Positions 1 through 64,000 of a DNA stretch of 64,000 bases are shown piece after piece. A program made the position numbers and the translations under genes. This DNA comes from an uncultured virus (IMG/VR IMGVR_UViG_3300032288_004103). Its lineage: Duplodnaviria > Heunggongvirae > Uroviricota > Caudoviricetes. The notes beneath the pieces are model-generated. The model was given only the letters and a program-made list of their open reading frames with translations. It searched no databases and had not been told where the DNA came from. The number at the start of each line of letters is the position of its first letter. The first letter of the stretch is position 1. Location of the stretch: the IMG/VR virus record IMGVR_UViG_3300032288_004103. The stretch is one strand, 5' to 3'.

Positions 1-1
1 A

Positions 2-2194
2 TTAGGTATAAGTTCTCACGCAGAAGGTAATTTTACAACATCAATAGGAGATTATTCTCACACTGAAGGTAGATTAACAATATCATCAGGACAATATTCT
101 CACGCTGAAGGTAATAATACAACGTCAATAGGAGGTTTTTCTCACGCAGAAGGTAATTTTACAAAATCAATAGGACTATATTCTCACGCAGAAGGTAATA
201 ATACAACTTCAATAGGAGATTTTTCTCACGCAGAAGGTGGTTCAACAACATCATCAGGAGGAACATCTCACGCTGAGGGTAGTCTTACAATATCAATAGG
301 TCCTTGGTCACACGCAGAAGGTTCTAATACTATATCGTTAGGTGATACTTCTCACTCGGAAGGATTTTTAACAACATCAGTTGGCGATTCTTCTCACGCA
401 GAAGGAATACAAACAACTTCAATAGGAGATTATTCTCACGCAGAAGGGTCTGGCACAACATCAGTAGGAATATATTCTCACGCTGAAGGTAGTCTTACAA
501 TATCATCAGGTATTACTTCACATGCAGAAGGTGGTGCTACAACGTCATTAGGTTTTGCATCTCATGCAGAAGGATTTTTAACAACTTCATCAGGTAATTA
601 TTCTCACGCTGAAGGTTTACAAACAACATCAATAGGAATTAGTTCTCACTCAGAAGGTATTTCTACAACTTCATCAGGTAATTATTCTCACGCTGAAGGT
701 AGATTAACAATATCATCAGGAATATATTCTCACGCAGAAGGGCAAGGAACAACATCGTCAGGAGATTATTCTCACACTGAAGGTAGATTAACAATATCAT
801 CAGGACAATATTCTCACGCTGAAGGTCGACAAACAACATCAGTAGGGATATATTCACACGCAGAGGGATTTCAAACAACATCATCAGGAGTAACATCTCA
901 CGCTGAGGGTAGTCTTACAATATCAATAGGTCCTTGGTCACACGCAGAAGGAAGTCAAACAAACTCAGTAGGTGATACTTCTCACTCAGAAGGATTTTTA
1001 ACAACATCAGTTGGCGATTCTTCTCACGCAGAAGGTTTAAATACAACATCATCAGGAGATTATTCTCACTCAGAAGGTAATAGTACAAAAGCATTAGGTT
1101 TTATTTCTCACGCTGAAGGATATTTAACAACATCATCAGGTAATTATTCTCACGCAGAAGGTTTAAATACAACCGCATTAGGTAATAGTTCTCACGCAGA
1201 AGGTTCTAATACTATATCGTTAGGTAATAATTCTCATTCAGAAGGTTATTTAACAACATCATCAGGAATATATTCTCACGCTGAAGGAAGACAAACAACT
1301 TCAATAGGAGATTATTCTCATTCAGAAGGTTATTTAACAACATCATCAGGAATATATTCTCACGCAGAAGGTCAATTAACAACCGCATTAGGTAATAATT
1401 CTCATTCTGAAGGTGGTGATACATATTCATCAGGTGATTATTCTCACGCAGAAGGATTTTTAACAACATCAATTGGATTTGCTTCACATGCAGAAGGTTT
1501 AAGTACAACTTCATCGGCTAATTATTCTCACGCAGAAGGGTTAGGTACGATAGCTTACGAACTTTACCAACACGTATCTGGACAATATAATAATACTACT
1601 AACGCAAATCAGTATTTTATAATTGGTAACGGAACATCAAATGCAACTAGATCAAATGCGTTTAGAGTAGATTCCGCAGGTAATGTATACGGTGCTGGTG
1701 CAACATATAACTCAGGTGCGGATTATGCAGAATACTTTGAGTCTTTATCGGGAGACTCAATACCTTACGGTACTGTTGTAGAATTAGAAGATGGTAAAAT
1801 AAAAGTTTGTACTGACTCAAATAATGCGATAGGTGTTATTTCGTCAAATCCAACTCTAATAGGTAATAATGAAGAAGGTACTGCTGATGAATGGGTTGGT
1901 AAATACGATAAAGACGAGTGGGGTAAATACATTATGGAAGATTATACATATGAAATGATAGATTATATAGATAGTAGTGGCAATACATTCTATAAAACAG
2001 TAACAAGTCAACGACCAAAAATTAGTGATAATTATGATCCTAATGTACAATACATACCAAGATCACAAAGACCCGAGTGGAACGTAGTTGGTTTAGTGGG
2101 TCAAGTTAGAATTTTAAAAAATCAACAAATACCTAATAGATGGATTAAAATGAAAGATATAAATAACGATATCGCTATTTATTTAATTAGGTAA
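2..2194 (+). CDS. Tail fibre/spike (5'-truncated): YadA-head-like 14-aa SHAEG repeats plus C-terminal Peptidase_G2 intramolecular chaperone
   Basis: Frame from base 2 (LGISSHAEG...) is the same frame as track ORF 1934..2194. It has 37 S-H-[AST]-E-G repeats at 42-bp period, then FIIGNGTSNATRSNAFRV, GADYAEYFE and RPEWNVVGLVGQV, typical of the phi29 gp12-type autocleaving chaperone domain. Confidence 0.85.
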   Translation, partial: LGISSHAEGNFTTSIGDYSHTEGRLTISSGQYSHAEGNNTTSIGGFSHAEGNFTKSIGLYSHAEGNNTTSIGDFSHAEGGSTTSSGGTSHAEGSLTISIGPWSHAEGSNTISLGDTSHSEGFLTTSVGDSSHAEGIQTTSIGDYSHAEGSGTTSVGIYSHAEGSLTISSGITSHAEGGATTSLGFASHAEGFLTTSSGNYSHAEGLQTTSIGISSHSEGISTTSSGNYSHAEGRLTISSGIYSHAEGQGTTSSGDYSHTEGRLTISSGQYSHAEGRQTTSVGIYSHAEGFQTTSSGVTSHAEGSLTISIGPWSHAEGSQTNSVGDTSHSEGFLTTSVGDSSHAEGLNTTSSGDYSHSEGNSTKALGFISHAEGYLTTSSGNYSHAEGLNTTALGNSSHAEGSNTISLGNNSHSEGYLTTSSGIYSHAEGRQTTSIGDYSHSEGYLTTSSGIYSHAEGQLTTALGNNSHSEGGDTYSSGDYSHAEGFLTTSIGFASHAEGLSTTSSANYSHAEGLGTIAYELYQHVSGQYNNTTNANQYFIIGNGTSNATRSNAFRVDSAGNVYGAGATYNSGADYAEYFESLSGDSIPYGTVVELEDGKIKVCTDSNNAIGVISSNPTLIGNNEEGTADEWVGKYDKDEWGKYIMEDYTYEMIDYIDSSGNTFYKTVTSQRPKISDNYDPNVQYIPRSQRPEWNVVGLVGQVRILKNQQIPNRWIKMKDINNDIAIYLIR
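14..1567 (+). repeat. 42-bp (14-codon) coding tandem repeat, 37 copies
   Basis: tctcacgcagaaggt-type core at 14, 56, ... 1526 (exact 42-bp register); degenerate QHVSG copy at 1568. Confidence 0.95.
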
Positions 2195-2209
2195 AAAGAT
2201 AAAAAACTT

Positions 2210-3871
2210 ATGAGTAATATATACCAACATAATTTTGACAATTGCTTAAAAATGAGATTAAGTAACAGTGACTACTGGGACTTATTTTTATGTTATGATT
2301 GTACAGATGAACAAGATAATAACCAAATATTAGAGGATTGTATATTAGTAGATATAGACATTAATAATGACAATTCATTTTCAGGTGACACTTTATATAG
2401 TTTAACAACTTGGACAGGTGCAACAATTAATGGTAGTGGAATTACTTTAAATGATATAGGATTAACTGGTATCGATAATGGTTTTATAAATTATGATTGT
2501 ACCGCCTCAACAGATAGTCAAATATTTTTATCTGCGTTTACAGGATCAACATTATTTTTATCATCTGCAGATACAAGATTTTCTATGACAAGAGTTACTG
2601 GATGTACATATGATTACCCATTAGAAATAGATATTGATTCATTCGGTAGACACGCAGATTTATGTGGTGGATTTTATCAAGGGTTTTTTAAATTATCGGA
2701 TATAACTTATTTTAAAGAAATTACAGATAATAAATTTACTTGGCCTTTAGAATGGTTTAGATGTCCTACAATATGTAGTGGTGAAACTATAACTGATTGT
2801 TGTGGTACTGGTAGTACTTCTGGACATTCCTGTTCTATTAATCCAAATAAGGCGTACGAATGTTATTTAAATTTAAAACCCGTACCTTATAATTATCAAA
2901 TTTTACCATATAGATTAGGTGGTTTAGATATTCATTGTTTAGATGGTTGGACGGCAACATTTTGGTTAAATAAAAAATCAGAAAGTTGTACAGGTAATAC
3001 TTTAAATAATCTTTACCCAAACAATAAAGGATTTTTCTTTTATATGGGTACCAGATCAGAAAATAAATTTTGGGATTTATTTAGTGGTGAAACTGGTTAT
3101 ACTACCTCATCAGGATATCCTTTACCCCCACCAAAAGAAACTAAACAAGTATTAAATAATAACCCATTTTTAGTTTATCAACCAGGAGGGTGTGGTTGTT
3201 TTACGGGTATAACTACTGAAATTACACAAGAAAAAGATAGAAACGCAGATATTGTAGATAATGCGTTAGGATTTAGAATTAAAGATGATGGAAGTATCGG
3301 ATTTAGATCAGTTGTTATGACAGGAGTTTGTTCGGCAGTTACCGCAACAACAATAATAGATTGTTATAATAAATGCGGGTGTGGAAATACAGGAACAACT
3401 ACCGCAACATCGGTAACCACAAAATATATTACAGGAACTAGTATATATGAATGTTATAGTGATTCAGGATTAATTAATACCGATGTCTGGAATCACGTAG
3501 CAATAAGATTTAAACCTTATGAACAATATACTAAATGTGAATTAGTTAACATACCTAAAAGAAAAGGTGTTTTAACTGTCTATGTAAATGGTTATCTTAA
3601 ATGGACTTTAGAGGATTTTGATGAATTTATTTTTAGAGAACTGGATGAATATAGAGAAAAACAACAAGGAGTACCTTTTAATTATAGTTTTGGGGGTGGA
3701 ACGCAAGGTTTAATAGAATCAAATACTGTTAATGGTCCTGACATAAAAGATAACAATTTAGTAATACAAAATAATTTTGCAGGTACTTTTGAAGGTAAGG
3801 TATCTAAATTTAGATTATATGGTTGTTCTTTAGATATAACCACAATAAGAGCAGAAATTAATAATGTTTGA
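2210..3871 (+). CDS. Cys-rich virion structural protein with LamG/concanavalin-A-like domain
   Basis: 553 aa; WNHVAIRF..LTVYVNG..FEGKVSKFRLY are LamG-like strands; many Cys; follows the fibre gene. Confidence 0.6.
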   Translation: MSNIYQHNFDNCLKMRLSNSDYWDLFLCYDCTDEQDNNQILEDCILVDIDINNDNSFSGDTLYSLTTWTGATINGSGITLNDIGLTGIDNGFINYDCTASTDSQIFLSAFTGSTLFLSSADTRFSMTRVTGCTYDYPLEIDIDSFGRHADLCGGFYQGFFKLSDITYFKEITDNKFTWPLEWFRCPTICSGETITDCCGTGSTSGHSCSINPNKAYECYLNLKPVPYNYQILPYRLGGLDIHCLDGWTATFWLNKKSESCTGNTLNNLYPNNKGFFFYMGTRSENKFWDLFSGETGYTTSSGYPLPPPKETKQVLNNNPFLVYQPGGCGCFTGITTEITQEKDRNADIVDNALGFRIKDDGSIGFRSVVMTGVCSAVTATTIIDCYNKCGCGNTGTTTATSVTTKYITGTSIYECYSDSGLINTDVWNHVAIRFKPYEQYTKCELVNIPKRKGVLTVYVNGYLKWTLEDFDEFIFRELDEYREKQQGVPFNYSFGGGTQGLIESNTVNGPDIKDNNLVIQNNFAGTFEGKVSKFRLYGCSLDITTIRAEINNV

Positions 3872-3883
3872 TATTTATAAAAT

Positions 3884-4252
3884 ATGGAATTCTTTATAAA
3901 CAAAAATAGTACACTACCTAAATTAAAAATGGAATTAGTGAATGACGGAAGAAATGATTTTCGTAAATTTTATGAAAAAATTCAAAACGCAGATATAACA
4001 TTTACTATGTACGATGTAGAAACAAAAATTAAAAAAATTTCGTGTTCACCTGCATATATAGAAATGGCAGTCGCTAATGATTGTGAAAATACTGAAACAC
4101 CAACATATTATATAACGTATCAATTTACAGAACAACAAACAAATAAATCTGCTAGATATAATGGTTATTTTACAATTAATTTTTTAGATGGGACAGGAAA
4201 ATTAATTGCCCCAATTAGAGATGAATTATATATTAATATATTAAATAATTAA
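3884..4252 (+). CDS. Virion-associated protein, possibly BppU N-terminal-like Ig fold
   Basis: 122 aa, beta-rich pattern (LPKLKMEL..ITFTMYD..YNGYFTINF); preceded by ATATTTAT at 3871. Confidence 0.4.
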   Translation: MEFFINKNSTLPKLKMELVNDGRNDFRKFYEKIQNADITFTMYDVETKIKKISCSPAYIEMAVANDCENTETPTYYITYQFTEQQTNKSARYNGYFTINFLDGTGKLIAPIRDELYINILNN

Positions 4253-4271
4253 ATTTAAAAAAAATAAAAAA

Positions 4272-4541
4272 ATGGCAAAGTTAACATCAGAAGAAATTGC
4301 GGGATTAAAAATTATTAGAACAACTTTTGAAGGTAATAAATGGATTGTTTTAGTTTCAGATGAAAATGGTTATATTTATAGAGCTATGTTTGAAGGATTA
4401 GAAAACGATGAAAATAGTTCTATTATAACTAAAACAAAAAATTATTTATTAGACGTTGAGAAATTTGTTCCTACAATTTTACCAACTCCATTGGTTAGAG
4501 AAGACATAGTGGGATCAACTTTAGGGGAAACAGAAAAATAA
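4272..4541 (+). CDS. Hypothetical protein
   Basis: 89-aa ORF with A-rich leader, tightly packed with neighbours. Confidence 0.7.
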   Translation: MAKLTSEEIAGLKIIRTTFEGNKWIVLVSDENGYIYRAMFEGLENDENSSIITKTKNYLLDVEKFVPTILPTPLVREDIVGSTLGETEK

Positions 4542-4577
4542 TATTTATTTATAATTAAAATTCATTATAGTTAATTT

Positions 4578-5627
4578 ATGAATTATTGTAATTTTAACTA
4601 TAAAACTACATTACCGAAAGATGCTAACGCACCTTCGGTTTATATTTATGGTGATATTCCTATTGAATATTTAGTTTCATTTAATGTAGAAAAAAATAAT
4701 GAATTAATTAATATTAGTGATGTAATTTGTAAAACAAATGAAACTGTTTATGCTAATTACACCCAATCTTATACAAATTGGGTTATAAATGTTTATGAAA
4801 ATAATAAATTAGTTGCTAAAAATGTATTTAACCCATCTGAAAAAGTTGTATTCATAAAAATGGATGCTCACGCTTTGGGTGATAATATAGCTTGGATTCC
4901 CTACGTTGAGGAATTTAGAAAAATAAGGAATTGTACAGTAATCTGTTCAACTTTTTATAATGATTTATTTAAGAATATTTACCCTAATATATTATTTGTG
5001 GCACCAAATACAAATGTTGATAATGTTTATACCCAATTTTATATAGGTGCAACACATAAATTAGATATTAAATACTCACCAGTTTGTGTGGATGAGGTAC
5101 CATTACAATATGTAGCTTCAACCGTTTTGAATTTACCACTTAATGAAATAAGACCCCCATTGGAAAATCAATTAATAAAAAATAAAAATCATAAAAAATA
5201 TGTTTGTATTTCTGAATTTGCCAGTAGTGAGGATAAACATTGGAAATATGAAAACGGTTGGCAAATTATTGTGGATTATTTAAATTCTATTGGTTATGAC
5301 GTATTAGTCATATCAAAAGAAAAAACTGAATTAAAAAATATAATAGATTTAACAGGTAATAAACCATTAATAGAAAGAGCTCAATTAATTCATAATGCAG
5401 ATTTTTTTATTGGTTTAAGTTCAGGACTTTCTTGGTTATCTTGGGGTGTCGGTACCCATACTTTTTTAATAAGTGATGTAACTCAAATGAATCATGAATT
5501 TACTACAAATATTAGTAGAATATCTGCGAACCCAACTATTACTAAAATTCAATATGATTTACCGAATGTTACACACCCAAACACAGTCATAGAAAGAATA
5601 AATGAATATTTAGAAATCAAAAATTAA
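4578..5627 (+). CDS. Aah/TibC-like protein O-glycosyltransferase (autotransporter heptosyltransferase family, GT9-like GT-B fold)
   Basis: ALGDNIAWIPYVEEFRK..C.VICSTF and ADFFIGLSSGLSWLSWGVG..EF motifs match the autotransporter heptosyltransferase pattern. Confidence 0.8.
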   Translation: MNYCNFNYKTTLPKDANAPSVYIYGDIPIEYLVSFNVEKNNELINISDVICKTNETVYANYTQSYTNWVINVYENNKLVAKNVFNPSEKVVFIKMDAHALGDNIAWIPYVEEFRKIRNCTVICSTFYNDLFKNIYPNILFVAPNTNVDNVYTQFYIGATHKLDIKYSPVCVDEVPLQYVASTVLNLPLNEIRPPLENQLIKNKNHKKYVCISEFASSEDKHWKYENGWQIIVDYLNSIGYDVLVISKEKTELKNIIDLTGNKPLIERAQLIHNADFFIGLSSGLSWLSWGVGTHTFLISDVTQMNHEFTTNISRISANPTITKIQYDLPNVTHPNTVIERINEYLEIKN

Positions 5628-5657
5628 AAATAATTGGATTTTTTATAAAATAAGTCT

Positions 5658-5665
5658 TATATTTG
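5658..5665 (+). promoter_or_regulatory. Bacteroidota-type -7 box (TAnnTTTG) upstream of DNA polymerase
   Basis: TATATTTG at 5658-5665, TTG about 21 nt upstream, ATG at 5691. Confidence 0.55.
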
Positions 5666-5690
5666 TATTTAAAATATTAATAGAAAAATT

Positions 5691-8513
5691 ATGCCTGCAT
5701 CGGTAGATGAAATTAAAGAGTATTTAGAGGGTTATGATGAACAAAAATATATAGTTGGGGTAGAATCCTCATACTATGAAAATAAAGTATTTTTAATAAT
5801 TCACGATCCGGAAAATGGTAAAAGGATAGAAAAACACAAATTTACACCATTTTTATGGATGAAAAGTTTGGACTTATCTAATCTTTATGGTGGGGATAAA
5901 AAATTAATTAAAGAAAAAATTAAAGAATTTAAAATAAAATTTACCTCTCTAAGTATAGAAGATGAATATGAACAAGTTGTCTCTAGGTTAGAAAATGGTT
6001 ATAAATTTTTAGTTAGTTCTAAAGGTTGTTATGGTGATTTAATTAAATTTTTTAAATTTGGGAAAATGGATATTTTTTCAGAACAATTTAGAGATAATTT
6101 TTTAACTATAAGTCCTACAGAACAATTCTTAATTCAAACAGGAAAAAGACTTTTTAAAGGTATGGACAACTATAATGATGTTCATAGATTATCTTTTGAC
6201 TTAGAGACAACAGGATTAGACCCAAAAGAAAGTAGGATATTCCAAATAGGTATTAAAGATAATAGAGATTTCCAACATGTATTGTCAATAAATGGTGAAA
6301 CAGAAGAAGAATTATTAATGTGGGAATCAAAAGCAATAATAACCTTTTTTAAAATAATAAACCATTTAAAACCAGCAATCATTGCAGGATATAACTCAGA
6401 GAATTTTGACTGGTATTTTATAGTAGAAAGGTGTAAAATTTTAGGTATTGATATAACTAAAATTGCTAAGACTTTGGGTAATGTACCTTTCTACAGAAAA
6501 ACACAAACTCTAAAAATGGGTCCTGAAATGGAGTATTATGAACAAACACATATGTGGGGTTATAATATTATGGATGTTTATCATGCAGTTAGAAGGGCAC
6601 AAGCAATTAATTCCTCTATAAAAGAGGCAGGACTAAAGTATATCACAAAATATTCAAACGCAGCAAAACCTAATCGTGTTTATATACAAGGTGATAAAAT
6701 CAGTAAAATATATGAGGATAACGAAAATGATTATTGGTTTGATGAAATAAACGGTAAATGGGGTAAAATTAAAGATGATATACAACCAGAAAATACTTCT
6801 TTAGTAAAAGGTTCTTATATAGTAGAAAGATATTTAATCGATGACTTGTGGGAAACTGAGAAGGTTGATGATATTTTTAATCAGGCAACATTTCTTTTAT
6901 CTAAAATTTTACCTACAACATTTATGCGTTCTTCTACTATGGGAACTGCCGCAACTTGGAAATTATTAATGTTAGGGTGGTATTATAGAAGTGGTATTGC
7001 AATTCCACATACAATGCCTTCTAAAGGGTTCATTGGTGGATTATCTAGGTTACTAGAAGTAGGTTATAGTGAGAACGTAGTTAAATTTGACTTCGCATCA
7101 CTTTACCCCTCAATACAATTAACTCATAATGTTTTTACTGAATGTGATGTTATGGGTGCGATGAGGGGGTTATTAGAATATAACTATAACTATAGAAATT
7201 TATATAAAGAATTAAAAAATAAATACGCGTCTGAAGGTGATAAAGAAAAATCTGCGTTTTATGATAAAAAACAATTACCATTAAAGATTTTAAATAATGG
7301 TATGTTTGGTTCTATTTCCGCACCTAATGTATATCCTTGGGGAGATTCTGATATGGGGGAAAAAATAACTTGTACAGGTAGGCAATATCTTAGACATATG
7401 ATTAGATTTTTTTCTTCAAAAGGATTTAAACCTTTAGTGGGTGATACGGATGGATTTAACTTTTCAGTACCTAAAGATGTAGATAGATATGTTTATACAT
7501 CAAATGGTAACCACCACTTCAATAAATTAGGTAAAACTTATAAAGGTATGTCTGCAGTTGTTGCAGAATATAATGATAAATACATGAAGGGTGTTATGGG
7601 ATTAGATGTAGATGAAATATGTTCATCAACTATTAATTTATCTAGAAAAAATTATGCAGATTTAATCGATGGTAAAGTTAAATTAGTAGGGAATTCAATT
7701 AAGTCTAAAAAAATGCCTGTTTACATTTCAGAATTTATAGATAAAGGTATCAGATTATTATTAGATGGTAATGGATTAGATTTTGTTAATGAATATTATG
7801 AAACGGTAGAAATGATTTATAATCAAGAAATACCACTTTCAAAAATCGCAAACAAAGCTAGAGTTAGAATTAGTATAGATGAATACAAAAAGAAAATGAA
7901 GACTACTAATAAATCAGGTGGTTCTTTAGCCAAACAAGCACATATGGAATTAATAATAAAAGAAAACTTAAATGTTAATTTAGGTGATACTATTTATTAT
8001 GTTAATACAGGTACTAAAAAATCGCACGGAGACGTTCAAACTAAAGCTCATAGTAATTTTACTAAAAAAGAAACAGAACTATATTATATCAATAATGGTA
8101 AAATGCCTGATCCAACTAAAATAGAATTATACATCAATTGTAGATTAATACCTAATAATTTAATAGAAAATGATCCTGATGCCACTGGTGAATATAATGT
8201 AGAAAGATATTTAGACGCATTTAATAAAAGAGTAAAGCCATTATTAGTATGTTTTGATCCATCTATAAGAGAAGATATATTAATCACATCACCTTTAGAA
8301 AGAAAATACTTTACCGCACAAGAATTAACTTTAACATCAGGTAAACCTTTTAAAAATGAAGATCAGGATAAATTAGAAGAATTATTAACCATAACTGATG
8401 AGGAGTTAGAGTTTTGGAATAGAATAGGTGTTTCCCCTACTTATATGTTTGAGGATTATGGAATTGCAGATGAATTCTCATATGACATAAAGACCCAAAG
8501 GTCGATAGTTTAA
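5691..8513 (+). CDS. polB: Family B DNA polymerase
   Basis: Exo I DLETTG, Exo II YNSENFD, motif A DFASLYPS, motif B KILNNGMFG, motif C GDTDG. Confidence 0.95.
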   Translation: MPASVDEIKEYLEGYDEQKYIVGVESSYYENKVFLIIHDPENGKRIEKHKFTPFLWMKSLDLSNLYGGDKKLIKEKIKEFKIKFTSLSIEDEYEQVVSRLENGYKFLVSSKGCYGDLIKFFKFGKMDIFSEQFRDNFLTISPTEQFLIQTGKRLFKGMDNYNDVHRLSFDLETTGLDPKESRIFQIGIKDNRDFQHVLSINGETEEELLMWESKAIITFFKIINHLKPAIIAGYNSENFDWYFIVERCKILGIDITKIAKTLGNVPFYRKTQTLKMGPEMEYYEQTHMWGYNIMDVYHAVRRAQAINSSIKEAGLKYITKYSNAAKPNRVYIQGDKISKIYEDNENDYWFDEINGKWGKIKDDIQPENTSLVKGSYIVERYLIDDLWETEKVDDIFNQATFLLSKILPTTFMRSSTMGTAATWKLLMLGWYYRSGIAIPHTMPSKGFIGGLSRLLEVGYSENVVKFDFASLYPSIQLTHNVFTECDVMGAMRGLLEYNYNYRNLYKELKNKYASEGDKEKSAFYDKKQLPLKILNNGMFGSISAPNVYPWGDSDMGEKITCTGRQYLRHMIRFFSSKGFKPLVGDTDGFNFSVPKDVDRYVYTSNGNHHFNKLGKTYKGMSAVVAEYNDKYMKGVMGLDVDEICSSTINLSRKNYADLIDGKVKLVGNSIKSKKMPVYISEFIDKGIRLLLDGNGLDFVNEYYETVEMIYNQEIPLSKIANKARVRISIDEYKKKMKTTNKSGGSLAKQAHMELIIKENLNVNLGDTIYYVNTGTKKSHGDVQTKAHSNFTKKETELYYINNGKMPDPTKIELYINCRLIPNNLIENDPDATGEYNVERYLDAFNKRVKPLLVCFDPSIREDILITSPLERKYFTAQELTLTSGKPFKNEDQDKLEELLTITDEELEFWNRIGVSPTYMFEDYGIADEFSYDIKTQRSIV

Positions 8514-9620
8514 TGACTTATTAAGATTTTCGGCTTCTAATGCTTTTTGTTCTAATTGTTTAACATTAGATAATCTTTCTAAACGTAAATCTAATTGCTC
8601 CAAAAGCTTTAATTGTTCTTCTTTACCTTCATTAAGTAAACTATCAAAGTCCATAGTTAATTCAGCCTCAGGAACTTTTAATGCCCCACCGAATTTACCT
8701 CTAACTCTACCTAACGCCTCTTTAAATAATGCAGTTAAATATCTCCTAATCCATATCTTTGTAGGTTCATTTAAATCAGAATACCTCAATTTAGATAAAG
8801 GTACATCATTAGGTAACTTAATAATATCAGGATTTTCTTCTAAACATTTATCTCTGTCGTCTCCCGCATCATAGTAATGGTACCATACTTTTGTACCTGC
8901 CAAACCTACTTGTCCACCAACTAATCCACCACCAGCAAATGAAAGTCTACTTCCTGGTATTGGCATTAAATGTAATAATCTAGTTCCATTAGGACCCGCA
9001 GTAACTTTATATGATAATTCACTCCTTAATAATTTAGATTTTAAACTAAAATCACTAGCTCTAAGTAATACATCATATGCAGGTGCAACATAAAAACCTC
9101 CGTTACCTAAACCACCACCTTGACCCCAACCAGCATAAGGAACTTGACCAAAACCACCACCAAATCCATAATCTCCAAATCCTGCAAAAGAATATAATGC
9201 ATGATTTGTAGAATTAGGTGTTATCCATAATATTTCATTAATTTCTCTTCCCGCAGGTATCTGATAAACTTGTTGGTTTTTAATAACTACTATATAGTCC
9301 TTTTTAAGTTCCCAAGGACCTCTTTGTTGTAGACCCACTTGTTTAGAATAAGCGTAAGAAAAATTACTTTCAAAATCTAATGATCTAGTAGTTAATGCGA
9401 ATGCAATATCAACTTTATCTGCATCTTTACCTAATACAGATGACCATTGATTTTCGATTAACCAATCCTGAACTCTTTGTGCATAGTCCTCTATTGCAGT
9501 TTCTAATAGAGAATTCATTTGATCCCAATCTAATTCAATTTTACGAATTGGTGCCCCTAATCTGTGTTTGATTTGAGTGAATAATTCATTTTTTAAATTA
9601 TCATTTAAAGAAGTTGGCAT
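8478..9620 (-). CDS. Neck protein (T4 gp13-like head completion)
   Basis: IKHRLGAPIRKIELD at N-terminus; WIRRYLTALFKEALGRVRGKF..L..EG at C-terminus, typical of gp13-like proteins. Confidence 0.75.
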   Translation of the reverse strand: MPTSLNDNLKNELFTQIKHRLGAPIRKIELDWDQMNSLLETAIEDYAQRVQDWLIENQWSSVLGKDADKVDIAFALTTRSLDFESNFSYAYSKQVGLQQRGPWELKKDYIVVIKNQQVYQIPAGREINEILWITPNSTNHALYSFAGFGDYGFGGGFGQVPYAGWGQGGGLGNGGFYVAPAYDVLLRASDFSLKSKLLRSELSYKVTAGPNGTRLLHLMPIPGSRLSFAGGGLVGGQVGLAGTKVWYHYYDAGDDRDKCLEENPDIIKLPNDVPLSKLRYSDLNEPTKIWIRRYLTALFKEALGRVRGKFGGALKVPEAELTMDFDSLLNEGKEEQLKLLEQLDLRLERLSNVKQLEQKALEAENLNKSLNYRPLGLYVI

Positions 9621-9636
9621 ATTTAATTATTTATTT

Positions 9637-9656
9637 ATAAATATCGCAATATTTAT
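9637..9656. promoter_or_regulatory. Back-to-back ATATTTAT boxes (putative late promoters)
   Basis: ATAAATAT 9637-9644 (minus strand, toward neck gene) and ATATTTAT 9649-9656 (plus strand). Confidence 0.5.
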
Positions 9657-9685
9657 TAAATGATAAAAATATAAAACTTAAAAAT

Positions 9686-10054
9686 ATGAAAGAAGAATTA
9701 GTAATTAAATTTTTAACTTTACAACAACAATTTAGAATATTACATTGGCAAACAAAATCATATGCAAAACATAATGCTTATGGGAGTATATATGATTCTT
9801 TAGATGGATTTATTGACGAGTTTATTGAAATTTATATGGGTAAATATGGTAGAGTTAGTTTTAATGGTGATGGTAACATAATGTTAAAAAATTCTGATTC
9901 ATTAGATTTAAATTTATTTATAAAAGAAAATATTAGTTGGTTAAAAAGTTTAAGTGGTAAATTAAATGTTGAGAACGACAGTGATTTATTAAATATTAGA
10001 GATGAAATAATGGGTTCTTTAAATAAATTACGTTATCTATTAACACTTAAATAA
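9686..10054 (+). CDS. Ferritin/Dps-like four-helix protein (DUF5856-like)
   Basis: LHWQTKSYAKHNAYGSIYDSLDGFIDEFIE carries the Dps-like H..H..D..E pattern; ends KLRYLLTL. Confidence 0.7.
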   Translation: MKEELVIKFLTLQQQFRILHWQTKSYAKHNAYGSIYDSLDGFIDEFIEIYMGKYGRVSFNGDGNIMLKNSDSLDLNLFIKENISWLKSLSGKLNVENDSDLLNIRDEIMGSLNKLRYLLTLK

Positions 10055-10422
10055 TGAAATTCAAAGATGTCTTAAAAGAATCTTATGAAAATGAATTAGG
10101 TGATCCACTTGATGGTAGGGATAATGCATGTATGTCTTCCTTATATAAGGCACAACAATTATTGACTGATGCATTAAGATTAATAGAAAATGCGTATCAA
10201 GAGTGTGATGATGAAGAAATGAGGAAAGAAATCATAGAATTTAAAAAAGATTTAATTCATGATTTTGGACATAACGATGGAGATGGTTTTGGTCAAGAAG
10301 AAGACAACGAAAATGAAAACAATTTAATAAATAGGATTGGGGATTTCATTGATAAACATACCCCAAAAAACTGGGATGCAAATATTCACGATGAAATTAA
10401 TCCTGAAGAAGATGTTTTTTAA
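10054..10422 (+). CDS. Acidic hypothetical protein with MKFKDVLKE leader (putative head-internal protein)
   Basis: 122 aa; TAATG overlap with upstream gene. Confidence 0.6.
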   Translation: MKFKDVLKESYENELGDPLDGRDNACMSSLYKAQQLLTDALRLIENAYQECDDEEMRKEIIEFKKDLIHDFGHNDGDGFGQEEDNENENNLINRIGDFIDKHTPKNWDANIHDEINPEEDVF

Positions 10423-10660
10423 CTAATTCTACTGCTTCATCAATAGTCTGAAAAGATTTATCAGGTACAAATGCGGTTTTACCCATTAAAATTGCGGGTA
10501 GGTATTGGTTATCAACCTTTTTAGAAAAAACTTCATATAAGTCTTCATTATCATCAACATCAATATCAATATAATCAATATTATTTTCGTTTAATTTGTT
10601 TTTTAAGTTTTCACAATGAGGGCAACCCTTCATAGAAAAAATTTTTACTTCAGTGTCCAT
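10397..10660 (-). CDS. Glutaredoxin/NrdH-like redoxin
   Basis: 87 aa; FSMKGCPHC active site, IDID and cis-Pro LP motif. Confidence 0.85.
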   Translation of the reverse strand: MDTEVKIFSMKGCPHCENLKNKLNENNIDYIDIDVDDNEDLYEVFSKKVDNQYLPAILMGKTAFVPDKSFQTIDEAVELVKKHLLQD

Positions 10661-12461
10661 TTTCTAATTTATTTAAAAATTCATTTATTATTTCATCTTC
10701 ACCCATTATAGTTCCGATAACTTTTCTTTTTTCATTAAGAATATCCCATATTAATGTATCTATGGTTTCATCTATTAACATATAATAAATATTAACAGTT
10801 TCTTTTTGTCCAATTCTATATGCCCTATCTTCCGCCTGTTCGTGATTTCCTGGTACCCAATCTAAAGAATTCATAATGACTATTTCTGCTTTAGTTAAAG
10901 TTAAACCAACACCTGCGGCTTTAATTTGTCCAATAAAAACCATACAATTTTCATCTTCTTGAAATTTATCTACAGATAATTGTTTTTGTTTATCACTCAT
11001 ACCACCTCTAACACAAACCGCTTTATTACCAAAATGATTTAAAAACGCATCCATTTCATCATTAAAATTACAGAATATTATAACTTTTTTATTTAATTCT
11101 AAAGCTTCTTCCGCTTTTTCAATTGAATAAGGTACAGTTTCCATTGCAATAAAAGTCCTTAATAAAGTCATCTCTACTAAGTCTTTTGCAGGATTACCTT
11201 TTTTACCATCTATTTTTCTTTTGTTAAGATAATCATTCCACACATTTTTATATCCATTTACATTTTCTAATTCTAAATAAACTGGTGTAATTAATTTTTC
11301 AGGTAAATCCAAAACGTCTTCTTTTTTTCTTCTGAGAATAGTTCTTTTTGTTTTAGTAGATAATTCATCTAAATTTGATGCTCCTTTTGTAACCCAAACA
11401 AATTTACCTCCTTTTTTGAATCTCATACCTTCACAATAAGTTTTAGCGTAATGAACCCAATTATTTGCCACAGGAGAATCTATGATAGATAGTAAGTTAT
11501 AATAATCCATAGGTCGATTCGCTATAGGTGTACCAGTTAATAACCAAACTCTAGCAGACTTAAAACTCTTTACAACATCTTTTATTATTTTCCCTCTTAT
11601 ACTTTTATGATTTTTTACAAAGTGGGCTTCATCTAAAATTATTAATTCAGGATTAAATTCTATTAATTCTCTCCTTAATTCCCAATCTTCATATTCTTTA
11701 TTCCTTTCTTTTATTGTATGAAAATTTTTTAATATATCGTAATTGATTATAGTAAACTTATCAGGATCCCAATAATTACCTTTTATTATCGATACATCGT
11801 TACAAAAATTTTCTACCTCTCTTTTCCAATTTATTTTTAAAGAAGAAGGACATATTATTAAAATTCTTTCTACACCTGTTTCTAATGCAGCTACTATTGA
11901 TTGGTATGTTTTACCTAATCCCATATCATCTGCAAGAATACATTTTTGATTTTTTAATAAAAATTTTACCCCCTCTTCTTGATGACTAAAAGCTTTCCAT
12001 CCCCTTCTATCTAATTCTTTATACTTTTCAAAATCAATCTCCACATTTATTTCTTCAAAATGTATATCGTCTAACAATTGAGTTTTAGGTACCCATAATA
12101 ATTTAAAATCATCTTGTTTTTTATGTAACTTACATAAAACATGAATAGCTTTGTCTGACTCCGCAATTAAAGTATCTATAAAAATTTTTTTAGGTGTTAT
12201 ATTTAATTTATGTTCTTCCTGTAATTGTTCAGAATAATAATTGGTGACCTCAATAATTTTATTTATAACTTTTGGTTCGAAATAAAAATAAGATTTAATA
12301 TAATTTGATTGATTATTTGTTAAGTAATAATTTTTTTCTGTCAATAATTTTTTCTTCATATAACGTATATAAGGGTTTTTACCCTCATATGAAGTTAATA
12401 AAGTTTCTACATCCAAATTATTGATATCCTTAATATCTAACATAATTTTAAATATAGACAT
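10650..12461 (-). CDS. SNF2-family (SMARCAL1/HARP-like) helicase
   Basis: LADDMGLGKT, ILDEAH, LTGTPIAN, AAGVGLTL, QAEDRAYRIGQ. Confidence 0.92.
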   Translation of the reverse strand: MSIFKIMLDIKDINNLDVETLLTSYEGKNPYIRYMKKKLLTEKNYYLTNNQSNYIKSYFYFEPKVINKIIEVTNYYSEQLQEEHKLNITPKKIFIDTLIAESDKAIHVLCKLHKKQDDFKLLWVPKTQLLDDIHFEEINVEIDFEKYKELDRRGWKAFSHQEEGVKFLLKNQKCILADDMGLGKTYQSIVAALETGVERILIICPSSLKINWKREVENFCNDVSIIKGNYWDPDKFTIINYDILKNFHTIKERNKEYEDWELRRELIEFNPELIILDEAHFVKNHKSIRGKIIKDVVKSFKSARVWLLTGTPIANRPMDYYNLLSIIDSPVANNWVHYAKTYCEGMRFKKGGKFVWVTKGASNLDELSTKTKRTILRRKKEDVLDLPEKLITPVYLELENVNGYKNVWNDYLNKRKIDGKKGNPAKDLVEMTLLRTFIAMETVPYSIEKAEEALELNKKVIIFCNFNDEMDAFLNHFGNKAVCVRGGMSDKQKQLSVDKFQEDENCMVFIGQIKAAGVGLTLTKAEIVIMNSLDWVPGNHEQAEDRAYRIGQKETVNIYYMLIDETIDTLIWDILNEKRKVIGTIMGEDEIINEFLNKLENGH

Positions 12462-12505
12462 TTTTTTCTTAAAAATAAATATTTATCTATAAAACATATT
12501 TCAAT

Positions 12506-13018
12506 ATGCGTAAAATACCTATAGAACGTTTAAACAAATTTTTCTCTCAAGATGATTTTGAGTTAGAAATAGATTTTGGTCGAGAGTGGTTAGAGGGGGA
12601 TATTAATATAAAAGTTATTCTTTATAGAGTAGATAGAACTGAAACTACAAAAGACGATATTTATGGTGAGGCAGGTAAAAATGAAATTAGATTTAAACCA
12701 CCTGTAGAAATACCTGTTAGTTTTAGTTATGCAACACCAGCAAATAAAAATTATAATAGTGATGGATCATTAAGATTTTTAGAAAGAGGTAATTTAACTT
12801 TAGGTGTTTATCAAGAACAATTAGATGAATTAGGTGTAGACATTTCTTATGGTGATTATATAGGATATGCACAAACTGAAACGGATGTAAAATACTTTAC
12901 AGTTTCTAATGATGGTAAAATATTTTCAGATAATGCACATACTATTGGTGGGTATAAAGGGTTTTACAGAACAATAACATGCGTACCAACTGATTTAAAC
13001 GAATTTAACGGAATGTAA
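12506..13018 (+). CDS. Putative head closure/neck protein (gp14-like)
   Basis: 170 aa; DDIYGE motif, beta-rich, directly upstream of the tail-terminator-like gene. Confidence 0.55.
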   Translation: MRKIPIERLNKFFSQDDFELEIDFGREWLEGDINIKVILYRVDRTETTKDDIYGEAGKNEIRFKPPVEIPVSFSYATPANKNYNSDGSLRFLERGNLTLGVYQEQLDELGVDISYGDYIGYAQTETDVKYFTVSNDGKIFSDNAHTIGGYKGFYRTITCVPTDLNEFNGM

Positions 13019-13019
13019 T

Positions 13020-14054
13020 ATGGGATTACCAAAAAATTATAGAAAAAATCTAAAAATCACTCCTCATAAACAAGGTTTTGAACAAAGACAAAGTATTTTA
13101 GATGAAATTGCTAATAAAGGTACTTATCTACCTAAAGGAATACTTCATGAAGATATGGATGGTGAAATGATAAATTATATTAATAATGATATAGATTTAA
13201 CATTAGAAGGTGAAAAAGTACCAGTAATATTTTTAAGTACTCAAAGGTGGGCGGAATTTTCAAAAACTTGGCAGTATACTGATATAGATAAAAATATTAA
13301 ATTACCTTTTATTACTGTAGTAAGAAAACCTGACGCACAACAAGGCACTAATTATGCAGGAACTTTTAATATTCCTGGTAGACCTACATTTACATATATG
13401 AAAATACCTACTTGGGATGGTAATAGGAAGGGGTTTGATATATACAAAATACCACAACCAATTTCGATTGACATTATGTATGAAGTTAGACTTTTTTGTA
13501 ATAGAATGAGAGAACTTAATTTAATGAATGGAAAAATGTTAACTTCATTTTCTTCATTAGAAAAATATATTAAAGTTAACGGACACCCAATACCACTTAT
13601 TTTAGATAGTATTGGTGATGAAAGTCAGATTACAAATTTAGATGAAAGGAAATATTACGTTCAATTATTTACTATCAAAATGATGGGTTACTTATTAGAT
13701 GAAAATGATTTTGTAGTTACACCAGCAATTAATAGAGCTATTAATTTTTTTGAGGTTAATAATGAATTATATAAATCCACATATCAATTAAACCCAAATA
13801 AAAGAAATGGTGGTGTTTGTTTAGATATTGTTCTTCCTGTAGGTACAAATAGTATTAATATACCTATAAATACCTCAATAACATACACAAATTTAAATAC
13901 AACAAATATAGATTCAGTTCTATTTAAAAAAAATGGGGATATTGTTTCATTACCTTTTACATTAAATAATGGGGATACTTTATTTATTCAAGTCACTAAA
14001 ACAGATATAAATAATTCTTCTACTATAGAATTATGTGAAATATTATGTGGATAA
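13020..14054 (+). CDS. Putative tail terminator/sheath stabiliser (gp15-like)
   Basis: KVPVIF..QRW..KLPFITV..PQPISIDIMYEV..MRELN pattern; position after the neck gene. Confidence 0.55.
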   Translation: MGLPKNYRKNLKITPHKQGFEQRQSILDEIANKGTYLPKGILHEDMDGEMINYINNDIDLTLEGEKVPVIFLSTQRWAEFSKTWQYTDIDKNIKLPFITVVRKPDAQQGTNYAGTFNIPGRPTFTYMKIPTWDGNRKGFDIYKIPQPISIDIMYEVRLFCNRMRELNLMNGKMLTSFSSLEKYIKVNGHPIPLILDSIGDESQITNLDERKYYVQLFTIKMMGYLLDENDFVVTPAINRAINFFEVNNELYKSTYQLNPNKRNGGVCLDIVLPVGTNSINIPINTSITYTNLNTTNIDSVLFKKNGDIVSLPFTLNNGDTLFIQVTKTDINNSSTIELCEILCG

Positions 14055-14138
14055 ATAAAAAAAAATAATAATAATTAGTAATCTTTTATTTTTATTAATA
14101 TTTATAAAATATAACATAATCTTGGATAGGGAAAAGGT

Positions 14139-16943
14139 ATGGCAAATGAATTCGTAATAAAGAATGGGTTTATATCTAAAGGAAACTCAACAATATCAGG
14201 TACATATTTACCTAATGGGTACGCCTTATCTGTAACTGGTGATACTAACCTTAATGGTGATTTAATAGTAACTGGTAGTACCATAATACAGGATGGTTTA
14301 ACAGCTAACACAATTTATACAGACTATATAGATTTTAATATTACCGCAAATACGACTCATCAAGAAGGTAGGATACATTGGAATGATACTTTAAAGACAC
14401 TACAAGTAGACACCGAAAATTCAGATGTAAGTATAAATGTTGGTCACGATGTTATACAAAGAGTAGTAAATAAAACTGGATCACCAATACTAAAAGGAAA
14501 AGTAGTTTATATAAATAGTGAATTTGGTGGTAGACCAACTATAACTTTGGCGAGTAATACTTCTGATTTAACATCTGCAAGGACTTTTGGTGTAGTAATG
14601 GATGATATTGACAATAACAAAAATGGATATGTTATTGCGTTTGGTTTACTTCAAGGTATCAATACAAATAGTTATACTGGCGGACAAACTTTATATTTAG
14701 GTGTCAATGGTAATGTAATAACAACTAAACCAATCGCACCTACACATTTAGTATATGTTGCTAAAGTAATATCTGTAGGTACAAATGGTTCTATATTTGT
14801 TTCCATTCAAAATGGGTTTGAGTTAGATGAATTACATGATGTAAGGATAACAACTCCTTTAAGTGGGGATTTACTTATAAGAAGTTCTTATTTAGGTAGT
14901 CCTGTTTGGGTAAATACTAAAACATTAAATGGTAATTATACTATATCAGGAAACACTTCACACATTGGCAATTTTAATATCACAGGAGATACTACACAGA
15001 TAGGAAATATAACATTATCTGGAAACTCTTTTATAACTGGAAATACAACTCAAATAGGGGATTATTTTATAACTGGAGATACTACACAAATTGGTGATTA
15101 TCATATAACAGGTAATACAACCCAATATGGTGATGTATTTTTAAGTGGTAATGGTAATTGTACTTTATTTGTTGACGGTAATGTTTGTATTGGTGGGGAT
15201 TTAAATATTAGTGGTAATACAACGCAAAGTGGTACAACAAATCAGACTGGCGATTTTAATATAACTGGTAACACTTCACAAATTGGTTTACATACACATA
15301 GTGGGGATACGTTTGTTACTGGAAATACAACACAGATAGGAGATATTAATATTACTGGTACGACAACTCAAATTGGTTTACACACCCATAGTGGAGATAC
15401 GTTTGTTACTGGAAATACTTTCGTAACTGGTGATACTGAGCAATTTGGTAATCTGTACATTAGTGGTGATAGTAATTGCACTTTATTTGTTGATGGTGAT
15501 GTTTGTATTAATGGTGATTTAAATATTACGGGTGATACAACGCAAATTGGTGATTATCATATAACAGGTAATACAAGTCAGATAGGTTTACACACACACA
15601 GTGGGGATACATTTGTAACTGGAAATACCATACAATTGGGTGATTCATTTATAGTTGGTAATGAATGGTTAACTGGAAATACAAATCAGATTGGAGTTTA
15701 CACACATAGTGGGGATACGTTTGTTACTGGAAATACAACACAGATAGGAGATATTAATATTACTGGTACGTCAACTCAAATTGGTAATATAAATTTAAGT
15801 GGAGATACCTTTATTACAGGTAATACAACGCAAAGTGGTACAACAAATCAGACTGGCGATTTTAATATAACTGGTAATACAACACAGATAGGTATATATA
15901 CCCATAGTGGAGATACTTTTGTAACTGGAGATACTGAACAATTTGGTAACTTATATATTAGTGGAGATAGTAATTGTACAATATATGTAGACGGTAATGT
16001 TTGTATTAATGGAAATTTAAATATTACTGGTAATACAACTCAGTTTGGTAATATAAATCTTAGTGGTAATACATTCATTACAGGAAATACAACTCAAATA
16101 GGGGATTATTTTATAACAGGGGATACTAACCAAATTGGTAATTCAGTTTTAAGTGGTAATACATTTATAACTGGAGATACTACACAATATGGTAATGTTT
16201 ATATAAGTGGTACTTCTTTACCAAATGAATGTGCGTTAGAGATTGATGGTAATGTTTGTATTGATGGTGATGTAAATATTACAGGTGATACATTTATGTC
16301 AGGAGATTTTTGTATGAATAATATGAATTCTGGTGGATTACCAACAGGTACTAATTGTTTTGACACTACTTTAATCCCAATAGGTACAACTGTAACCCAC
16401 CAATTTCAAAGTGAAAGTGGGGTTTTAGCACATATAGGTGATTTAGCAACTGGAGAACCGAATTCTAGGGGTTATACATATTATGAAAATAATATTACTA
16501 ATACATCATTTGTTACTGTAGGTCAAGGTGTTTTTACACCAGTAATTGGTGCACCTACAACATTCGCCCCATATAATAATTTATTTACTGTAACTACTGG
16601 TGCCACTACCGCAACAATACATAAATTAACTTATAATTATCCTCCAGCATCAGGTACTTCAAGTGCAACTTATTTAAAATTCACAGTTTCCCTTACAGTT
16701 CAAAATGGACAAAACCAACAACTTACATTTCAAGTAAGAAGAAAACGTGGCGTTACTTTTACTTTCTTACCTATAGGTATGTCTATAACACCACAAGCAA
16801 ATAATATACAAGGGATAACATTTAATGGAATATCAGATGCGTGGATTAATGACGAATTTCAAGTGGTCGTTAAAAATGATACTGGTAGTGGACCTTCCAA
16901 CTCAATAAGAATTGTGGATTTATCATTCTCAATGTTTACTTAA
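14139..16943 (+). CDS. Tail fibre/whisker with long 6/12-aa beta-helical repeat region
   Basis: 934 aa; MANEFVIKNG N-terminus, ELDELHDV motif, ITGNTTQIGD-type repeats. Confidence 0.75.
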   Translation: MANEFVIKNGFISKGNSTISGTYLPNGYALSVTGDTNLNGDLIVTGSTIIQDGLTANTIYTDYIDFNITANTTHQEGRIHWNDTLKTLQVDTENSDVSINVGHDVIQRVVNKTGSPILKGKVVYINSEFGGRPTITLASNTSDLTSARTFGVVMDDIDNNKNGYVIAFGLLQGINTNSYTGGQTLYLGVNGNVITTKPIAPTHLVYVAKVISVGTNGSIFVSIQNGFELDELHDVRITTPLSGDLLIRSSYLGSPVWVNTKTLNGNYTISGNTSHIGNFNITGDTTQIGNITLSGNSFITGNTTQIGDYFITGDTTQIGDYHITGNTTQYGDVFLSGNGNCTLFVDGNVCIGGDLNISGNTTQSGTTNQTGDFNITGNTSQIGLHTHSGDTFVTGNTTQIGDINITGTTTQIGLHTHSGDTFVTGNTFVTGDTEQFGNLYISGDSNCTLFVDGDVCINGDLNITGDTTQIGDYHITGNTSQIGLHTHSGDTFVTGNTIQLGDSFIVGNEWLTGNTNQIGVYTHSGDTFVTGNTTQIGDINITGTSTQIGNINLSGDTFITGNTTQSGTTNQTGDFNITGNTTQIGIYTHSGDTFVTGDTEQFGNLYISGDSNCTIYVDGNVCINGNLNITGNTTQFGNINLSGNTFITGNTTQIGDYFITGDTNQIGNSVLSGNTFITGDTTQYGNVYISGTSLPNECALEIDGNVCIDGDVNITGDTFMSGDFCMNNMNSGGLPTGTNCFDTTLIPIGTTVTHQFQSESGVLAHIGDLATGEPNSRGYTYYENNITNTSFVTVGQGVFTPVIGAPTTFAPYNNLFTVTTGATTATIHKLTYNYPPASGTSSATYLKFTVSLTVQNGQNQQLTFQVRRKRGVTFTFLPIGMSITPQANNIQGITFNGISDAWINDEFQVVVKNDTGSGPSNSIRIVDLSFSMFT
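14930..16310 (+). repeat. Coding repeats (x-[IV]-[ST]-G-[ND]-T units) with exact block duplications
   Basis: Identical blocks 15213-15271/15819-15877 and 15294-15362/15702-15770. Confidence 0.85.
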
Positions 16944-16956
16944 AAAAATAAAAAAA

Positions 16957-17583
16957 ATGAAATTACAGGCATATATTTTAAATGGTACTCCTTTATCTAA
17001 TTACAGTAGTTGGTCAAGTAGTGATATTATCGGACCACCTTTTATAGTTAGTGATGATTTAAAAGAAAACTATACAGATGTAAGTTCTATATTAAACTGG
17101 TTTAATTATGGAGATAAATTAAAAGACTTTAATTATGTTAGAGATAGAATAAAATATTTTGTAGATTTAATTGGATTTAACAATCTATCTTTAGAAGAAA
17201 AAATTATTTCGGCACAATATTTTTTAGTTAGTAAAAGTGATAGAGATACAGTTTTAAGTGAAGATGAACAAAAAATATATTGGAATGTGTTAGTAGAAAA
17301 TTCCCAAAAATCTAGATTCACTAGATGGGAACATGCAAAAACTTATATTTCTTATAAATTATCACCTTTAAATTCTTCTGATTTAGCAATATCTACATCT
17401 CAATTATGTACTGACTATATTAATTTTAATATTATAACAAAAACAAAAGATGGGATATCAGGACTTTTTGACTATCTAAAAGGTGAAGGTGATTATGTGA
17501 CTAACGGTTACCCTTCAAAAAGTTATTGGACTCAACAAGATCAAGATTCATTAATGGATATTTTAGAAAATGGTAATTATTAA
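16957..17583 (+). CDS. Hypothetical protein, possibly a fibre assembly chaperone
   Basis: ATG at 16957 after an A-rich leader is more plausible than track start 16912; directly follows the fibre gene. Confidence 0.6.
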   Translation: MKLQAYILNGTPLSNYSSWSSSDIIGPPFIVSDDLKENYTDVSSILNWFNYGDKLKDFNYVRDRIKYFVDLIGFNNLSLEEKIISAQYFLVSKSDRDTVLSEDEQKIYWNVLVENSQKSRFTRWEHAKTYISYKLSPLNSSDLAISTSQLCTDYINFNIITKTKDGISGLFDYLKGEGDYVTNGYPSKSYWTQQDQDSLMDILENGNY

Positions 17584-17738
17584 TTTACCTCATCACCATA
17601 TATATCTGTTTTAGTCTTACATTTTTCTTTTATTAATTTCTCAACAAATGCGAACATTTTAAGTCCGTTTTTCTCACAATAATCTTTTAATATTTTATGT
17701 GTCTGAGGAGTTATTTTTAAATTATTTTCCCTTTTCAT
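17580..17738 (-). CDS. Small ribbon-helix-helix (Arc/CopG-like) DNA-binding protein, not in ORF track
   Basis: MKRENNLKITPQTHKILKDYCEKNGLKMFAFVEKLIKEKCKTKTDIYGDEVN (52 aa): strand NLKI, helix, NG turn, helix. Confidence 0.7.
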   Translation of the reverse strand: MKRENNLKITPQTHKILKDYCEKNGLKMFAFVEKLIKEKCKTKTDIYGDEVN

Positions 17739-17753
17739 AACATTTTTTATTAT

Positions 17754-17808
17754 AAGTATGTCAAAAGTATGATAAAACTCATACTAAATTTGTGTTATAT
17801 AACACAAA
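17754..17808. promoter_or_regulatory. Putative operator cluster between RHH gene and tail sheath
   Basis: AAGTATG twice (17754, 17765); inverted AGTATGA-n6-TCATACT (17766-17785); perfect 20-bp palindrome TTTGTGTTATATAACACAAA (17789-17808). Confidence 0.55.
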
Positions 17809-17882
17809 AAATATTTTTTCAAAAAAACCAGTATATTTATATTAAAAGAAAATAATAAATAATAACTAAAAAAATAAATTAA

Positions 17883-20738
17883 ATGGCATCAACAGACAGA
17901 ATTTTTGTGAGTCCTGGAGTGTTCACTTCAGAAAAAGACTTAACATTCGTAACTAGACAAGTTGGGGTTACTACGTTGGGATTATTGGGTGAGACACCTA
18001 AAGGACCAGCTTTCGAACCAGTTTTCATTTCTAATTACGATGAATTTATTAGTTACTTTGGTGGATTAAATCCCGAAAAATTTAAAGCCAATGGTTTCAA
18101 TAAATATGAACTTAATTACATAGCAAAATCTTATTTAACACAAACAAATCAACTTTATGTGAGTAGAGTATTAGGTTTGTCAGGTTATAAAGCAGGTAAT
18201 GCGTGGTGTATCACTTTGGATTCTTCAGAAGATCCTTCCACAACGGGTATTACAAATACAACATCATATCCAGTATTGTTAACTTATTCAGCTAGTAGCG
18301 TTAACGGAATTCCTACTTCATTAACATTTAATGACGCAAATTTAAACGCACTTTATAATGATGGACAAATTAATACTTTATTTAATAATATAGGTATTTT
18401 AAATACTGGAGGTACTATATCAATTACTTCACCTCTTTATGTAAAAACTGGATGTAACTTTAGTGGAGCAACTTTTGATATGACTGTTGTATCTAAAGGT
18501 AGTGGTGCAACTACTGGATTTGTAACTGGTACAACTAGTGGTACTGTCGTTAGTTATACCGCAAATTGTTACACAGATGTTGACGGTAGTGTTATAGCAA
18601 CATTAAGATCTAGAGGTTCTTACGATGGATTAGAGAATTTAACATACGATGTTACTGGTGTTACAGACACTTTAATGACTAATACTTCTAATTTACCATT
18701 AAATTCATTAGCTTCTTTTAATATTTCAGGTGTAACATATAATGGAGTTAATTTTAACTATGAAGTTTCTATGGATAGGACTAAAAAGAATTTCTTACCT
18801 AGAGTATTTGGTCAGTCTACACAAGATAAAGAAACTGAACTTTGGGTAGAAGAAATTTATACTAACGTATTAGAAGATTTAATTTCAGCTAAAAAAGTAA
18901 GAGGGTTAGATACTTCATTTGTTAATATAGGTTCAACAACAACAAATAATTTAAATAACTATTTAGAAGGTTGGAAAACTGCGGTATCTCCTTGGGTTCT
19001 TTCAGAATTAAAAGGTACGGGTGTGGGTAATACATTACAGAGATTATTTAGATTAGTAACAATATCTGATGGTAATGCGGCTAATCAAGACGTAAAATTT
19101 TCAATTTTAAACATCCAACCAGATAATAAAACTTTTGATTTAATCATTAGAAAATTTAATGATACTGATGCAAATCCTAATATTGTAGAGAAATTCTCTT
19201 CACTTTCTATGGATAGTAATTCAGTTGGATTTATAGCTAGAAAAATAGGTACTACAAACGGAGAATTCCCACTTAGAAGTAAATATGTTATGGTTGAATT
19301 GTGGGATGATACGGATCCAGATTTAGGTAACCATTTCCCTGCTGGTTTTGAGGGGGTTCTTAATAGAACATATATTGGTTCTAATAGAACTGCTCTACCA
19401 CCAAAAATTGAATATAAAACTAAATATACCGATTTTAATACATCTAAATTGAGAAAAACTTATTTAGGTTTAAATAGTGAGATTGGTGTGGATCAAGATT
19501 TCTTTAATTATATGGGGGTAAATGCAGTTAATAATGGTGAATACACAGGAAAAACTGCAGGTTTCCACTTAGATAAAAATGCACAAGGTGCTATGATAGA
19601 ATTAGGTAGTAATAGTTATGTTCCTACATTACAAGTTGGTGTTTCAGCATTTACTACTGACGCAGGATTAATAAATGGTCCATATGAAAAATTATCAGCT
19701 CGTAAATTCACTTTTGCACCTTACGGTGGATGGGATGGATGGGACGAATATAGGACTAAAAGAACTAATGGTGATAGTTATACTAAAAATGGAACTAAAG
19801 GTTCTTTAGGTACTTCTAAAGGTTTATTTAATACATTTGTAACAACTGAAGGTGATGATGGTATCACTTCTGACTATTACGCATACTTAAATGGTATATA
19901 TACATTTAATAATCCTGAGGCGGTTAATATAAATGTATTTGCAACACCAGGTATAGATTTAAGGGATAACATAAGTTTAATTGAAAATGCGGTTGACGTT
20001 ATTGAAACGGATAGAGCGGATTCACTTTATATTGTAACAACTCCTGACGTTGATGCGGATGGTGTAGTATTAACTCCTGGTGAGGCAGTAGATATTGTTG
20101 AGGATTCTGGAATTGATTCTAACTATTCTGCCACATATTGGCCTTGGTTACAAATGAATGATACTGAAAACAATAGATACGTTTGGTTACCTCCTACAGT
20201 TGAGGTTGTTAGAAACATCGCTTTAACAGATAATGTTGCTTTCCCTTGGTTCGCAGCAGCAGGTTTAAACAGAGGTACAACAACAGCAATAAAAGCTAGA
20301 GTTAAACTTAAATTAGATGATAGAGATGATTTATATGAGGGAAGAATTAACCCTATGGCAACTTTCTCTGATGTAGGTGTAGTTATTTTTGGTAATAAAA
20401 CATTACAAGTTAAAGAAACCGCACTTAATAGAATTAATGTTAGAAGATTGTTGTTACAAGCTAGAAAACTTATTTCAGCAGTATCAATCAGACTATTATT
20501 TGAACAAAATGATGACGTTGTAAGAAATCAGTTCTTAAGCTTAGTTAACCCAATATTAGATAATATTAGAAAAGAAAGAGGTTTAACAGACTTTAGAGTA
20601 ACATTAGATGATACTCCAGAATCTATCGATAGAAATGAATTAAATGGTAGAATCTTTATTAAACCTACAAGGTCGTTAGAATTTATTTCAATAGAATTTA
20701 ACATTACTAACACAGGAGCAAGTTTTGACGATATTTAA
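17883..20738 (+). CDS. gp18: Tail sheath protein
   Basis: VSPGVFTSEKD N-terminus; PWFAAAGLNRG, LYEGRINP, GNKTLQ, RINVRRLL, FEQND, IKPTRSLEFI. Confidence 0.95.
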   Translation: MASTDRIFVSPGVFTSEKDLTFVTRQVGVTTLGLLGETPKGPAFEPVFISNYDEFISYFGGLNPEKFKANGFNKYELNYIAKSYLTQTNQLYVSRVLGLSGYKAGNAWCITLDSSEDPSTTGITNTTSYPVLLTYSASSVNGIPTSLTFNDANLNALYNDGQINTLFNNIGILNTGGTISITSPLYVKTGCNFSGATFDMTVVSKGSGATTGFVTGTTSGTVVSYTANCYTDVDGSVIATLRSRGSYDGLENLTYDVTGVTDTLMTNTSNLPLNSLASFNISGVTYNGVNFNYEVSMDRTKKNFLPRVFGQSTQDKETELWVEEIYTNVLEDLISAKKVRGLDTSFVNIGSTTTNNLNNYLEGWKTAVSPWVLSELKGTGVGNTLQRLFRLVTISDGNAANQDVKFSILNIQPDNKTFDLIIRKFNDTDANPNIVEKFSSLSMDSNSVGFIARKIGTTNGEFPLRSKYVMVELWDDTDPDLGNHFPAGFEGVLNRTYIGSNRTALPPKIEYKTKYTDFNTSKLRKTYLGLNSEIGVDQDFFNYMGVNAVNNGEYTGKTAGFHLDKNAQGAMIELGSNSYVPTLQVGVSAFTTDAGLINGPYEKLSARKFTFAPYGGWDGWDEYRTKRTNGDSYTKNGTKGSLGTSKGLFNTFVTTEGDDGITSDYYAYLNGIYTFNNPEAVNINVFATPGIDLRDNISLIENAVDVIETDRADSLYIVTTPDVDADGVVLTPGEAVDIVEDSGIDSNYSATYWPWLQMNDTENNRYVWLPPTVEVVRNIALTDNVAFPWFAAAGLNRGTTTAIKARVKLKLDDRDDLYEGRINPMATFSDVGVVIFGNKTLQVKETALNRINVRRLLLQARKLISAVSIRLLFEQNDDVVRNQFLSLVNPILDNIRKERGLTDFRVTLDDTPESIDRNELNGRIFIKPTRSLEFISIEFNITNTGASFDDI

Positions 20739-20771
20739 TAATATAATAATAATAATTAAAAATAAAAAAAG

Positions 20772-21056
20772 ATGAAAATTAGAAAAAACGGGAAAACTAT
20801 TACTTTGTCTGAGACTGATATGAAAAGAATAGTAAAAAAATTATTAAAGGAAAATGAAGATCCTAAAAATGATTTAGTTGTATGTTGTAGTGAAGCAGGT
20901 ATTAAACCACCAGCATCTTGTTTAAGTGGTGACGCTGAAGAGTGTCTTAAAGAAGTTGGTAAAATGGTTATTAATGATCCATTTGGTGTAGGAACTAAAG
21001 CAATTGCAGCATTAAATTGTCTTAAAGATAAATCAAATTCACCAATTAAAAGTTAA
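20772..21056 (+). CDS. Small protein with LSETDMKRIVKKLLKE leader (putative head-internal)
   Basis: 94 aa with shared leader motif and 5 Cys. Confidence 0.6.
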   Translation: MKIRKNGKTITLSETDMKRIVKKLLKENEDPKNDLVVCCSEAGIKPPASCLSGDAEECLKEVGKMVINDPFGVGTKAIAALNCLKDKSNSPIKS

Positions 21057-21061
21057 ATATT

Positions 21062-21424
21062 ATGAAAAAAAGAGTAGTTAGATTAACAGAATCAGATTTA
21101 AGAAGAATCGTAAGACGAGTTATTAAAGAAGATATGGGTGGTATGGACGATAGAGGGGAGTATGACCCTAGATTTTATGCACCATCTCCTGATTATGAAG
21201 AAGGCGAAGAGTGGGGTGAAAAGGAATATGACCCTAGATTTGATGCACCATCCCCTGATTATGAAGAAGACGATGACGATTATAGTGGATTGAAAGATGT
21301 TCATCGTAAATGGTATGATCAAAATATGGGAAAACATAGGGAAGACTCAGAATTTGGAGGGGAGAGACAAAGAAGGTTAAGAAATAGAATGCCTGAAAGT
21401 TATAAAAAATTCAGAAGAAGATAA
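21062..21424 (+). CDS. Small acidic protein with LTESDLRRIVRRVIKE leader (putative head-internal)
   Basis: 120 aa; internal duplication EYDPRF[YD]APSPDYEE. Confidence 0.65.
   Translation: MKKRVVRLTESDLRRIVRRVIKEDMGGMDDRGEYDPRFYAPSPDYEEGEEWGEKEYDPRFDAPSPDYEEDDDDYSGLKDVHRKWYDQNMGKHREDSEFGGERQRRLRNRMPESYKKFRRR
21158..21269 (+). repeat. 46-bp near-identical direct repeat, 66 bp apart
   Basis: Copies at 21158-21203 and 21224-21269. Confidence 0.9.
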
Positions 21425-21447
21425 TATCTTTTTTTTAGACAAAAAAT

Positions 21448-21472
21448 AATCCCGTCATTGGCGGGATTTTTT
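21448..21472 (+). terminator. Rho-independent terminator
   Basis: Hairpin AATCCCG-TCATTGG-CGGGATT followed by a T run. Confidence 0.8.
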
Positions 21473-21496
21473 ATTTTATGTTAAATATTTATTTAT

Positions 21497-24400
21497 ATGA
21501 AATTGTCACTTTCACAAACGGAAAAAAACAAATTAAAATATTTTTTAAACAAAAAAACAATTTTATCTGAACAAAAATGGTTAGATGATGTAATTGCCGC
21601 AGCTAAAAATGTTAATACCTCATTAATAAAAAATACTGACGTTTTACCATCATTTAATTTTACAAAAAACTTAGATGAACTTAGTACCAAATTTAAAATT
21701 ATAAATGATAATTTAAATTTAAAAAAATTGTTTAAACTTGACGAAATCAATAATAGTAAAAAAATATGGAAAGATACAATTAGTGATTATACAAAATATA
21801 TTTTTAGTAATTCCGATTTAAATGTTGATACTTTAACTAAATACGTAACTAATGAAATTACCGATTTACCTAATGATGTATTAAAAAAATTAACTGATAA
21901 TCAAATATCTATAATATCAGTTTTAAAGGCACAAGATGAAGTTTTTAATTTAGAAATAGATAATACTATAATACAATATAAAAAGTTATTAGATGAAAAA
22001 GTTAAAAAATTTAAAGAAATACATGGGGAAGAAAAATATAAAGAAATATTTGATAATTTAAAAAATAAAAAAATAACATCTGAAGAATTTTTTATAGAGT
22101 TGGATAAGTTAACTCCAGAAAAAAAATCAGTAGAACAAGTTGCTGGAGTAAAATTATCTGATATCCCTAAAGATGAATATGATATTATAGATGCTTCATT
22201 AAAAAAATATGGTTTAGATAAGGATTGGGGTTTTGATTCCAATACTGGTGAACCTGTTTACGTTACATTAAATATTAATGGTGAAAATGTAAAATTTACA
22301 CTAAATAAACAAGGTCCTGAACAGTTTAATAATACAAAAATTAATGATGATGGATTAGAGAATCTATTTAGAGATGAATACGAAAAAACTTTCCCTATCG
22401 CCAATCATATGTATCCACCAAATGTAAGTGGTAATAGACCATATATTTTAGATTGGATTAAATCTGAAAAAATTTTAAAGGATCCTGATTTAAGAAAAAA
22501 ATATGTTTATAGATATGATGTACCTTTGGGTGTTAGGATGTATGCTGATGATGTACAAGGTAATTGGGGTCAGTGGGTAATAATTAATCCTGACGCAATA
22601 AGTAATTACAGAAAACCAAAAAATTTAGAAGAATTAAAAGACAGTATTTTTCATGTGATTTATCATGAATTAACACACGTTGTTCAAAAAGTAAGTAATC
22701 AAAGTTATGCGACATATAAAAGTGGAGGGTTCCAAAGTGGGAAAGAAGCTTGGGGTTATTTAACAGGTAAAAGAACTAAATATTATTATAAAAATGAAGT
22801 AATACCAGGTGAAAAACCATCAGTTCATTTTTGGGATTGGTGGCATTCGGATGAAAATAATGTTGAGACATTAATACGAAAATTTGGTGTGGAAAAAAAT
22901 ATAGATACCAGTAAAGATTATTCTTGGAGGGATGATTTTGAGGAATGGGCATTACAAAATAATGAAGTACCAGAAAAATTTATAATTCAACCAAAAGGAC
23001 AAACTGTTAGTAATGCTAATATAATTAATATGTATGGTGACGATGTTAAAACTAGAGTATTAAGGTGGTTTATAAAAGATTGGGAAAATGTTAATGATAA
23101 TTATAAAAATATAAAAACAAAAACTGAAGGATTAAGTGATGAAAAACTTTTACAATTTATTAATAATAATATAGATATTGAGGAAGTAGATAATATTGTC
23201 AAAAAAGTTGCGGAAGAATTATCTTATTGGAGTCATGTTAAAGAAATTGAAGCAGAATTTGCTGCCAACATTAAAAGTTTGATGGAATTAGGCACATTAG
23301 AAAAAAATAAAGGATTTGCAACTTTTTTAGTGGATTATCTTAGAGGTACTAATAAATCTGAAAAGTTAGCAGGAATTAATGTAGAAAAGGCAAGGTATGA
23401 AAATAATTTAGACTTGAGTAAAATAAATCCTAATACTAAGAATCTTGATGATAATAGTAATATTTTAAAAAATTTCTTTAAAAAATTTATAGATTTATTT
23501 TTAAAAAAGAATGTAAATGATGAGGTAAAATTACAAAAAGAATTAAATAGTGTAGATGGTTGGGTTAATAATATACCTAAAGATTTTTTTACTGTATTAT
23601 CTAAATTAGAACAGAATTGGAAAAATGTATATCCAGAACAAGCGAAGAAACTTGAAAAAGATTTATATAGACAAGCATATGAATTAATTTCTAAAGGTTA
23701 TCCAGCACTTTTACCATTTATAATGTCAGGATTAGATGATGTAGAAGAAGAAAATAAAGAGGAAGTTAAAAATGAATCGATTATTTATAAAAAACATTAC
23801 TTAGTAGAATCATTTAGAAAGGCTTACTCATTTGATTGGGACGATAATATCCTTAAAATGTCTACAAGAATACATTTAGAATATAGTGTAAATGGTTTAA
23901 TGTGGGTACCAGTTTCAGTATCAACAGAACAATTTAGAAGTGTTAGAGATAAAATAGGTAAAGAATTTAGATATGTGGGTAATAACATTTTAAATTCTTT
24001 TAAAGATTTTAGAGATTATAATGCGTTTATAAAGGATGTAGAGCAAGCAGTCAGATATAATCAATTTGGTCCTAGTTATAATGATTTTAAAGAGGCATTA
24101 ATTAGTGGTAGTGATTTTTCTATTATTACTGCGAGATCTAATTCACCACAAGCGATTAAAGATGGTATTAAAATTTTAATAAATAAAACTTTTACTAATT
24201 CAGAAATAAAAGAAATGGAAAATAATCTAAATGGAGTTTCAATAGATGATTATTTAACTCTACAAGATTATCACCCAGTATCATCTGAAGAATTTTTAAA
24301 TAAGTTTGGTTTAGATGTAAGTAGTACAAAACCAGAAAAAGGTAAGGAAATTGCGTTTAAAGATTTTGTTAATAGGGTAATTAAACAAATAGAAAAAATA

Positions 24401-24586
24401 AAAGATGATCCTAATTTTGAGGGTATTAGTGTAGGATATAGTGATGATGATGTTAGTAATGTTAAGACAATTGAAGAATTAATAAAAAATGAATTACAAA
24501 AATTATATCCACAAATTAATTTTATTGTTTACGATACTTCCGATTCTAAAAACCCAAAAAAGAAAAGAATTGTTATAAAAAAATAA
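21497..24586 (+). CDS. Multidomain protein: leader, helical N-domain, zincin (HExxH) metallopeptidase, C-terminal HAD-like phosphatase
   Basis: HELTH at 22664-22678 with downstream EIEAE; FDWDDNIL at 23831, IITAR and GYSDDD are HAD motifs I, II and IV. Confidence 0.65.
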   Translation: MKLSLSQTEKNKLKYFLNKKTILSEQKWLDDVIAAAKNVNTSLIKNTDVLPSFNFTKNLDELSTKFKIINDNLNLKKLFKLDEINNSKKIWKDTISDYTKYIFSNSDLNVDTLTKYVTNEITDLPNDVLKKLTDNQISIISVLKAQDEVFNLEIDNTIIQYKKLLDEKVKKFKEIHGEEKYKEIFDNLKNKKITSEEFFIELDKLTPEKKSVEQVAGVKLSDIPKDEYDIIDASLKKYGLDKDWGFDSNTGEPVYVTLNINGENVKFTLNKQGPEQFNNTKINDDGLENLFRDEYEKTFPIANHMYPPNVSGNRPYILDWIKSEKILKDPDLRKKYVYRYDVPLGVRMYADDVQGNWGQWVIINPDAISNYRKPKNLEELKDSIFHVIYHELTHVVQKVSNQSYATYKSGGFQSGKEAWGYLTGKRTKYYYKNEVIPGEKPSVHFWDWWHSDENNVETLIRKFGVEKNIDTSKDYSWRDDFEEWALQNNEVPEKFIIQPKGQTVSNANIINMYGDDVKTRVLRWFIKDWENVNDNYKNIKTKTEGLSDEKLLQFINNNIDIEEVDNIVKKVAEELSYWSHVKEIEAEFAANIKSLMELGTLEKNKGFATFLVDYLRGTNKSEKLAGINVEKARYENNLDLSKINPNTKNLDDNSNILKNFFKKFIDLFLKKNVNDEVKLQKELNSVDGWVNNIPKDFFTVLSKLEQNWKNVYPEQAKKLEKDLYRQAYELISKGYPALLPFIMSGLDDVEEENKEEVKNESIIYKKHYLVESFRKAYSFDWDDNILKMSTRIHLEYSVNGLMWVPVSVSTEQFRSVRDKIGKEFRYVGNNILNSFKDFRDYNAFIKDVEQAVRYNQFGPSYNDFKEALISGSDFSIITARSNSPQAIKDGIKILINKTFTNSEIKEMENNLNGVSIDDYLTLQDYHPVSSEEFLNKFGLDVSSTKPEKGKEIAFKDFVNRVIKQIEKIKDDPNFEGISVGYSDDDVSNVKTIEELIKNELQKLYPQINFIVYDTSDSKNPKKKRIVIKK

Positions 24587-24656
24587 ATTTTTTTAAAAAC
24601 ATAATATTTATATATAAATAATACAACTAATAAAAGAAAATTAAAAAAAAATTAAG

Positions 24657-25145
24657 ATGGCTGATTTATTAATGAGAATGCCTGTTCCTTACGAACCGCT
24701 AAGAAAGAATAGGTTTATTTTGAGATTTCCAGATGAATTGGGAATTCAAGAATGGTGGGTATCTACAACAAGCCGACCAAAATATACGAGTCAAGAGGTA
24801 GAAATACCTTTCCTAAATACATCTACTTATGTAATTGGTAGATTTAACTGGGAATCTATTTCTGTAACATTTAGAGACCCAATAGGACCTTCGGCAACAC
24901 AAGCTTTGATGGAGTGGGTTCGTTTACACTCTGAATCAGTTACAGGTAGACAAGGATATGCAGCGGGATATAAAAAAGATGTAGAATTAGAAATGTTAGA
25001 CCCAACAGGAGTTGTTGTTCAAAAATGGATTTTACAAGGTACACAACTTAATGATGTTGACTTTGGTTCATTAGATTATTCATCTTCTGACTTAGCTGAT
25101 ATTACAGCAACACTTCGTTTCGATAGAGCAATCAATGTATTCTAA
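24657..25145 (+). CDS. gp19: Tail tube protein
   Basis: EPLRKNRF, RPK..EIPFLN, WESISVTFRD, LDYSSSD..ITATLRFD. Confidence 0.9.
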   Translation: MADLLMRMPVPYEPLRKNRFILRFPDELGIQEWWVSTTSRPKYTSQEVEIPFLNTSTYVIGRFNWESISVTFRDPIGPSATQALMEWVRLHSESVTGRQGYAAGYKKDVELEMLDPTGVVVQKWILQGTQLNDVDFGSLDYSSSDLADITATLRFDRAINVF

Positions 25146-25168
25146 TTAAAAACTTTACAATTTTTAAT

Positions 25169-25196
25169 AATCCCACTCAAAAGGTGGGATTTTTTT
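25169..25196 (+). terminator. Rho-independent terminator
   Basis: AATCCCAC-TCAAAAG-GTGGGATT followed by a T run after the tube gene. Confidence 0.8.
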
Positions 25197-25246
25197 ATTT
25201 TTACTAATATTTATTTGTAAGAATAATTATATAAAATTAAAAAGAA

Positions 25247-26191
25247 ATGAGAAACAATATTTTAAACCTAAAAGAAGAAATTTTAAGAATTAAATCTTTA
25301 TTTACTGAAGAGAGAATGTTTGGTAATTTAGTTGAGGATGATCCAGGATGTCAATGCGATGATCCAAAAAAGGAAAAGTATGGAAAATATAATCCAACGA
25401 CTAGTCAATGTGATCCTAAACTATGTGAAAATAAAGATAAAGATGGTAAAAATGTACCCGCACCTTTAGCAGATAAAGCTAAAAATATGAATTTTAAAAC
25501 TAAAGCAGATGCTCAAGGAGAAAAAGAGGAAATGAAAGCAGATTATCAAGAAAAGAAAACTGATTATAAATTAGATGAAAAGAGTTGTAAAGATCATTTA
25601 AAATATATGATAAAAGGTACTAGATCTGGAAAAACAAAAGAAATGTATCAAAAGACGGCAAATAAAAATGGTGGTACCGATATGGATGTTTTTGTATGGT
25701 GCATGAAAAATCATTCAGATAAATGGCAAAATAGAAACGATGGTAATTTACCTTGGCAAAAAACAGATGAAATTAGAAGATTATACGATACTTTAAGTTT
25801 ACCAATGCCTAAATGGTTATCCGCTAGAGCAGACGATGGTGAGACTAGTGACGATCAACAAATAACTAATGATTTTTATGATGAAGAAGGTGCAGAAGGT
25901 GGCGGAAGTGGAAGAATTGTAGTAAAAAATGATGCGGGTAGAAAAATAGCAATTATACATCGTAAAGGTACAGAAAATAAATGGACATTTAGAACACCAA
26001 TAAAATTAAAAAATGCAATACCATTAATAGATAAATCAGATAAAGGAAATATTAAATTTAGGGATACGTATGTAAATGATATATATAAAAGATTAAATAT
26101 TGATCCTAAAAAACAAAGAATAGTAATTCAAAAAGCAATCGAGACAGATGGATATGATCAAGGTACCTTTGTTTTAAAAAATTTAGAGTAA
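25247..26191 (+). CDS. Hypothetical protein with LKEEILRIKSLFTEERMFGNLVE leader
   Basis: 314 aa; leader recurs inside the next gene. Confidence 0.65.
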   Translation: MRNNILNLKEEILRIKSLFTEERMFGNLVEDDPGCQCDDPKKEKYGKYNPTTSQCDPKLCENKDKDGKNVPAPLADKAKNMNFKTKADAQGEKEEMKADYQEKKTDYKLDEKSCKDHLKYMIKGTRSGKTKEMYQKTANKNGGTDMDVFVWCMKNHSDKWQNRNDGNLPWQKTDEIRRLYDTLSLPMPKWLSARADDGETSDDQQITNDFYDEEGAEGGGSGRIVVKNDAGRKIAIIHRKGTENKWTFRTPIKLKNAIPLIDKSDKGNIKFRDTYVNDIYKRLNIDPKKQRIVIQKAIETDGYDQGTFVLKNLE

Positions 26192-26206
26192 AATAATTTA
26201 TTTATA

Positions 26207-29200
26207 ATGAAAAAAAAAATTTTCATAACAGAAAATCAGTATAAAAGAATTTTTTTAAATGAGGCTGATGTGAATCCTGTATGGAATCCCCATATACGTA
26301 TGTATACACATCCCGCTTATAGTGATTATGTAGATGTACCTAAACAATTTATTTATATAAAAAATTCACAAGGTAAATGGGTTCAAAAATATAGTGCGGT
26401 AGATACTTACGGAAAAAAACAAGATGTGAGTATAGATGATCCTGATGTTGCAAAAGAAAGGATGAAAGCTTATAATCAAGAAACATTTAAAAAATATATT
26501 AAAAATCAAACTGATGGAGATAAATTTAGAAAATGGGTTAATGATACTGAATTTCCAGAAAGACTTAAAAAAGTAAATTTAGCACTTAAATCTAATGGGT
26601 TAACAGGTGGATTTTCTATAAGTGGTCCATATGATAATAACTATATGGAAATCGCTTTCAATAGTATAGGACAATTTTATTTACTTGATTTAGATACAAA
26701 AGAAAAAGAAAAAAAAGAAGAATTAAAAATAGTAGGGCAAGACGTAAATAATTTTGTAGAATATAAATACTATTTAGAAGCTTTAAAAACTTGGAATTCT
26801 AGTAATAAAGTTTACGGTTGGAAATCAACTAAAAGTGTAAGTTCGGAAAATATAAAAAATTTTTTAGAGGGTAAAATTTCTGTATCAACTTGTATAGATC
26901 CAAAATATATTTTAGAAAAAATGGTTTTATTAAGAAATAAAATGATTTCCAATGCTATGGGTCAAAATAAAATGTCTTATGAAGATGCTAACGCATTATT
27001 AACAAGAAGAACTTTTGACGATAAATTAAAAAATTATTTTAAGGAAATAGTACTAACACCACCTATGAAATTACCTGAAATAAAACCACCTAGTTTATTT
27101 GATGACAATGGAGAACAAAAAATAGATTATACAGGAGGATTAGGTCATTCATATTTTAAAAGAGTGGAGTTAGCAAAAACAATACAATTAAAAAATCAAA
27201 AATCATATGAAAAGGCTACAAAAGACTATAACGCAGATAAAGAATTAAAAGCAATATTAGATAAATTAGGTACAGAATTTAAAGAATCATTAATAGATTA
27301 CAATACTTATGATGTTGTTTTAGAAAAAATAAATCTACATAATATAACTATATCTAACCAAACTGTAGAAAAATTAGAAAATGCTTGTGAAGATCCTGTT
27401 TACAATGTAAAATCATTTGAGGCTGGTTACGGGGCTAGTGGTGGAGGGGGATCATCAACAAATGTGGATGAAACTTTTAAATGGAGTGATGCTTGTAAAA
27501 ATAGTGGTGGAATTTTTATGTATCCACAACAAAATATTAACAAAACAAATGGACTAACACAAATGGGTATTATTGGTGGTAAAGTTAATTGTTGTTGTGT
27601 TAATCCTACAGGTAAATCTACTGTTACTGTAGATGGTGCGGAAGGTGATTATTCTGTAGAAATAGATATTAAAGAATGGTGTCAAAAAAGTAGTGGTGAT
27701 GTTAGAGGTGGATTAGAAAAATTTAGTCAATGGACTATAGATTGTTCTAATGATTGGCATTGTATTGCAGATATTGCTTCTATAGTATCTTTAGTATTTG
27801 GACCAGCAGGTTTAATAATAGGTGGGGTAATAGATTTAGTAAGTGCTATTGGATATGTAGTAGAACAAGATGAGGGGTGGAAATTAAACGCTGGTTTAAC
27901 AATATTAGGCGCATTTGGTGGTTTGGGTGAGGCTATCAGTTTATCTAAAGGAGGAATAAAATTTTCAAGTAAATTAGTTAATCTTTCTAAAGAATTAAAG
28001 TTAGTTGAAAACGATCCTATACTTACTAGAAAATTACTTAAAACATTTGCGGAAGGTTTATCTGAGGTAGAAAAAAAACAATTTAAAAATTTTGGTAAAG
28101 TGGCATTAAGTCAAGATATTTTATTAAAATTCGGTAAGGGGGGTGAGTTTTTAAATGAAGTAAACAAACTATCAAAATTAGAACAAGGGATTCTTAGTGA
28201 TATGTTAAAAAAAGAAACTCCTGAAGAAATACAAAAATTATTTAAAAAATCTGGTAAAGATTTACAAAAAACAGTTAATAGTTATTTTAAAGGGATAAAA
28301 CAAGTAGTAATTCAAGGTTCTTTATTTGCTGGAATGTATGTATATAGTGAAGAAATAGGTTTATTTTTAAAAGATTTAAACGATAAGTATGGTTTAGATC
28401 CTTTAGGTATATTTGATGGTAGTGGGAACATTAATGCTGAGGTAGATAAAAATAAAAATATTGATTTTACTAGAATTATTAGTAATAGTGATATAAAAAA
28501 TCTTTTAAAACCTGATGGATCAAATTCTGAGTTTAAAAGTAAATTTACTCAGGTAAGTGCCAACTATTATGAATTATATCTTCTATCTAGAAAAAAAATG
28601 ATAGATGATCAAGAAATATTAAATTTATTATCAAAATTAGATAAAACTATAAAAGATCATGTTTATGGTATAGGATTAAATTTAGAAAAATTCAGTCAAC
28701 CTTTAAATATAGGTGCAGAAGTTTGTAAAAAAATACAAGAAAATTTAAGTAAAGAAGAAATAAAAAAATTATTAAATGAAGCTATTATTTCTGTAAGTAG
28801 TTTACCTAAAACTAAAATAGATAACTCTACTAAAGAAATGATTTTAAAAACTAATAACCCTAATTTGAGTGATGATGAAGTATTAGATTTATTAGATTTA
28901 TTAGGTTCACCAGAGGATGTTAAAAAAGATGAAAATAATACACCTGAAAATCCACCACAAAAAGTTGATGAGAATATGAAAAAATTAAGCGAAGAATTAA
29001 AAAGAATGAAATCTCTATTTACAGATGAAAGATTATATGGTAATTTAGTAAATGAAGATTTTGCAACCGATACTAATGGAGACGGTAAAATTGACGAACC
29101 AGAAGCAGTTGAATTTTTAAGAGGTAAAGGTTATGTATTGAGAGCTAAAAGTGAAAGTGATGTCTGTTTGAGACCTGGAACACTTCTTAAAAGTTTCCAA

Positions 29201-29767
29201 ACAAATTATAATAGCGAACCAGTTAATTTTGAATTATGGAATTCTAATATTGGTTGTGCATTAACAGTCTTTAGAAAAAATAAAATACCAGGACATTTTT
29301 ATAAATTAAACTTATTTGAAGGTTCTAGTGGAACAAGATTTGCATTATATTATTATGTTGGTAATGCAAATTGTTGTGATACAACAGTTTTAGGTAGTTA
29401 TGACTTTAATGCGTTTGTCGACAAATACGATTCAAATACATATACTTTTGGTGTGGATTTAAAATATATAAAAATAGAGGGTTTTTGGAGTACTTCAGGT
29501 ATAGATTTTAAATGTGAAGATATGGTTATAAAAAATCTTTTAGATAATAAATTTAACCCAGTAAGTTCAAAAATTTCTGGTGGTATATTAACGTCACATA
29601 CCGATTTAGGTTTTAGAAGTAATGAACCTACACAATTAATGGAATTACAATGGATGAAAGATTCAACAGGTAACTGTATTAAAGTTAAAGATTTTGTAAA
29701 TCAAGAAATGGGTAAACCATATACAGATGTTTTTGGTATGGATGAAATAATAGAATTATTAAAATAA
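26207..29767 (+). CDS. Large modular protein: leader, Gly-rich hydrophobic hairpin, internal second leader, EF-hand loop
   Basis: 1186 aa; ITENQYKRIFLNE; IADIASIVSLVFGPAGLIIGGVIDLVSAIGY; LSEELKRMKSLFTDERLYGNLVNE; DTNGDGKIDEPE. Confidence 0.65.
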   Translation: MKKKIFITENQYKRIFLNEADVNPVWNPHIRMYTHPAYSDYVDVPKQFIYIKNSQGKWVQKYSAVDTYGKKQDVSIDDPDVAKERMKAYNQETFKKYIKNQTDGDKFRKWVNDTEFPERLKKVNLALKSNGLTGGFSISGPYDNNYMEIAFNSIGQFYLLDLDTKEKEKKEELKIVGQDVNNFVEYKYYLEALKTWNSSNKVYGWKSTKSVSSENIKNFLEGKISVSTCIDPKYILEKMVLLRNKMISNAMGQNKMSYEDANALLTRRTFDDKLKNYFKEIVLTPPMKLPEIKPPSLFDDNGEQKIDYTGGLGHSYFKRVELAKTIQLKNQKSYEKATKDYNADKELKAILDKLGTEFKESLIDYNTYDVVLEKINLHNITISNQTVEKLENACEDPVYNVKSFEAGYGASGGGGSSTNVDETFKWSDACKNSGGIFMYPQQNINKTNGLTQMGIIGGKVNCCCVNPTGKSTVTVDGAEGDYSVEIDIKEWCQKSSGDVRGGLEKFSQWTIDCSNDWHCIADIASIVSLVFGPAGLIIGGVIDLVSAIGYVVEQDEGWKLNAGLTILGAFGGLGEAISLSKGGIKFSSKLVNLSKELKLVENDPILTRKLLKTFAEGLSEVEKKQFKNFGKVALSQDILLKFGKGGEFLNEVNKLSKLEQGILSDMLKKETPEEIQKLFKKSGKDLQKTVNSYFKGIKQVVIQGSLFAGMYVYSEEIGLFLKDLNDKYGLDPLGIFDGSGNINAEVDKNKNIDFTRIISNSDIKNLLKPDGSNSEFKSKFTQVSANYYELYLLSRKKMIDDQEILNLLSKLDKTIKDHVYGIGLNLEKFSQPLNIGAEVCKKIQENLSKEEIKKLLNEAIISVSSLPKTKIDNSTKEMILKTNNPNLSDDEVLDLLDLLGSPEDVKKDENNTPENPPQKVDENMKKLSEELKRMKSLFTDERLYGNLVNEDFATDTNGDGKIDEPEAVEFLRGKGYVLRAKSESDVCLRPGTLLKSFQTNYNSEPVNFELWNSNIGCALTVFRKNKIPGHFYKLNLFEGSSGTRFALYYYVGNANCCDTTVLGSYDFNAFVDKYDSNTYTFGVDLKYIKIEGFWSTSGIDFKCEDMVIKNLLDNKFNPVSSKISGGILTSHTDLGFRSNEPTQLMELQWMKDSTGNCIKVKDFVNQEMGKPYTDVFGMDEIIELLK

Positions 29768-29770
29768 AAA

Positions 29771-32134
29771 ATGAAAAAAATTAATTTAGATAGTAAAAAA
29801 TTTAATTTTCTTTTAGAGAGAATGAATAAAAACAATACTCTTTATGAAGTTGAGAGTAAATCTATTTTATTAGAATCGACAATAGATGACATAATAAAAG
29901 CGGCTAGAAGAGTTCCTACAGATATTAATTTACCGACACAAGTCATAAGAATATTAGATACTTCTTTAGATGAGTTTGTAACTGATGTAAATAAAATTTT
30001 AATTTCTTTAAAAACTGGATTGAATGATTTACCTTCTCTGAAAAATACTTTAAAAGTAGAAGACATGATTTCTTCCACTAAAAAATGGAGATCTCATTTA
30101 TCTAAAGTTGTTGATCAAATTAATTTAGGACAAACACTAAATGCTTTAGAAGTTAAAAGAGGTATTTTTGATTTTATGTCAGGTAAAATAGAATTTTTAC
30201 CAGATTCAGTACTTAGAGAATTAAATGCCAATCAAATTAGTATGATTAATAAATATAAATTTTTAACACAAGAATTTAATGATTTTATTATTACGTTAGA
30301 AAAATTACAAAAAATAACAAAAAAAGTAGAATCTAATAATAGTTTAGATGATTTAATAGGTGAGTTATTAAGTGAAAGTGGTATAGTTAATTTAGATGAT
30401 ATTAAAAAAGTTTTTAATGATTTAGAAGATTATATGAAGCGTTATCCAGATGATGATATAACTGACATATATGAAGTATTTAAGAAAAAATATAATATTG
30501 GTAATAGAAATAGTGATGAAATAATAGAGTCTTTTAAAAGGTCACTTAGAGATAACCCAATTTATAAAACTTTAGATTTAAATTTAAGGAAAAAAATTGT
30601 GTCTTGGTTTAGAAAAAAATTATTAAACAGAGTTGATGAAATTAACTTTGAGTTAGGAAAGAAAGTAGATTGGGATAATTCTTTGGTTTATTATAATAAA
30701 AGTGAAGATAGTTTTTATGTAATAACTACAAAAAATCAAAAAGAATTAGATGAGGTTTATACCCAAATAAGTGATCAAGGATTTAAACCTAGAAAAACTG
30801 ATGGTAGTGAAGGTTCTAAAGGTTTCGGACTTGATGATTTATCTGAAAAAGAAAAAGGTGCTGAATATGAAAAAGGTAGAAGAAGAGAAGTATTAAGATT
30901 TAGACTTATGGCTTGGGGTATTCCTATTGTTTTGGTGGGTGGTGCTGCAGTAACATATTGTTATTATAGATTTAATACATTAAGAGATAAAGAAAAATTA
31001 GACGCATCTACAATAAGAAATAAAGAAGAAGAGAGAGGATTTTTTGGTGTTTTAACATCTTGCATAGCTGGAACATCAAAAGAGGCTTTAGAATTATCGA
31101 TAAAAGCTGGAGAATCAATTTTTAAAAATGATATTTTACCTGAAATGGCTTTGATAGAAGGAACGGTAAATATATGGTTAGATGAAAAATGTGGTAGATC
31201 CGATAGTAGAAGAGAAAACGGAAAACCTGTTAGTAGATGTACTAAATGTTTAGATTGTGAAAAAGATTTAGATAAAGAATCTATAAAAAAACTAAAAGTT
31301 AAAGGTGCAAACGGTAAAGATGTTGAGGTGGGTAAAGTTTTTTCTAATATAGAATTATTTTTAAAACCTGAACATTTAATGCCTGAAAATCCACAAAATT
31401 ATAAAGATTTAATTAAAAAAATAAAAGAAGATGGGGATAATGAAGTAATAAACGCATTTTTAACAAAAGATGGAACTGCAGTTCCTTTAGATGAAATGTT
31501 AGTGATTATTTGTAATCAACATAGTAAACAATGTATTGCTGAACAATTTAATATAGTAATGTCAGATATAATAGAAGGTAGTAAAAATCAAGATTGTGAT
31601 ACTTATGACTCTTTTATGGATGAAAAAATTAACATACTTAAAGAATATGATCAAAGAGGTTTATTATCTTGGGGTTCGGAAACTGAAAAAACTGTAGATA
31701 TTTCAGTTAATAGTAGTGGTGAAAAATTGAGTAGTTTTAAAACTGGTGATGGTAATACACCTTTTAATGGTGTAAATAGTGTAAGTCAGTTTTTAAATAG
31801 ATTAGAAGAATTTAAAATTAATACTAAAAGATTTGTTTGTGAAAAATCTGATATAGTTGTAGACGAAGAAGAACAAAATTTATTAAACAGTTCAAAACCT
31901 ATAGATTTAATGAAGGAACTTTGGGAATCTGGTGAAGTAAAATTAGAATGTCCACAATGGAAAAATGATTTAGTTTCTTCTAAAAAGAGTAAAATGAAAA
32001 TAACTATGGGGTCTGTTTTCAACGATTACTTTTCAAAAGTATTTCCTGATATAGATTGGTATGGTTCTGAATGGGAAGAAGCTTTTAATTATTGGTGGGA
32101 TAAACAAAGATTCCTTTGTAAAATATCTAACTAA
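29771..32134 (+). CDS. Hypothetical protein with one predicted TM segment; N-domain paralogous to 21497..24586
   Basis: 787 aa; LMAWGIPIVLVGGAAVTYCYY hydrophobic stretch. Confidence 0.65.
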   Translation: MKKINLDSKKFNFLLERMNKNNTLYEVESKSILLESTIDDIIKAARRVPTDINLPTQVIRILDTSLDEFVTDVNKILISLKTGLNDLPSLKNTLKVEDMISSTKKWRSHLSKVVDQINLGQTLNALEVKRGIFDFMSGKIEFLPDSVLRELNANQISMINKYKFLTQEFNDFIITLEKLQKITKKVESNNSLDDLIGELLSESGIVNLDDIKKVFNDLEDYMKRYPDDDITDIYEVFKKKYNIGNRNSDEIIESFKRSLRDNPIYKTLDLNLRKKIVSWFRKKLLNRVDEINFELGKKVDWDNSLVYYNKSEDSFYVITTKNQKELDEVYTQISDQGFKPRKTDGSEGSKGFGLDDLSEKEKGAEYEKGRRREVLRFRLMAWGIPIVLVGGAAVTYCYYRFNTLRDKEKLDASTIRNKEEERGFFGVLTSCIAGTSKEALELSIKAGESIFKNDILPEMALIEGTVNIWLDEKCGRSDSRRENGKPVSRCTKCLDCEKDLDKESIKKLKVKGANGKDVEVGKVFSNIELFLKPEHLMPENPQNYKDLIKKIKEDGDNEVINAFLTKDGTAVPLDEMLVIICNQHSKQCIAEQFNIVMSDIIEGSKNQDCDTYDSFMDEKINILKEYDQRGLLSWGSETEKTVDISVNSSGEKLSSFKTGDGNTPFNGVNSVSQFLNRLEEFKINTKRFVCEKSDIVVDEEEQNLLNSSKPIDLMKELWESGEVKLECPQWKNDLVSSKKSKMKITMGSVFNDYFSKVFPDIDWYGSEWEEAFNYWWDKQRFLCKISN

Positions 32135-32173
32135 AAATATTTACAAATAACAATTTAATAGTATAATAGTTTT

Positions 32174-32953
32174 ATGGAAAATGTATCACAAAATTTAGAT
32201 CCTAATTTTATTCCTGAGGAATATAGGACACCTTACGATTTAATAGAATTACCTTCACAAGGTATTTTATATAAAAATAATAAAAAAAGCGTTAAAGTAG
32301 AATACTTAACCGCTATGGATGAAAGTATTATTTCATCACCTAATATATCTAGCGGTAATAAATTAATTGATATCTTATTAACAAGAAAGGTTAAAGATTT
32401 AGGGTTTAATCCTGAAGATTTACTTGTTGGTGATAGAACCGCTTTGATGGTATTTTTGAGAGTTACCGCATTTGGGGAAGAGTATAAACAATTAGTATTT
32501 GACCCAAAACAAGGTGATTTTGTTGAGGCTATCATAGATTTATCTACTTTATCTCAAAAAAAATTGACGATAAAACCTGATGAGAATGGTGAATTTGAAT
32601 TTATATTACCAAAAACAAATAAAAAAGTAACTTTTACTCTTTTAACTGGTAAGGACGAAGAGATAGTTGATATGAGGGATAATGAATTTAAAAAAAGAGA
32701 TCCTGATGGAGTATCTAATAAATTAATGTTTTTATTAGAACAACAGATAAAATCTATTGATGGTGACAGAGATAAAATAAGAATTTCTAACGTTATTAAA
32801 AAATTACCTATCATAGATACTAGGTCATTAAGGAAATATATAAATGAAATAACACCAGGATTAGATTATAAAACTACTGCAAGGACTCAGGGGGGAGAGT
32901 CCTTAAATACCTTTCTTAGATTTGGGAGCAATTTTTTCTGGCCTGAACTCTAA
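32174..32953 (+). CDS. Baseplate hub assembly/tail chaperone (T4 gp26-like)
   Basis: IELPSQG..Y, YLTAMDESI, LLVGDRTALMVFLRVTAFGEEY, ends FFWP. Confidence 0.75.
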   Translation: MENVSQNLDPNFIPEEYRTPYDLIELPSQGILYKNNKKSVKVEYLTAMDESIISSPNISSGNKLIDILLTRKVKDLGFNPEDLLVGDRTALMVFLRVTAFGEEYKQLVFDPKQGDFVEAIIDLSTLSQKKLTIKPDENGEFEFILPKTNKKVTFTLLTGKDEEIVDMRDNEFKKRDPDGVSNKLMFLLEQQIKSIDGDRDKIRISNVIKKLPIIDTRSLRKYINEITPGLDYKTTARTQGGESLNTFLRFGSNFFWPEL

Positions 32954-32960
32954 CCATTTA

Positions 32961-33086
32961 ATGTATCTACATAAAGAAATTAATTATTTAGTGAATAAGG
33001 GATATTCTTATTCAGATATAATGATAATGCCAACATATTCCAGAAGAATTTTTATTAATGAATGGAATAAATCAAATACAGAATAG
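32961..33086 (+). CDS. Small gp51-like tail chaperone segment (not in ORF track), possibly expressed by frameshift
   Basis: MYLHKEINYLVNKGYSYSDIMIMPTYSRRIFINEWNKSNTE; YSYSDI..MP...R pattern of gp51/tail-chaperone C-terminal segments. Confidence 0.65.
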   Translation: MYLHKEINYLVNKGYSYSDIMIMPTYSRRIFINEWNKSNTE

Positions 33087-33121
33087 TTTTTTATTTTTTT
33101 AAATATTTATAATAAAAATAA

Positions 33122-34234
33122 ATGATGAAAAATAATTTAAAACATTTTTTAAATACCATCTCACAAATAAACGAATCAATTTATAATTTATTGAGTGAAG
33201 ATGGTATAATTGAATTACCGTCAGGAACTAATGCCAAAAAAGAAATTTTTATAGTTATTGAGGATGGTAAAACTTTTCCAAATGACGGTAAAAATTACAT
33301 TAACTTAAAAGACGCTAAAGTATATAAACCAGATGTAAAGGTAGGTGATGAAATTGAATTGGAAACCATTGATTATGAAGAGATGGAAGAAGAAAACTTA
33401 ATCAAAACATTAGAAGAACAATTATTAGATGGTAAACTTAATCAAAAAGACTTAGAACAAATTGCAATTGCTGCAGGGTCCACCAAATTTAGAAGAACTG
33501 CCGTTGGTATAATTAGGATAGGTGGTAAACTACAAAAAGTGGCAAAAACTGTAATGTTATTAAAAAGATATGAAAAGAAAATACCTCATAGTGATTGTTA
33601 TTGTGCTAGATTATTTGAAGATAATTTAGATGAACAAGTTACACCCCCAGTACCATCAAAAGACGTTTATTTAAGTTCAGTTAATGGTTATTTGGATGTA
33701 GTTCAAGATCAATTTGAGGAAACTTGGGATGAATGTGAAAAAGAGTATCCAGAGTTAAAAAAAGATAATGATAAAAGAAATGAATTATTAAGTACTTGTA
33801 CAACTATTGAGGATTGGTATACAAACGCTAAAGAAGTTTTAGATAGCATTATTGCAGATTTACAAAAATTTTTTAAAATAACAAATATTGATGTAAAAAA
33901 GAAAAAATTACAAGGTGATGCAGAAGAAGATAGTATTGCAAAACAAATTGGGATGAACGCTACAATTACATTACATTTTGAGGAAGATTTTAAAGATAAG
34001 GCAGGTACCACTATTTATAGATCTGGAAGAGACGAGACTTTTGATGTAGGTACATATAAAGAAACAGGAAGTACAGTAAAATTAGAAAAAGGTGGTAGAA
34101 AATGGTATTTCCAATTCCAAACTGCACAAACAAGAAAAATACAAGCAGGATCTGTATGGCCCGATAACGGACATAACGCACCTGATTCTTCATTATCAAC
34201 TTCTTGGAAGGGTTATATAGTTAAATATGATTAA
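33122..34234 (+). CDS. Hypothetical protein with INE/LLSE leader; short NusA-NTD-like segment
   Basis: 370 aa; preceded by ATATTTAT at 33103. Confidence 0.6.
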   Translation: MMKNNLKHFLNTISQINESIYNLLSEDGIIELPSGTNAKKEIFIVIEDGKTFPNDGKNYINLKDAKVYKPDVKVGDEIELETIDYEEMEEENLIKTLEEQLLDGKLNQKDLEQIAIAAGSTKFRRTAVGIIRIGGKLQKVAKTVMLLKRYEKKIPHSDCYCARLFEDNLDEQVTPPVPSKDVYLSSVNGYLDVVQDQFEETWDECEKEYPELKKDNDKRNELLSTCTTIEDWYTNAKEVLDSIIADLQKFFKITNIDVKKKKLQGDAEEDSIAKQIGMNATITLHFEEDFKDKAGTTIYRSGRDETFDVGTYKETGSTVKLEKGGRKWYFQFQTAQTRKIQAGSVWPDNGHNAPDSSLSTSWKGYIVKYD

Positions 34235-34239
34235 AAATT

Positions 34240-36357
34240 ATGGCAAAGGGAGATGATGATATAATGCAAGAGTTAAAACAAACTTTAGAAAATCTACGAA
34301 AGCAAGCTAAATCTTTTGAGGATACTATGGAGGGTGTTGATAGGGAAACTAGAGAAGGAGAGAAAAAAAAATTAGAATATTTAAAAGAACAATTAGAAGT
34401 ATTAAAAAAAAGTAAAACTGCATCTGATGAGCAAAAAGCTGATGCCGAAAAACAACTAAAACTAATTGAAAAACAAAATAAACAACTTCAAGAACAATAT
34501 CAAGTTACTGGTAGAATTTTTCAAGAATTTGCTAAAACTGGTGAAGAATATAAAAACTTTTTACAAACAACTGCAGCACAATATAATTTAGCTCAAAGTA
34601 TTGCTTCACAATATAAAACTTTAGGTAAAGAAATAGGTTTAGGGGCTAAATCATCTGAATTATTAGCTAGAAGTTTTAAAGATGCATTACCAGATGTTTT
34701 AGAATTGGGTATGGAAGCTTCTGATTTAAGTCAGATGTATAGTAAAATAGCAGAAACATCTGGTAGAATTACACCTGTAAATGCTGATGACGCAGAAAAA
34801 ATAATGGCTATTGCAGCAGGAACAAATATGATGGCTTCTGATGCGGGAGATATGGCTGAAGCTTTTAGTCTAATGGGTATGACTGTTGATTCTATGGAGG
34901 AAAATTTAATGGAGACATTTAAAAGTTCTCAAGCAATGGGATTAAATGCAACAAAAGTTATAAAAACACTACAAACAAATTTAAGAACTATGCAAGGGTA
35001 TTCTTTTGCCAATGGTGTAAAGGGTATGACTGAAATGTCTAAACTTGCAGTTAAAATGAGAATGGATGTAAGTGATATGTTAAATATGGCAGATAAATTT
35101 TATGAGCCTGAAGCTGCCATAGAAGCTGCCGCAAATTTACAAATGTTAGGTGGTGATATTGCAGAAGCTTTTGGTGATCCTTTTGAAACAATGTATTTAG
35201 CTAGAAATAAACCTGAAGAATTAGCTAAAAAGGTTGGAGAGATGACGGAAAACATGATGCAGTTTAATGAAGAAACTGGAGAATATGAATTTCCTGCTGA
35301 AGTTAGAATGCAATTAAAAGCTGCTGGTGAACAATTAGGTATTAATACCGAAAAAATGATTGAGATGTCTAGACAATCGTCTAAAATAAAAGACATTAGA
35401 ATGAAATTTACTTCAATTGGTGACGATGATGTTAAAGATAATTTAGCTTCATTAGCAACTTTCTCAAAAGAAAGAGGTGAATTTGTAATTCAACATAAAG
35501 GAGAAGAGCTTGGGTTAGATGAGATTAGTGATGGAATGGCTGAAGAAATTATGAAGGCAAATCAATCTGATTCTGATACTTTTAAAGATATTGCGTTAAA
35601 TACTCAAACAATGTCTGAAAATTTAAAGAATTTTCAAGAAGCTAATAAGGCTAGGGCAGTAGGTACTATTGATCTATATGAAATTACTGCTGAAGAAATG
35701 AAAGATCCTTTAAATGATATAAAAGATGGTATAACAAAAACAACTGAAGCTTGGGTGGCTAGAGGTAGAGAATTTGTTGACGATATGTTTAGAAATTCTG
35801 AAGGATCTACAATACTTTCTGAAGCTACAAAAGAACTTGGTGAACTTGGTAATTTACTTAAAGATAAAACTATAAAAAGTTTAGAAGATTTAAACGAACA
35901 ATTAGATATTTTTTCTCGAGGTTTACAAGAAACACCTAATAATAATACTAATACAGGTGCGGATCCAGAAGAAGTTTGTACTAAACAAAAAAATGGGTAT
36001 TATAAAAATGGTGTATGTTATAAAGATGCAGGTTATACACAACCTTTTGCTAAAGGTGGAATTGTAACTAAACCTACAAGGGCTTTAATAGGTGAGGCAG
36101 GTGAAGCTGAAGGTGTATTCCCATTAAGTAAATTAGAAAATTTTATTGGTAGTCAAAAAATGAATGGATCTATTAAATTAGAAGGAACTTCAAATATAAA
36201 TATAAATATATCTTCAGATAATCCATCATTAGATTTATCATCGATGCAATCATCTTTAAAATCTAAAATTGAGAACATGATAGTTTCACATTTAAATGGT
36301 ACTTTTAGAAATGGTGGAGTTCCATCAAGTAAAGAGGCTACTGATTATATGGGTTAA
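34240..36357 (+). CDS. Tape measure protein-like
   Basis: Ala/Met-rich helical coiled coil; C-terminal FAKGGIVTKPTRALIGEAGEAEGVFPL motif; lies after the chaperones and before baseplate genes. Confidence 0.75.
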   Translation: MAKGDDDIMQELKQTLENLRKQAKSFEDTMEGVDRETREGEKKKLEYLKEQLEVLKKSKTASDEQKADAEKQLKLIEKQNKQLQEQYQVTGRIFQEFAKTGEEYKNFLQTTAAQYNLAQSIASQYKTLGKEIGLGAKSSELLARSFKDALPDVLELGMEASDLSQMYSKIAETSGRITPVNADDAEKIMAIAAGTNMMASDAGDMAEAFSLMGMTVDSMEENLMETFKSSQAMGLNATKVIKTLQTNLRTMQGYSFANGVKGMTEMSKLAVKMRMDVSDMLNMADKFYEPEAAIEAAANLQMLGGDIAEAFGDPFETMYLARNKPEELAKKVGEMTENMMQFNEETGEYEFPAEVRMQLKAAGEQLGINTEKMIEMSRQSSKIKDIRMKFTSIGDDDVKDNLASLATFSKERGEFVIQHKGEELGLDEISDGMAEEIMKANQSDSDTFKDIALNTQTMSENLKNFQEANKARAVGTIDLYEITAEEMKDPLNDIKDGITKTTEAWVARGREFVDDMFRNSEGSTILSEATKELGELGNLLKDKTIKSLEDLNEQLDIFSRGLQETPNNNTNTGADPEEVCTKQKNGYYKNGVCYKDAGYTQPFAKGGIVTKPTRALIGEAGEAEGVFPLSKLENFIGSQKMNGSIKLEGTSNININISSDNPSLDLSSMQSSLKSKIENMIVSHLNGTFRNGGVPSSKEATDYMG

Positions 36358-36389
36358 AAAATATTTTTTAAAATTTTTTTGATTTACTA

Positions 36390-36418
36390 TTGACTTTTCA
36401 AAAATAAATTCCTATTAT
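36390..36418 (+). promoter_or_regulatory. Sigma70-like promoter
   Basis: TTGACT-17 nt-TATTAT. Confidence 0.5.
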
Positions 36419-36550
36419 TACAAGGACCAGTATATTTCAAGTAATATTATATATTAGTATTAAATAAAACAAGAACAAATATAATAATATTATTTTAATT
36501 TTCCTGAATTTTATTGATCTAATATTTATATAATAAGAAAAATATTATAT

Positions 36551-39500
36551 ATGGCAGGAATATTAGATTATAATAAAGGTATATATTCTACACAAGCTTA
36601 TAGAGATAGTTTATTAGGTAGAAATTTACCGCCACCTATTAATCAAACTTTAACTCAGGCAGGTCTAACTTCATTTTTAAATGATATTGGTAAAGTTATT
36701 AATGTACCTGTAAATGGTACTACTAGTGAAAATATACCCACACATTATAATGAAAATGAAAATTTATTTCCTTTAGGTAATTTTTTTAGAACAACACAGA
36801 ATGTTAATCTTAATAGATATATACCACAAGATGATATATATGAAGTTTATGAATTAACATTTCCACCTAATTTAGGTTATCCATTACCTGAAGGTTTTGG
36901 TAATAAAGTAAGAGATGATTATCCTACATCTTACAATCAAGAACAATTTTTTTTAGTAAATAAAGGTGATCAGAAAGGTGTAAAATTTCCTTTTAATGTA
37001 ATTGATACGTATAAATCTTTAAATTTCCAAAGAGAATCTTCTTTAGGATTAATTGGTGGACAACAATTAGAAAAAACTGTAATTGATAAAATTGCACAAA
37101 TTTCAGAAGAAACTGGTAATTCTAATAAAAAAACAGGATATATTACAGAACCAATAGGAAATATTGTTGATAATTATGTTGGTAAATTGAGGGGTAATAT
37201 ACAATTTTTTAATACTTTACCAAATGATGCAATTGGATGGAACGAATATAACAGTAGTGCAAAATCAGGTGATGAATTATTAAAATCAGATTTAGATTTA
37301 AAAGAAGGAGTTGTACCAACAATGTCAACAGAAGTTAGAATGAAAACTTTGTTAGAAAGAACAAGTCCTACACAAGTTTCTTTTGCGTTTAATTTATTAA
37401 ATAAAAATGATTATAGACCTCTATATGAAGATAGAAGATTAGCTGGTACATCAGATGCAGGATTGAACGCAAGGTATTATATTGGTACAGAAAAAAATAC
37501 CAATAGAGGTAATAGAATAACTAAAGTATTTGAAAGTTCAGATTTCAACGGAGAAGTAGATACTACAGGTAATGGTGCGAGAACTACAATTGAAGGTGTA
37601 GGAGAACCATTTGGTGAACCAAATAAATTTTTCTGGACTACTGGTGGAGAACAAAGATTTAATGAAAAAACTTTATTATATAAAACACAACAATTGGTTA
37701 ATAATAATCAAGATAGTGTTTTTATTAATCAAACAAGAAAGTACTTTAAAGATAAACAACAAAAAAGAATTATCAGTAGAGGTAATGGAATAAAAAATTC
37801 AGATTTAATAGATATCGATGGTAATGGTAATTATTGTAGAGTATGGACTGTTACTGATAGATATAGTTATTTAAACGCAATAAGAAATACTGGTTTATTT
37901 TATTCTCCTGATAATGATTTAAATGGATTTTCAGTTACGGAAGGTAGAGCTAAACAAAGTGTATTAATGGATAATGGTATACCAAAGTATCATCCTGTTA
38001 TAACGGATTCAGAAACTACGAGAAAAAAGTTTATGTTATCTATAGAAAATTTAGCTTGGACTGATAATTTAGCGGATTTACCTTTAAGTGAAATTGGTCC
38101 GGGTGATATATTAAGTGGTAATAAAGGTAGGATAATGTGGTTTCCACCATATGAATTAACTTTTAGTGAAAGTACTTCTGCGAATTGGAATAAAAATGAA
38201 TTTATAGGTAGAAGTGAACCTGTGTATACTTACAGTAATTCATCAAGAAGTGGTGATTTATCATTTAAGATACTTGTGGATCACCCAAGAGTTATAAATT
38301 GTTATAGAGGTAAAAGTACTAATTTAACTGAAAGATTCTTTGCAGGATGTACGACACCTGAAGAATTTTTAAGGGCGTTAGAGTGTTCTGTATCTACAAG
38401 TGTTTCTGATGAAATTAAAGTAAAATTAAATGAAAAAGAACCTGTAAAAAAGGTTGATACAGAAAAAGTTAAAGATGATGGTAAAGTTTTACTTGATAGA
38501 GATAAAGAATGTACCGAATCAACAGAAAATTGTATTGCTAAGATAAAACCAAATCAAGCTAATTTAGATGCGATAGTAACTAAAATAAAAACATTTTTAG
38601 AGAAACAAAGTAGTAACACAAACCCTAAAGTTAAAATATCGTTAATTGGTTGGGTAGGTAAAGGAGTTACTGTGGATAAGGATGGTGAACCTACAGGTGA
38701 CGATGGATCAACTTTAGCTAAAAAATTCGCAAATGATGTTAAAACTGAAATTTTAACTAAATTAAATTCTTCTGGAATCGATCCAAAATTAATTTCAAAT
38801 ATATCCACATTTGAAACAAAAGGTAATCCAGCATTTTCCACCGATGAGGATAATGACTATAGAGTAGATGTATTGATGGAAAATGATAGTGAAAAATCTA
38901 AAGATTTAGATCCTAAAGAAAAATCTGGTGAAGACTCTGATAGTTTTAATCCTGAAGACATAAGATTGATTGATAATCTTATAATAGATGAAAGTGTTTA
39001 TTTTGATTTTATAGACGAAAATTACCCAAACTATTTTAAGTATATATCTGAGAAAATAAAATATTTCCAACCAGCTTACCATAGTATTACACCAGAAGGA
39101 TTTAATAGTAGATTAACATTCTTAAATCAATGTATGAGACAGGGTCCTAGTATATATGACAAGAAAACATTAAAAGATGGTACAGAAGTAGGTGTACAAC
39201 CACAAAACTTATCATTTGGTAGACCACCTGTTTGTATTTTAAGAATAGGAGATTTCTTTCATACTAAAATTATAATCAATAGTCTTTCAATAACATATGA
39301 TGGACCACAATGGGATATTAATCCTGAAGGTATAGGTGTACAACCAATGATTGCCACAGTTTCATTAAGTATTGATTATATTGGGGGACATTCATTAGTT
39401 GGTCCATTAAATAGATTACAAAATGCATTATCATTTAATTACTATGCGAATACAGAAATGTATGATGTTAGGGCAGATTATATAAATGCATCTACAGGTA

Positions 39501-40144
39501 AAGTTGTTGATGGTGTTAAATTGGGTGAATTAAAAAAGAATTTAGTTGGTGAAGAAAATTTAAATAAGTATATAAATAGTCTTAAAAAAGAAGGTATTGT
39601 TGATCAAGAAAAAGAAAATGATAAAAATGAAAATTCTGAGAAAACTACTGAAAATACGGGTGTTTTAGAAATTACGAATACTAAAAACGAAGTTATTGTA
39701 AAAACTAAAGATAATAAAGCTCCTTCAGAAATAGAAATAGATGGTAAGAAATCACCCGATAATAAAATTATTATTGAAATTAAAGCAGGAAAAAACCCAA
39801 AAAAGGAGTATAATATTTCTGAATCTAGTAAAACTATTAATATAAATACTGAATTTAAAGAAGGTTTGGTTAATCCAGAAAAAATAAAAACATTAAATAA
39901 AAACATAACTGACGCCAAAACTGCATTACAAAGTGCTGAACAAGAATACGAAACAAATCCTGGACCAAATACTAAATCTAAATTAAGGGGATGTAAACAA
40001 AAACTTGAAGACGCTGAAAGAGATTTAAAAATTTATAAAACAGATAATAGTGATAGTGTAAAAGTTGAGGCATACTTATCAAAAAATAAAAAAACGACTA
40101 AAACTAATAAATCGTTTACTATTACTGAAAATGGGTTAAATTAA
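36551..40144 (+). CDS. Large baseplate/tube-initiator-like protein
   Basis: MWFPPYELTFSES..W..NEFIGRSEPVYTY..RS..LSF and GRPPVCILRIGD..IINSLSITY..WD resemble contractile-tail tube-initiator domains, split by an insertion. Confidence 0.55.
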   Translation: MAGILDYNKGIYSTQAYRDSLLGRNLPPPINQTLTQAGLTSFLNDIGKVINVPVNGTTSENIPTHYNENENLFPLGNFFRTTQNVNLNRYIPQDDIYEVYELTFPPNLGYPLPEGFGNKVRDDYPTSYNQEQFFLVNKGDQKGVKFPFNVIDTYKSLNFQRESSLGLIGGQQLEKTVIDKIAQISEETGNSNKKTGYITEPIGNIVDNYVGKLRGNIQFFNTLPNDAIGWNEYNSSAKSGDELLKSDLDLKEGVVPTMSTEVRMKTLLERTSPTQVSFAFNLLNKNDYRPLYEDRRLAGTSDAGLNARYYIGTEKNTNRGNRITKVFESSDFNGEVDTTGNGARTTIEGVGEPFGEPNKFFWTTGGEQRFNEKTLLYKTQQLVNNNQDSVFINQTRKYFKDKQQKRIISRGNGIKNSDLIDIDGNGNYCRVWTVTDRYSYLNAIRNTGLFYSPDNDLNGFSVTEGRAKQSVLMDNGIPKYHPVITDSETTRKKFMLSIENLAWTDNLADLPLSEIGPGDILSGNKGRIMWFPPYELTFSESTSANWNKNEFIGRSEPVYTYSNSSRSGDLSFKILVDHPRVINCYRGKSTNLTERFFAGCTTPEEFLRALECSVSTSVSDEIKVKLNEKEPVKKVDTEKVKDDGKVLLDRDKECTESTENCIAKIKPNQANLDAIVTKIKTFLEKQSSNTNPKVKISLIGWVGKGVTVDKDGEPTGDDGSTLAKKFANDVKTEILTKLNSSGIDPKLISNISTFETKGNPAFSTDEDNDYRVDVLMENDSEKSKDLDPKEKSGEDSDSFNPEDIRLIDNLIIDESVYFDFIDENYPNYFKYISEKIKYFQPAYHSITPEGFNSRLTFLNQCMRQGPSIYDKKTLKDGTEVGVQPQNLSFGRPPVCILRIGDFFHTKIIINSLSITYDGPQWDINPEGIGVQPMIATVSLSIDYIGGHSLVGPLNRLQNALSFNYYANTEMYDVRADYINASTGKVVDGVKLGELKKNLVGEENLNKYINSLKKEGIVDQEKENDKNENSEKTTENTGVLEITNTKNEVIVKTKDNKAPSEIEIDGKKSPDNKIIIEIKAGKNPKKEYNISESSKTININTEFKEGLVNPEKIKTLNKNITDAKTALQSAEQEYETNPGPNTKSKLRGCKQKLEDAERDLKIYKTDNSDSVKVEAYLSKNKKTTKTNKSFTITENGLN

Positions 40145-40150
40145 TATATA

Positions 40151-40477
40151 ATGGGAAAAGAATATTTTGACAGATATCAGAGTTTTAAATTCGATGGTAA
40201 ATATTTACCATTACCTTACATACCTATACCACCTAAAGGTTCGGATAAAAGTGTTGTATACGAATCACAATTTTCAAGATTAGATAAAATAAGTCAAAAA
40301 TATTATAATAACCCTTATCATGGTTGGTTAATATTGGCGGCGAATCCACAATACGGTGGTGTTGAAGAAAATATACCTGATAGGGAAATAATTAGAATTC
40401 CTTTTCCATTTAAAGACAGTATTCAACAGTATATTGACGAAACGCAAAAATATATTAATTTATACATTAAAAAATAA
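40151..40477 (+). CDS. Baseplate wedge LysM-like protein (gp53/tail X-like)
   Basis: RLDKISQKYYNNPYHGWLILAANP..IIRIP. Confidence 0.75.
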   Translation: MGKEYFDRYQSFKFDGKYLPLPYIPIPPKGSDKSVVYESQFSRLDKISQKYYNNPYHGWLILAANPQYGGVEENIPDREIIRIPFPFKDSIQQYIDETQKYINLYIKK

Positions 40478-40486
40478 AAATTTTAA

Positions 40487-43400
40487 ATGGATCCAAAAGT
40501 AGAAAAAATAGGTAAAGCATTTATTGTTGACCCAAATCCTCCGGGAATGGAGATGATTCCCACAGAAGACTTATTCATATATGTTAAATTTTCAGCGTAC
40601 CCAAGAAGTAGATTAACTTATGGTGGGGAAAGTGTGGGAAATTTTAATAGTGGTGTCGAAGATGAGGTACATTTTATCGCAACAAAAATAAATTATAATA
40701 AAGATACTGGTAAATTAGATCCACCTTTACAAAAAACTTATGCAACTACTGATTGGACAAACATAGGTGGTTTTAATTCTTCAGATACTAGAAGTAGTGG
40801 TATATTAGAGGGTTTCGGTATTAAATCTATTGATATAAAATATAATGCAAGTTTAGTACCAACAGTAGATATTACATTTACAGATGTAAGAGGTGGTGCT
40901 TTATTTGATGTTATTAAAGATGATGATAGATTATCACCATATAGTATATTTTTTAAAATGCCATATCCAGTTTTTAGTTTATCAATCAAAGGATATTTTG
41001 GACAAAAAATAGATTTTTGTCTCCATATGGTTAATTGGACATCAAGTTTCAACGGGTCTACTGGTGATTTTGAGATAACCGCAAACTTTTTAGGTTTCCA
41101 ACAAGCATTTTTAAATGATATGGTTTTAGGTAATATTATTGGTGCGGTTAATACTGAAGAGGGGTATAATAATTTAAATAGAATTTATGATGAAAGTAAA
41201 TCAACTGTTGGACAAAATAATAATGTAGGTCAAACTTTAGAAGATTTAAGAAAAAGTGGTGATTTAAATATCAGAAAAATAGATGATTTTTTTACACAAA
41301 TTAGTAAATTACAGGTAGAGGCGGAAATCATAAAAACTGATAGTAATAGTTTTCAAGTTTTAAAAGATTTAAATGGTAAATTAAGTTTATTAAAAAGTAT
41401 AAGAACTTTTATAGGTAACCCATTACCAAAAGAACCTGAAAGTAATAGTAGTGGTAGTAATCAAAAAAATCAAGAATCTAAACCTTATTTATCTATACCA
41501 AATAAATCTACAGTAATACAAACGTCATCTATTAAAGATGATGAATTAACTTTAAATCAAAATTATCTATCAATTAGGGATTACATAGTATTTAATTCAA
41601 TAAATAGATTATCTTTCAAATCTTATATATCTACATTAAATTCTATTATTTTAAAGTATCAAGAATACATTAATTCAGGAGAAAGAGTTTTTGATAAATT
41701 AACCGATAGTTTATCTAATGCAAAAAATTTAGAACAGAAAAAGAAAGATAAGTTAACTAAATTTAATGAAAAAATAACTGAAAAAGATAAAACTTTAATT
41801 TCATATTTTGGATCAATTACTTCTGATGAAAACTGGGAATATTTTATAGTTTCCCCAACTAAAAACATTAATAATAAACCTGAACAATTAAGGTTAGATT
41901 CTGTTTTAGAACAATTTTACACTGATGGTACATTAATTAATTTAAAAAGAACTTATATTGAAAAACTAGATGAATTAAATAGTAATTTCAATATGGAATT
42001 ATTTAAAAAACAAGTTAATGATAAAAATTTTTATGCACCAAAAACAAAATTATTACCAACTACAAATGTATTAGTTGCTGATTTTAGAATTCAAAGAGCT
42101 TTAATAGAAAATACGATAATAGAATTAGAAGAAGTAATAAAAATTCAAAAAGAAGTAGTACAAACAGAAATAAATGATAAATTAAATGAAAATTTTAAAA
42201 GTAAATTTAACTTTAATCCGACAATAGGTAAGTGTTTTGAAATTATTGCAAACAATACGCAAGCAATGATTGAAACAGTTTATGATGTAAGTAACTCTGC
42301 AGAACAAAAAAGTATTGAAAAAAATAGAACAGCAATTTTAAAAGGGTATGAAACTGATGTACCTGTAGGAATAGAAGGTGTAGCTTGGCCATCTATTTAT
42401 CAGAAAAGTGATAAAGGTGATTTAACTGAAACGTATATTGGTGAGGTTCCTGGAATGACTACTTCTGATTTTCCTGAATGGGATTTTGTAGAAAGAGTTT
42501 TTGAAAATTTAGTTGGTAAAACAAAAACTTTAGAAGATATTACTAAAGCCTCAAATTTAAAAAACGGTTTAGATACAGATAATTGGTTTCCAATAAACCC
42601 TATTGATTATAAAGTTAATCCTTGGATTAGATTAAATTCTATAAACGATTATAAAGATATGGGTAATGAGTTAATAGAAAAATTTTTTAATAGAGTTGCA
42701 TTATTAAAAAATTATACTGTAAACTCACCTTCTACGGGATTTAGGGATATTGGTGAATATGCTAGAATTGAGGCAATAGCAGCAAATAAAACAATATTTT
42801 CTGAAAGTGCTAGAAAAATAATTTCTAATATATTAATAGATATAGAAAAACAATTGAATTTCCCAAATTCACCTACTATAGATAGTAAATTTAATTTAGT
42901 AGAATCAAAATATTATAAAAACTTTGTTATTAACACAAACCCAGATATTTTTGAAATTAGTGAATCAAACCAATTTCAAAAAATAGGTAATTTTAAAATT
43001 AGTGGTAAATTTTCTGATCAAGTAGAATATATTTTATTTGATGATAAAGACATTATAAATAATAATAAAAAATTATTTCAAGAAATAAAAGATGATTTAG
43101 TATATAGAAAATTAATAGATAGTACTACCGCTAATCAAATTAATAAAACTGAAGGTGGACCAAATTTATTTTATGAAACTAAATATTCGGATTCAAATAA
43201 TTTAACCACAAATATCTTATACAATGTTTGGTATAGTGATGTTGCTATAAATTTATATAAATCCAGTGGTAATAAAATAGAAAAATCTTTATCTAGTGGT
43301 ACTTTAAAAGATTTTAATGGTAGTGGCGGTACTTACAATGGTGATTTTATTAACCAAACTTATTTTAAATTTAATGATACTGGTAAAACCGAATATGGTG

Positions 43401-46186
43401 ATATAATGGTAGAGTCAAATTTATATAAAGAACAAACTTCTAATTATGCTAGAGCATTGTTATTGTTATCCACATTCCCATTTAGAAATTTTAAAGAAAG
43501 TTTTTTAGATGCAGTTTTCCCTAATAATGACAAGAGTGGTGCTAGAGTAATTAATATGCCTAAGTTATATATTTATTATATTGGTGGATTGTTATGGAGA
43601 TATGAAACTAGTTTATCTGGATCTGACCCATTAAAATTCAATACGACTACTATTAATTATAGTAAATTTAAAACTGATTATAATTCTTATTTAAATAGAA
43701 TAGGGTATAGTATTAAAAAAAATAAAGTATCTGTCGATAAGATACCAACAGAACTATTAGAAGATGAATTAATTAATTTACCGATAACAGTAAAAGATAA
43801 ATTAATAAAAAATTTTAAGAATTGGGTTGACTCAGAAAATTTTAATAATTCGTATTCAGGATTTTTTGAAAGAAATGTTTCTTTTTATGTATATAGCAAT
43901 GAAAAATCAACTTTAATAAGTGAAAATGATAAAAAATTAGGTGCGTCATCAATCTTTAATAAAATAAAAGAAACCACTAGTTTAATTTTAATTAATCCAT
44001 TAATTTTTGATAAAGTTAAAATTAATACTTATAAAAATAATAAAGGTCTTATAGTTTTTAAAAATGATTTATTAAGTTATGTTAATGCTTTTAAACAAAA
44101 GTTTGATAATGTAGGTGAGGATAATGAAAATGGGAAAAAAGAAAATAATGAAGAACAAAAAAGTGATAATAAAAGTACTAATGCAATAAAATTAGAATTA
44201 TATAATTATTTTAAAAATATTGCAAATAAATGGGTTGGTGCAGATAAAAAATCTTTTAATATATGTGGTGACCCTAATAGTAAAAATTTAATAGATTATT
44301 TTAGATTTATAGATAGGGGTTGGAGATTTATAGGTGATGAGGCAACATTTAATTTAAAAAGTTTTTTAACATTAGGTAGTAATTTAAATACTAGTGTTTA
44401 TTTTTTCATAACTAAATTACTGAGGGATAGTAACTTTTTATTTCAGATACTACCAACATATATCAATTTTAAAAGTGCTACAGAAGTGGCTAAAATATTT
44501 CAACCACAAACTACATTGCAGAACAACGATTCAACTGGACCTATTTTTTGTTGTATATACGTTGGTGGGGCATCAGAAGTTTTAGATATAGGTGAAAGGA
44601 GTAATTATTACTTTAAAAACGATGGATTTAGTTTAACTACGGGTGATATACCACCAGATTTAGTAGATGAAAATAAAAAAATAATTGATCAGGATGGTAA
44701 TATAGATTTAGATGAAAGTTCTTTAGTTGCTTTTAGAGTTGCTTTTGGGGCACAAAATCAAACGGTATTTAAAAATGTTTCATTAAGTCAACAAGAACAT
44801 AGACAAACAGGAGAATATTTTAATGCATTATCAAATTTAATAGATAAAAGAGGAGGTACTCAAAAAACATATGTGGGTACAGATTTGTTAAGATTATTTA
44901 AAACAAGATCATATACTTGTAAAGTTGATGCTATGGGTTGTGCTAATATACAACCATTAATGTATTTTGATTTACAAAACGTACCATTTTTTAATGGGGC
45001 GTATCTTATAACTAACGTAACACACTCCATAACTCCAAACCAAATGGATACTAGTTTTGAAGGTGTTAGGCAATCTAGATATATTACAAACCCTACAACA
45101 CAAATTACTGCAGATTTAGATATAGATTTAAATGAAAGTAGTGAAACACCTAAAATAGAGTTCACTAATTTAAATAATAAAAATCCTATATATAGTATTG
45201 GTGTAAATAACCCTAACGATGCATTTAATTTTGAAATAAATTTCGATAACCAAAGTGGTATAGATAATTTTAAAAATTTAGGTGTTACTATGTTCGATGA
45301 TAATAGATTAAGAGAAATAATAGACTTTATAAAAACAGAATTTAGACTTTTTGATGTCAAATCAAATGCTCAAGTCACAATGTTGTTATCATCAATGTTA
45401 TCTAATTCAGAAAATTTTTTAAATAAAGAAATGCCTTGGGATGTAGAAAATAAAGAAACATATGTAGAAAGATTTCCTAAATCTGATCCCGCCTATGATA
45501 AAATAAAATATTATGGAAATACTCCTGGATTTGGTAAATATTTAGAAACCCAACCTATATTTACTGCTGGTACTCTAAATGATATATCTTATAATATACC
45601 TGGTAACGACAAATTAAAAGAATTTGTTAGAAACGATACCATAGAAAACAGAAAACAAGAAATTGATAAAATACTACCAACGTTAAATGATTCAATACCT
45701 TTAGAAAAAACTGAAAAAGAAGCATTAATTAAAGAAAAAGAAGCATTACTTTTGGAAGAAAAGAGTTTAATTGATACAACTAAGTATTATAATATTTTTG
45801 TGGGTGATGCATATAGGTTTAGACCAAGAGGTTATTTATATATGATAGGTAGAAAACAATACGCTGATTTATACGGAGATGCTGGACTAATAGATCCTTT
45901 TACGTATTCTAAAACAGAAGAAAATGCAATAACCACTAGTATAGATGTTTGGATATATGACAAAGAAGGTCCATTAGAAAAACTTGCAGGTGGTAAAGGA
46001 AACGCATATACTTATTCTACTAATAGTAATGGTTCAGCAACAATATTTTCTAAGTGTATTGAGTTAAGTCAACAATATAGTTCTAAAGGATTAGAAAATG
46101 CGTTTACTACATTTGAGAAGGTATTAACTACATTTAAAGATTCAAACGGACAACCATTAATTAATTATTTTAATCCAGGTCCTTAA
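40487..46186 (+). CDS. Large baseplate hub protein with degenerate C-terminal GH19/lysozyme-like domain
   Basis: 1899 aa; FGIKSIDIKY..PTVDITFTDVRG and CKVDAMGCANIQP..FNGAYLITNVTHSI (gp27/late-control-D-like); GDAYRFRPRGYLYMIGRKQY. Confidence 0.6.
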   Translation: MDPKVEKIGKAFIVDPNPPGMEMIPTEDLFIYVKFSAYPRSRLTYGGESVGNFNSGVEDEVHFIATKINYNKDTGKLDPPLQKTYATTDWTNIGGFNSSDTRSSGILEGFGIKSIDIKYNASLVPTVDITFTDVRGGALFDVIKDDDRLSPYSIFFKMPYPVFSLSIKGYFGQKIDFCLHMVNWTSSFNGSTGDFEITANFLGFQQAFLNDMVLGNIIGAVNTEEGYNNLNRIYDESKSTVGQNNNVGQTLEDLRKSGDLNIRKIDDFFTQISKLQVEAEIIKTDSNSFQVLKDLNGKLSLLKSIRTFIGNPLPKEPESNSSGSNQKNQESKPYLSIPNKSTVIQTSSIKDDELTLNQNYLSIRDYIVFNSINRLSFKSYISTLNSIILKYQEYINSGERVFDKLTDSLSNAKNLEQKKKDKLTKFNEKITEKDKTLISYFGSITSDENWEYFIVSPTKNINNKPEQLRLDSVLEQFYTDGTLINLKRTYIEKLDELNSNFNMELFKKQVNDKNFYAPKTKLLPTTNVLVADFRIQRALIENTIIELEEVIKIQKEVVQTEINDKLNENFKSKFNFNPTIGKCFEIIANNTQAMIETVYDVSNSAEQKSIEKNRTAILKGYETDVPVGIEGVAWPSIYQKSDKGDLTETYIGEVPGMTTSDFPEWDFVERVFENLVGKTKTLEDITKASNLKNGLDTDNWFPINPIDYKVNPWIRLNSINDYKDMGNELIEKFFNRVALLKNYTVNSPSTGFRDIGEYARIEAIAANKTIFSESARKIISNILIDIEKQLNFPNSPTIDSKFNLVESKYYKNFVINTNPDIFEISESNQFQKIGNFKISGKFSDQVEYILFDDKDIINNNKKLFQEIKDDLVYRKLIDSTTANQINKTEGGPNLFYETKYSDSNNLTTNILYNVWYSDVAINLYKSSGNKIEKSLSSGTLKDFNGSGGTYNGDFINQTYFKFNDTGKTEYGDIMVESNLYKEQTSNYARALLLLSTFPFRNFKESFLDAVFPNNDKSGARVINMPKLYIYYIGGLLWRYETSLSGSDPLKFNTTTINYSKFKTDYNSYLNRIGYSIKKNKVSVDKIPTELLEDELINLPITVKDKLIKNFKNWVDSENFNNSYSGFFERNVSFYVYSNEKSTLISENDKKLGASSIFNKIKETTSLILINPLIFDKVKINTYKNNKGLIVFKNDLLSYVNAFKQKFDNVGEDNENGKKENNEEQKSDNKSTNAIKLELYNYFKNIANKWVGADKKSFNICGDPNSKNLIDYFRFIDRGWRFIGDEATFNLKSFLTLGSNLNTSVYFFITKLLRDSNFLFQILPTYINFKSATEVAKIFQPQTTLQNNDSTGPIFCCIYVGGASEVLDIGERSNYYFKNDGFSLTTGDIPPDLVDENKKIIDQDGNIDLDESSLVAFRVAFGAQNQTVFKNVSLSQQEHRQTGEYFNALSNLIDKRGGTQKTYVGTDLLRLFKTRSYTCKVDAMGCANIQPLMYFDLQNVPFFNGAYLITNVTHSITPNQMDTSFEGVRQSRYITNPTTQITADLDIDLNESSETPKIEFTNLNNKNPIYSIGVNNPNDAFNFEINFDNQSGIDNFKNLGVTMFDDNRLREIIDFIKTEFRLFDVKSNAQVTMLLSSMLSNSENFLNKEMPWDVENKETYVERFPKSDPAYDKIKYYGNTPGFGKYLETQPIFTAGTLNDISYNIPGNDKLKEFVRNDTIENRKQEIDKILPTLNDSIPLEKTEKEALIKEKEALLLEEKSLIDTTKYYNIFVGDAYRFRPRGYLYMIGRKQYADLYGDAGLIDPFTYSKTEENAITTSIDVWIYDKEGPLEKLAGGKGNAYTYSTNSNGSATIFSKCIELSQQYSSKGLENAFTTFEKVLTTFKDSNGQPLINYFNPGP

Positions 46187-46205
46187 CTTTTTAAAAAAAA
46201 ATTAT

Positions 46206-46213
46206 TATATTTG
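46206..46213 (+). promoter_or_regulatory. Bacteroidota-type -7 box
   Basis: TATATTTG just upstream of ATG 46219. Confidence 0.5.
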
Positions 46214-46218
46214 TAAAT

Positions 46219-46821
46219 ATGTATTTTGGAAATATAATATCAGAAAAAAATATTGTTATAGACGGATTTAAAATTTTCAATAATATTGAAGATGTTGATA
46301 ATGATTTACCTACTATTATAATAGGATGGGGTTTAGTAAAACTATTGTATGGAGATAAAGTTTCTATACTCCACAAAAATATAAATATAAAAACATTTTG
46401 GACTTTTTCTGAAAAAGAAAGAAAGGTGGATTTTGAAGTTGATATAGAAAATTTTAAAGAATATTGTTATAATAATTTTGGTGAAAATATACCGTATGTT
46501 TATTTAGATTTTTTATATGGTAAAAAGAATATAAATAAAAAAATAATAAAAAAAATATTATCATTAAAAGAATCGACAATATATGTGACAGAAAATGAAA
46601 TGGTTTACATATATGGAGAAAACATTTTATTTGGGGTAGATTTAAATACCGTCAATTATTTCCAAAATAAAAAAGATAAAGTTTTAAATAGGTTAAAAAG
46701 TTTAAAAAATTGTGTTTTGGTAGATTCTAAGATATTTAATAAATACAGGGATTTTTTATATAAAATAAAAGATAAAAAAAGACTAATCCCGTATATTATT
46801 AAAAATGGAAACACAATTTAA
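46219..46821 (+). CDS. Hypothetical protein
   Basis: 200-aa ORF (LPTIIIGW, FWTFS); no function recognised. Confidence 0.7.
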   Translation: MYFGNIISEKNIVIDGFKIFNNIEDVDNDLPTIIIGWGLVKLLYGDKVSILHKNINIKTFWTFSEKERKVDFEVDIENFKEYCYNNFGENIPYVYLDFLYGKKNINKKIIKKILSLKESTIYVTENEMVYIYGENILFGVDLNTVNYFQNKKDKVLNRLKSLKNCVLVDSKIFNKYRDFLYKIKDKKRLIPYIIKNGNTI

Positions 46822-47215
46822 AAGTATAACATTAGCATCATTTGTTTATTTAGATAAAGTACAATCTTTTATTAATTATTTAGAAAAAAGATTTAAAATT
46901 AAAAAAGATAATATTTTTCAATATAGTTATTCAGAAGAAAACAAAAAAATAATAACTTATAGAATAAGTTTAAAAGAAGGTAAAAAAATAGATTTATCTT
47001 CTATATACCCACCAACAATAATTGTTCATAAAAAAGGTGAATGTTTTTATACTATTAACGCGTTAAATAAATTAATTGATAGTTTAAATGGTGTAGAACA
47101 AGGTAATTTTAATTACATAGAATATAAAATTAATTGGGATAATTATCAGAATAAAATTATAATCATCAAAAACGATGAATTAAAAATTATAGATATTGAA
47201 AAAGATTTTTCTTGA
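46805..47215 (+). CDS. Hypothetical phage protein
   Basis: 136 aa; HKK..FYTINALN motif; overlaps upstream gene. Confidence 0.7.
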   Translation: METQFKSITLASFVYLDKVQSFINYLEKRFKIKKDNIFQYSYSEENKKIITYRISLKEGKKIDLSSIYPPTIIVHKKGECFYTINALNKLIDSLNGVEQGNFNYIEYKINWDNYQNKIIIIKNDELKIIDIEKDFS

Positions 47216-47247
47216 AAATAAGATATTTATTAATAAAATAAAAGATT

Positions 47248-47436
47248 ATGAAAGATTTTAACGATAAAAAAAGTAAAGAAAGTTTAGAAAACAAATTAGA
47301 TGAATTCTTAACGAATACAAATTCAAAAAAAGAAGAATGTGTAGGTGATGAATGTTTAATTAACGATGGAAAAGAAATTGTTGAAAGAGTAAACAAAGTT
47401 TATAAAACTAATGACGGTAGACAACTTTTAATGTAA
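47248..47436 (+). CDS. Small hypothetical protein
   Basis: 62 aa after ATATTTAT at 47223. Confidence 0.65.
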   Translation: MKDFNDKKSKESLENKLDEFLTNTNSKKEECVGDECLINDGKEIVERVNKVYKTNDGRQLLM

Positions 47437-47442
47437 AAAATT

Positions 47443-48156
47443 ATGAACAAAAAAACACTTATAGAAAAAGACTTAAAAAGGTATAAACAACTTTTAGAAT
47501 ATACTTTTTATGTACCTGAAGAAAAAAAAGAAAAAGATTTAAACGGTGATTTATTATTAGATGATTCTTTTTTAACTGAACAAGATCCAGCAGGTGATGA
47601 TCCTTTTATGGATTTAGGTGGTGAAGAAGAAGGTGGAGGACAAGCTCCGACAACTGGTGGTACAGAAACATCTACTACTGGTTCTACAGAAACAGATACG
47701 ACTGATACAGAAGAGGATGTAGAAATTGAAGACGAATTTGCGGATACTGAAACTAGTGATGAAGATACGGTTGAAGTTGATGTAACTGATATTGTTGATA
47801 ATACTGAGGCTACCAAAACTTCTGTAGATGGTGTAAGTTCAAAGATGGATGAATTATTATCTAAATTATCTGAATTAGAAAATCAAGTTTCTGGTATGGA
47901 TAAAGTTATCAATAAGATTGAAGGTTTAGAAAAAGAAATAGAAAGAAGAAACCCAACCCCTGTTGAAAGATTAGAAATGAGATCTTTAAGTTCTTTCCCA
48001 TATAGCGTTAAATTAACAGATTTTTGGGATGATAAAGAAGGTTATGAGGCTAAAGAAGATAGTGACGAAGAATATATTTTAAGACAAAGTGATGTGGAAA
48101 ATTTTGACGCTAAACAAATAAGGGCATCTTTTAATGATCCTAATGAAAAAGAATAA
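47443..48156 (+). CDS. Acidic coiled-coil protein, putative prohead core/scaffold-like
   Basis: 237 aa; basic leader ending FLTEQ, very acidic linker, coiled coil. Confidence 0.5.
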   Translation: MNKKTLIEKDLKRYKQLLEYTFYVPEEKKEKDLNGDLLLDDSFLTEQDPAGDDPFMDLGGEEEGGGQAPTTGGTETSTTGSTETDTTDTEEDVEIEDEFADTETSDEDTVEVDVTDIVDNTEATKTSVDGVSSKMDELLSKLSELENQVSGMDKVINKIEGLEKEIERRNPTPVERLEMRSLSSFPYSVKLTDFWDDKEGYEAKEDSDEEYILRQSDVENFDAKQIRASFNDPNEKE

Positions 48157-48178
48157 AATATAAAAAAATATTTAAAAG

Positions 48179-48208
48179 AAGCCTCACTAACAAAGTGGGG
48201 TTTTTTTT
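48179..48208 (+). terminator. Rho-independent terminator
   Basis: AAGCCTCACT-AACAA-AGTGGGGTTT followed by a T run. Confidence 0.75.
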
Positions 48209-48218
48209 ATTACCTATA

Positions 48219-48247
48219 TTGACTTTTAAGTAAAAAATACTTATAAT
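48219..48247 (+). promoter_or_regulatory. Sigma70-like promoter for the ssb-uvsX-rnh operon
   Basis: TTGACT-17 nt-TATAAT. Confidence 0.65.
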
Positions 48248-48277
48248 TGTGTATTATTAACTTAAAAAAAATAAAAA

Positions 48278-49183
48278 ATGAGTAAAACTTTAGATGCGAT
48301 TTTATCTCAGTATGAAAAAAATACTGAAGTAAAAAAAAGTACAACTAAGTTGTCTAATGAAGACAGACTTAAAAAGTATTTTAGCGAAAAACTTCCGAAA
48401 GGAGTTAAAAATCAAACCAAAAGGTTTAGAATTTTACCTAACAAAAATGGTGGTAGCCCCTTTACTGAGGTGTATTATCACGAAAAACAGGTTAACGGTA
48501 AATGGGAAAAAATTTACTGTAACCATTTAAACGATGGAGAACATTGTCCTCTATGTGAAGCAAAAGACGCTTTATATGAAGATGGTTCTGAAAGAGCTAA
48601 AAAATTAGCTAAAGAATTTGTTGCTAGAAAATTCTATGTTGTTAAAGGTATTGACAGAGAGAATGAGGAAGATGGTGTTAAATTTTGGAGATTTAAACAT
48701 AAATATACTGGTGACGGTATAATGGATAAAATCATTCCATTATTTAAATTAAAAGGTGATATTACTGATCCTAGAGAAGGTAGAGATATCCTTATTACCA
48801 CAGGAAGGAATGATAAAGGTTATAGTGTAGTTAATTCTATTATGGCTGATGATACATCTATTTTAACAACAGATAAAGAAAAGGCTAATGAATGGTTTAA
48901 TAATGAAGAAACACATAGAGATGTTTATTCTAAAAAGAGTCAGGAGTATTTAGAAATTGTTGCAACAAATAAAACACCTATTTGGGATTCTGAACAAAGT
49001 AAATTTGTGGCTGAAGAAGATAAAGAAGAAAAAGAAACTGCATCTTTGTCTGAAGAAATAAATATGATGAAATCAGAATCATTTAAGTCTACAAAAAATG
49101 AATCTATTAACGAACCAGAAGATGAGGATGATGAATTTGAATCTACTAGTTTGGATGAAGAGGATGATGAATTACCATTTTAA
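48278..49183 (+). CDS. gp32: Single-stranded DNA-binding protein (T4 gp32-like)
   Basis: RFRILP, YYH..C..CPLC zinc site, DITDPREGRD, acidic tail ending DELPF. Confidence 0.85.
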   Translation: MSKTLDAILSQYEKNTEVKKSTTKLSNEDRLKKYFSEKLPKGVKNQTKRFRILPNKNGGSPFTEVYYHEKQVNGKWEKIYCNHLNDGEHCPLCEAKDALYEDGSERAKKLAKEFVARKFYVVKGIDRENEEDGVKFWRFKHKYTGDGIMDKIIPLFKLKGDITDPREGRDILITTGRNDKGYSVVNSIMADDTSILTTDKEKANEWFNNEETHRDVYSKKSQEYLEIVATNKTPIWDSEQSKFVAEEDKEEKETASLSEEINMMKSESFKSTKNESINEPEDEDDEFESTSLDEEDDELPF

Positions 49184-49191
49184 TTTATAAT

Positions 49192-50241
49192 ATGGCAAAA
49201 ACACCTTTAAAGAAAAAAGCTTCTGATTTTTCATCAATTAGAAAAAAGTTTTCCTCTAGTGATAAATACAAAGAACAAAAGTATTTTGATCTAGGGGAGG
49301 CTTTCCAAAAGTCTACAGGATTACCAGGTCCTGCTATGGGTCAGATTAATATGCTTTTAGGACACTCTGATACTGGAAAAACAACTGCACTTATTAAAAC
49401 TGCAGTTGACGCTCAAAAGAAGAACGTATTACCTGTTTTTATTATAACAGAACAAAAATTTAGTTTTGAACATGCTAAACAAATGGGTTTAGAGACTGAA
49501 TACATTGAAGAAGTAGACGAAAAAACAGGTGAAGTTAGTGCATATTGGGACGGTTTTCTGTTATATAAATTAGGTTTTGATTATATTGAGCAAGCATTTG
49601 AATATTGTACAGAAATTTTAGATGCACAAAAAAATGGTGAAATACCTTATGATATAGTATTTTTATGGGACTCAATAGGGACAATACCTTGTCAAATGAG
49701 TTTTGAAGGAAAAGGAGGAAATCAACATACCGCTAGAGTAATTTCAGAAAAATGGGGTATGGGATTAGCCCAAAGAATTACTTCATCTCGTAAAGAAAGT
49801 TTTCCTTACACTAATACTATGATTTTTGTAAACCAACCTTGGGTTGCATTACCCGATAATCCATTTGGACAACCTACAATACAACCAAAAGGTGGTAACT
49901 CAATTTACCTATCTTGTGCTTTAGTATTCTTATTTGGTAATCAAAAAAGTTCTGGAGTTTCAAAATTATCTGCCACTAATAAAGGTAGAAAAGTAAACTT
50001 CGCAATAAGAACAAAAGTTGGTATCCATAAAAACCATATGAATGGTTTAGGGTATGCGGATAATAAAATTTTAGCTACAACACATGGATTTATTGAAGAT
50101 GATAAAAAATCTATAGACGATTATAAATCTGAAAATAAAGATTATTGGGCAGAAGTTTTTGGTGGGTTTGAAGGAGATTCAAATTTTGAAGTAGTAGAAG
50201 AAAACTTCATTGAGTCACCCGTTGATTATTCAGATGATTGA
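49192..50241 (+). CDS. uvsX: RecA/UvsX-like recombinase
   Basis: Walker A GHSDTGKT, Walker B FLWDSIG, FVNQ, KGG, KNH. Confidence 0.88.
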   Translation: MAKTPLKKKASDFSSIRKKFSSSDKYKEQKYFDLGEAFQKSTGLPGPAMGQINMLLGHSDTGKTTALIKTAVDAQKKNVLPVFIITEQKFSFEHAKQMGLETEYIEEVDEKTGEVSAYWDGFLLYKLGFDYIEQAFEYCTEILDAQKNGEIPYDIVFLWDSIGTIPCQMSFEGKGGNQHTARVISEKWGMGLAQRITSSRKESFPYTNTMIFVNQPWVALPDNPFGQPTIQPKGGNSIYLSCALVFLFGNQKSSGVSKLSATNKGRKVNFAIRTKVGIHKNHMNGLGYADNKILATTHGFIEDDKKSIDDYKSENKDYWAEVFGGFEGDSNFEVVEENFIESPVDYSDD

Positions 50242-50266
50242 TTGTTTAACCATTAAATGATGGTTT

Positions 50267-51310
50267 GTGAAAATTCCTAATAGAAAGAATAAAACATTTC
50301 AAAAAACTTTAATTGTTGATGGTGATTCGTTGATAAAAACCGCCTATCATGGGGCTAAAGATCTTTACTATAAAGATACTCATATAGGCGGTATTTTTCA
50401 ATTCCTAACTATGATTAGGAAAATGGTTAACGAATACAAATTTGATAAGGTTTATGTTTTTTGGGATGGACAATTTAGTGGTAGAATCAGATATGAATTA
50501 TATAAAGATTATAAATCTAATAGAGATAAAGATTTTTATGTCGATAAACCACCTTCTGAGATAGAATTATTTCTACAAAAAGAAAGAGTCAAATTTTATT
50601 GTGAGGAATTATTCATAAGACAATATAGTGATGATATAGTTGAGGCAGATGATTTAATTGGTTATTATATTAAAAACATTTCAGAGGATGAAAAAGTTGT
50701 TATAATGACTAATGATAGAGATATGTGTCAACTTATTGGTGATAGAGTAGGTATCTATTTAATAAATTTAAAAAAGATAATCACAAAGGATAATTACTCT
50801 GAATATTTTAATCACCATTATTCTAATTTAAAATTAATAAAAATTATTTCTGGAGATACAAGTGATAATATAAAAGGTATTACAGGTATAAGTGAAAAAA
50901 CATTAATAAAGTTTTTTCCTGAAATTAAAGAAAAAACTTTGACATTGGAATATATTATCAGTAAAATTGAAGATATACAAAAAGACAGAAAAAATAATCT
51001 TAAAAGTTTGGACAATATAGTTAATAAAGTTACTAAAGGTATACAAAAAGAAAGAATATATGAAATCAACGAAAGATTGATAGATTTAAGTAACCCATTA
51101 ATAACCGAAAACACTAAATCTGATTTAGATTATTTAATGTCAACAACAATCGATCCTGAAGGAAGAGAAATAAAAAATGTTATCAAAATGATGATGGAAG
51201 ATGGTTTAATGATGGCAATACCGGGAGGAAGAGAAGGGTATATAAATTTTTTACAACCATTTTTATCATTAATTAAAAAAGAAAAAAAATATTATAATAG
51301 TTTAAAATGA
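50267..51310 (+). CDS. rnh: 5'-3' exonuclease/flap endonuclease (T4 RNase H-like)
   Basis: LIVDGDS, YKSNR, EADDLI, NDRD, GDTSDNIKGITGI; GTG start. Confidence 0.9.
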   Translation: MKIPNRKNKTFQKTLIVDGDSLIKTAYHGAKDLYYKDTHIGGIFQFLTMIRKMVNEYKFDKVYVFWDGQFSGRIRYELYKDYKSNRDKDFYVDKPPSEIELFLQKERVKFYCEELFIRQYSDDIVEADDLIGYYIKNISEDEKVVIMTNDRDMCQLIGDRVGIYLINLKKIITKDNYSEYFNHHYSNLKLIKIISGDTSDNIKGITGISEKTLIKFFPEIKEKTLTLEYIISKIEDIQKDRKNNLKSLDNIVNKVTKGIQKERIYEINERLIDLSNPLITENTKSDLDYLMSTTIDPEGREIKNVIKMMMEDGLMMAIPGGREGYINFLQPFLSLIKKEKKYYNSLK

Positions 51311-51792
51311 ATACAAATATGAAAAAGAGTTATCAAAGTTATCCGTATGAATTCTTATTTATGATTAACGGTAATCCAATTGTGGGAAGAAACTTTCAAA
51401 TAAAAAATTTTAATAAAGAAAGTTTAGGTTCGATAGAATTAAAAGAATTAGTTGACGATGTTGTTTCTGTTATTAGAAATAACTTTAAGAATAATACTTA
51501 CGAATATCTATATAAGTATTACAATTTTTTTAATGAGCAAAATGAAGAGTATGAAGTGAGAGATATATATGAGAATGAAGACTTTTTTACTTTTCAGATT
51601 AAAGTGGATAATAAAGTAGTAGTAGAAAGAATTTTTACTGGAAATGATTACCCACCAAAAGTAAGATATGATGTAGATATAAGAAAAATTATACCTAAAA
51701 TCATTGATATGATACAAAATGGATTAAGTCAAAAAAAATATGATAAAAATTATTGCGATTATGACTTATCACAGATATTTATTAATAACTAA
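51307..51792 (+). CDS. Hypothetical protein
   Basis: 161 aa; ATGA overlap with upstream gene. Confidence 0.7.
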   Translation: MNTNMKKSYQSYPYEFLFMINGNPIVGRNFQIKNFNKESLGSIELKELVDDVVSVIRNNFKNNTYEYLYKYYNFFNEQNEEYEVRDIYENEDFFTFQIKVDNKVVVERIFTGNDYPPKVRYDVDIRKIIPKIIDMIQNGLSQKKYDKNYCDYDLSQIFINN

Positions 51793-51806
51793 ATCTAGTA
51801 AACGTT

Positions 51807-53189
51807 ATGGCGAAAAATGAGAGTTCGAATTTGGGGTATTTAGGGTATAGTTTCCAATTAAAACTAGTAAAACAATTAATAGAAGATCAAAAATTTTCTG
51901 AGAGTATTATAGAGATAATAGATCCGAATTATTTTGACAATGAATATATGAGATTAGTTGTTGCTAGTATTAAAAACTATTACGAAAAATATGAAACCAT
52001 ACCGTCTTATGAAACAATTTTTAACCTTGTTAAGACTGAAGTAAGAAGAGAAATTACAAGAGAATCAGCAAATGAATTAATTAAAGAGGTTAAAAGTGCA
52101 GATAATAAAGATTGTTTACACACACAAGACGTTGCCATTAAGTTCTGCAAACAACAAGAGCTTAAGAAGGCTACACAAAAAATCCAAAAGATTTTAGATA
52201 CAGGGGATTTTGATAGATATGAAGAGTGTGAAGAAATAGTTAAACAAGCAATATCTGTTGGTTCAGAAAAAGACGAAGGTGTTGATATTTTTCATTCGTT
52301 AGAAGATGTTTTAGCTGATGATTTTAGAAGTCCGATACCTACTGGTTTGGTTGGTATAGATAACCTAATGGGTGGTGGTTTATCTAAAGGTGAACTAGGT
52401 GTTATATTGGCAGCTTTTGGGGTTGGTAAAACAACATTAATGACTAGAATGGCGAATACTGCATATCAGATGGGTAAGAATGTGGTACAAATTTTCTTTG
52501 AGGATAATGTTAAAGTAATCCAAAGAAAACACTTTACATGTTTTACTGAAGTTCCTTTAGGGGAATTAAGTGATAGAAAAGATGAGGTACAAGAAAAGTT
52601 AGTTAATTTCCAAAATCTACCAGGTAATTTAATTTTGAAAAAAATGCCTAGTGATGGTACAACTATACCACACATCAAACAATACCTAAGAAAATTAATT
52701 TCAAATGGTATTAAACCAGATATAGTCTTTTTAGATTATATAGATTGTGTCCAACCTACAAAACAATTTAAAGATGAATTTAGTGGAGAGGGTAATGTAA
52801 TGAGACAATTTGAAACTATGATTTCTGAATTAGATGTGGCTGGATGGACTGCAGTACAAGGTAATAGAAGTGCTATAGGTGCGGAATTAGTTGAGGCTAA
52901 CATGATGGGAGGTTCAATTAAGAAAGGACAAATAGGACATTTTATTTTATCCGCAGCAAAAACTTTAGAACAAAAAGAAGAAGGTAGAGCAACCTTAGCT
53001 ATTTTAAAATCTAGATTTGGTAAAGATGGTGTTGTATTTGAAGATATTTTATTTGATAACGGAACTCTAATTGTAGATACTAGTGATAGTAGAGATGTGA
53101 CATTATTAGAACACGAAAAAGGTAATAAGAAAAAAGATTCTAATTTCATACAGGAAACGTTAAATAAAAGAAGAGAATCACTTAATTAA
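51807..53189 (+). CDS. dnaB: Replicative DNA helicase (DnaB/T4 gp41-like)
   Basis: IPTGL..ID..GGL..GEL, AFGVGKT, FLDYID, WTAVQGNR, KSRFG. Confidence 0.92.
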   Translation: MAKNESSNLGYLGYSFQLKLVKQLIEDQKFSESIIEIIDPNYFDNEYMRLVVASIKNYYEKYETIPSYETIFNLVKTEVRREITRESANELIKEVKSADNKDCLHTQDVAIKFCKQQELKKATQKIQKILDTGDFDRYEECEEIVKQAISVGSEKDEGVDIFHSLEDVLADDFRSPIPTGLVGIDNLMGGGLSKGELGVILAAFGVGKTTLMTRMANTAYQMGKNVVQIFFEDNVKVIQRKHFTCFTEVPLGELSDRKDEVQEKLVNFQNLPGNLILKKMPSDGTTIPHIKQYLRKLISNGIKPDIVFLDYIDCVQPTKQFKDEFSGEGNVMRQFETMISELDVAGWTAVQGNRSAIGAELVEANMMGGSIKKGQIGHFILSAAKTLEQKEEGRATLAILKSRFGKDGVVFEDILFDNGTLIVDTSDSRDVTLLEHEKGNKKKDSNFIQETLNKRRESLN

Positions 53190-53283
53190 ATTTTTTTGAA
53201 TAGAGTAATGATTTAAAATATAAATCATATAGAATAATACACACTTAAAAATAATAACAAATTAAAAAATAAAAATTAAAAAA

Positions 53284-55143
53284 ATGGAATTATCAAATAA
53301 GATTTTGTCTGATATCACTGTTTATATGAAGTATGCTAAATTTTTACCCGAAAAAAATAGAAGAGAGAGTTGGGAAGAATTAGTTACTAGAAACAAAGAA
53401 ATGCATCAAAATAAATATCCTAACATAAAAGACGAAATTGAAGAGGTTTATAAATTGGTATATGATAAGAAAATATTACCATCAATGAGGAGTCTACAAT
53501 TTGGAGGTAAACCAATTGAAATATCCCCTAACAGAGTATATAATTGTGCGTATTTACCTATAGATCATGTTGACGCATTTTCTGAAACAATGTTTTTATT
53601 GTTAGGTGGTACAGGAGTGGGTTACTCAGTACAAAGACATCACGTAGAAAAATTACCTGAATTAAGAAAACCTAATCCTGATAGAAAAAGAAGATATTTG
53701 ATAGGTGACTCTATTGAAGGTTGGGCGGACGCAATTAAAGTTTTATTGGAGTCTTATTTTGGTGTTAAATCATCTACACCTGTATTTGATTATTCAGATA
53801 TCAGACATAAAGGTGCGTTATTAGTTACCTCTGGTGGTAAAGCACCTGGACCACAACCTTTAAAAGATTGTATCCACAATATTAAAAAAGTATTAGATTC
53901 AAAGGAGGATGGTGATAAATTAACTCCTATTGAAGTTCATGATATCGTTTGTCACATTGCAGATGCAGTACTTGCTGGTGGTATTAGAAGAGCGGCATTA
54001 ATTAGTTTATTTTCTGCCGATGATAATGAAATGATTTCTTGTAAATCAGGAAACTGGTGGGAATTAAATCCCCAAAGAGGTAGAGCAAATAACTCAGCAG
54101 TTTTATTAAGACATAAGGTGACGAAAGAATTTTTCTTAGATTTATGGAAAAGAATTGAATTGAGTGGGGCTGGTGAACCAGGAATATATTTCTCAAATGA
54201 TAAAGATTGGGGTACTAATCCTTGTTGTGAAATAGGTTTAAGACCTTACCAATTTTGTAATTTATGTGAGGTTAACGCTTCAGATATAGAATCACAAGAA
54301 GATTTTGAAAAAAGAGTTAAGGCGGCAGCATTTATAGGTACATTACAGGCAGGGTATACGGATTTCCATTATCTTAGAGATGTTTGGAAAAGAACAACTG
54401 AAAAAGATGCATTGATTGGTGTTGGAATGACAGGTATTGGTTCTGGTGTAGTATTGGGTTATGATATGAAAGCAGCTTCAGAATCAGTAAAAGAAGAAAA
54501 TGAAAGAGTTGCTAAATTAATCGGTATTAATTCTGCTGCTAGGACAACTACTGTAAAACCATCTGGTACATCATCTTTAGTTTTAGGTACTTCTTCGGGA
54601 ATTCATGCTTGGCACAATGACTATTACATTAGAAGAATACGTGTAGGTAAAAATGAGGCTATATATACATACTTAGCGATTAATCATCCTGAATTAGTAG
54701 AGGATGAAATTTTTAGACCTCACGATACGGCAGTTATTTCTATACCACAAAAATCACCTGAAGGTTCTATTTTAAGATATGAATCCCCATTTGAGTTATT
54801 AGAGAGAGTTAAAAAAGTTTCACAAGAATGGATTAAATACGGACACAGAAGTGGACAAAACACACATAACGTTTCTGCAACTATTTCTTTAAAGGAGGAA
54901 GATTGGGAATTAGCTGGTGAATGGATGTGGACTAATAGAAAATTCTATAATGGATTATCTGTTTTACCTTATAACGGAGGAACATATCAACAAGCACCTT
55001 TCGAAGATTGTGATAAAGAAACTTACGATAGAATGATGGAATCTTTAACTTCTGTTGATTTAAGTAAAATTATAGAATTACAAGATAATACTAATCTTTC
55101 AGGTGAAGTTGCCTGCGCTAACGGATCTTGCGAAGTTATTTAA
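53284..55143 (+). CDS. nrdJ: Class II (adenosylcobalamin-dependent) ribonucleotide reductase, monomeric RTPR type
   Basis: PSMRSL, NCA, GTGVG, IRRAALI, TNPCCEI, TVKPSGT, C-terminal CANGSC; no adjacent beta-subunit gene. Confidence 0.9.
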   Translation: MELSNKILSDITVYMKYAKFLPEKNRRESWEELVTRNKEMHQNKYPNIKDEIEEVYKLVYDKKILPSMRSLQFGGKPIEISPNRVYNCAYLPIDHVDAFSETMFLLLGGTGVGYSVQRHHVEKLPELRKPNPDRKRRYLIGDSIEGWADAIKVLLESYFGVKSSTPVFDYSDIRHKGALLVTSGGKAPGPQPLKDCIHNIKKVLDSKEDGDKLTPIEVHDIVCHIADAVLAGGIRRAALISLFSADDNEMISCKSGNWWELNPQRGRANNSAVLLRHKVTKEFFLDLWKRIELSGAGEPGIYFSNDKDWGTNPCCEIGLRPYQFCNLCEVNASDIESQEDFEKRVKAAAFIGTLQAGYTDFHYLRDVWKRTTEKDALIGVGMTGIGSGVVLGYDMKAASESVKEENERVAKLIGINSAARTTTVKPSGTSSLVLGTSSGIHAWHNDYYIRRIRVGKNEAIYTYLAINHPELVEDEIFRPHDTAVISIPQKSPEGSILRYESPFELLERVKKVSQEWIKYGHRSGQNTHNVSATISLKEEDWELAGEWMWTNRKFYNGLSVLPYNGGTYQQAPFEDCDKETYDRMMESLTSVDLSKIIELQDNTNLSGEVACANGSCEVI

Positions 55144-55148
55144 ATTTA

Positions 55149-55187
55149 AAAAAAGTAAGGAAAAAAATAAAATTTCCTTACTTTTTT
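55149..55187. terminator. Inverted repeat/terminator after nrdJ
   Basis: AAAAAAGTAAGGAAA-n9-TTTCCTTACTTTTTT. Confidence 0.7.
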
Positions 55188-55231
55188 AATTTCACAACAT
55201 ATTTATATAATGAAACAAATACTTGTGAATT

Positions 55232-55843
55232 ATGAAAAAAATTGAAATGGTTGGTAGAATTTTTGGTAAATTAAAAGTTATTTCTGAATTACACAAAAAC
55301 AAAAATGGTCATATAAAATATAAATGTGAATGTGAATGTGGAAAAATTAAAGATATTTTTGGTACCCATTTACGTAGTGGAAAAATAGTATCTTGTGGTT
55401 GTATTAATAATGTAAATAAAGAAGGTGGTATAAATGGTGAATTATGGTACAATTTAACTAAAAATAAAATATCTAAGAGAATCATAAGAAAAAATTTAAG
55501 TTTTGATTTAACAAAAGAATACATATATGATTTATATAAAAAACAAAATGGGAAATGTAATTTATCTGGAATTGAAATTACACTACCGATTAGTTGGAAT
55601 GATAAAACATATACTGCTTCGTTAGATAGAATAGACAGTAAAAAGGGATATGAAATAGGAAATGTCCAATGGGTACATAAACATATTAACGTGATGAAAA
55701 ATATTTTTGAACAAAATATGTTTATATTTTTATGTAATAAAGTTTCTGAAAATCATAAAAACTGTGATTATGATATTGAATTATTAAATAATTTTAAATG
55801 GGGTTTAAATACAAAATATTATGAAAGTAGCATGGGGAAATGA
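55232..55843 (+). CDS. Free-standing HNH-type homing endonuclease
   Basis: GRIFGKLKV..CECECG..HLRSG..SCGC N-domain; SLDRIDSKKGYEIGNVQWVHKHINVMK nuclease motif. Confidence 0.8.
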   Translation: MKKIEMVGRIFGKLKVISELHKNKNGHIKYKCECECGKIKDIFGTHLRSGKIVSCGCINNVNKEGGINGELWYNLTKNKISKRIIRKNLSFDLTKEYIYDLYKKQNGKCNLSGIEITLPISWNDKTYTASLDRIDSKKGYEIGNVQWVHKHINVMKNIFEQNMFIFLCNKVSENHKNCDYDIELLNNFKWGLNTKYYESSMGK

Positions 55844-55897
55844 TGTAACGCTAACACATCAAATATTGTTAGCGTTTTATAATCAAAGAAAAAATAA

Positions 55898-56131
55898 TTG
55901 ATTATGAATGTAGGAGCATCTAAAGATTGGGTACAACAACTTTATGTAAGAGAATTTGGGCCTAAATTACAACCTAATGAGTTTTATTATGATAATCAGG
56001 GTAGAATGGTTATGACAGAAGAATATCATATTAAAAGAGGTAGATGTTGTGGTAATGGTTGTTTACATTGTCCTTATGAACCCAAACACGAAAGAGGAAA
56101 TACAAAATTAAATGAATCCCTACAAAAGTAG
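55898..56131 (+). CDS. DUF5522-like small Cys-rich protein
   Basis: YHIKRGRCCGNGCLHCPY motif; the true start may be ATG 55904. Confidence 0.7.
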   Translation: MIMNVGASKDWVQQLYVREFGPKLQPNEFYYDNQGRMVMTEEYHIKRGRCCGNGCLHCPYEPKHERGNTKLNESLQK

Positions 56132-56143
56132 GGATTTTTTTTT
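56115..56143. terminator. Terminator between convergent genes
   Basis: AATCCCTAC-AAAA-GTAGGGATT followed by a T run. Confidence 0.75.
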
Positions 56144-56705
56144 ATGTATTAAATTTTTTAGAATAAAGATATTTTATCATCTCAATATCTTTATTTGTAA
56201 GATAATGGTTATGATCTAATATAGAATTATTTTCTTTTTCATAATGGGTAAATCCTAACATATGAAACATTTCATGTCTTATTGTATTAGAAAATGATTT
56301 AAATTCATTGTTTTCTATAATATCTATTTGAATTGTAGATTTAGTTATATTTTTAACACCATAATTATAAGTTAAACCTATAGTTTTTTTACAGTAAATA
56401 TAATCATCTTTAAAAATTCGTACATAATCTTTATCACTTAAAAAATAAATAACTACATTTGAGGAGTCTTTATTTTTAACTAAAGATATATTTATAGGTT
56501 TAATTAAAGTTTTAAAAATACTGATATTCTCAACCACATCCAAAGAGTCTTTTTTGGTATAATTACCATAAAGATAAATTTTAATATCTTTGTGCCACCT
56601 CCTACCATTATCGGACGCAATTAAAAATTCTTCTTCAGTAAATAACTTTTGTGAAAAAATTCCAAAACTATTTAAAAATAGTAACGATAATATTAAATTT
56701 TTCAT
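56142..56705 (-). CDS. Secreted metzincin-type zinc metalloprotease (matrixin/DUF2927-like)
   Basis: Start MKNLILSLLFLNSFGIFSQ (signal peptide) at 56705; HEMFHMLGFTH; SIL..LT..DIEMIKYLY; minus-strand TATATTTG at 56730-56737. Confidence 0.75.
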   Translation of the reverse strand: MKNLILSLLFLNSFGIFSQKLFTEEEFLIASDNGRRWHKDIKIYLYGNYTKKDSLDVVENISIFKTLIKPINISLVKNKDSSNVVIYFLSDKDYVRIFKDDYIYCKKTIGLTYNYGVKNITKSTIQIDIIENNEFKSFSNTIRHEMFHMLGFTHYEKENNSILDHNHYLTNKDIEMIKYLYSKKFNT

Positions 56706-56775
56706 AGTTGTTTTGTATTTATATAAGAACAAATATAATAGTTTTTTTTTAAAACACAAATTTTTTTTTAAAAAT

Positions 56776-58659
56776 ATGAAAAATCTTTTAGAAGAAATAC
56801 AAAGAATGAGATCCCTTATGGTATATGAAAAGGGAACTATTCTTAATGAAGTAAGTACATCTTCTGTTGGTAACCCACCAACCCCTACAGATAAAAAACC
56901 TGCAGAAAATAAACCTGTCGATTCAGAAAAACCTGCAGAAAATAAACCTGTTGATTCAGAAAAACCTAAATCTTCGGATACTAAATGTATGTTTGTTACT
57001 AATACAGAACCTTATAAAACCGATAATGATGTAAATACTGACGTACCTATTAAATTTAAAGATAAATTTATAGAATTGGTAGAAAAAGAGTTTGGGTCAA
57101 TGACAAACGGTGAGTTAACTTTAGAAGATGTAAATGTATTTGGTGGGGCTAGTAATTTTTATGGTAGTGCAGTACAACCAGACTATTGTAATGAATATGA
57201 TGTAACTAAAGGTACTTCATCTTTACAAAAATGGAGTAGTAGTTGTAAAGGTTATGACGCTAAGAAAAAATATACAAATACTGGTGGTAGTAAAAGTAAT
57301 AGAGATTTAGCGTATAGAAGAGCAGAAAAAGTAAAAAAAGAACTATTAAAAAAATTAAAAGAAGCTGGTATAGAAAGACAAGTAAAGTTTGATGAGGCTA
57401 AAATAATGAAAGAAATAAAAGACTCAACTTCAGGATCAGTTTATACTAAAGATTTAACAGATACACATAAATCAGTTTCTAATGAAATAAAGGCAGGTAC
57501 TTTAAATCATGGACAATTTGTGATGATAGACGCTAAGGTATGTTTTAAATTTTATGACCCTTGTCCTAATTGTATGATTAGAGATGTTGAAACAAAAAAA
57601 TGTAGATGTAAAGATGGTTTAACTGAAAAAGATGGTAAATGTTATTGCCCTAATGGTAAAGAAGCTGATGAAAATTGTGAATGTAACACATGTACAGATC
57701 CTTGTATGACATTTAATAAAGAGACTAAAAAATGTGATTGTCCTGAAGGAATGACATATAATGAAGAAACTAAAGAATGTGAATGTCCTAAAGGTTTTAC
57801 AAAAACAGAAAATTGTGAGTGTAAAAAGAAAGAAGAAGAACCTTGTCCTGATAAATGTATGAAACGTGATGAGGATGGTAAATGTAAATGTCCTGAAGGT
57901 ATGAAATTTAATGAGGAAACTCAAAAATGTGATTGTCCTGAAGGGTTCATTAAACCAACCGCAGATGCGTGTAATTGTGTTAAACCAAAGCCACCATTAA
58001 AATGTGGTTTTGAATCTAAAATAGAGGGAGGTAGAGGTACAAAACAAAATAATTTTGTGGCAAAAAGTTTAAAAAGTAGTTTTCCTGCGGGTGAGGGTAA
58101 TTCTATAACAATTTCATTTGACTCAGTAGTTGTACCTGATGCCTATTACATTAAATATGGTGATCAAGAATACTTTAGTGGTTTTAGAGGTGATGTAGTA
58201 AATGATGAATATACACAAGTTGCGTTAAGTGTTGAAGAAAAGAAAAAGATGTTACCGATACAATCTACTTATGTGAAAGGGTTAATTAAACAATCATTAT
58301 CGAATGGGGATAATGATTATAGTGAAATGAATAATGTTCGTAGAAATTTTGTTGGTGAATTAATTATCTATAAAAAAACTGAAGGTTTATTAGAAAGTAT
58401 AAATGCAGCAATTAAAGGTGAAGGTGGTAAGTTAGATGTTAAAAGTATTTTTCAAGACGGAGATAATAGTGCAGAAAGTATTACCGATGAAATTATAAAG
58501 ACTGGAAATATAAAAGACAATATTGTTAAATATAAAGGTATTATGAAAACAAATGCTTCTTTTACAATTGATAAAGAAACAGAAAAATTTGATCTTATTA
58601 TTTTAGTATTTTCACCATTAGATAGAACTATATTTAACATGTCTGTTAAATGTGAATGA
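56776..58659 (+). CDS. Leader-bearing protein with OmpA-like segment and Cys-rich repeats
   Basis: Likely start MKNLLEEIQRMRSLM at 56776; GGASN..NRDLAYRRAEKVK; repeated C-x-C-P-[EK]-G units. Confidence 0.65.
   Translation: MKNLLEEIQRMRSLMVYEKGTILNEVSTSSVGNPPTPTDKKPAENKPVDSEKPAENKPVDSEKPKSSDTKCMFVTNTEPYKTDNDVNTDVPIKFKDKFIELVEKEFGSMTNGELTLEDVNVFGGASNFYGSAVQPDYCNEYDVTKGTSSLQKWSSSCKGYDAKKKYTNTGGSKSNRDLAYRRAEKVKKELLKKLKEAGIERQVKFDEAKIMKEIKDSTSGSVYTKDLTDTHKSVSNEIKAGTLNHGQFVMIDAKVCFKFYDPCPNCMIRDVETKKCRCKDGLTEKDGKCYCPNGKEADENCECNTCTDPCMTFNKETKKCDCPEGMTYNEETKECECPKGFTKTENCECKKKEEEPCPDKCMKRDEDGKCKCPEGMKFNEETQKCDCPEGFIKPTADACNCVKPKPPLKCGFESKIEGGRGTKQNNFVAKSLKSSFPAGEGNSITISFDSVVVPDAYYIKYGDQEYFSGFRGDVVNDEYTQVALSVEEKKKMLPIQSTYVKGLIKQSLSNGDNDYSEMNNVRRNFVGELIIYKKTEGLLESINAAIKGEGGKLDVKSIFQDGDNSAESITDEIIKTGNIKDNIVKYKGIMKTNASFTIDKETEKFDLIILVFSPLDRTIFNMSVKCE
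56894..56967 (+). repeat. 33-bp tandem repeat (KPAENKPVDSE x2)
   Basis: Copies at 56894-56926 and 56927-56959 with one mismatch, plus a partial third copy. Confidence 0.9.
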
Positions 58660-58715
58660 TAATATTATTTTATTATTTATTTTCAAAAAATTCATAGTAC
58701 AATATTTATATACAA

Positions 58716-59099
58716 ATGGCAAAGACAAGGTATATAAATATAGATTTTCCTTTTAGGGATAGTGATAATGGTTTTTATTTTCAAATGAATAAAACTGATA
58801 AAGACGCTATTAGGGCGGATTTATTACATCTTCTTTTAACTAATAAGGGTGAAAGACTTTATCTTCCGGATTTTGGTAGTGATTTGAAAAAATTTATTTT
58901 CGAACCTAATGACAAAATAACTCACGAACAAATTAGAGAAAGTTTAAACGATTCTATAAAACTTTATATACCAAATTTATTAGTTAATGATATTTCATTT
59001 AGAAATGATGATATTGAAGAATTAATAATTGTCGAATTAACATATACTGTAACTGAGGGTACTTTCTCTAGTACAGATACAATAACTTTAACATTCTAA
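58716..59099 (+). CDS. gp25: Baseplate wedge subunit (GPW/gp25 family)
   Basis: LLLTNKGERLYLPDFGSDLKKFIFEP. Confidence 0.9.
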   Translation: MAKTRYINIDFPFRDSDNGFYFQMNKTDKDAIRADLLHLLLTNKGERLYLPDFGSDLKKFIFEPNDKITHEQIRESLNDSIKLYIPNLLVNDISFRNDDIEELIIVELTYTVTEGTFSSTDTITLTF

Positions 59100-59102
59100 A
59101 AT

Positions 59103-60932
59103 ATGGCAAAAAAAATAGATTATAATGCTCGTAATTTCTCCGATGTGAGAACACAACTTATAGAGTTTATACAAAAGTATTATCCAGAGATTTTTTCAGA
59201 TTTCAATGATGCATCAGTAGGTATGATGTTATTAGAATTAAATGCTGCGGTTGGGGATATGTTATCTTTCCACACCGATAGAATGTTTAATGAAACTCAA
59301 ATTAGTTACGCACAAGAAAGATCTTCTGTATTAGAATTGGCAAGAACATTCGGTTTAAATATTCCAGGTAAAAGACCTAGTATAACAATAGTGGATTGGA
59401 CAGTAACTAATATACCTGTTAATGGTGATACATTTGATATAAGTTATGCACCTAAAATTTTAAAAGGTTCACAAGCAACTGGTGCTGGTAAAGTATTTGA
59501 ATTATTAGAAGATTGTGATTTTTCTTCTCCTTTTACAACAGGAGGAATACCAAATAGGTTAGTTATACCAAATATTGATGGTAGTGGTATTATACAAAAC
59601 TATTCTCTAACTAAAAGAGAAATAATGTTAAATGGTTTCACTAAAATTTATAAAAAAACATTATCAAGAAGTGACTATAGACCTTTCTTAGAAGTCGTTT
59701 TACCTGAAGATAATGTTCTTTCTATTGAAAATATTATTACAAAAGAAGGTACTAATTTTGTGAATAATCCAACAGAGGATGAATTCTCTGATTTTGATTT
59801 AAATTGGTATGAGGTACCTGCATTGGCTCAGGCAGAAATATACATTGAGGATGAAAACGCAGTTTCAGATAGAGAAGGTGTTGTTGTAGGTAAATGGAAA
59901 AACGCACCAAAAAGATTTATTAAAGAATACACTGATAATGGTTTCTGTAAAATAATTTTTGGGGCGGGAGATGCAGATATTTCGGAATTAAATGATTTTG
60001 TTGGTTGTAGAGGACAAATTGATAGAATTGGTAGAGTGGTTAATAACTTATCTTTAGGTGAAATACCACAAACTAATAATACACTATATGTTAGATATAG
60101 AATAGGTGGTGGGGAAGATTCTAATATTGGGCCTAACACAATAACTACTTTAGGTACTTTAAGTGTTATTATTAATGGTGATGATGCAAACATCAATAGA
60201 GTTATAAGAAACAGTATAAGTGTAAATAATCCTATACCAGCATTAGGTGGTAAAGAAGAGCCATCTGTAGAAGAAATAAGAAATTTAGTAAGGTATAATT
60301 TTTCTGCACAAAATAGATGTGTTACTATAAAAGATTACCAAAGTAGAATACCGTTAATGCCTGGTAAATTTGGGGTTCCATTTAGGACAGGTGTTTGGGA
60401 AGAAAGAAACAAAATTAATGTTTATGTGTTGGCGTTAGATTCAAGTAGTAAATTAACTACTGAAGCAACTTCGGCATTAAAACAAAATATCGCAGAATAT
60501 TTGGCGGATTATAGAATGATTAATGATTACGTTACAATTAAAAATGGTAGAGTAATTAATTTAGGTTTTGAAATAGATGTATTTGCAGATAAGGCAGTTC
60601 CTAAAGGAGAAGTAATTTCTGGTGTTATTTCTTCAGTAACGCAATATTTTGATATTAATAAATGGGATATGGGAGACAACATTTATTTATCTCAATTAGT
60701 AGAAAACATAAATAATGTCGCTGGAGTTCTAAACGTTACGGATTTAAGAGTATATAATAAAGTTAATGAAAATGGTAAATATTCTTTAAATGAAATTGCG
60801 CAACCATATATTGATGATGAAACAAGACAAATAGATTTGTTAGGTAGATATACATTATTTGGGGCACCAAACGCAATGTTTGAAATAAAATACCCAAATA
60901 AAGATATAAAAATAACAATTTCTACATCATAA
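59103..60932 (+). CDS. gp6: Baseplate wedge subunit (T4 gp6/baseplate J-like)
   Basis: YNARNFSDVR..DFNDASVGMMLLEL, FGAG, YRIGGG..SN, AQNRCVTIKDY. Confidence 0.88.
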   Translation: MAKKIDYNARNFSDVRTQLIEFIQKYYPEIFSDFNDASVGMMLLELNAAVGDMLSFHTDRMFNETQISYAQERSSVLELARTFGLNIPGKRPSITIVDWTVTNIPVNGDTFDISYAPKILKGSQATGAGKVFELLEDCDFSSPFTTGGIPNRLVIPNIDGSGIIQNYSLTKREIMLNGFTKIYKKTLSRSDYRPFLEVVLPEDNVLSIENIITKEGTNFVNNPTEDEFSDFDLNWYEVPALAQAEIYIEDENAVSDREGVVVGKWKNAPKRFIKEYTDNGFCKIIFGAGDADISELNDFVGCRGQIDRIGRVVNNLSLGEIPQTNNTLYVRYRIGGGEDSNIGPNTITTLGTLSVIINGDDANINRVIRNSISVNNPIPALGGKEEPSVEEIRNLVRYNFSAQNRCVTIKDYQSRIPLMPGKFGVPFRTGVWEERNKINVYVLALDSSSKLTTEATSALKQNIAEYLADYRMINDYVTIKNGRVINLGFEIDVFADKAVPKGEVISGVISSVTQYFDINKWDMGDNIYLSQLVENINNVAGVLNVTDLRVYNKVNENGKYSLNEIAQPYIDDETRQIDLLGRYTLFGAPNAMFEIKYPNKDIKITISTS

Positions 60933-60980
60933 TAATTACTTTTTTAAAAAAATAATTAGTTTTATATAAAAATAATAATT

Positions 60981-61391
60981 ATGGGATGTGAAACATGTAA
61001 ACAAAAAAAAGAAAGTTCTGAACAAAAGAATAAAAAAACAGTAGATATTAACTTTATTCCTGAAAGTATACAGGAAGGAAATTATAATGGTAATTTTTTC
61101 ATTAAATTAATTACATTTTTTGTAATAATACTGGCTTTACCATTAATCTTAATAGTTTTATTGGGACAAATATTTTTACAATTTTTCTTACCGAAATCTT
61201 TACCTAAAGTAACTAAAAAATTCAAAGGATTTTTTGTAAGTATTTTAGAAAGTTATGGTAAATTTATTCACAATAGAGAAGTTAAAAAAAGAAAAAAACA
61301 ATTTGAAAAAAATAGAGAATATACAACTGATCCTAAAGGTATTGAAATAGATGAAGTTGAATTATTCGATAATAATAATATAAAAAAGTGA
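60981..61391 (+). CDS. Small membrane protein with N-terminal CxxC
   Basis: MGCETCK; long hydrophobic segment LITFFVIILALPLILIVLLGQIFLQFFL. Confidence 0.65.
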   Translation: MGCETCKQKKESSEQKNKKTVDINFIPESIQEGNYNGNFFIKLITFFVIILALPLILIVLLGQIFLQFFLPKSLPKVTKKFKGFFVSILESYGKFIHNREVKKRKKQFEKNREYTTDPKGIEIDEVELFDNNNIKK

Positions 61392-61397
61392 TTTTAA

Positions 61398-64000
61398 ATG
61401 TCTAAATCATATAGAATTAGGACAACTCCGGGAGGAACAAATGGATTTTTGAAGGTTAATGTTGATCTTAATCAAAACTATGATTTTTTAGAAATTCTAA
61501 GTTTAAAAATATCACAAAAAGATGACTACCAAAACTTCTGTTCTGATTATGGTGTAGTTGCGGGTAGAGTCATTTTAAATGATGGGTTTGGTGTACCTAA
61601 CGTAAGAGTATCTATTTTTGTACCAGTAGATGATGTGGATTTAAGTGATCCAGTTAAATCAGCAATATATAACTATACGGAACCATTTCCAGATCAAAAG
61701 AATGCAAATGGTATAAGATATAACGTTTTACCTAAAAATCAACAAACTTTAGATCATACACCTGTCGGTACTTTCCCTAAAAAAAGGGAAATATTAGATA
61801 ATAATACAACATTAGAAATATACGAAAAATATTATAAATATACCACCACAACTAATGAGGCGGGTGATTATATTTTATTTGGTGTGCCAGTAGGTGATCA
61901 CTTTCTTCATTACGATATGGACGTTAGTGATATTGGGTTTTTATCTGTTAGACCATTTGAGTTAATTAATAATGGGTATAGTGATGATTTATTCAAAGAC
62001 AGATTTAAATATAAATCCTCTAATAATTTAGATTCACTACCACAAATTTTTTCTGAAAACATTCCTATTAGAGTAGAACCTTATTGGTGTGATAGTTTAA
62101 GTGTTGGTAGTGCATTAGGTATAAATAGATATGATATCCAGCCTAATTTTGAAATTATACCAAACGCACTTTTTATTGGTAGTATTTTTAGTGATGATGA
62201 AAAAGATTCATTAAACAAAAATTGTAAACCTGCCAGAGAAATGGGTAAACTAAATGAAGTAATTACTGGTGGTGGAAAAATTGAAGCGATAAGAAGAACT
62301 GTTGATGGTAATATAGAAAAATTTAGTTTTAAAGATAATAGTATTGATGAAAATGGTAATTGGTCGATATTAGTGCCAATGAATTTAAGAAAAGTTGTTA
62401 CAGACGAATTTGGTAATTTAATACCTTCGCCTGATGGAATTAAAGGTGTTGCAACAGAAGGTGATTATAGATTTAGAATTTCTATGGATGCTACATCTAA
62501 CGATAAAAGACTTAGACAACGAGCAAAATTTTTAGTTCCTAATACTAATAATAATTTTGTATTTCGTGAATTTAAATCTGAAGAATTAAAAAAATCTAAT
62601 TTATTTAAAAAAAATACACAATTATCAACAATAACTACAGGAACACCTTATGCAAATGATTTAAGGAATCAATATAACTATTTAGAAGAATTTTATTCTT
62701 TTAGATGGAAAAAAGTTTATACGGTTAAACAATATATTGGTAGGATGCAGAAAGTTGGTGGGAATAATGCGGATGAAGCTAGAGGGTTTATAGGTATAAA
62801 AGATATTATTAATGCAGAAGGAGTTAATAAATTCCCTAATAATAGATTTGATACAAACGTAAATCCTTTGTATAGTATTATATGTGTTCTAGTTAGTTTA
62901 TTTGGACACGTTATAGGATTTATTAATGGTATTATTAATATTATTAATGGGTTAGTCACAACAATTTGTCAAATTAAAATACCTGTTGGTATATCACTTA
63001 GCTTAGTTTATTGTATAGAAATTGCATCTGCGGAATTGTGTAATGATGCTTATAGGGCTCAATATCCGTGTGGTTGTGATGGTTGCCCTAATTGTAATAA
63101 TAATAACTGTCGTCAAAATTGTTCAGGAACGGGAACAATATTTAATTTTTCTATAAACATTAAATGGAAATGTTTATTTAGTGGTTTTTTATGCGAAAAA
63201 TGTCAACCATCTTGTCCTGAAGGTGAAACTCATAGTTGTTGCCCTAGCGGTTATGCTTACGATTGCCCTAATAATGAAACTATAGATTTACCTGTAAGTT
63301 CAGGCGTACCGCTTAATCCATCTTGTTGTTCTGATTGTTGTATAAAAGTTCCATTAATACCACTAAGATGTGCGGAAGAAGGACTTGAACGTAGAGTATC
63401 TTTAATACCTTCACCATTTGCACCTAATAAGTGTAATAGAACATACGTTGTACCATTTTCTTGTAAAAATTGTGGTGGATTACAAACACCAGGAATTAAA
63501 GATTGGGTTTCTTGTGTAATGGAACCAGTTGCAGTATTTTTAAGAATGTTAAAATTTGACTTTTATAATGATTGGGTTGGAGGTTCTCTATATTTCCCAT
63601 TAATTAAAAGAAAGTATAAATTAAAAAAATCAAAACGTAAATTTGGACAAATAAAAAAAGACGTATTCTGTGATTTTGATTGTAGAGAAAGAGGTAGTAA
63701 TACTAATTTTCAAGGTGATCCTACTTATAATCAATGGAGAATAAAAATACCTGCAATACTATTCTCAAATCCTAGTATAACTGTAGATGGATGTACTGCT
63801 AAAATAAAGGGTAAAAAAGTTACTGATTGGTATGGTACACCAGAAAATGATACTCAAACGTTTAATTTAAATTTGGCAGTTAAAGAATTCCAATTTAAAG
63901 GGTTAACAAATACTTTAGATGGTTGTAATATTAAATTCAATAGCTTTAGTGATTTTCAAAATACTTTCAATAATCAAGGAATACCTTATCTCATAAAAGA
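61398..64000 (+). CDS. Large Cys-rich structural protein (3'-truncated, not in ORF track)
   Basis: MSKSYRIRTTPGG..LEILSLKI..DYGVVAGRV..GVPNVRVSIF; apparently open to the window end; hydrophobic stretch about 62870-62970 and Cys clusters about 63010-63480. Confidence 0.7.
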   Translation, partial: MSKSYRIRTTPGGTNGFLKVNVDLNQNYDFLEILSLKISQKDDYQNFCSDYGVVAGRVILNDGFGVPNVRVSIFVPVDDVDLSDPVKSAIYNYTEPFPDQKNANGIRYNVLPKNQQTLDHTPVGTFPKKREILDNNTTLEIYEKYYKYTTTTNEAGDYILFGVPVGDHFLHYDMDVSDIGFLSVRPFELINNGYSDDLFKDRFKYKSSNNLDSLPQIFSENIPIRVEPYWCDSLSVGSALGINRYDIQPNFEIIPNALFIGSIFSDDEKDSLNKNCKPAREMGKLNEVITGGGKIEAIRRTVDGNIEKFSFKDNSIDENGNWSILVPMNLRKVVTDEFGNLIPSPDGIKGVATEGDYRFRISMDATSNDKRLRQRAKFLVPNTNNNFVFREFKSEELKKSNLFKKNTQLSTITTGTPYANDLRNQYNYLEEFYSFRWKKVYTVKQYIGRMQKVGGNNADEARGFIGIKDIINAEGVNKFPNNRFDTNVNPLYSIICVLVSLFGHVIGFINGIINIINGLVTTICQIKIPVGISLSLVYCIEIASAELCNDAYRAQYPCGCDGCPNCNNNNCRQNCSGTGTIFNFSINIKWKCLFSGFLCEKCQPSCPEGETHSCCPSGYAYDCPNNETIDLPVSSGVPLNPSCCSDCCIKVPLIPLRCAEEGLERRVSLIPSPFAPNKCNRTYVVPFSCKNCGGLQTPGIKDWVSCVMEPVAVFLRMLKFDFYNDWVGGSLYFPLIKRKYKLKKSKRKFGQIKKDVFCDFDCRERGSNTNFQGDPTYNQWRIKIPAILFSNPSITVDGCTAKIKGKKVTDWYGTPENDTQTFNLNLAVKEFQFKGLTNTLDGCNIKFNSFSDFQNTFNNQGIPYLIK

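Follow-up and report, generated by a model that had tools for sequence, protein, structure and literature searches.

A tail-protein [ST]-[GA]-x-T tag in a clade of jumbo myoviruses, and an optional TibC-like glycosyltransferase gene that varies independently of it

The window, by which we mean the whole 64,000-nucleotide stretch of viral DNA that was analysed, is AT-rich (28% GC) and of the jumbo myovirus type. It carries genes for a family B DNA polymerase (PolB), an SNF2 helicase, the tail sheath, the tube, and the tape measure, together with gp32, RecA, DnaB, NrdJ, and baseplate genes. Relatives have genomes of 320-410 kb. By sheath and capsid, the closest named phages are Flavobacterium phage immuto and Mel-JY01, and Bacteroidota is the probable host phylum. 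In gene content the phage resembles the moraphages, described in PMC12619734 as aquatic jumbo myoviruses with predicted Bacteroidota hosts, four core glycosyltransferase groups, and genes for PolB, PhoH, dUTPase, and a sigma factor; the available text of that report names no heptosyltransferase or motif.

The genes at the locus lie on the plus strand. The window opens with the C-terminal part of a YadA-head-like fibre (2..2194; PF05658, PF11962), which has 37 Ser-rich 14-residue repeats and a peptidase G2 chaperone domain. It is followed by a clade-core protein of 553 aa (2210..3871), a conserved 122-aa gene (3884..4252), an 89-aa gene (4272..4541), and the gene for a 349-aa TibC/Aah-like GT9 glycosyltransferase (4578..5627), which stands, as originally placed, after the fibre/structural cluster and ahead of PolB (5691..8513), our synteny anchor and motif-free control. 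Further along are a 934-aa fibre (14139..16943), with a 6/12-residue Gly-periodic repeat at about 14931-16313, and the tail sheath (17883..20738). The 553-aa protein is probably lectin-like, with a LamG/CBM40 fold predicted at low confidence; its model (pLDDT 44) is too poor for placing motif residues on the surface, and we infer its virion location only from gene position and this lectin-like fold.

The transferase had been predicted to be of the Aah/TibC type, and profile, sequence, and structure comparisons bear this out. The profile match is partial: PF01075 recognizes the enzyme, and TIGR04414, covered at profile positions 46-319 of 374, scores 185.7 bits, under its cut-off of 200. The only sequence matches in the PDB are to TibC (4RAP, E 3e-26). 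The predicted structure (pLDDT 95) matches TibC over its full length in Foldseek (E 2e-24, TMq 0.76-0.83), with about 23% identity in the structural alignment, versus E 8e-10 and TMq 0.51 for WaaC. The model contains an N-terminal beta-barrel and a GT-B catalytic domain and lies nearer TibC than WaaC/WaaF. An identity as an LPS heptosyltransferase (WaaC/WaaF) is ruled out by this structural match and by a score of 20.4 bits, against a cut-off of 185.3, with the WaaC model TIGR02193. We found 1151 homologues of similar length.

To assess conservation, we mapped the TibC residues named in PMC4358343 onto the enzyme. TibC D110, T226, K230, R286, and W305 correspond to D102, S216, K220, R267, and W286, with Thr changed to Ser at S216. 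Across 67 aligned homologues of the 120 listed, D102, S216, K220, S281, and W286 are invariant and R267 is kept in at least 90%; this conservation suggests a pocket compatible with an ADP-heptose donor. Two modules are missing. There is no Cys after residue 308, hence no four-cysteine iron finger, and most of the beta-hairpin thumb is gone, leaving a 9-residue gap opposite TibC 267-275. Loss of either the iron finger or the thumb is described as abolishing TibC activity (PMC4358343). Because both assembly modules are missing, a dodecameric ring is unlikely for the enzyme. The 64 distinct phage domains that we gathered divide into 18 finger-less ones and 46 that keep the cysteines, the latter frequently within fusions that include GT4 and FkbM domains.

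With the bacterial autotransporter heptosyltransferases (BAHT; TibC/TibA and Aah/AIDA-I; 4RAP; PMC4358343, PMC3835316), as described in those reports, the window enzyme has in common the N-terminal beta domain, the GT-B core, and the catalytic and sugar residues. Like Aah it has Ser at the P300 position, and it too has a neighbour with autotransporter-like repeats, a candidate substrate. It differs in its absent iron-finger cysteines, its 9-residue thumb deletion, its score below the cut-off, and in being phage-borne and optional. The enzyme is thus BAHT-like in its predicted working, yet it is no full BAHT member.

The original prediction paired this enzyme with an [ST]GxT motif in virion proteins. 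Its hand counts were exact: 12 copies in the 553-aa protein, 37 in the 934-aa fibre, and 8 in the sheath, against 0.92, 4.72, and 1.54 expected (1000 shuffles, p=0.001, the floor), and none in PolB or NrdJ. The two zeros are uninformative alone, because only 0.39 and 0.24 copies are expected; ten non-virion enzymes hold 2 copies against 1.5 expected in 4258 aa. The first motif residue is Thr in 38 of the 57 copies in the 553-aa protein, fibre, and sheath, and the wider form [ST]-[GA]-x-T occurs 17 times in the 553-aa protein against 1.2 expected. Since 34 of the 37 fibre copies belong to a single tandem repeat in which Gly recurs at 6-residue spacing (68 of 75 intervals), they are not independent of each other, and the independent signals are those of the 553-aa protein and the sheath. 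Seven of the 8 sheath motifs fall in residues 121-285 (about 18243-18737), and residues 670-951, the core like that of solved sheaths, hold none; the insertion region would, as in T4 gp18, face outward.

Confinement of the motif to outer virion proteins holds in part. The three proteins above are enriched, but 12 neck, tube, hub, tape-measure, and baseplate-region proteins are not (2 copies against 4.0 expected in 6827 aa), and neither are the major capsid proteins of seven relatives (1-3 copies of the wider motif against about 1). The portion of the YadA-like fibre inside the window holds 5 motifs against 3.2 expected; its repeats are 21% Ser, with the wider motif found 4 times against 5.1 expected. 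A sugar coat over the whole particle, as first envisaged, is ruled out by the lack of motif enrichment in capsid, tube, and baseplate; a coat, if any, would sit on tail parts.

We next consider the form of the motif. In 46 motif-rich proteins, SGxT is enriched 5.9-fold, TGxT 3.7-fold, [ST]AxT 3.0-fold, and SGxS 3.4-fold; this pool was chosen on the motif itself, and SAxT and SGxS (about 3-fold) were not used in choosing. In the same proteins DGxT (0.9x) and NGxT (1.0x) stay at the chance level. Alignment columns of 35 sheaths and 11 orthologues of the 553-aa protein tell the same story residue by residue: S and T exchange, G and A exchange, the third place is free, the final Thr is fixed, and D or N rarely substitutes at the first position. 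A plain beta turn is expected to tolerate Asn or Asp. Judged by these patterns, the motif is really [ST]-[GA]-x-[T>S] and sequon-like in behaviour. An unbiased scan of three-residue patterns placed TGxT, SGxT, or SAxT at the top in G002, G030, G056, and G057, and none of them at the top in G037, G044, G055, G043, or G045. The reverse word Tx[GA][ST] reaches 0.9-1.7x only. Genome-wide, [DN]GxT is enriched 2.0-fold in the window and 2.2-fold in G057, and part of the signal is therefore a general GxT bias.

On balance we lean slightly toward reading the motif as a glycosylation site. The main competitor, possible although doubtful, is a structural role: the motif would mark a turn plus strand in the beta-rich folds of fibres and lectins, and would have spread as repeats expanded and by common descent. 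On this view the clade's core transferases act on DNA or on another target, and the motif has nothing to do with the TibC-like enzyme. The single repeat behind most fibre motifs, the twofold [DN]GxT excess, and the common ancestry of the relatives all fit such an origin, and DNA is described as a frequent target of phage glycosyltransferases (PMC12619734). What it explains poorly is one word recurring in unrelated folds (sheath, lectin-like protein, and fibres), the failure of D/N forms to rise with it in motif-rich proteins, a relative (G055) with the same proteins and no motif, and sister clades that carry a different word. That other word is [ST]GS, enriched in immuto (50 observed against 27 expected in 100 of 160 kb), Mel-JY01 (99 against 31 in 150 of 190 kb), and G045 (87 against 35). 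In these phages (L425 for immuto, L077 and L428 for Mel-JY01, and G045) the [ST]GS enrichment is found in the sheath and tail-region proteins. No TibC-like match was obtained for immuto, a phage in culture on Flavobacterium.

The TibC-like gene proves to be optional. In G002, a close relative (PolB 86%, sheath 88%, 78% complete), it is absent throughout, and there, as in other cassette-less relatives, the 122-aa gene directly precedes PolB; the 89-aa gene and the enzyme therefore form a clean cassette, whose insertion site the 122-aa gene marks. The 89-aa gene stands immediately upstream of the enzyme in L001-L005, L448, and L450, and is missing along with it in G002; its product has no family match and only one other homologue. 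Searches of relatives with TIGR04414 found the enzyme in 1 of 13 records, in 14 of 40 (all 14 chosen for the gene), and in 0 of 5 (three complete), and a PF01075 search in 0 of 5.

The motif does not follow the cassette. Motif counts in G002 are unchanged, at 12 and 8, and all 13 distinct orthologues of the 553-aa protein with PolB on the locus (two loci without PolB were excluded) lack the TibC-like gene there and keep 9-17 motifs. Genome-wide, with repeat proteins removed, observed over expected [ST][GA]xT counts are 265/97 in G056, 213/102 in G057 (first 400 of 413 kb), 111/96 in G055, 129/65 in G002, and 176/68 in G030, which lack the enzyme, and 141/85 in G037, 174/101 in G044, 130/103 in G043, 78/63 in G045, 103/40 in G006, and 38/16 in the window, which have it. 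Seven complete genomes were scored (G037, G043, G044, G045, G055, G056, and G057; G041, G042, and G048 fell outside the scoring): two have both enzyme and motif, two the enzyme only, two the motif only, and one neither. G056 and G057 are thus enriched 2-3-fold with no TibC-like gene, and G043 and G045 are TibC-positive and unenriched. Mel-JY01 carries a TibC-like fusion and no sheath motif.

By this pattern of presence and absence, the TibC-like enzyme is neither necessary nor sufficient for the motif. The original prediction, that it glycosylates [ST]GxT, runs against equal enrichment in enzyme-less relatives, an outcome that it had itself named as refuting, and, on its proposed check of co-occurrence in related phages, against discordance in four of the seven complete genomes; its observation was largely right and its mechanism misattributed. 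Presence and absence in the 13 orthologues, G002, G043, G045, G056, and G057 largely rule the enzyme out as the motif's writer. We accordingly give that model a very small probability, in spite of the intact enzyme residues and the motif-rich genes around it. TibC-like genes occupy several positions in the clade, so repeated recent loss is conceivable, and action on some motif serines is possible. Nevertheless, close and complete enzyme-less relatives keep the motif, motif-less phages have the enzyme, and only 4 of 30 enzyme clusters have a motif-rich gene in the flanks retrieved. Known relatives point the same way: in the mapped peptide TibC modified Ser and not Thr (PMC4358343), whereas Thr opens most of the motifs here, and Aah is described as recognizing structure and not sequence (PMC3835316). 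What BAHTs read is a strand-loop-strand structure and not this motif. The automatic label "autotransporter heptosyltransferase", frequent on such phage genes, misdirects to the wrong enzyme for the motif.

Since the TibC-like gene is optional and the tag is kept without it, the writer is more likely to be another phage transferase, one that is conserved. Outside the window, close to the capsid genes, the clade has a core cluster of two GT4-like and two GT2-type genes, and the four are conserved clade-wide. The prime candidate for a first step is a 418-aa GT4-like protein (G002:230067-231323), and the second is a GT2-type domain (G002:232501). A search of 80 records, largely fragments, turned up the GT4-like gene in 40, and 5 of 10 complete ones have it. 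The gene is present in G037, G044, G056, and G057, where the motif is enriched 1.7-2.7-fold (only 1.7-fold in G037 and G044), and absent from G043, G045, and G055, at 1.2-1.3-fold; gene and motif agree in 7 of 7 complete genomes scored, with one independent loss. That loss is in G055, which is nested in the clade as sister to G056 and G057 (support 100) on a long branch. It keeps two core transferases and lacks the 418-aa GT4-like gene and one GT2-type gene. Its orthologues have lost the motif: over 109 pairs, 38 copies against 34.7 expected compare with 55 against 33.3 in G056, and its orthologue of the 553-aa protein has 0.

Other genomes extend the picture unevenly. The fragment G068 has GT4, lacks the GT2-type partner on its 59 kb, and has strong motifs. 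LR756501, a distant genome of 735 kb, combines a 35% GT4 homologue, a motif count of 40/16 in 150 kb, and a TibC-like gene; LR756508 matches neither the GT4 nor the TibC-like gene and counts 13/12 in 100 kb. ESCO13 has 22% GT4 homologues and no enrichment (22/24), and we found no cultured phage with both GT4 and motif. For G069 and G070 the data cover the syntenic place, from which GT4 is absent, and add no contrast on the motif. We treat the GT4 link as a lead, drawn from one loss event and clade membership; that the GT4-like enzyme initiates on the motif is a tentative suggestion. We infer that the source genome of the window also carries the gene.

The tag could instead serve another modification (phosphate, phosphoglycan, or acyl) or a host cytoplasmic enzyme, with no phage glycosyltransferase involved. 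Sequence statistics cannot name a chemistry, and the G055 branch must have lost further genes as well; still, we think this improbable, given four core transferase genes conserved over the clade and the lack of enrichment for the known Bacteroidota sequon in these proteins. The Bacteroidota O-glycosylation system (PMC12871550), from the probable host phylum, resembles the proposed one in being sequence-directed and visible as motif enrichment. It uses another motif, D[ST][AILVMT], and is described as periplasmic and acting on exported, non-cytoplasmic proteins, whereas virions assemble in the cytoplasm. This sequon is unenriched in the window (52 observed against 56 expected), and host sequons of the forms D[ST][AILVMT] or N-x-[ST] are ruled out as unenriched. 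As a control on the method, D[ST][AILVMT] did emerge elsewhere: a repeat protein of G056 has it, as do four small proteins of envelope type from G055 and G045. The four (G055:181027, 264338, and 368807; G045:133209) have an N-terminal hydrophobic segment and 4-7 copies against 0.4-1.0 expected; apparently they are phage envelope proteins adapted to host O-glycosylation, and as such a clue to the host. In G037 and G044, about ten proteins each have mucin-like Thr-Pro repeat stretches.

We propose, with about even confidence, that tails throughout the clade bear an O-glycosylation tag, that a core enzyme writes it, and that the TibC-like enzyme is an optional decorator; glycosylation itself, writer, donor, and substrate are all read from sequence patterns. 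Fibres, certain tail-associated proteins, and the insertion region of the sheath carry the tag [ST]-[GA]-x-[T>S], which would be an acceptor for cytoplasmic O-glycosylation, modified by the core cluster near the capsid genes, with the GT4-like protein the best candidate for the first step and the GT2-type domain the second. The cassette, an 89-aa gene and a stripped-down TibC relative, would act on a restricted substrate, attaching one more sugar either to the Ser-rich YadA-like fibre or to glycans already on the tag; its donor would probably be heptose-like and carried on ADP or another NDP. Phage-encoded heptose pathways are rare in these phages, with gmhA in 2 of 44 and rfaE-like genes in 4 of 44, all under the cut-off.

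The neighbourhood of the enzyme bears on its target. A YadA-type fibre is near it in 6 of 11 finger-less clusters versus 2 of 19 finger-bearing ones (Fisher p 0.028, uncorrected, with kinship ignored and one cluster reclassified by hand), and collagen-like genes are neighbours in 13 of 19 finger-bearing versus 2 of 11 finger-less clusters. In the other five finger-less clusters the flanks contain no YadA-type fibre. The YadA-like fibre is unchanged in relatives without the cassette, and its repeat make-up shows no clear difference between loci with and without the enzyme. Our best guess for the enzyme, on this pattern, would be optional decoration of the YadA-like fibre or capping of existing glycans. 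The same association, and the absence of two modules that TibC needs, would also suit a binding or folding partner of the fibre with no working transferase, comparable to Burkholderia BimC, which is reported to bind BimA and lack transferase activity (PMC6439308). We hold this to be unlikely: the 67 homologues share the catalytic Asp, Lys, and Trp without exception, and at least 90% of them keep the Arg that contacts adenine.

Precedents for such decoration are partial. In mycobacteriophage Che8 (PMC11256854, PMC12619734), phage glycosyltransferases are likewise proposed to decorate virion subunits, and the glycans are reported on capsid and tail-tube subunits, at their C-termini. The motif sites described here are numerous and internal, on the sheath, fibres, and lectin-like protein, and capsid and tube are unmarked. 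The TLP-12 glycofibril (bioRxiv 10.1101/2025.09.30.679562), a freshwater trimeric 12-residue beta repeat with glycans on two Ser/Thr three residues apart, shows, by analogy only, how the structure of a fibre such as that at 14139-16943 could accommodate a coat of glycans. It differs in its repeat, GSxxS, with Gly before the first hydroxyl, and is linked in that report to a dinoflagellate protein. A literature search, as far as the accessible text of its sources goes, found no described phage TibC-like enzyme or virion sequon.

More speculatively, this widespread clade of aquatic and gut-type jumbo myoviruses may have its own cytoplasmic, sequon-directed O-glycosylation, in which a core GT4-like enzyme starts at [ST]-[GA]-x-T, other core enzymes lengthen the glycan, and the outer sugar varies with interchangeable modules, TibC-like and fused to methyltransferases, with sister clades using other sequons such as [ST]GS. 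If true, the tails of each phage clade would bear a glycosylation code of their own that could be read in the sequence. Having both a defined motif and a named candidate for its writer makes the question testable, and could yield a soluble sequence-directed O-glycosyltransferase, in a field where phage virion glycosylation is documented in few cases.

Several further observations follow. Domains of the GT4, FkbM methyltransferase, and TibC-like types are joined in large fusion proteins of 700-1900 aa at L077:4750-8430, in L138-L140, L150, and L154, and at G037:315357-319046; in close relatives some lie upstream of the sheath as head-to-head insertions, and that of Mel-JY01 is annotated as FkbM only. 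G006 has both subtypes, finger-less and finger-bearing (11744-12793 and 31718-32866), each by a different YadA-type fibre. In L112-L116, finger-less TibC-like genes lie in a non-structural region with small conserved neighbours and no fibre within the flanks. Large in-frame insertions, probably inteins, occur in PolB, SNF2, and the GT4-like gene (L100-L103, L106, L005, and G020-G022). GT4-like homologues also appear on contigs binned into Gammaproteobacteria MAGs (L446 and L447), probably mis-binned phage DNA. Within the window, at 20772-21424 and 25247-34234, unrelated ORFs open with a common short leader, of type 'rLtEsdl..ivk.vikE' or 'nlkEEi.RiKslf', which is also found clade-wide and is possibly a capsid-targeting and processing signal. 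A Cys-rich repeat protein of 627-689 aa (56590-58659, plus strand) lies ahead of the gp25 wedge gene, and the same region holds an opposite-strand ORF (56142-56759, minus strand) with an HExxH motif and a signal-like start.

Follow-up and report, generated by a model that had tools for sequence, protein, structure and literature searches.

A shared tag at the joint of a fused gene in an uncultured T4-like virus: a predicted two-cargo polyprotein for the phage head

The closest described systems are those of phage T4. IPI-III carry a 10-aa N-terminal CTS, a tag that is common to unrelated late proteins and is removed by the protease gp21 at a Glu-specific [IL]-x-E site (PMC9026906, PMC9958956). 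The gp21 sites given in the T4 literature are ITE-6, LTE-619 and probably LIE-9, and gp21 removes both ends of T4 Alt (PMC5694885, PMC9026906); the account in PMC5694885 poses as an open question why Alt has a propeptide at each end. The T4 capsid protein, gp23, is cut at residue 65 (PMC9958956). The ejection proteins of SPN3US and phiKZ, which are cut at A/S-x-E, have multiple Glu sites per propeptide, and many head proteins are processed; in SPN3US, all cuts identified in that account, except the protease's own, removed N-terminal propeptides (PMC10052503). For DarB of phage P1, a signal of ~30 aa suffices to load a large protein (PMC9024508).

Here we describe a fused gene in the window, by which we mean the whole stretch of DNA that was analysed: the first 64 kb of a 116-kb linear virus record with 27.6% GC. 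Its product has two parts, the N-cargo and the C-cargo, joined by a 24-aa peptide, tag B (Table 1). By analogy, the tag system would work like the T4 CTS and gp21, although it is not a strict member of that class, being longer and not only N-terminal. Like the T4 CTS, tag B is a short tag common to unrelated proteins, ends in [IL]-x-E, and occurs in a clade with a gp21-family protease. In contrast to the strictly N-terminal T4 peptide of ~10 aa, tag B has a site at each end and is N-terminal, internal or C-terminal in orthologs; the two are likened by layout, not by sequence. To our knowledge, the T4 capsid address is known solely as an N-terminal peptide.

Like T4 Alt, the N-cargo is large and is predicted to carry propeptides at both of its ends. 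The C-terminal piece of Alt is 63 aa long, whereas the downstream piece here is a 236-aa folded domain that has its own gene elsewhere (PMC5694885). The SPN3US and phiKZ system is alike in its multiple Glu sites but differs in motif and phage group (PMC10052503). DarB is likewise loaded by a short signal; it is one protein with an N-terminal signal, and the account in PMC9024508, as far as it goes, reports no common tag family. The contribution of this locus is a series of orthologs with the tag in three positions, and a methionine that tracks the downstream cargo. These orthologs are ready constructs for testing the position-independence of capsid addresses and polyprotein processing in heads. 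If the mechanism proposed below is true, the tag would also offer a linker that can be cut out again once several proteins have been loaded into the same capsid.

Table 1. Positions, in the window, of the fused gene, its parts and the genes around it.
Feature	Position	Strand	Remarks
Tail tube gene	24657..25145	+	Left border of inserted block; PHROG 4542, E 3.6e-26
Upstream tagged gene	25247..26191	+	Tag B at its N-terminus, 25268-25336
Fused ORF, 1186 aa, 134 kDa	26207..29767	+	Order: leader A, N-cargo, linker, tag B, C-cargo
Leader A, 19 aa	26207..26263	+	Predicted propeptide; sites ITE-9 and LNE-19
N-cargo, ~101 kDa	26264..28972	+	Own gene in split relatives
Conserved Gly-rich hydrophobic segment	27719..27946	+	Hydropathy peak 2.09 at aa 523
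Acidic/Pro linker	28889..28975	+	Sequence not conserved among homologs
ATG, Met924	28976..28978	+	Codon 924 of the 1186-aa ORF; start codon in split relatives
Tag B, 24 aa	28985-29056	+	Opens LSE, closes LVNE; predicted head-loading propeptide
C-cargo, 236 aa, 26.7 kDa	29057..29764	+	Alpha/beta domain, two invariant Cys
Single Dx[DN]xDG loop	29069-29104	+	Position 12 is Glu; predicted to bind Ca2+; not in all family members
Baseplate hub gene	32174..32953	+	Right border of inserted block

A gene fused at a shared tag

The first-pass annotation had noticed, inside the long ORF, an in-frame copy of the N-terminus of the upstream gene, preceded by an acidic and proline-rich linker. Both observations hold. 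Residues 923-951 of the fused protein match residues 4-32 of its upstream neighbour at 17/29 positions (E 5e-7), the sole significant match between the two proteins. When 36,038 windows of the 116-kb contig were scored with a PSSM, the tag copies of these ORFs came first and second (33.7 and 31.8), and third place went to gene 56776, with 19.4. The linker is present but its sequence is not conserved; it is the former gene end and a spacer. The fused ORF has no match in PHROGs, NCBIfam or Pfam (none above cutoff in the latter), nor among 50,697 GenBank phage records.

Two trivial explanations were rejected. A missed stop codon before 28976, which the annotation had raised, or an assembly error is ruled out by an independent contig from another study (run X2) than that of the possible source run X1, which covers 28581-29468 gap-free and with a single substitution, by the same open frame in locus L002 (96% identity over 11.6 kb), and by homologs that read through (37-63% identical), four of which, at 39-63% identity, are also fused. 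Chance repetition as the origin of the tag copy is ruled out by the E-value, the PSSM ranks and the size of the tag family, which has 397 proteins.

An initial search found a standalone homolog of the C-part with 268 aa (35% identity, 98% cover). With a wider profile we recovered 41 distinct loci, of which 20 are fused; in the other 21 the C-part is a separate tagged gene, which answers the annotation's question of whether relatives encode the C-terminal ~260 aa on their own. Because the parts of this one ORF are separate genes elsewhere, comparison of the loci identifies it as a fusion of two tagged cargo genes. An N-cargo homolog lies directly upstream of the C-part in 16 of the 21 standalone loci. 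The remainder comprise two without an upstream ORF (one of them at a contig end), two with the tube gene, and no N-cargo, ahead of the C-cargo (L059 and L099), and one after another gene; for P0001, P0005 and P0027 the standalone state is taken from the protein record alone. With the N-part profile, 10 of 12 matches are 892-1199 aa long: besides the near-copy of the window's protein, eight have 1154-1199 aa, and the 892-aa match is on a 4-kb contig.

In the C-cargo tree, which is unrooted and in which the L087 row (a wrong ORF) was disregarded, a branch with SH-aLRT 98 separates ten distant split loci from all other rows, and the 18 fused rows are interspersed with four split groups. Six switches between the fused and the split state are required, and starred branches force three of these. 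The simplest reading of this topology is a single fusion followed by repeated re-splitting. Re-split loci are of two kinds. L034 and L038 have frames with a 13-nt overlap. L031, L033 and L043 carry the tag twice: the N-cargo ORF terminates immediately behind one copy, and 4 nt past that stop the C-cargo begins with its own. The copy at the C-terminus of the N-cargo lacks the methionine in these three loci and in P0165. The upstream ORF of L053 also ends in a tag, but has no N-cargo match.

The tag belongs to a large family. A profile built from 60 rows matches 397 proteins at E<=0.001 among 1.84 billion, and the family is mostly found at the start of unrelated late proteins in T4-like aquatic phages. 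The best 150 of the 397 matches give 139 N-terminal, 13 internal and one C-terminal placement; of the internal ones, two are start overcalls, two are second copies near the N-terminus, and the others are this fusion. The 104 N-tagged cargos fall in 36 unlinked BLAST groups. In orthologs the tag stands at the N-terminus or within the protein, and in some relatives that have re-split, the upstream protein ends with it. Columns 1-3 are L/I-x-E in 64 of 65 tags (V in one), column 21 is L/I, column 22 mostly V/I and column 24 mostly E (37/65, after V/I at 22), often with further sites beyond. We found no cultured T4-like Bacteroidota phage carrying the tag among GenBank phage records, and no published account of it in the literature searched.

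Other copies and look-alikes were seen. A tag variant with the third-best score in the contig opens a 627-aa protein with Cys-rich repeats (56776-58659), and the fourth-best score belongs to a tag-like helix near a C-terminus (aa 234 of 277; G000 C1 103896-104729). L048 2975-5863, P0020 and P0021 have two copies of tag B each, either N-terminal and internal or both near the N-terminus.

Predicted cut sites and head genes

Tag B is bounded at its start and its end by [IL]-x-E, the cut motif of T4 gp21. We propose, with a probability of about 0.58, that the fused gene encodes a two-cargo polyprotein: the tag at the joint would load the full-length protein into the prohead, where a gp21-type protease would free two proteins. 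The fusion of two genes that are neighbours in relatives has kept the start peptide of the second gene at the joint, and this peptide likely loads the full-length protein. We predict cleavage after [IL]-x-E at either end of the tag by a protease of the T4 gp21 type, releasing proteins of ~101 kDa and ~27 kDa that could then be ejected. After the cut, the loop of the C-cargo would sit four residues from the new N-terminus.

On its own the motif points only weakly to cutting, because [IL]-x-E occurs at 1.4% of positions; the fused protein has 16, which counts against the proposal, as does the poorer fit of VNE than of LNE to the T4 motif. Six of the sites are kept in at least four of five homologs, and three of these six are in the two tags. 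Both sites of leader A are kept in 5/5 aligned fused homologs, and leaders resembling it are found on other genes of the contig. A further count against a two-cargo polyprotein is that a C-terminal tag is missing from 13 of the 16 N-cargo homologs in split loci.

Neither a protease gene nor a capsid gene was found on the 116-kb contig, which is an estimated 36% complete. The head genes considered here are therefore borrowed from a relative, G001, a relative with four blocks at 76-81% DNA identity. G001 carries Peptidase_S77 (E 4e-24) and Gp23 (E 2e-71), together with a scaffold-like gene and two full tags. Its capsid protein has LLNE at residue 60, the predicted end of its propeptide and near the position at which T4 gp23 is cut. 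The best tag-like window of the scaffold is its C-terminal helix (residues 422-431 of 435, score -1.4), but hhalign gives no significant likeness between the tag and the scaffold tail (E 0.37).

A broader idea, which we put forward tentatively, is that tag B is a position-independent, self-removing capsid address, that is, a docking helix between two protease sites that could work N-terminally, internally or C-terminally. The copy at the joint would then tag both cargos, and a retained ATG would give the 1:1 polyprotein plus extra short form and would let lineages flip between the fused and split states.

The internal ATG

How is the C-cargo made? The first-pass annotation had offered a polyprotein and an internal start at 28976 as alternatives. 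Relatives support both, and the two are not exclusive; the annotation had missed the [IL]-x-E on both sides of the tag and the C-terminal tags. A fairly unlikely explanation is that the locus consists of nested in-frame genes: the C-cargo would come chiefly from ATG 28976, the long form would matter only as an N-cargo with a long C-terminal extension, and any cut would be a simple trimming step. A methionine stands at -2 or -3 before the tag in 24/26 fused rows and, with four more rows, in 25/30, versus 0/5 C-terminal copies (Fisher p 0.0008, for rows that are kin, with three of the five from one clade). The variable spacing (MKL, MKKL, MNI) fits a start codon better than a helix position. Moreover, 17 internal ATGs outscore 276 control ATGs (median 0.4 vs -4.8, p 4e-5), with a matrix that partly reflects AT richness, and the mean number of A residues at -3/-6/-12/-13, start determinants taken from PMC6847099, is 2.39 at internal ATGs versus 2.31 in real starts.

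ATG 28976 itself has A at -3 and -13 in an unstructured region. However, its score ranks at the 46th percentile among control ATGs and at the 2nd among real starts, and an out-of-frame ATG lies at -8, as in 7/18 fused rows versus 13% of 301 starts. The ATATTTAT-type motif is absent from the 120 nt upstream. Judged by this context, ATG 28976 is possibly a weak internal start in the window genome. Five fused homologs from at least two lineages, placed on a tree from which L053 was dropped (long branch) and five near-duplicate rows were left out, have no methionine at -2 or -3, although two have one at -9 and -14; in these five homologs the long form is the simplest source of the C-cargo.

The homologs without the methionine thus favour release by cutting, whereas its retention in 25/30 rows, which is superfluous for a pure polyprotein and counts against one, speaks for an internal start that has survived. 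In many lineages, some short form is probably still made from the old ATG. Since the context of ATG 28976 is mixed, the predicted cutting is the likelier main route in the window genome. In the clade as a whole, cutting and internal start probably both operate, with cutting the general route.

The cargos and their surroundings

The annotation had described a canonical EF-hand loop after the tag. The 12-residue loop stands, and the EF-hand does not. DTNGDGKIDEPE at 29069-29104 has ligands at 1, 3, 5, 9 and 12, and nothing else in 36,911 aa of the contig matches the loop pattern. The Pfam EF-hand_1 match reaches 15.4 bits, below the cut-off of 25.4, and is confined to model positions 10-27 of 29, with no entering helix matched. 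The modelled mature C-part has coil at 1-14, helix at 15-24 and no second loop with which the first could pair. A relaxed version of the pattern follows the tag in 20/126 distinct segments and in 9/31 C-cargo rows; in 21 rows a short Cys-containing form takes its place, and the sister loci L031 and L043 differ in the loop. That the ligand positions are kept even in distant homologs suggests that this is a true Dx[DN]xDG site, which probably binds Ca2+ without an entering helix and is accessory. The calcium loops of that family are alike in D-x-N-x-D-G, Ile at 8 and Glu at 12, and in being gained and lost among homologs, often as loop insertions; here a single loop, a predicted Ca2+ site, has a new structural context (PMC3123361). 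As described there, such motifs are biased to extracellular proteins. The invariant Cys residues and the Ca-type loop are in keeping with a location outside or in the periplasm (PMC3123361), which would fit head loading only after ejection and so counts against it.

A first model of the C-cargo (7 rows, pLDDT 68) had no Foldseek match in PDB or BFVD, and a second (32 rows, pLDDT 90.3, pTM 0.83) had none at E<=0.001 in PDB. The best structural match is the immunity protein TriTu (VIA Z 6.9, rmsd 3.2, 86 aligned), but common arrangements reach a Z of this size too, and Mediator and designed barrels tie with TriTu, so we assign no fold. By sequence, the C-cargo has no usable atlas match, and PDB searches gave nothing below E 0.1. 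For the N-cargo, an atlas cluster (0.84) gives a weak lead to PT-TG; there is no Pfam PT-TG match at E<=1, and no toxin domain was found. The hydrophobic segment of the N-cargo possibly serves membrane insertion, suited to the time after ejection. Both cargos are outside known families.

The contig has a T4-like myovirus tail module, marked by sheath, tube, hub and tape-measure genes. The fused ORF sits in a three-gene block between the tube and hub genes, which are adjacent in the cultured phage immuto_2-6A. This placement, away from the head module, counts against head loading. It would be expected if the tag were instead a docking helix for the tail, the baseplate or a chaperone and the protein an uncut tail-associated component, for which the conserved Cys and Ca-type loop, suited to a virion surface, and the lack of significant likeness to the scaffold tail also speak. 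We consider this improbable, however, since the tag opens cargos of 36 unlinked groups and is bounded by a motif that recurs where the propeptide of the capsid protein is predicted to end, and immuto_2-6A builds its tail without the block genes. Very improbable is an ejected polymorphic-toxin-like N-cargo fused to an immunity or chaperone C-cargo for a 1:1 ratio, an idea compatible with head loading and in line with the Gly-rich hydrophobic segment with its PT-TG lead, the adjacency kept in 16/21 split loci and the TriTu match, but opposed by the missing Pfam match and toxin domain, by the ordinary Z-score and by L059 and L099, where the C-cargo stands after the tube gene and the N-cargo is missing.

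The datasets that best match the window sequence are lake and marine metagenomes; no RNA dataset is among those listed. AT-rich starts without Shine-Dalgarno motifs, and tube-protein matches (34% to the tube protein of Flavobacterium phage immuto), point to a Bacteroidota host. The upstream tagged gene and its counterpart in L002 (4041-5144) are 97% identical over the first 65 aa and 24% over the remainder, within a 96%-identical locus: the cargo has been swapped and the tag before it has stayed constant.

Several other features of the contig were noted. A second fusion is present at 21497-24586, the final ~270 aa of which are a separate leader-bearing gene in L006 (2592-3413) and L008; its joint carries KNE and LVE sites. 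The L002 counterpart (1009-3390) stops at 793 aa, and its end peptide resembles its own N-terminal leader. At least ten further genes, at 20772-21424 and G000 C1 89867-111688, open with short basic leaders ending in [IL]-x-E, and such leaders on the contig fall in two or three classes. The motif ATATTTAT, spotted by eye, recurs upstream of 17883, 21497, 24657, 25247, 36551 and 58716, and is likely a late promoter. An intergenic element of ~100-150 bp (L135 ~2880-3060; G000 C1 ~102900-103060) has many matches in four related records, at 70-84% identity. Finally, the repetitive low-complexity minus-strand frames at 1-1900 of the window probably just mirror a repeat-rich gene on the plus strand that the contig start truncates.
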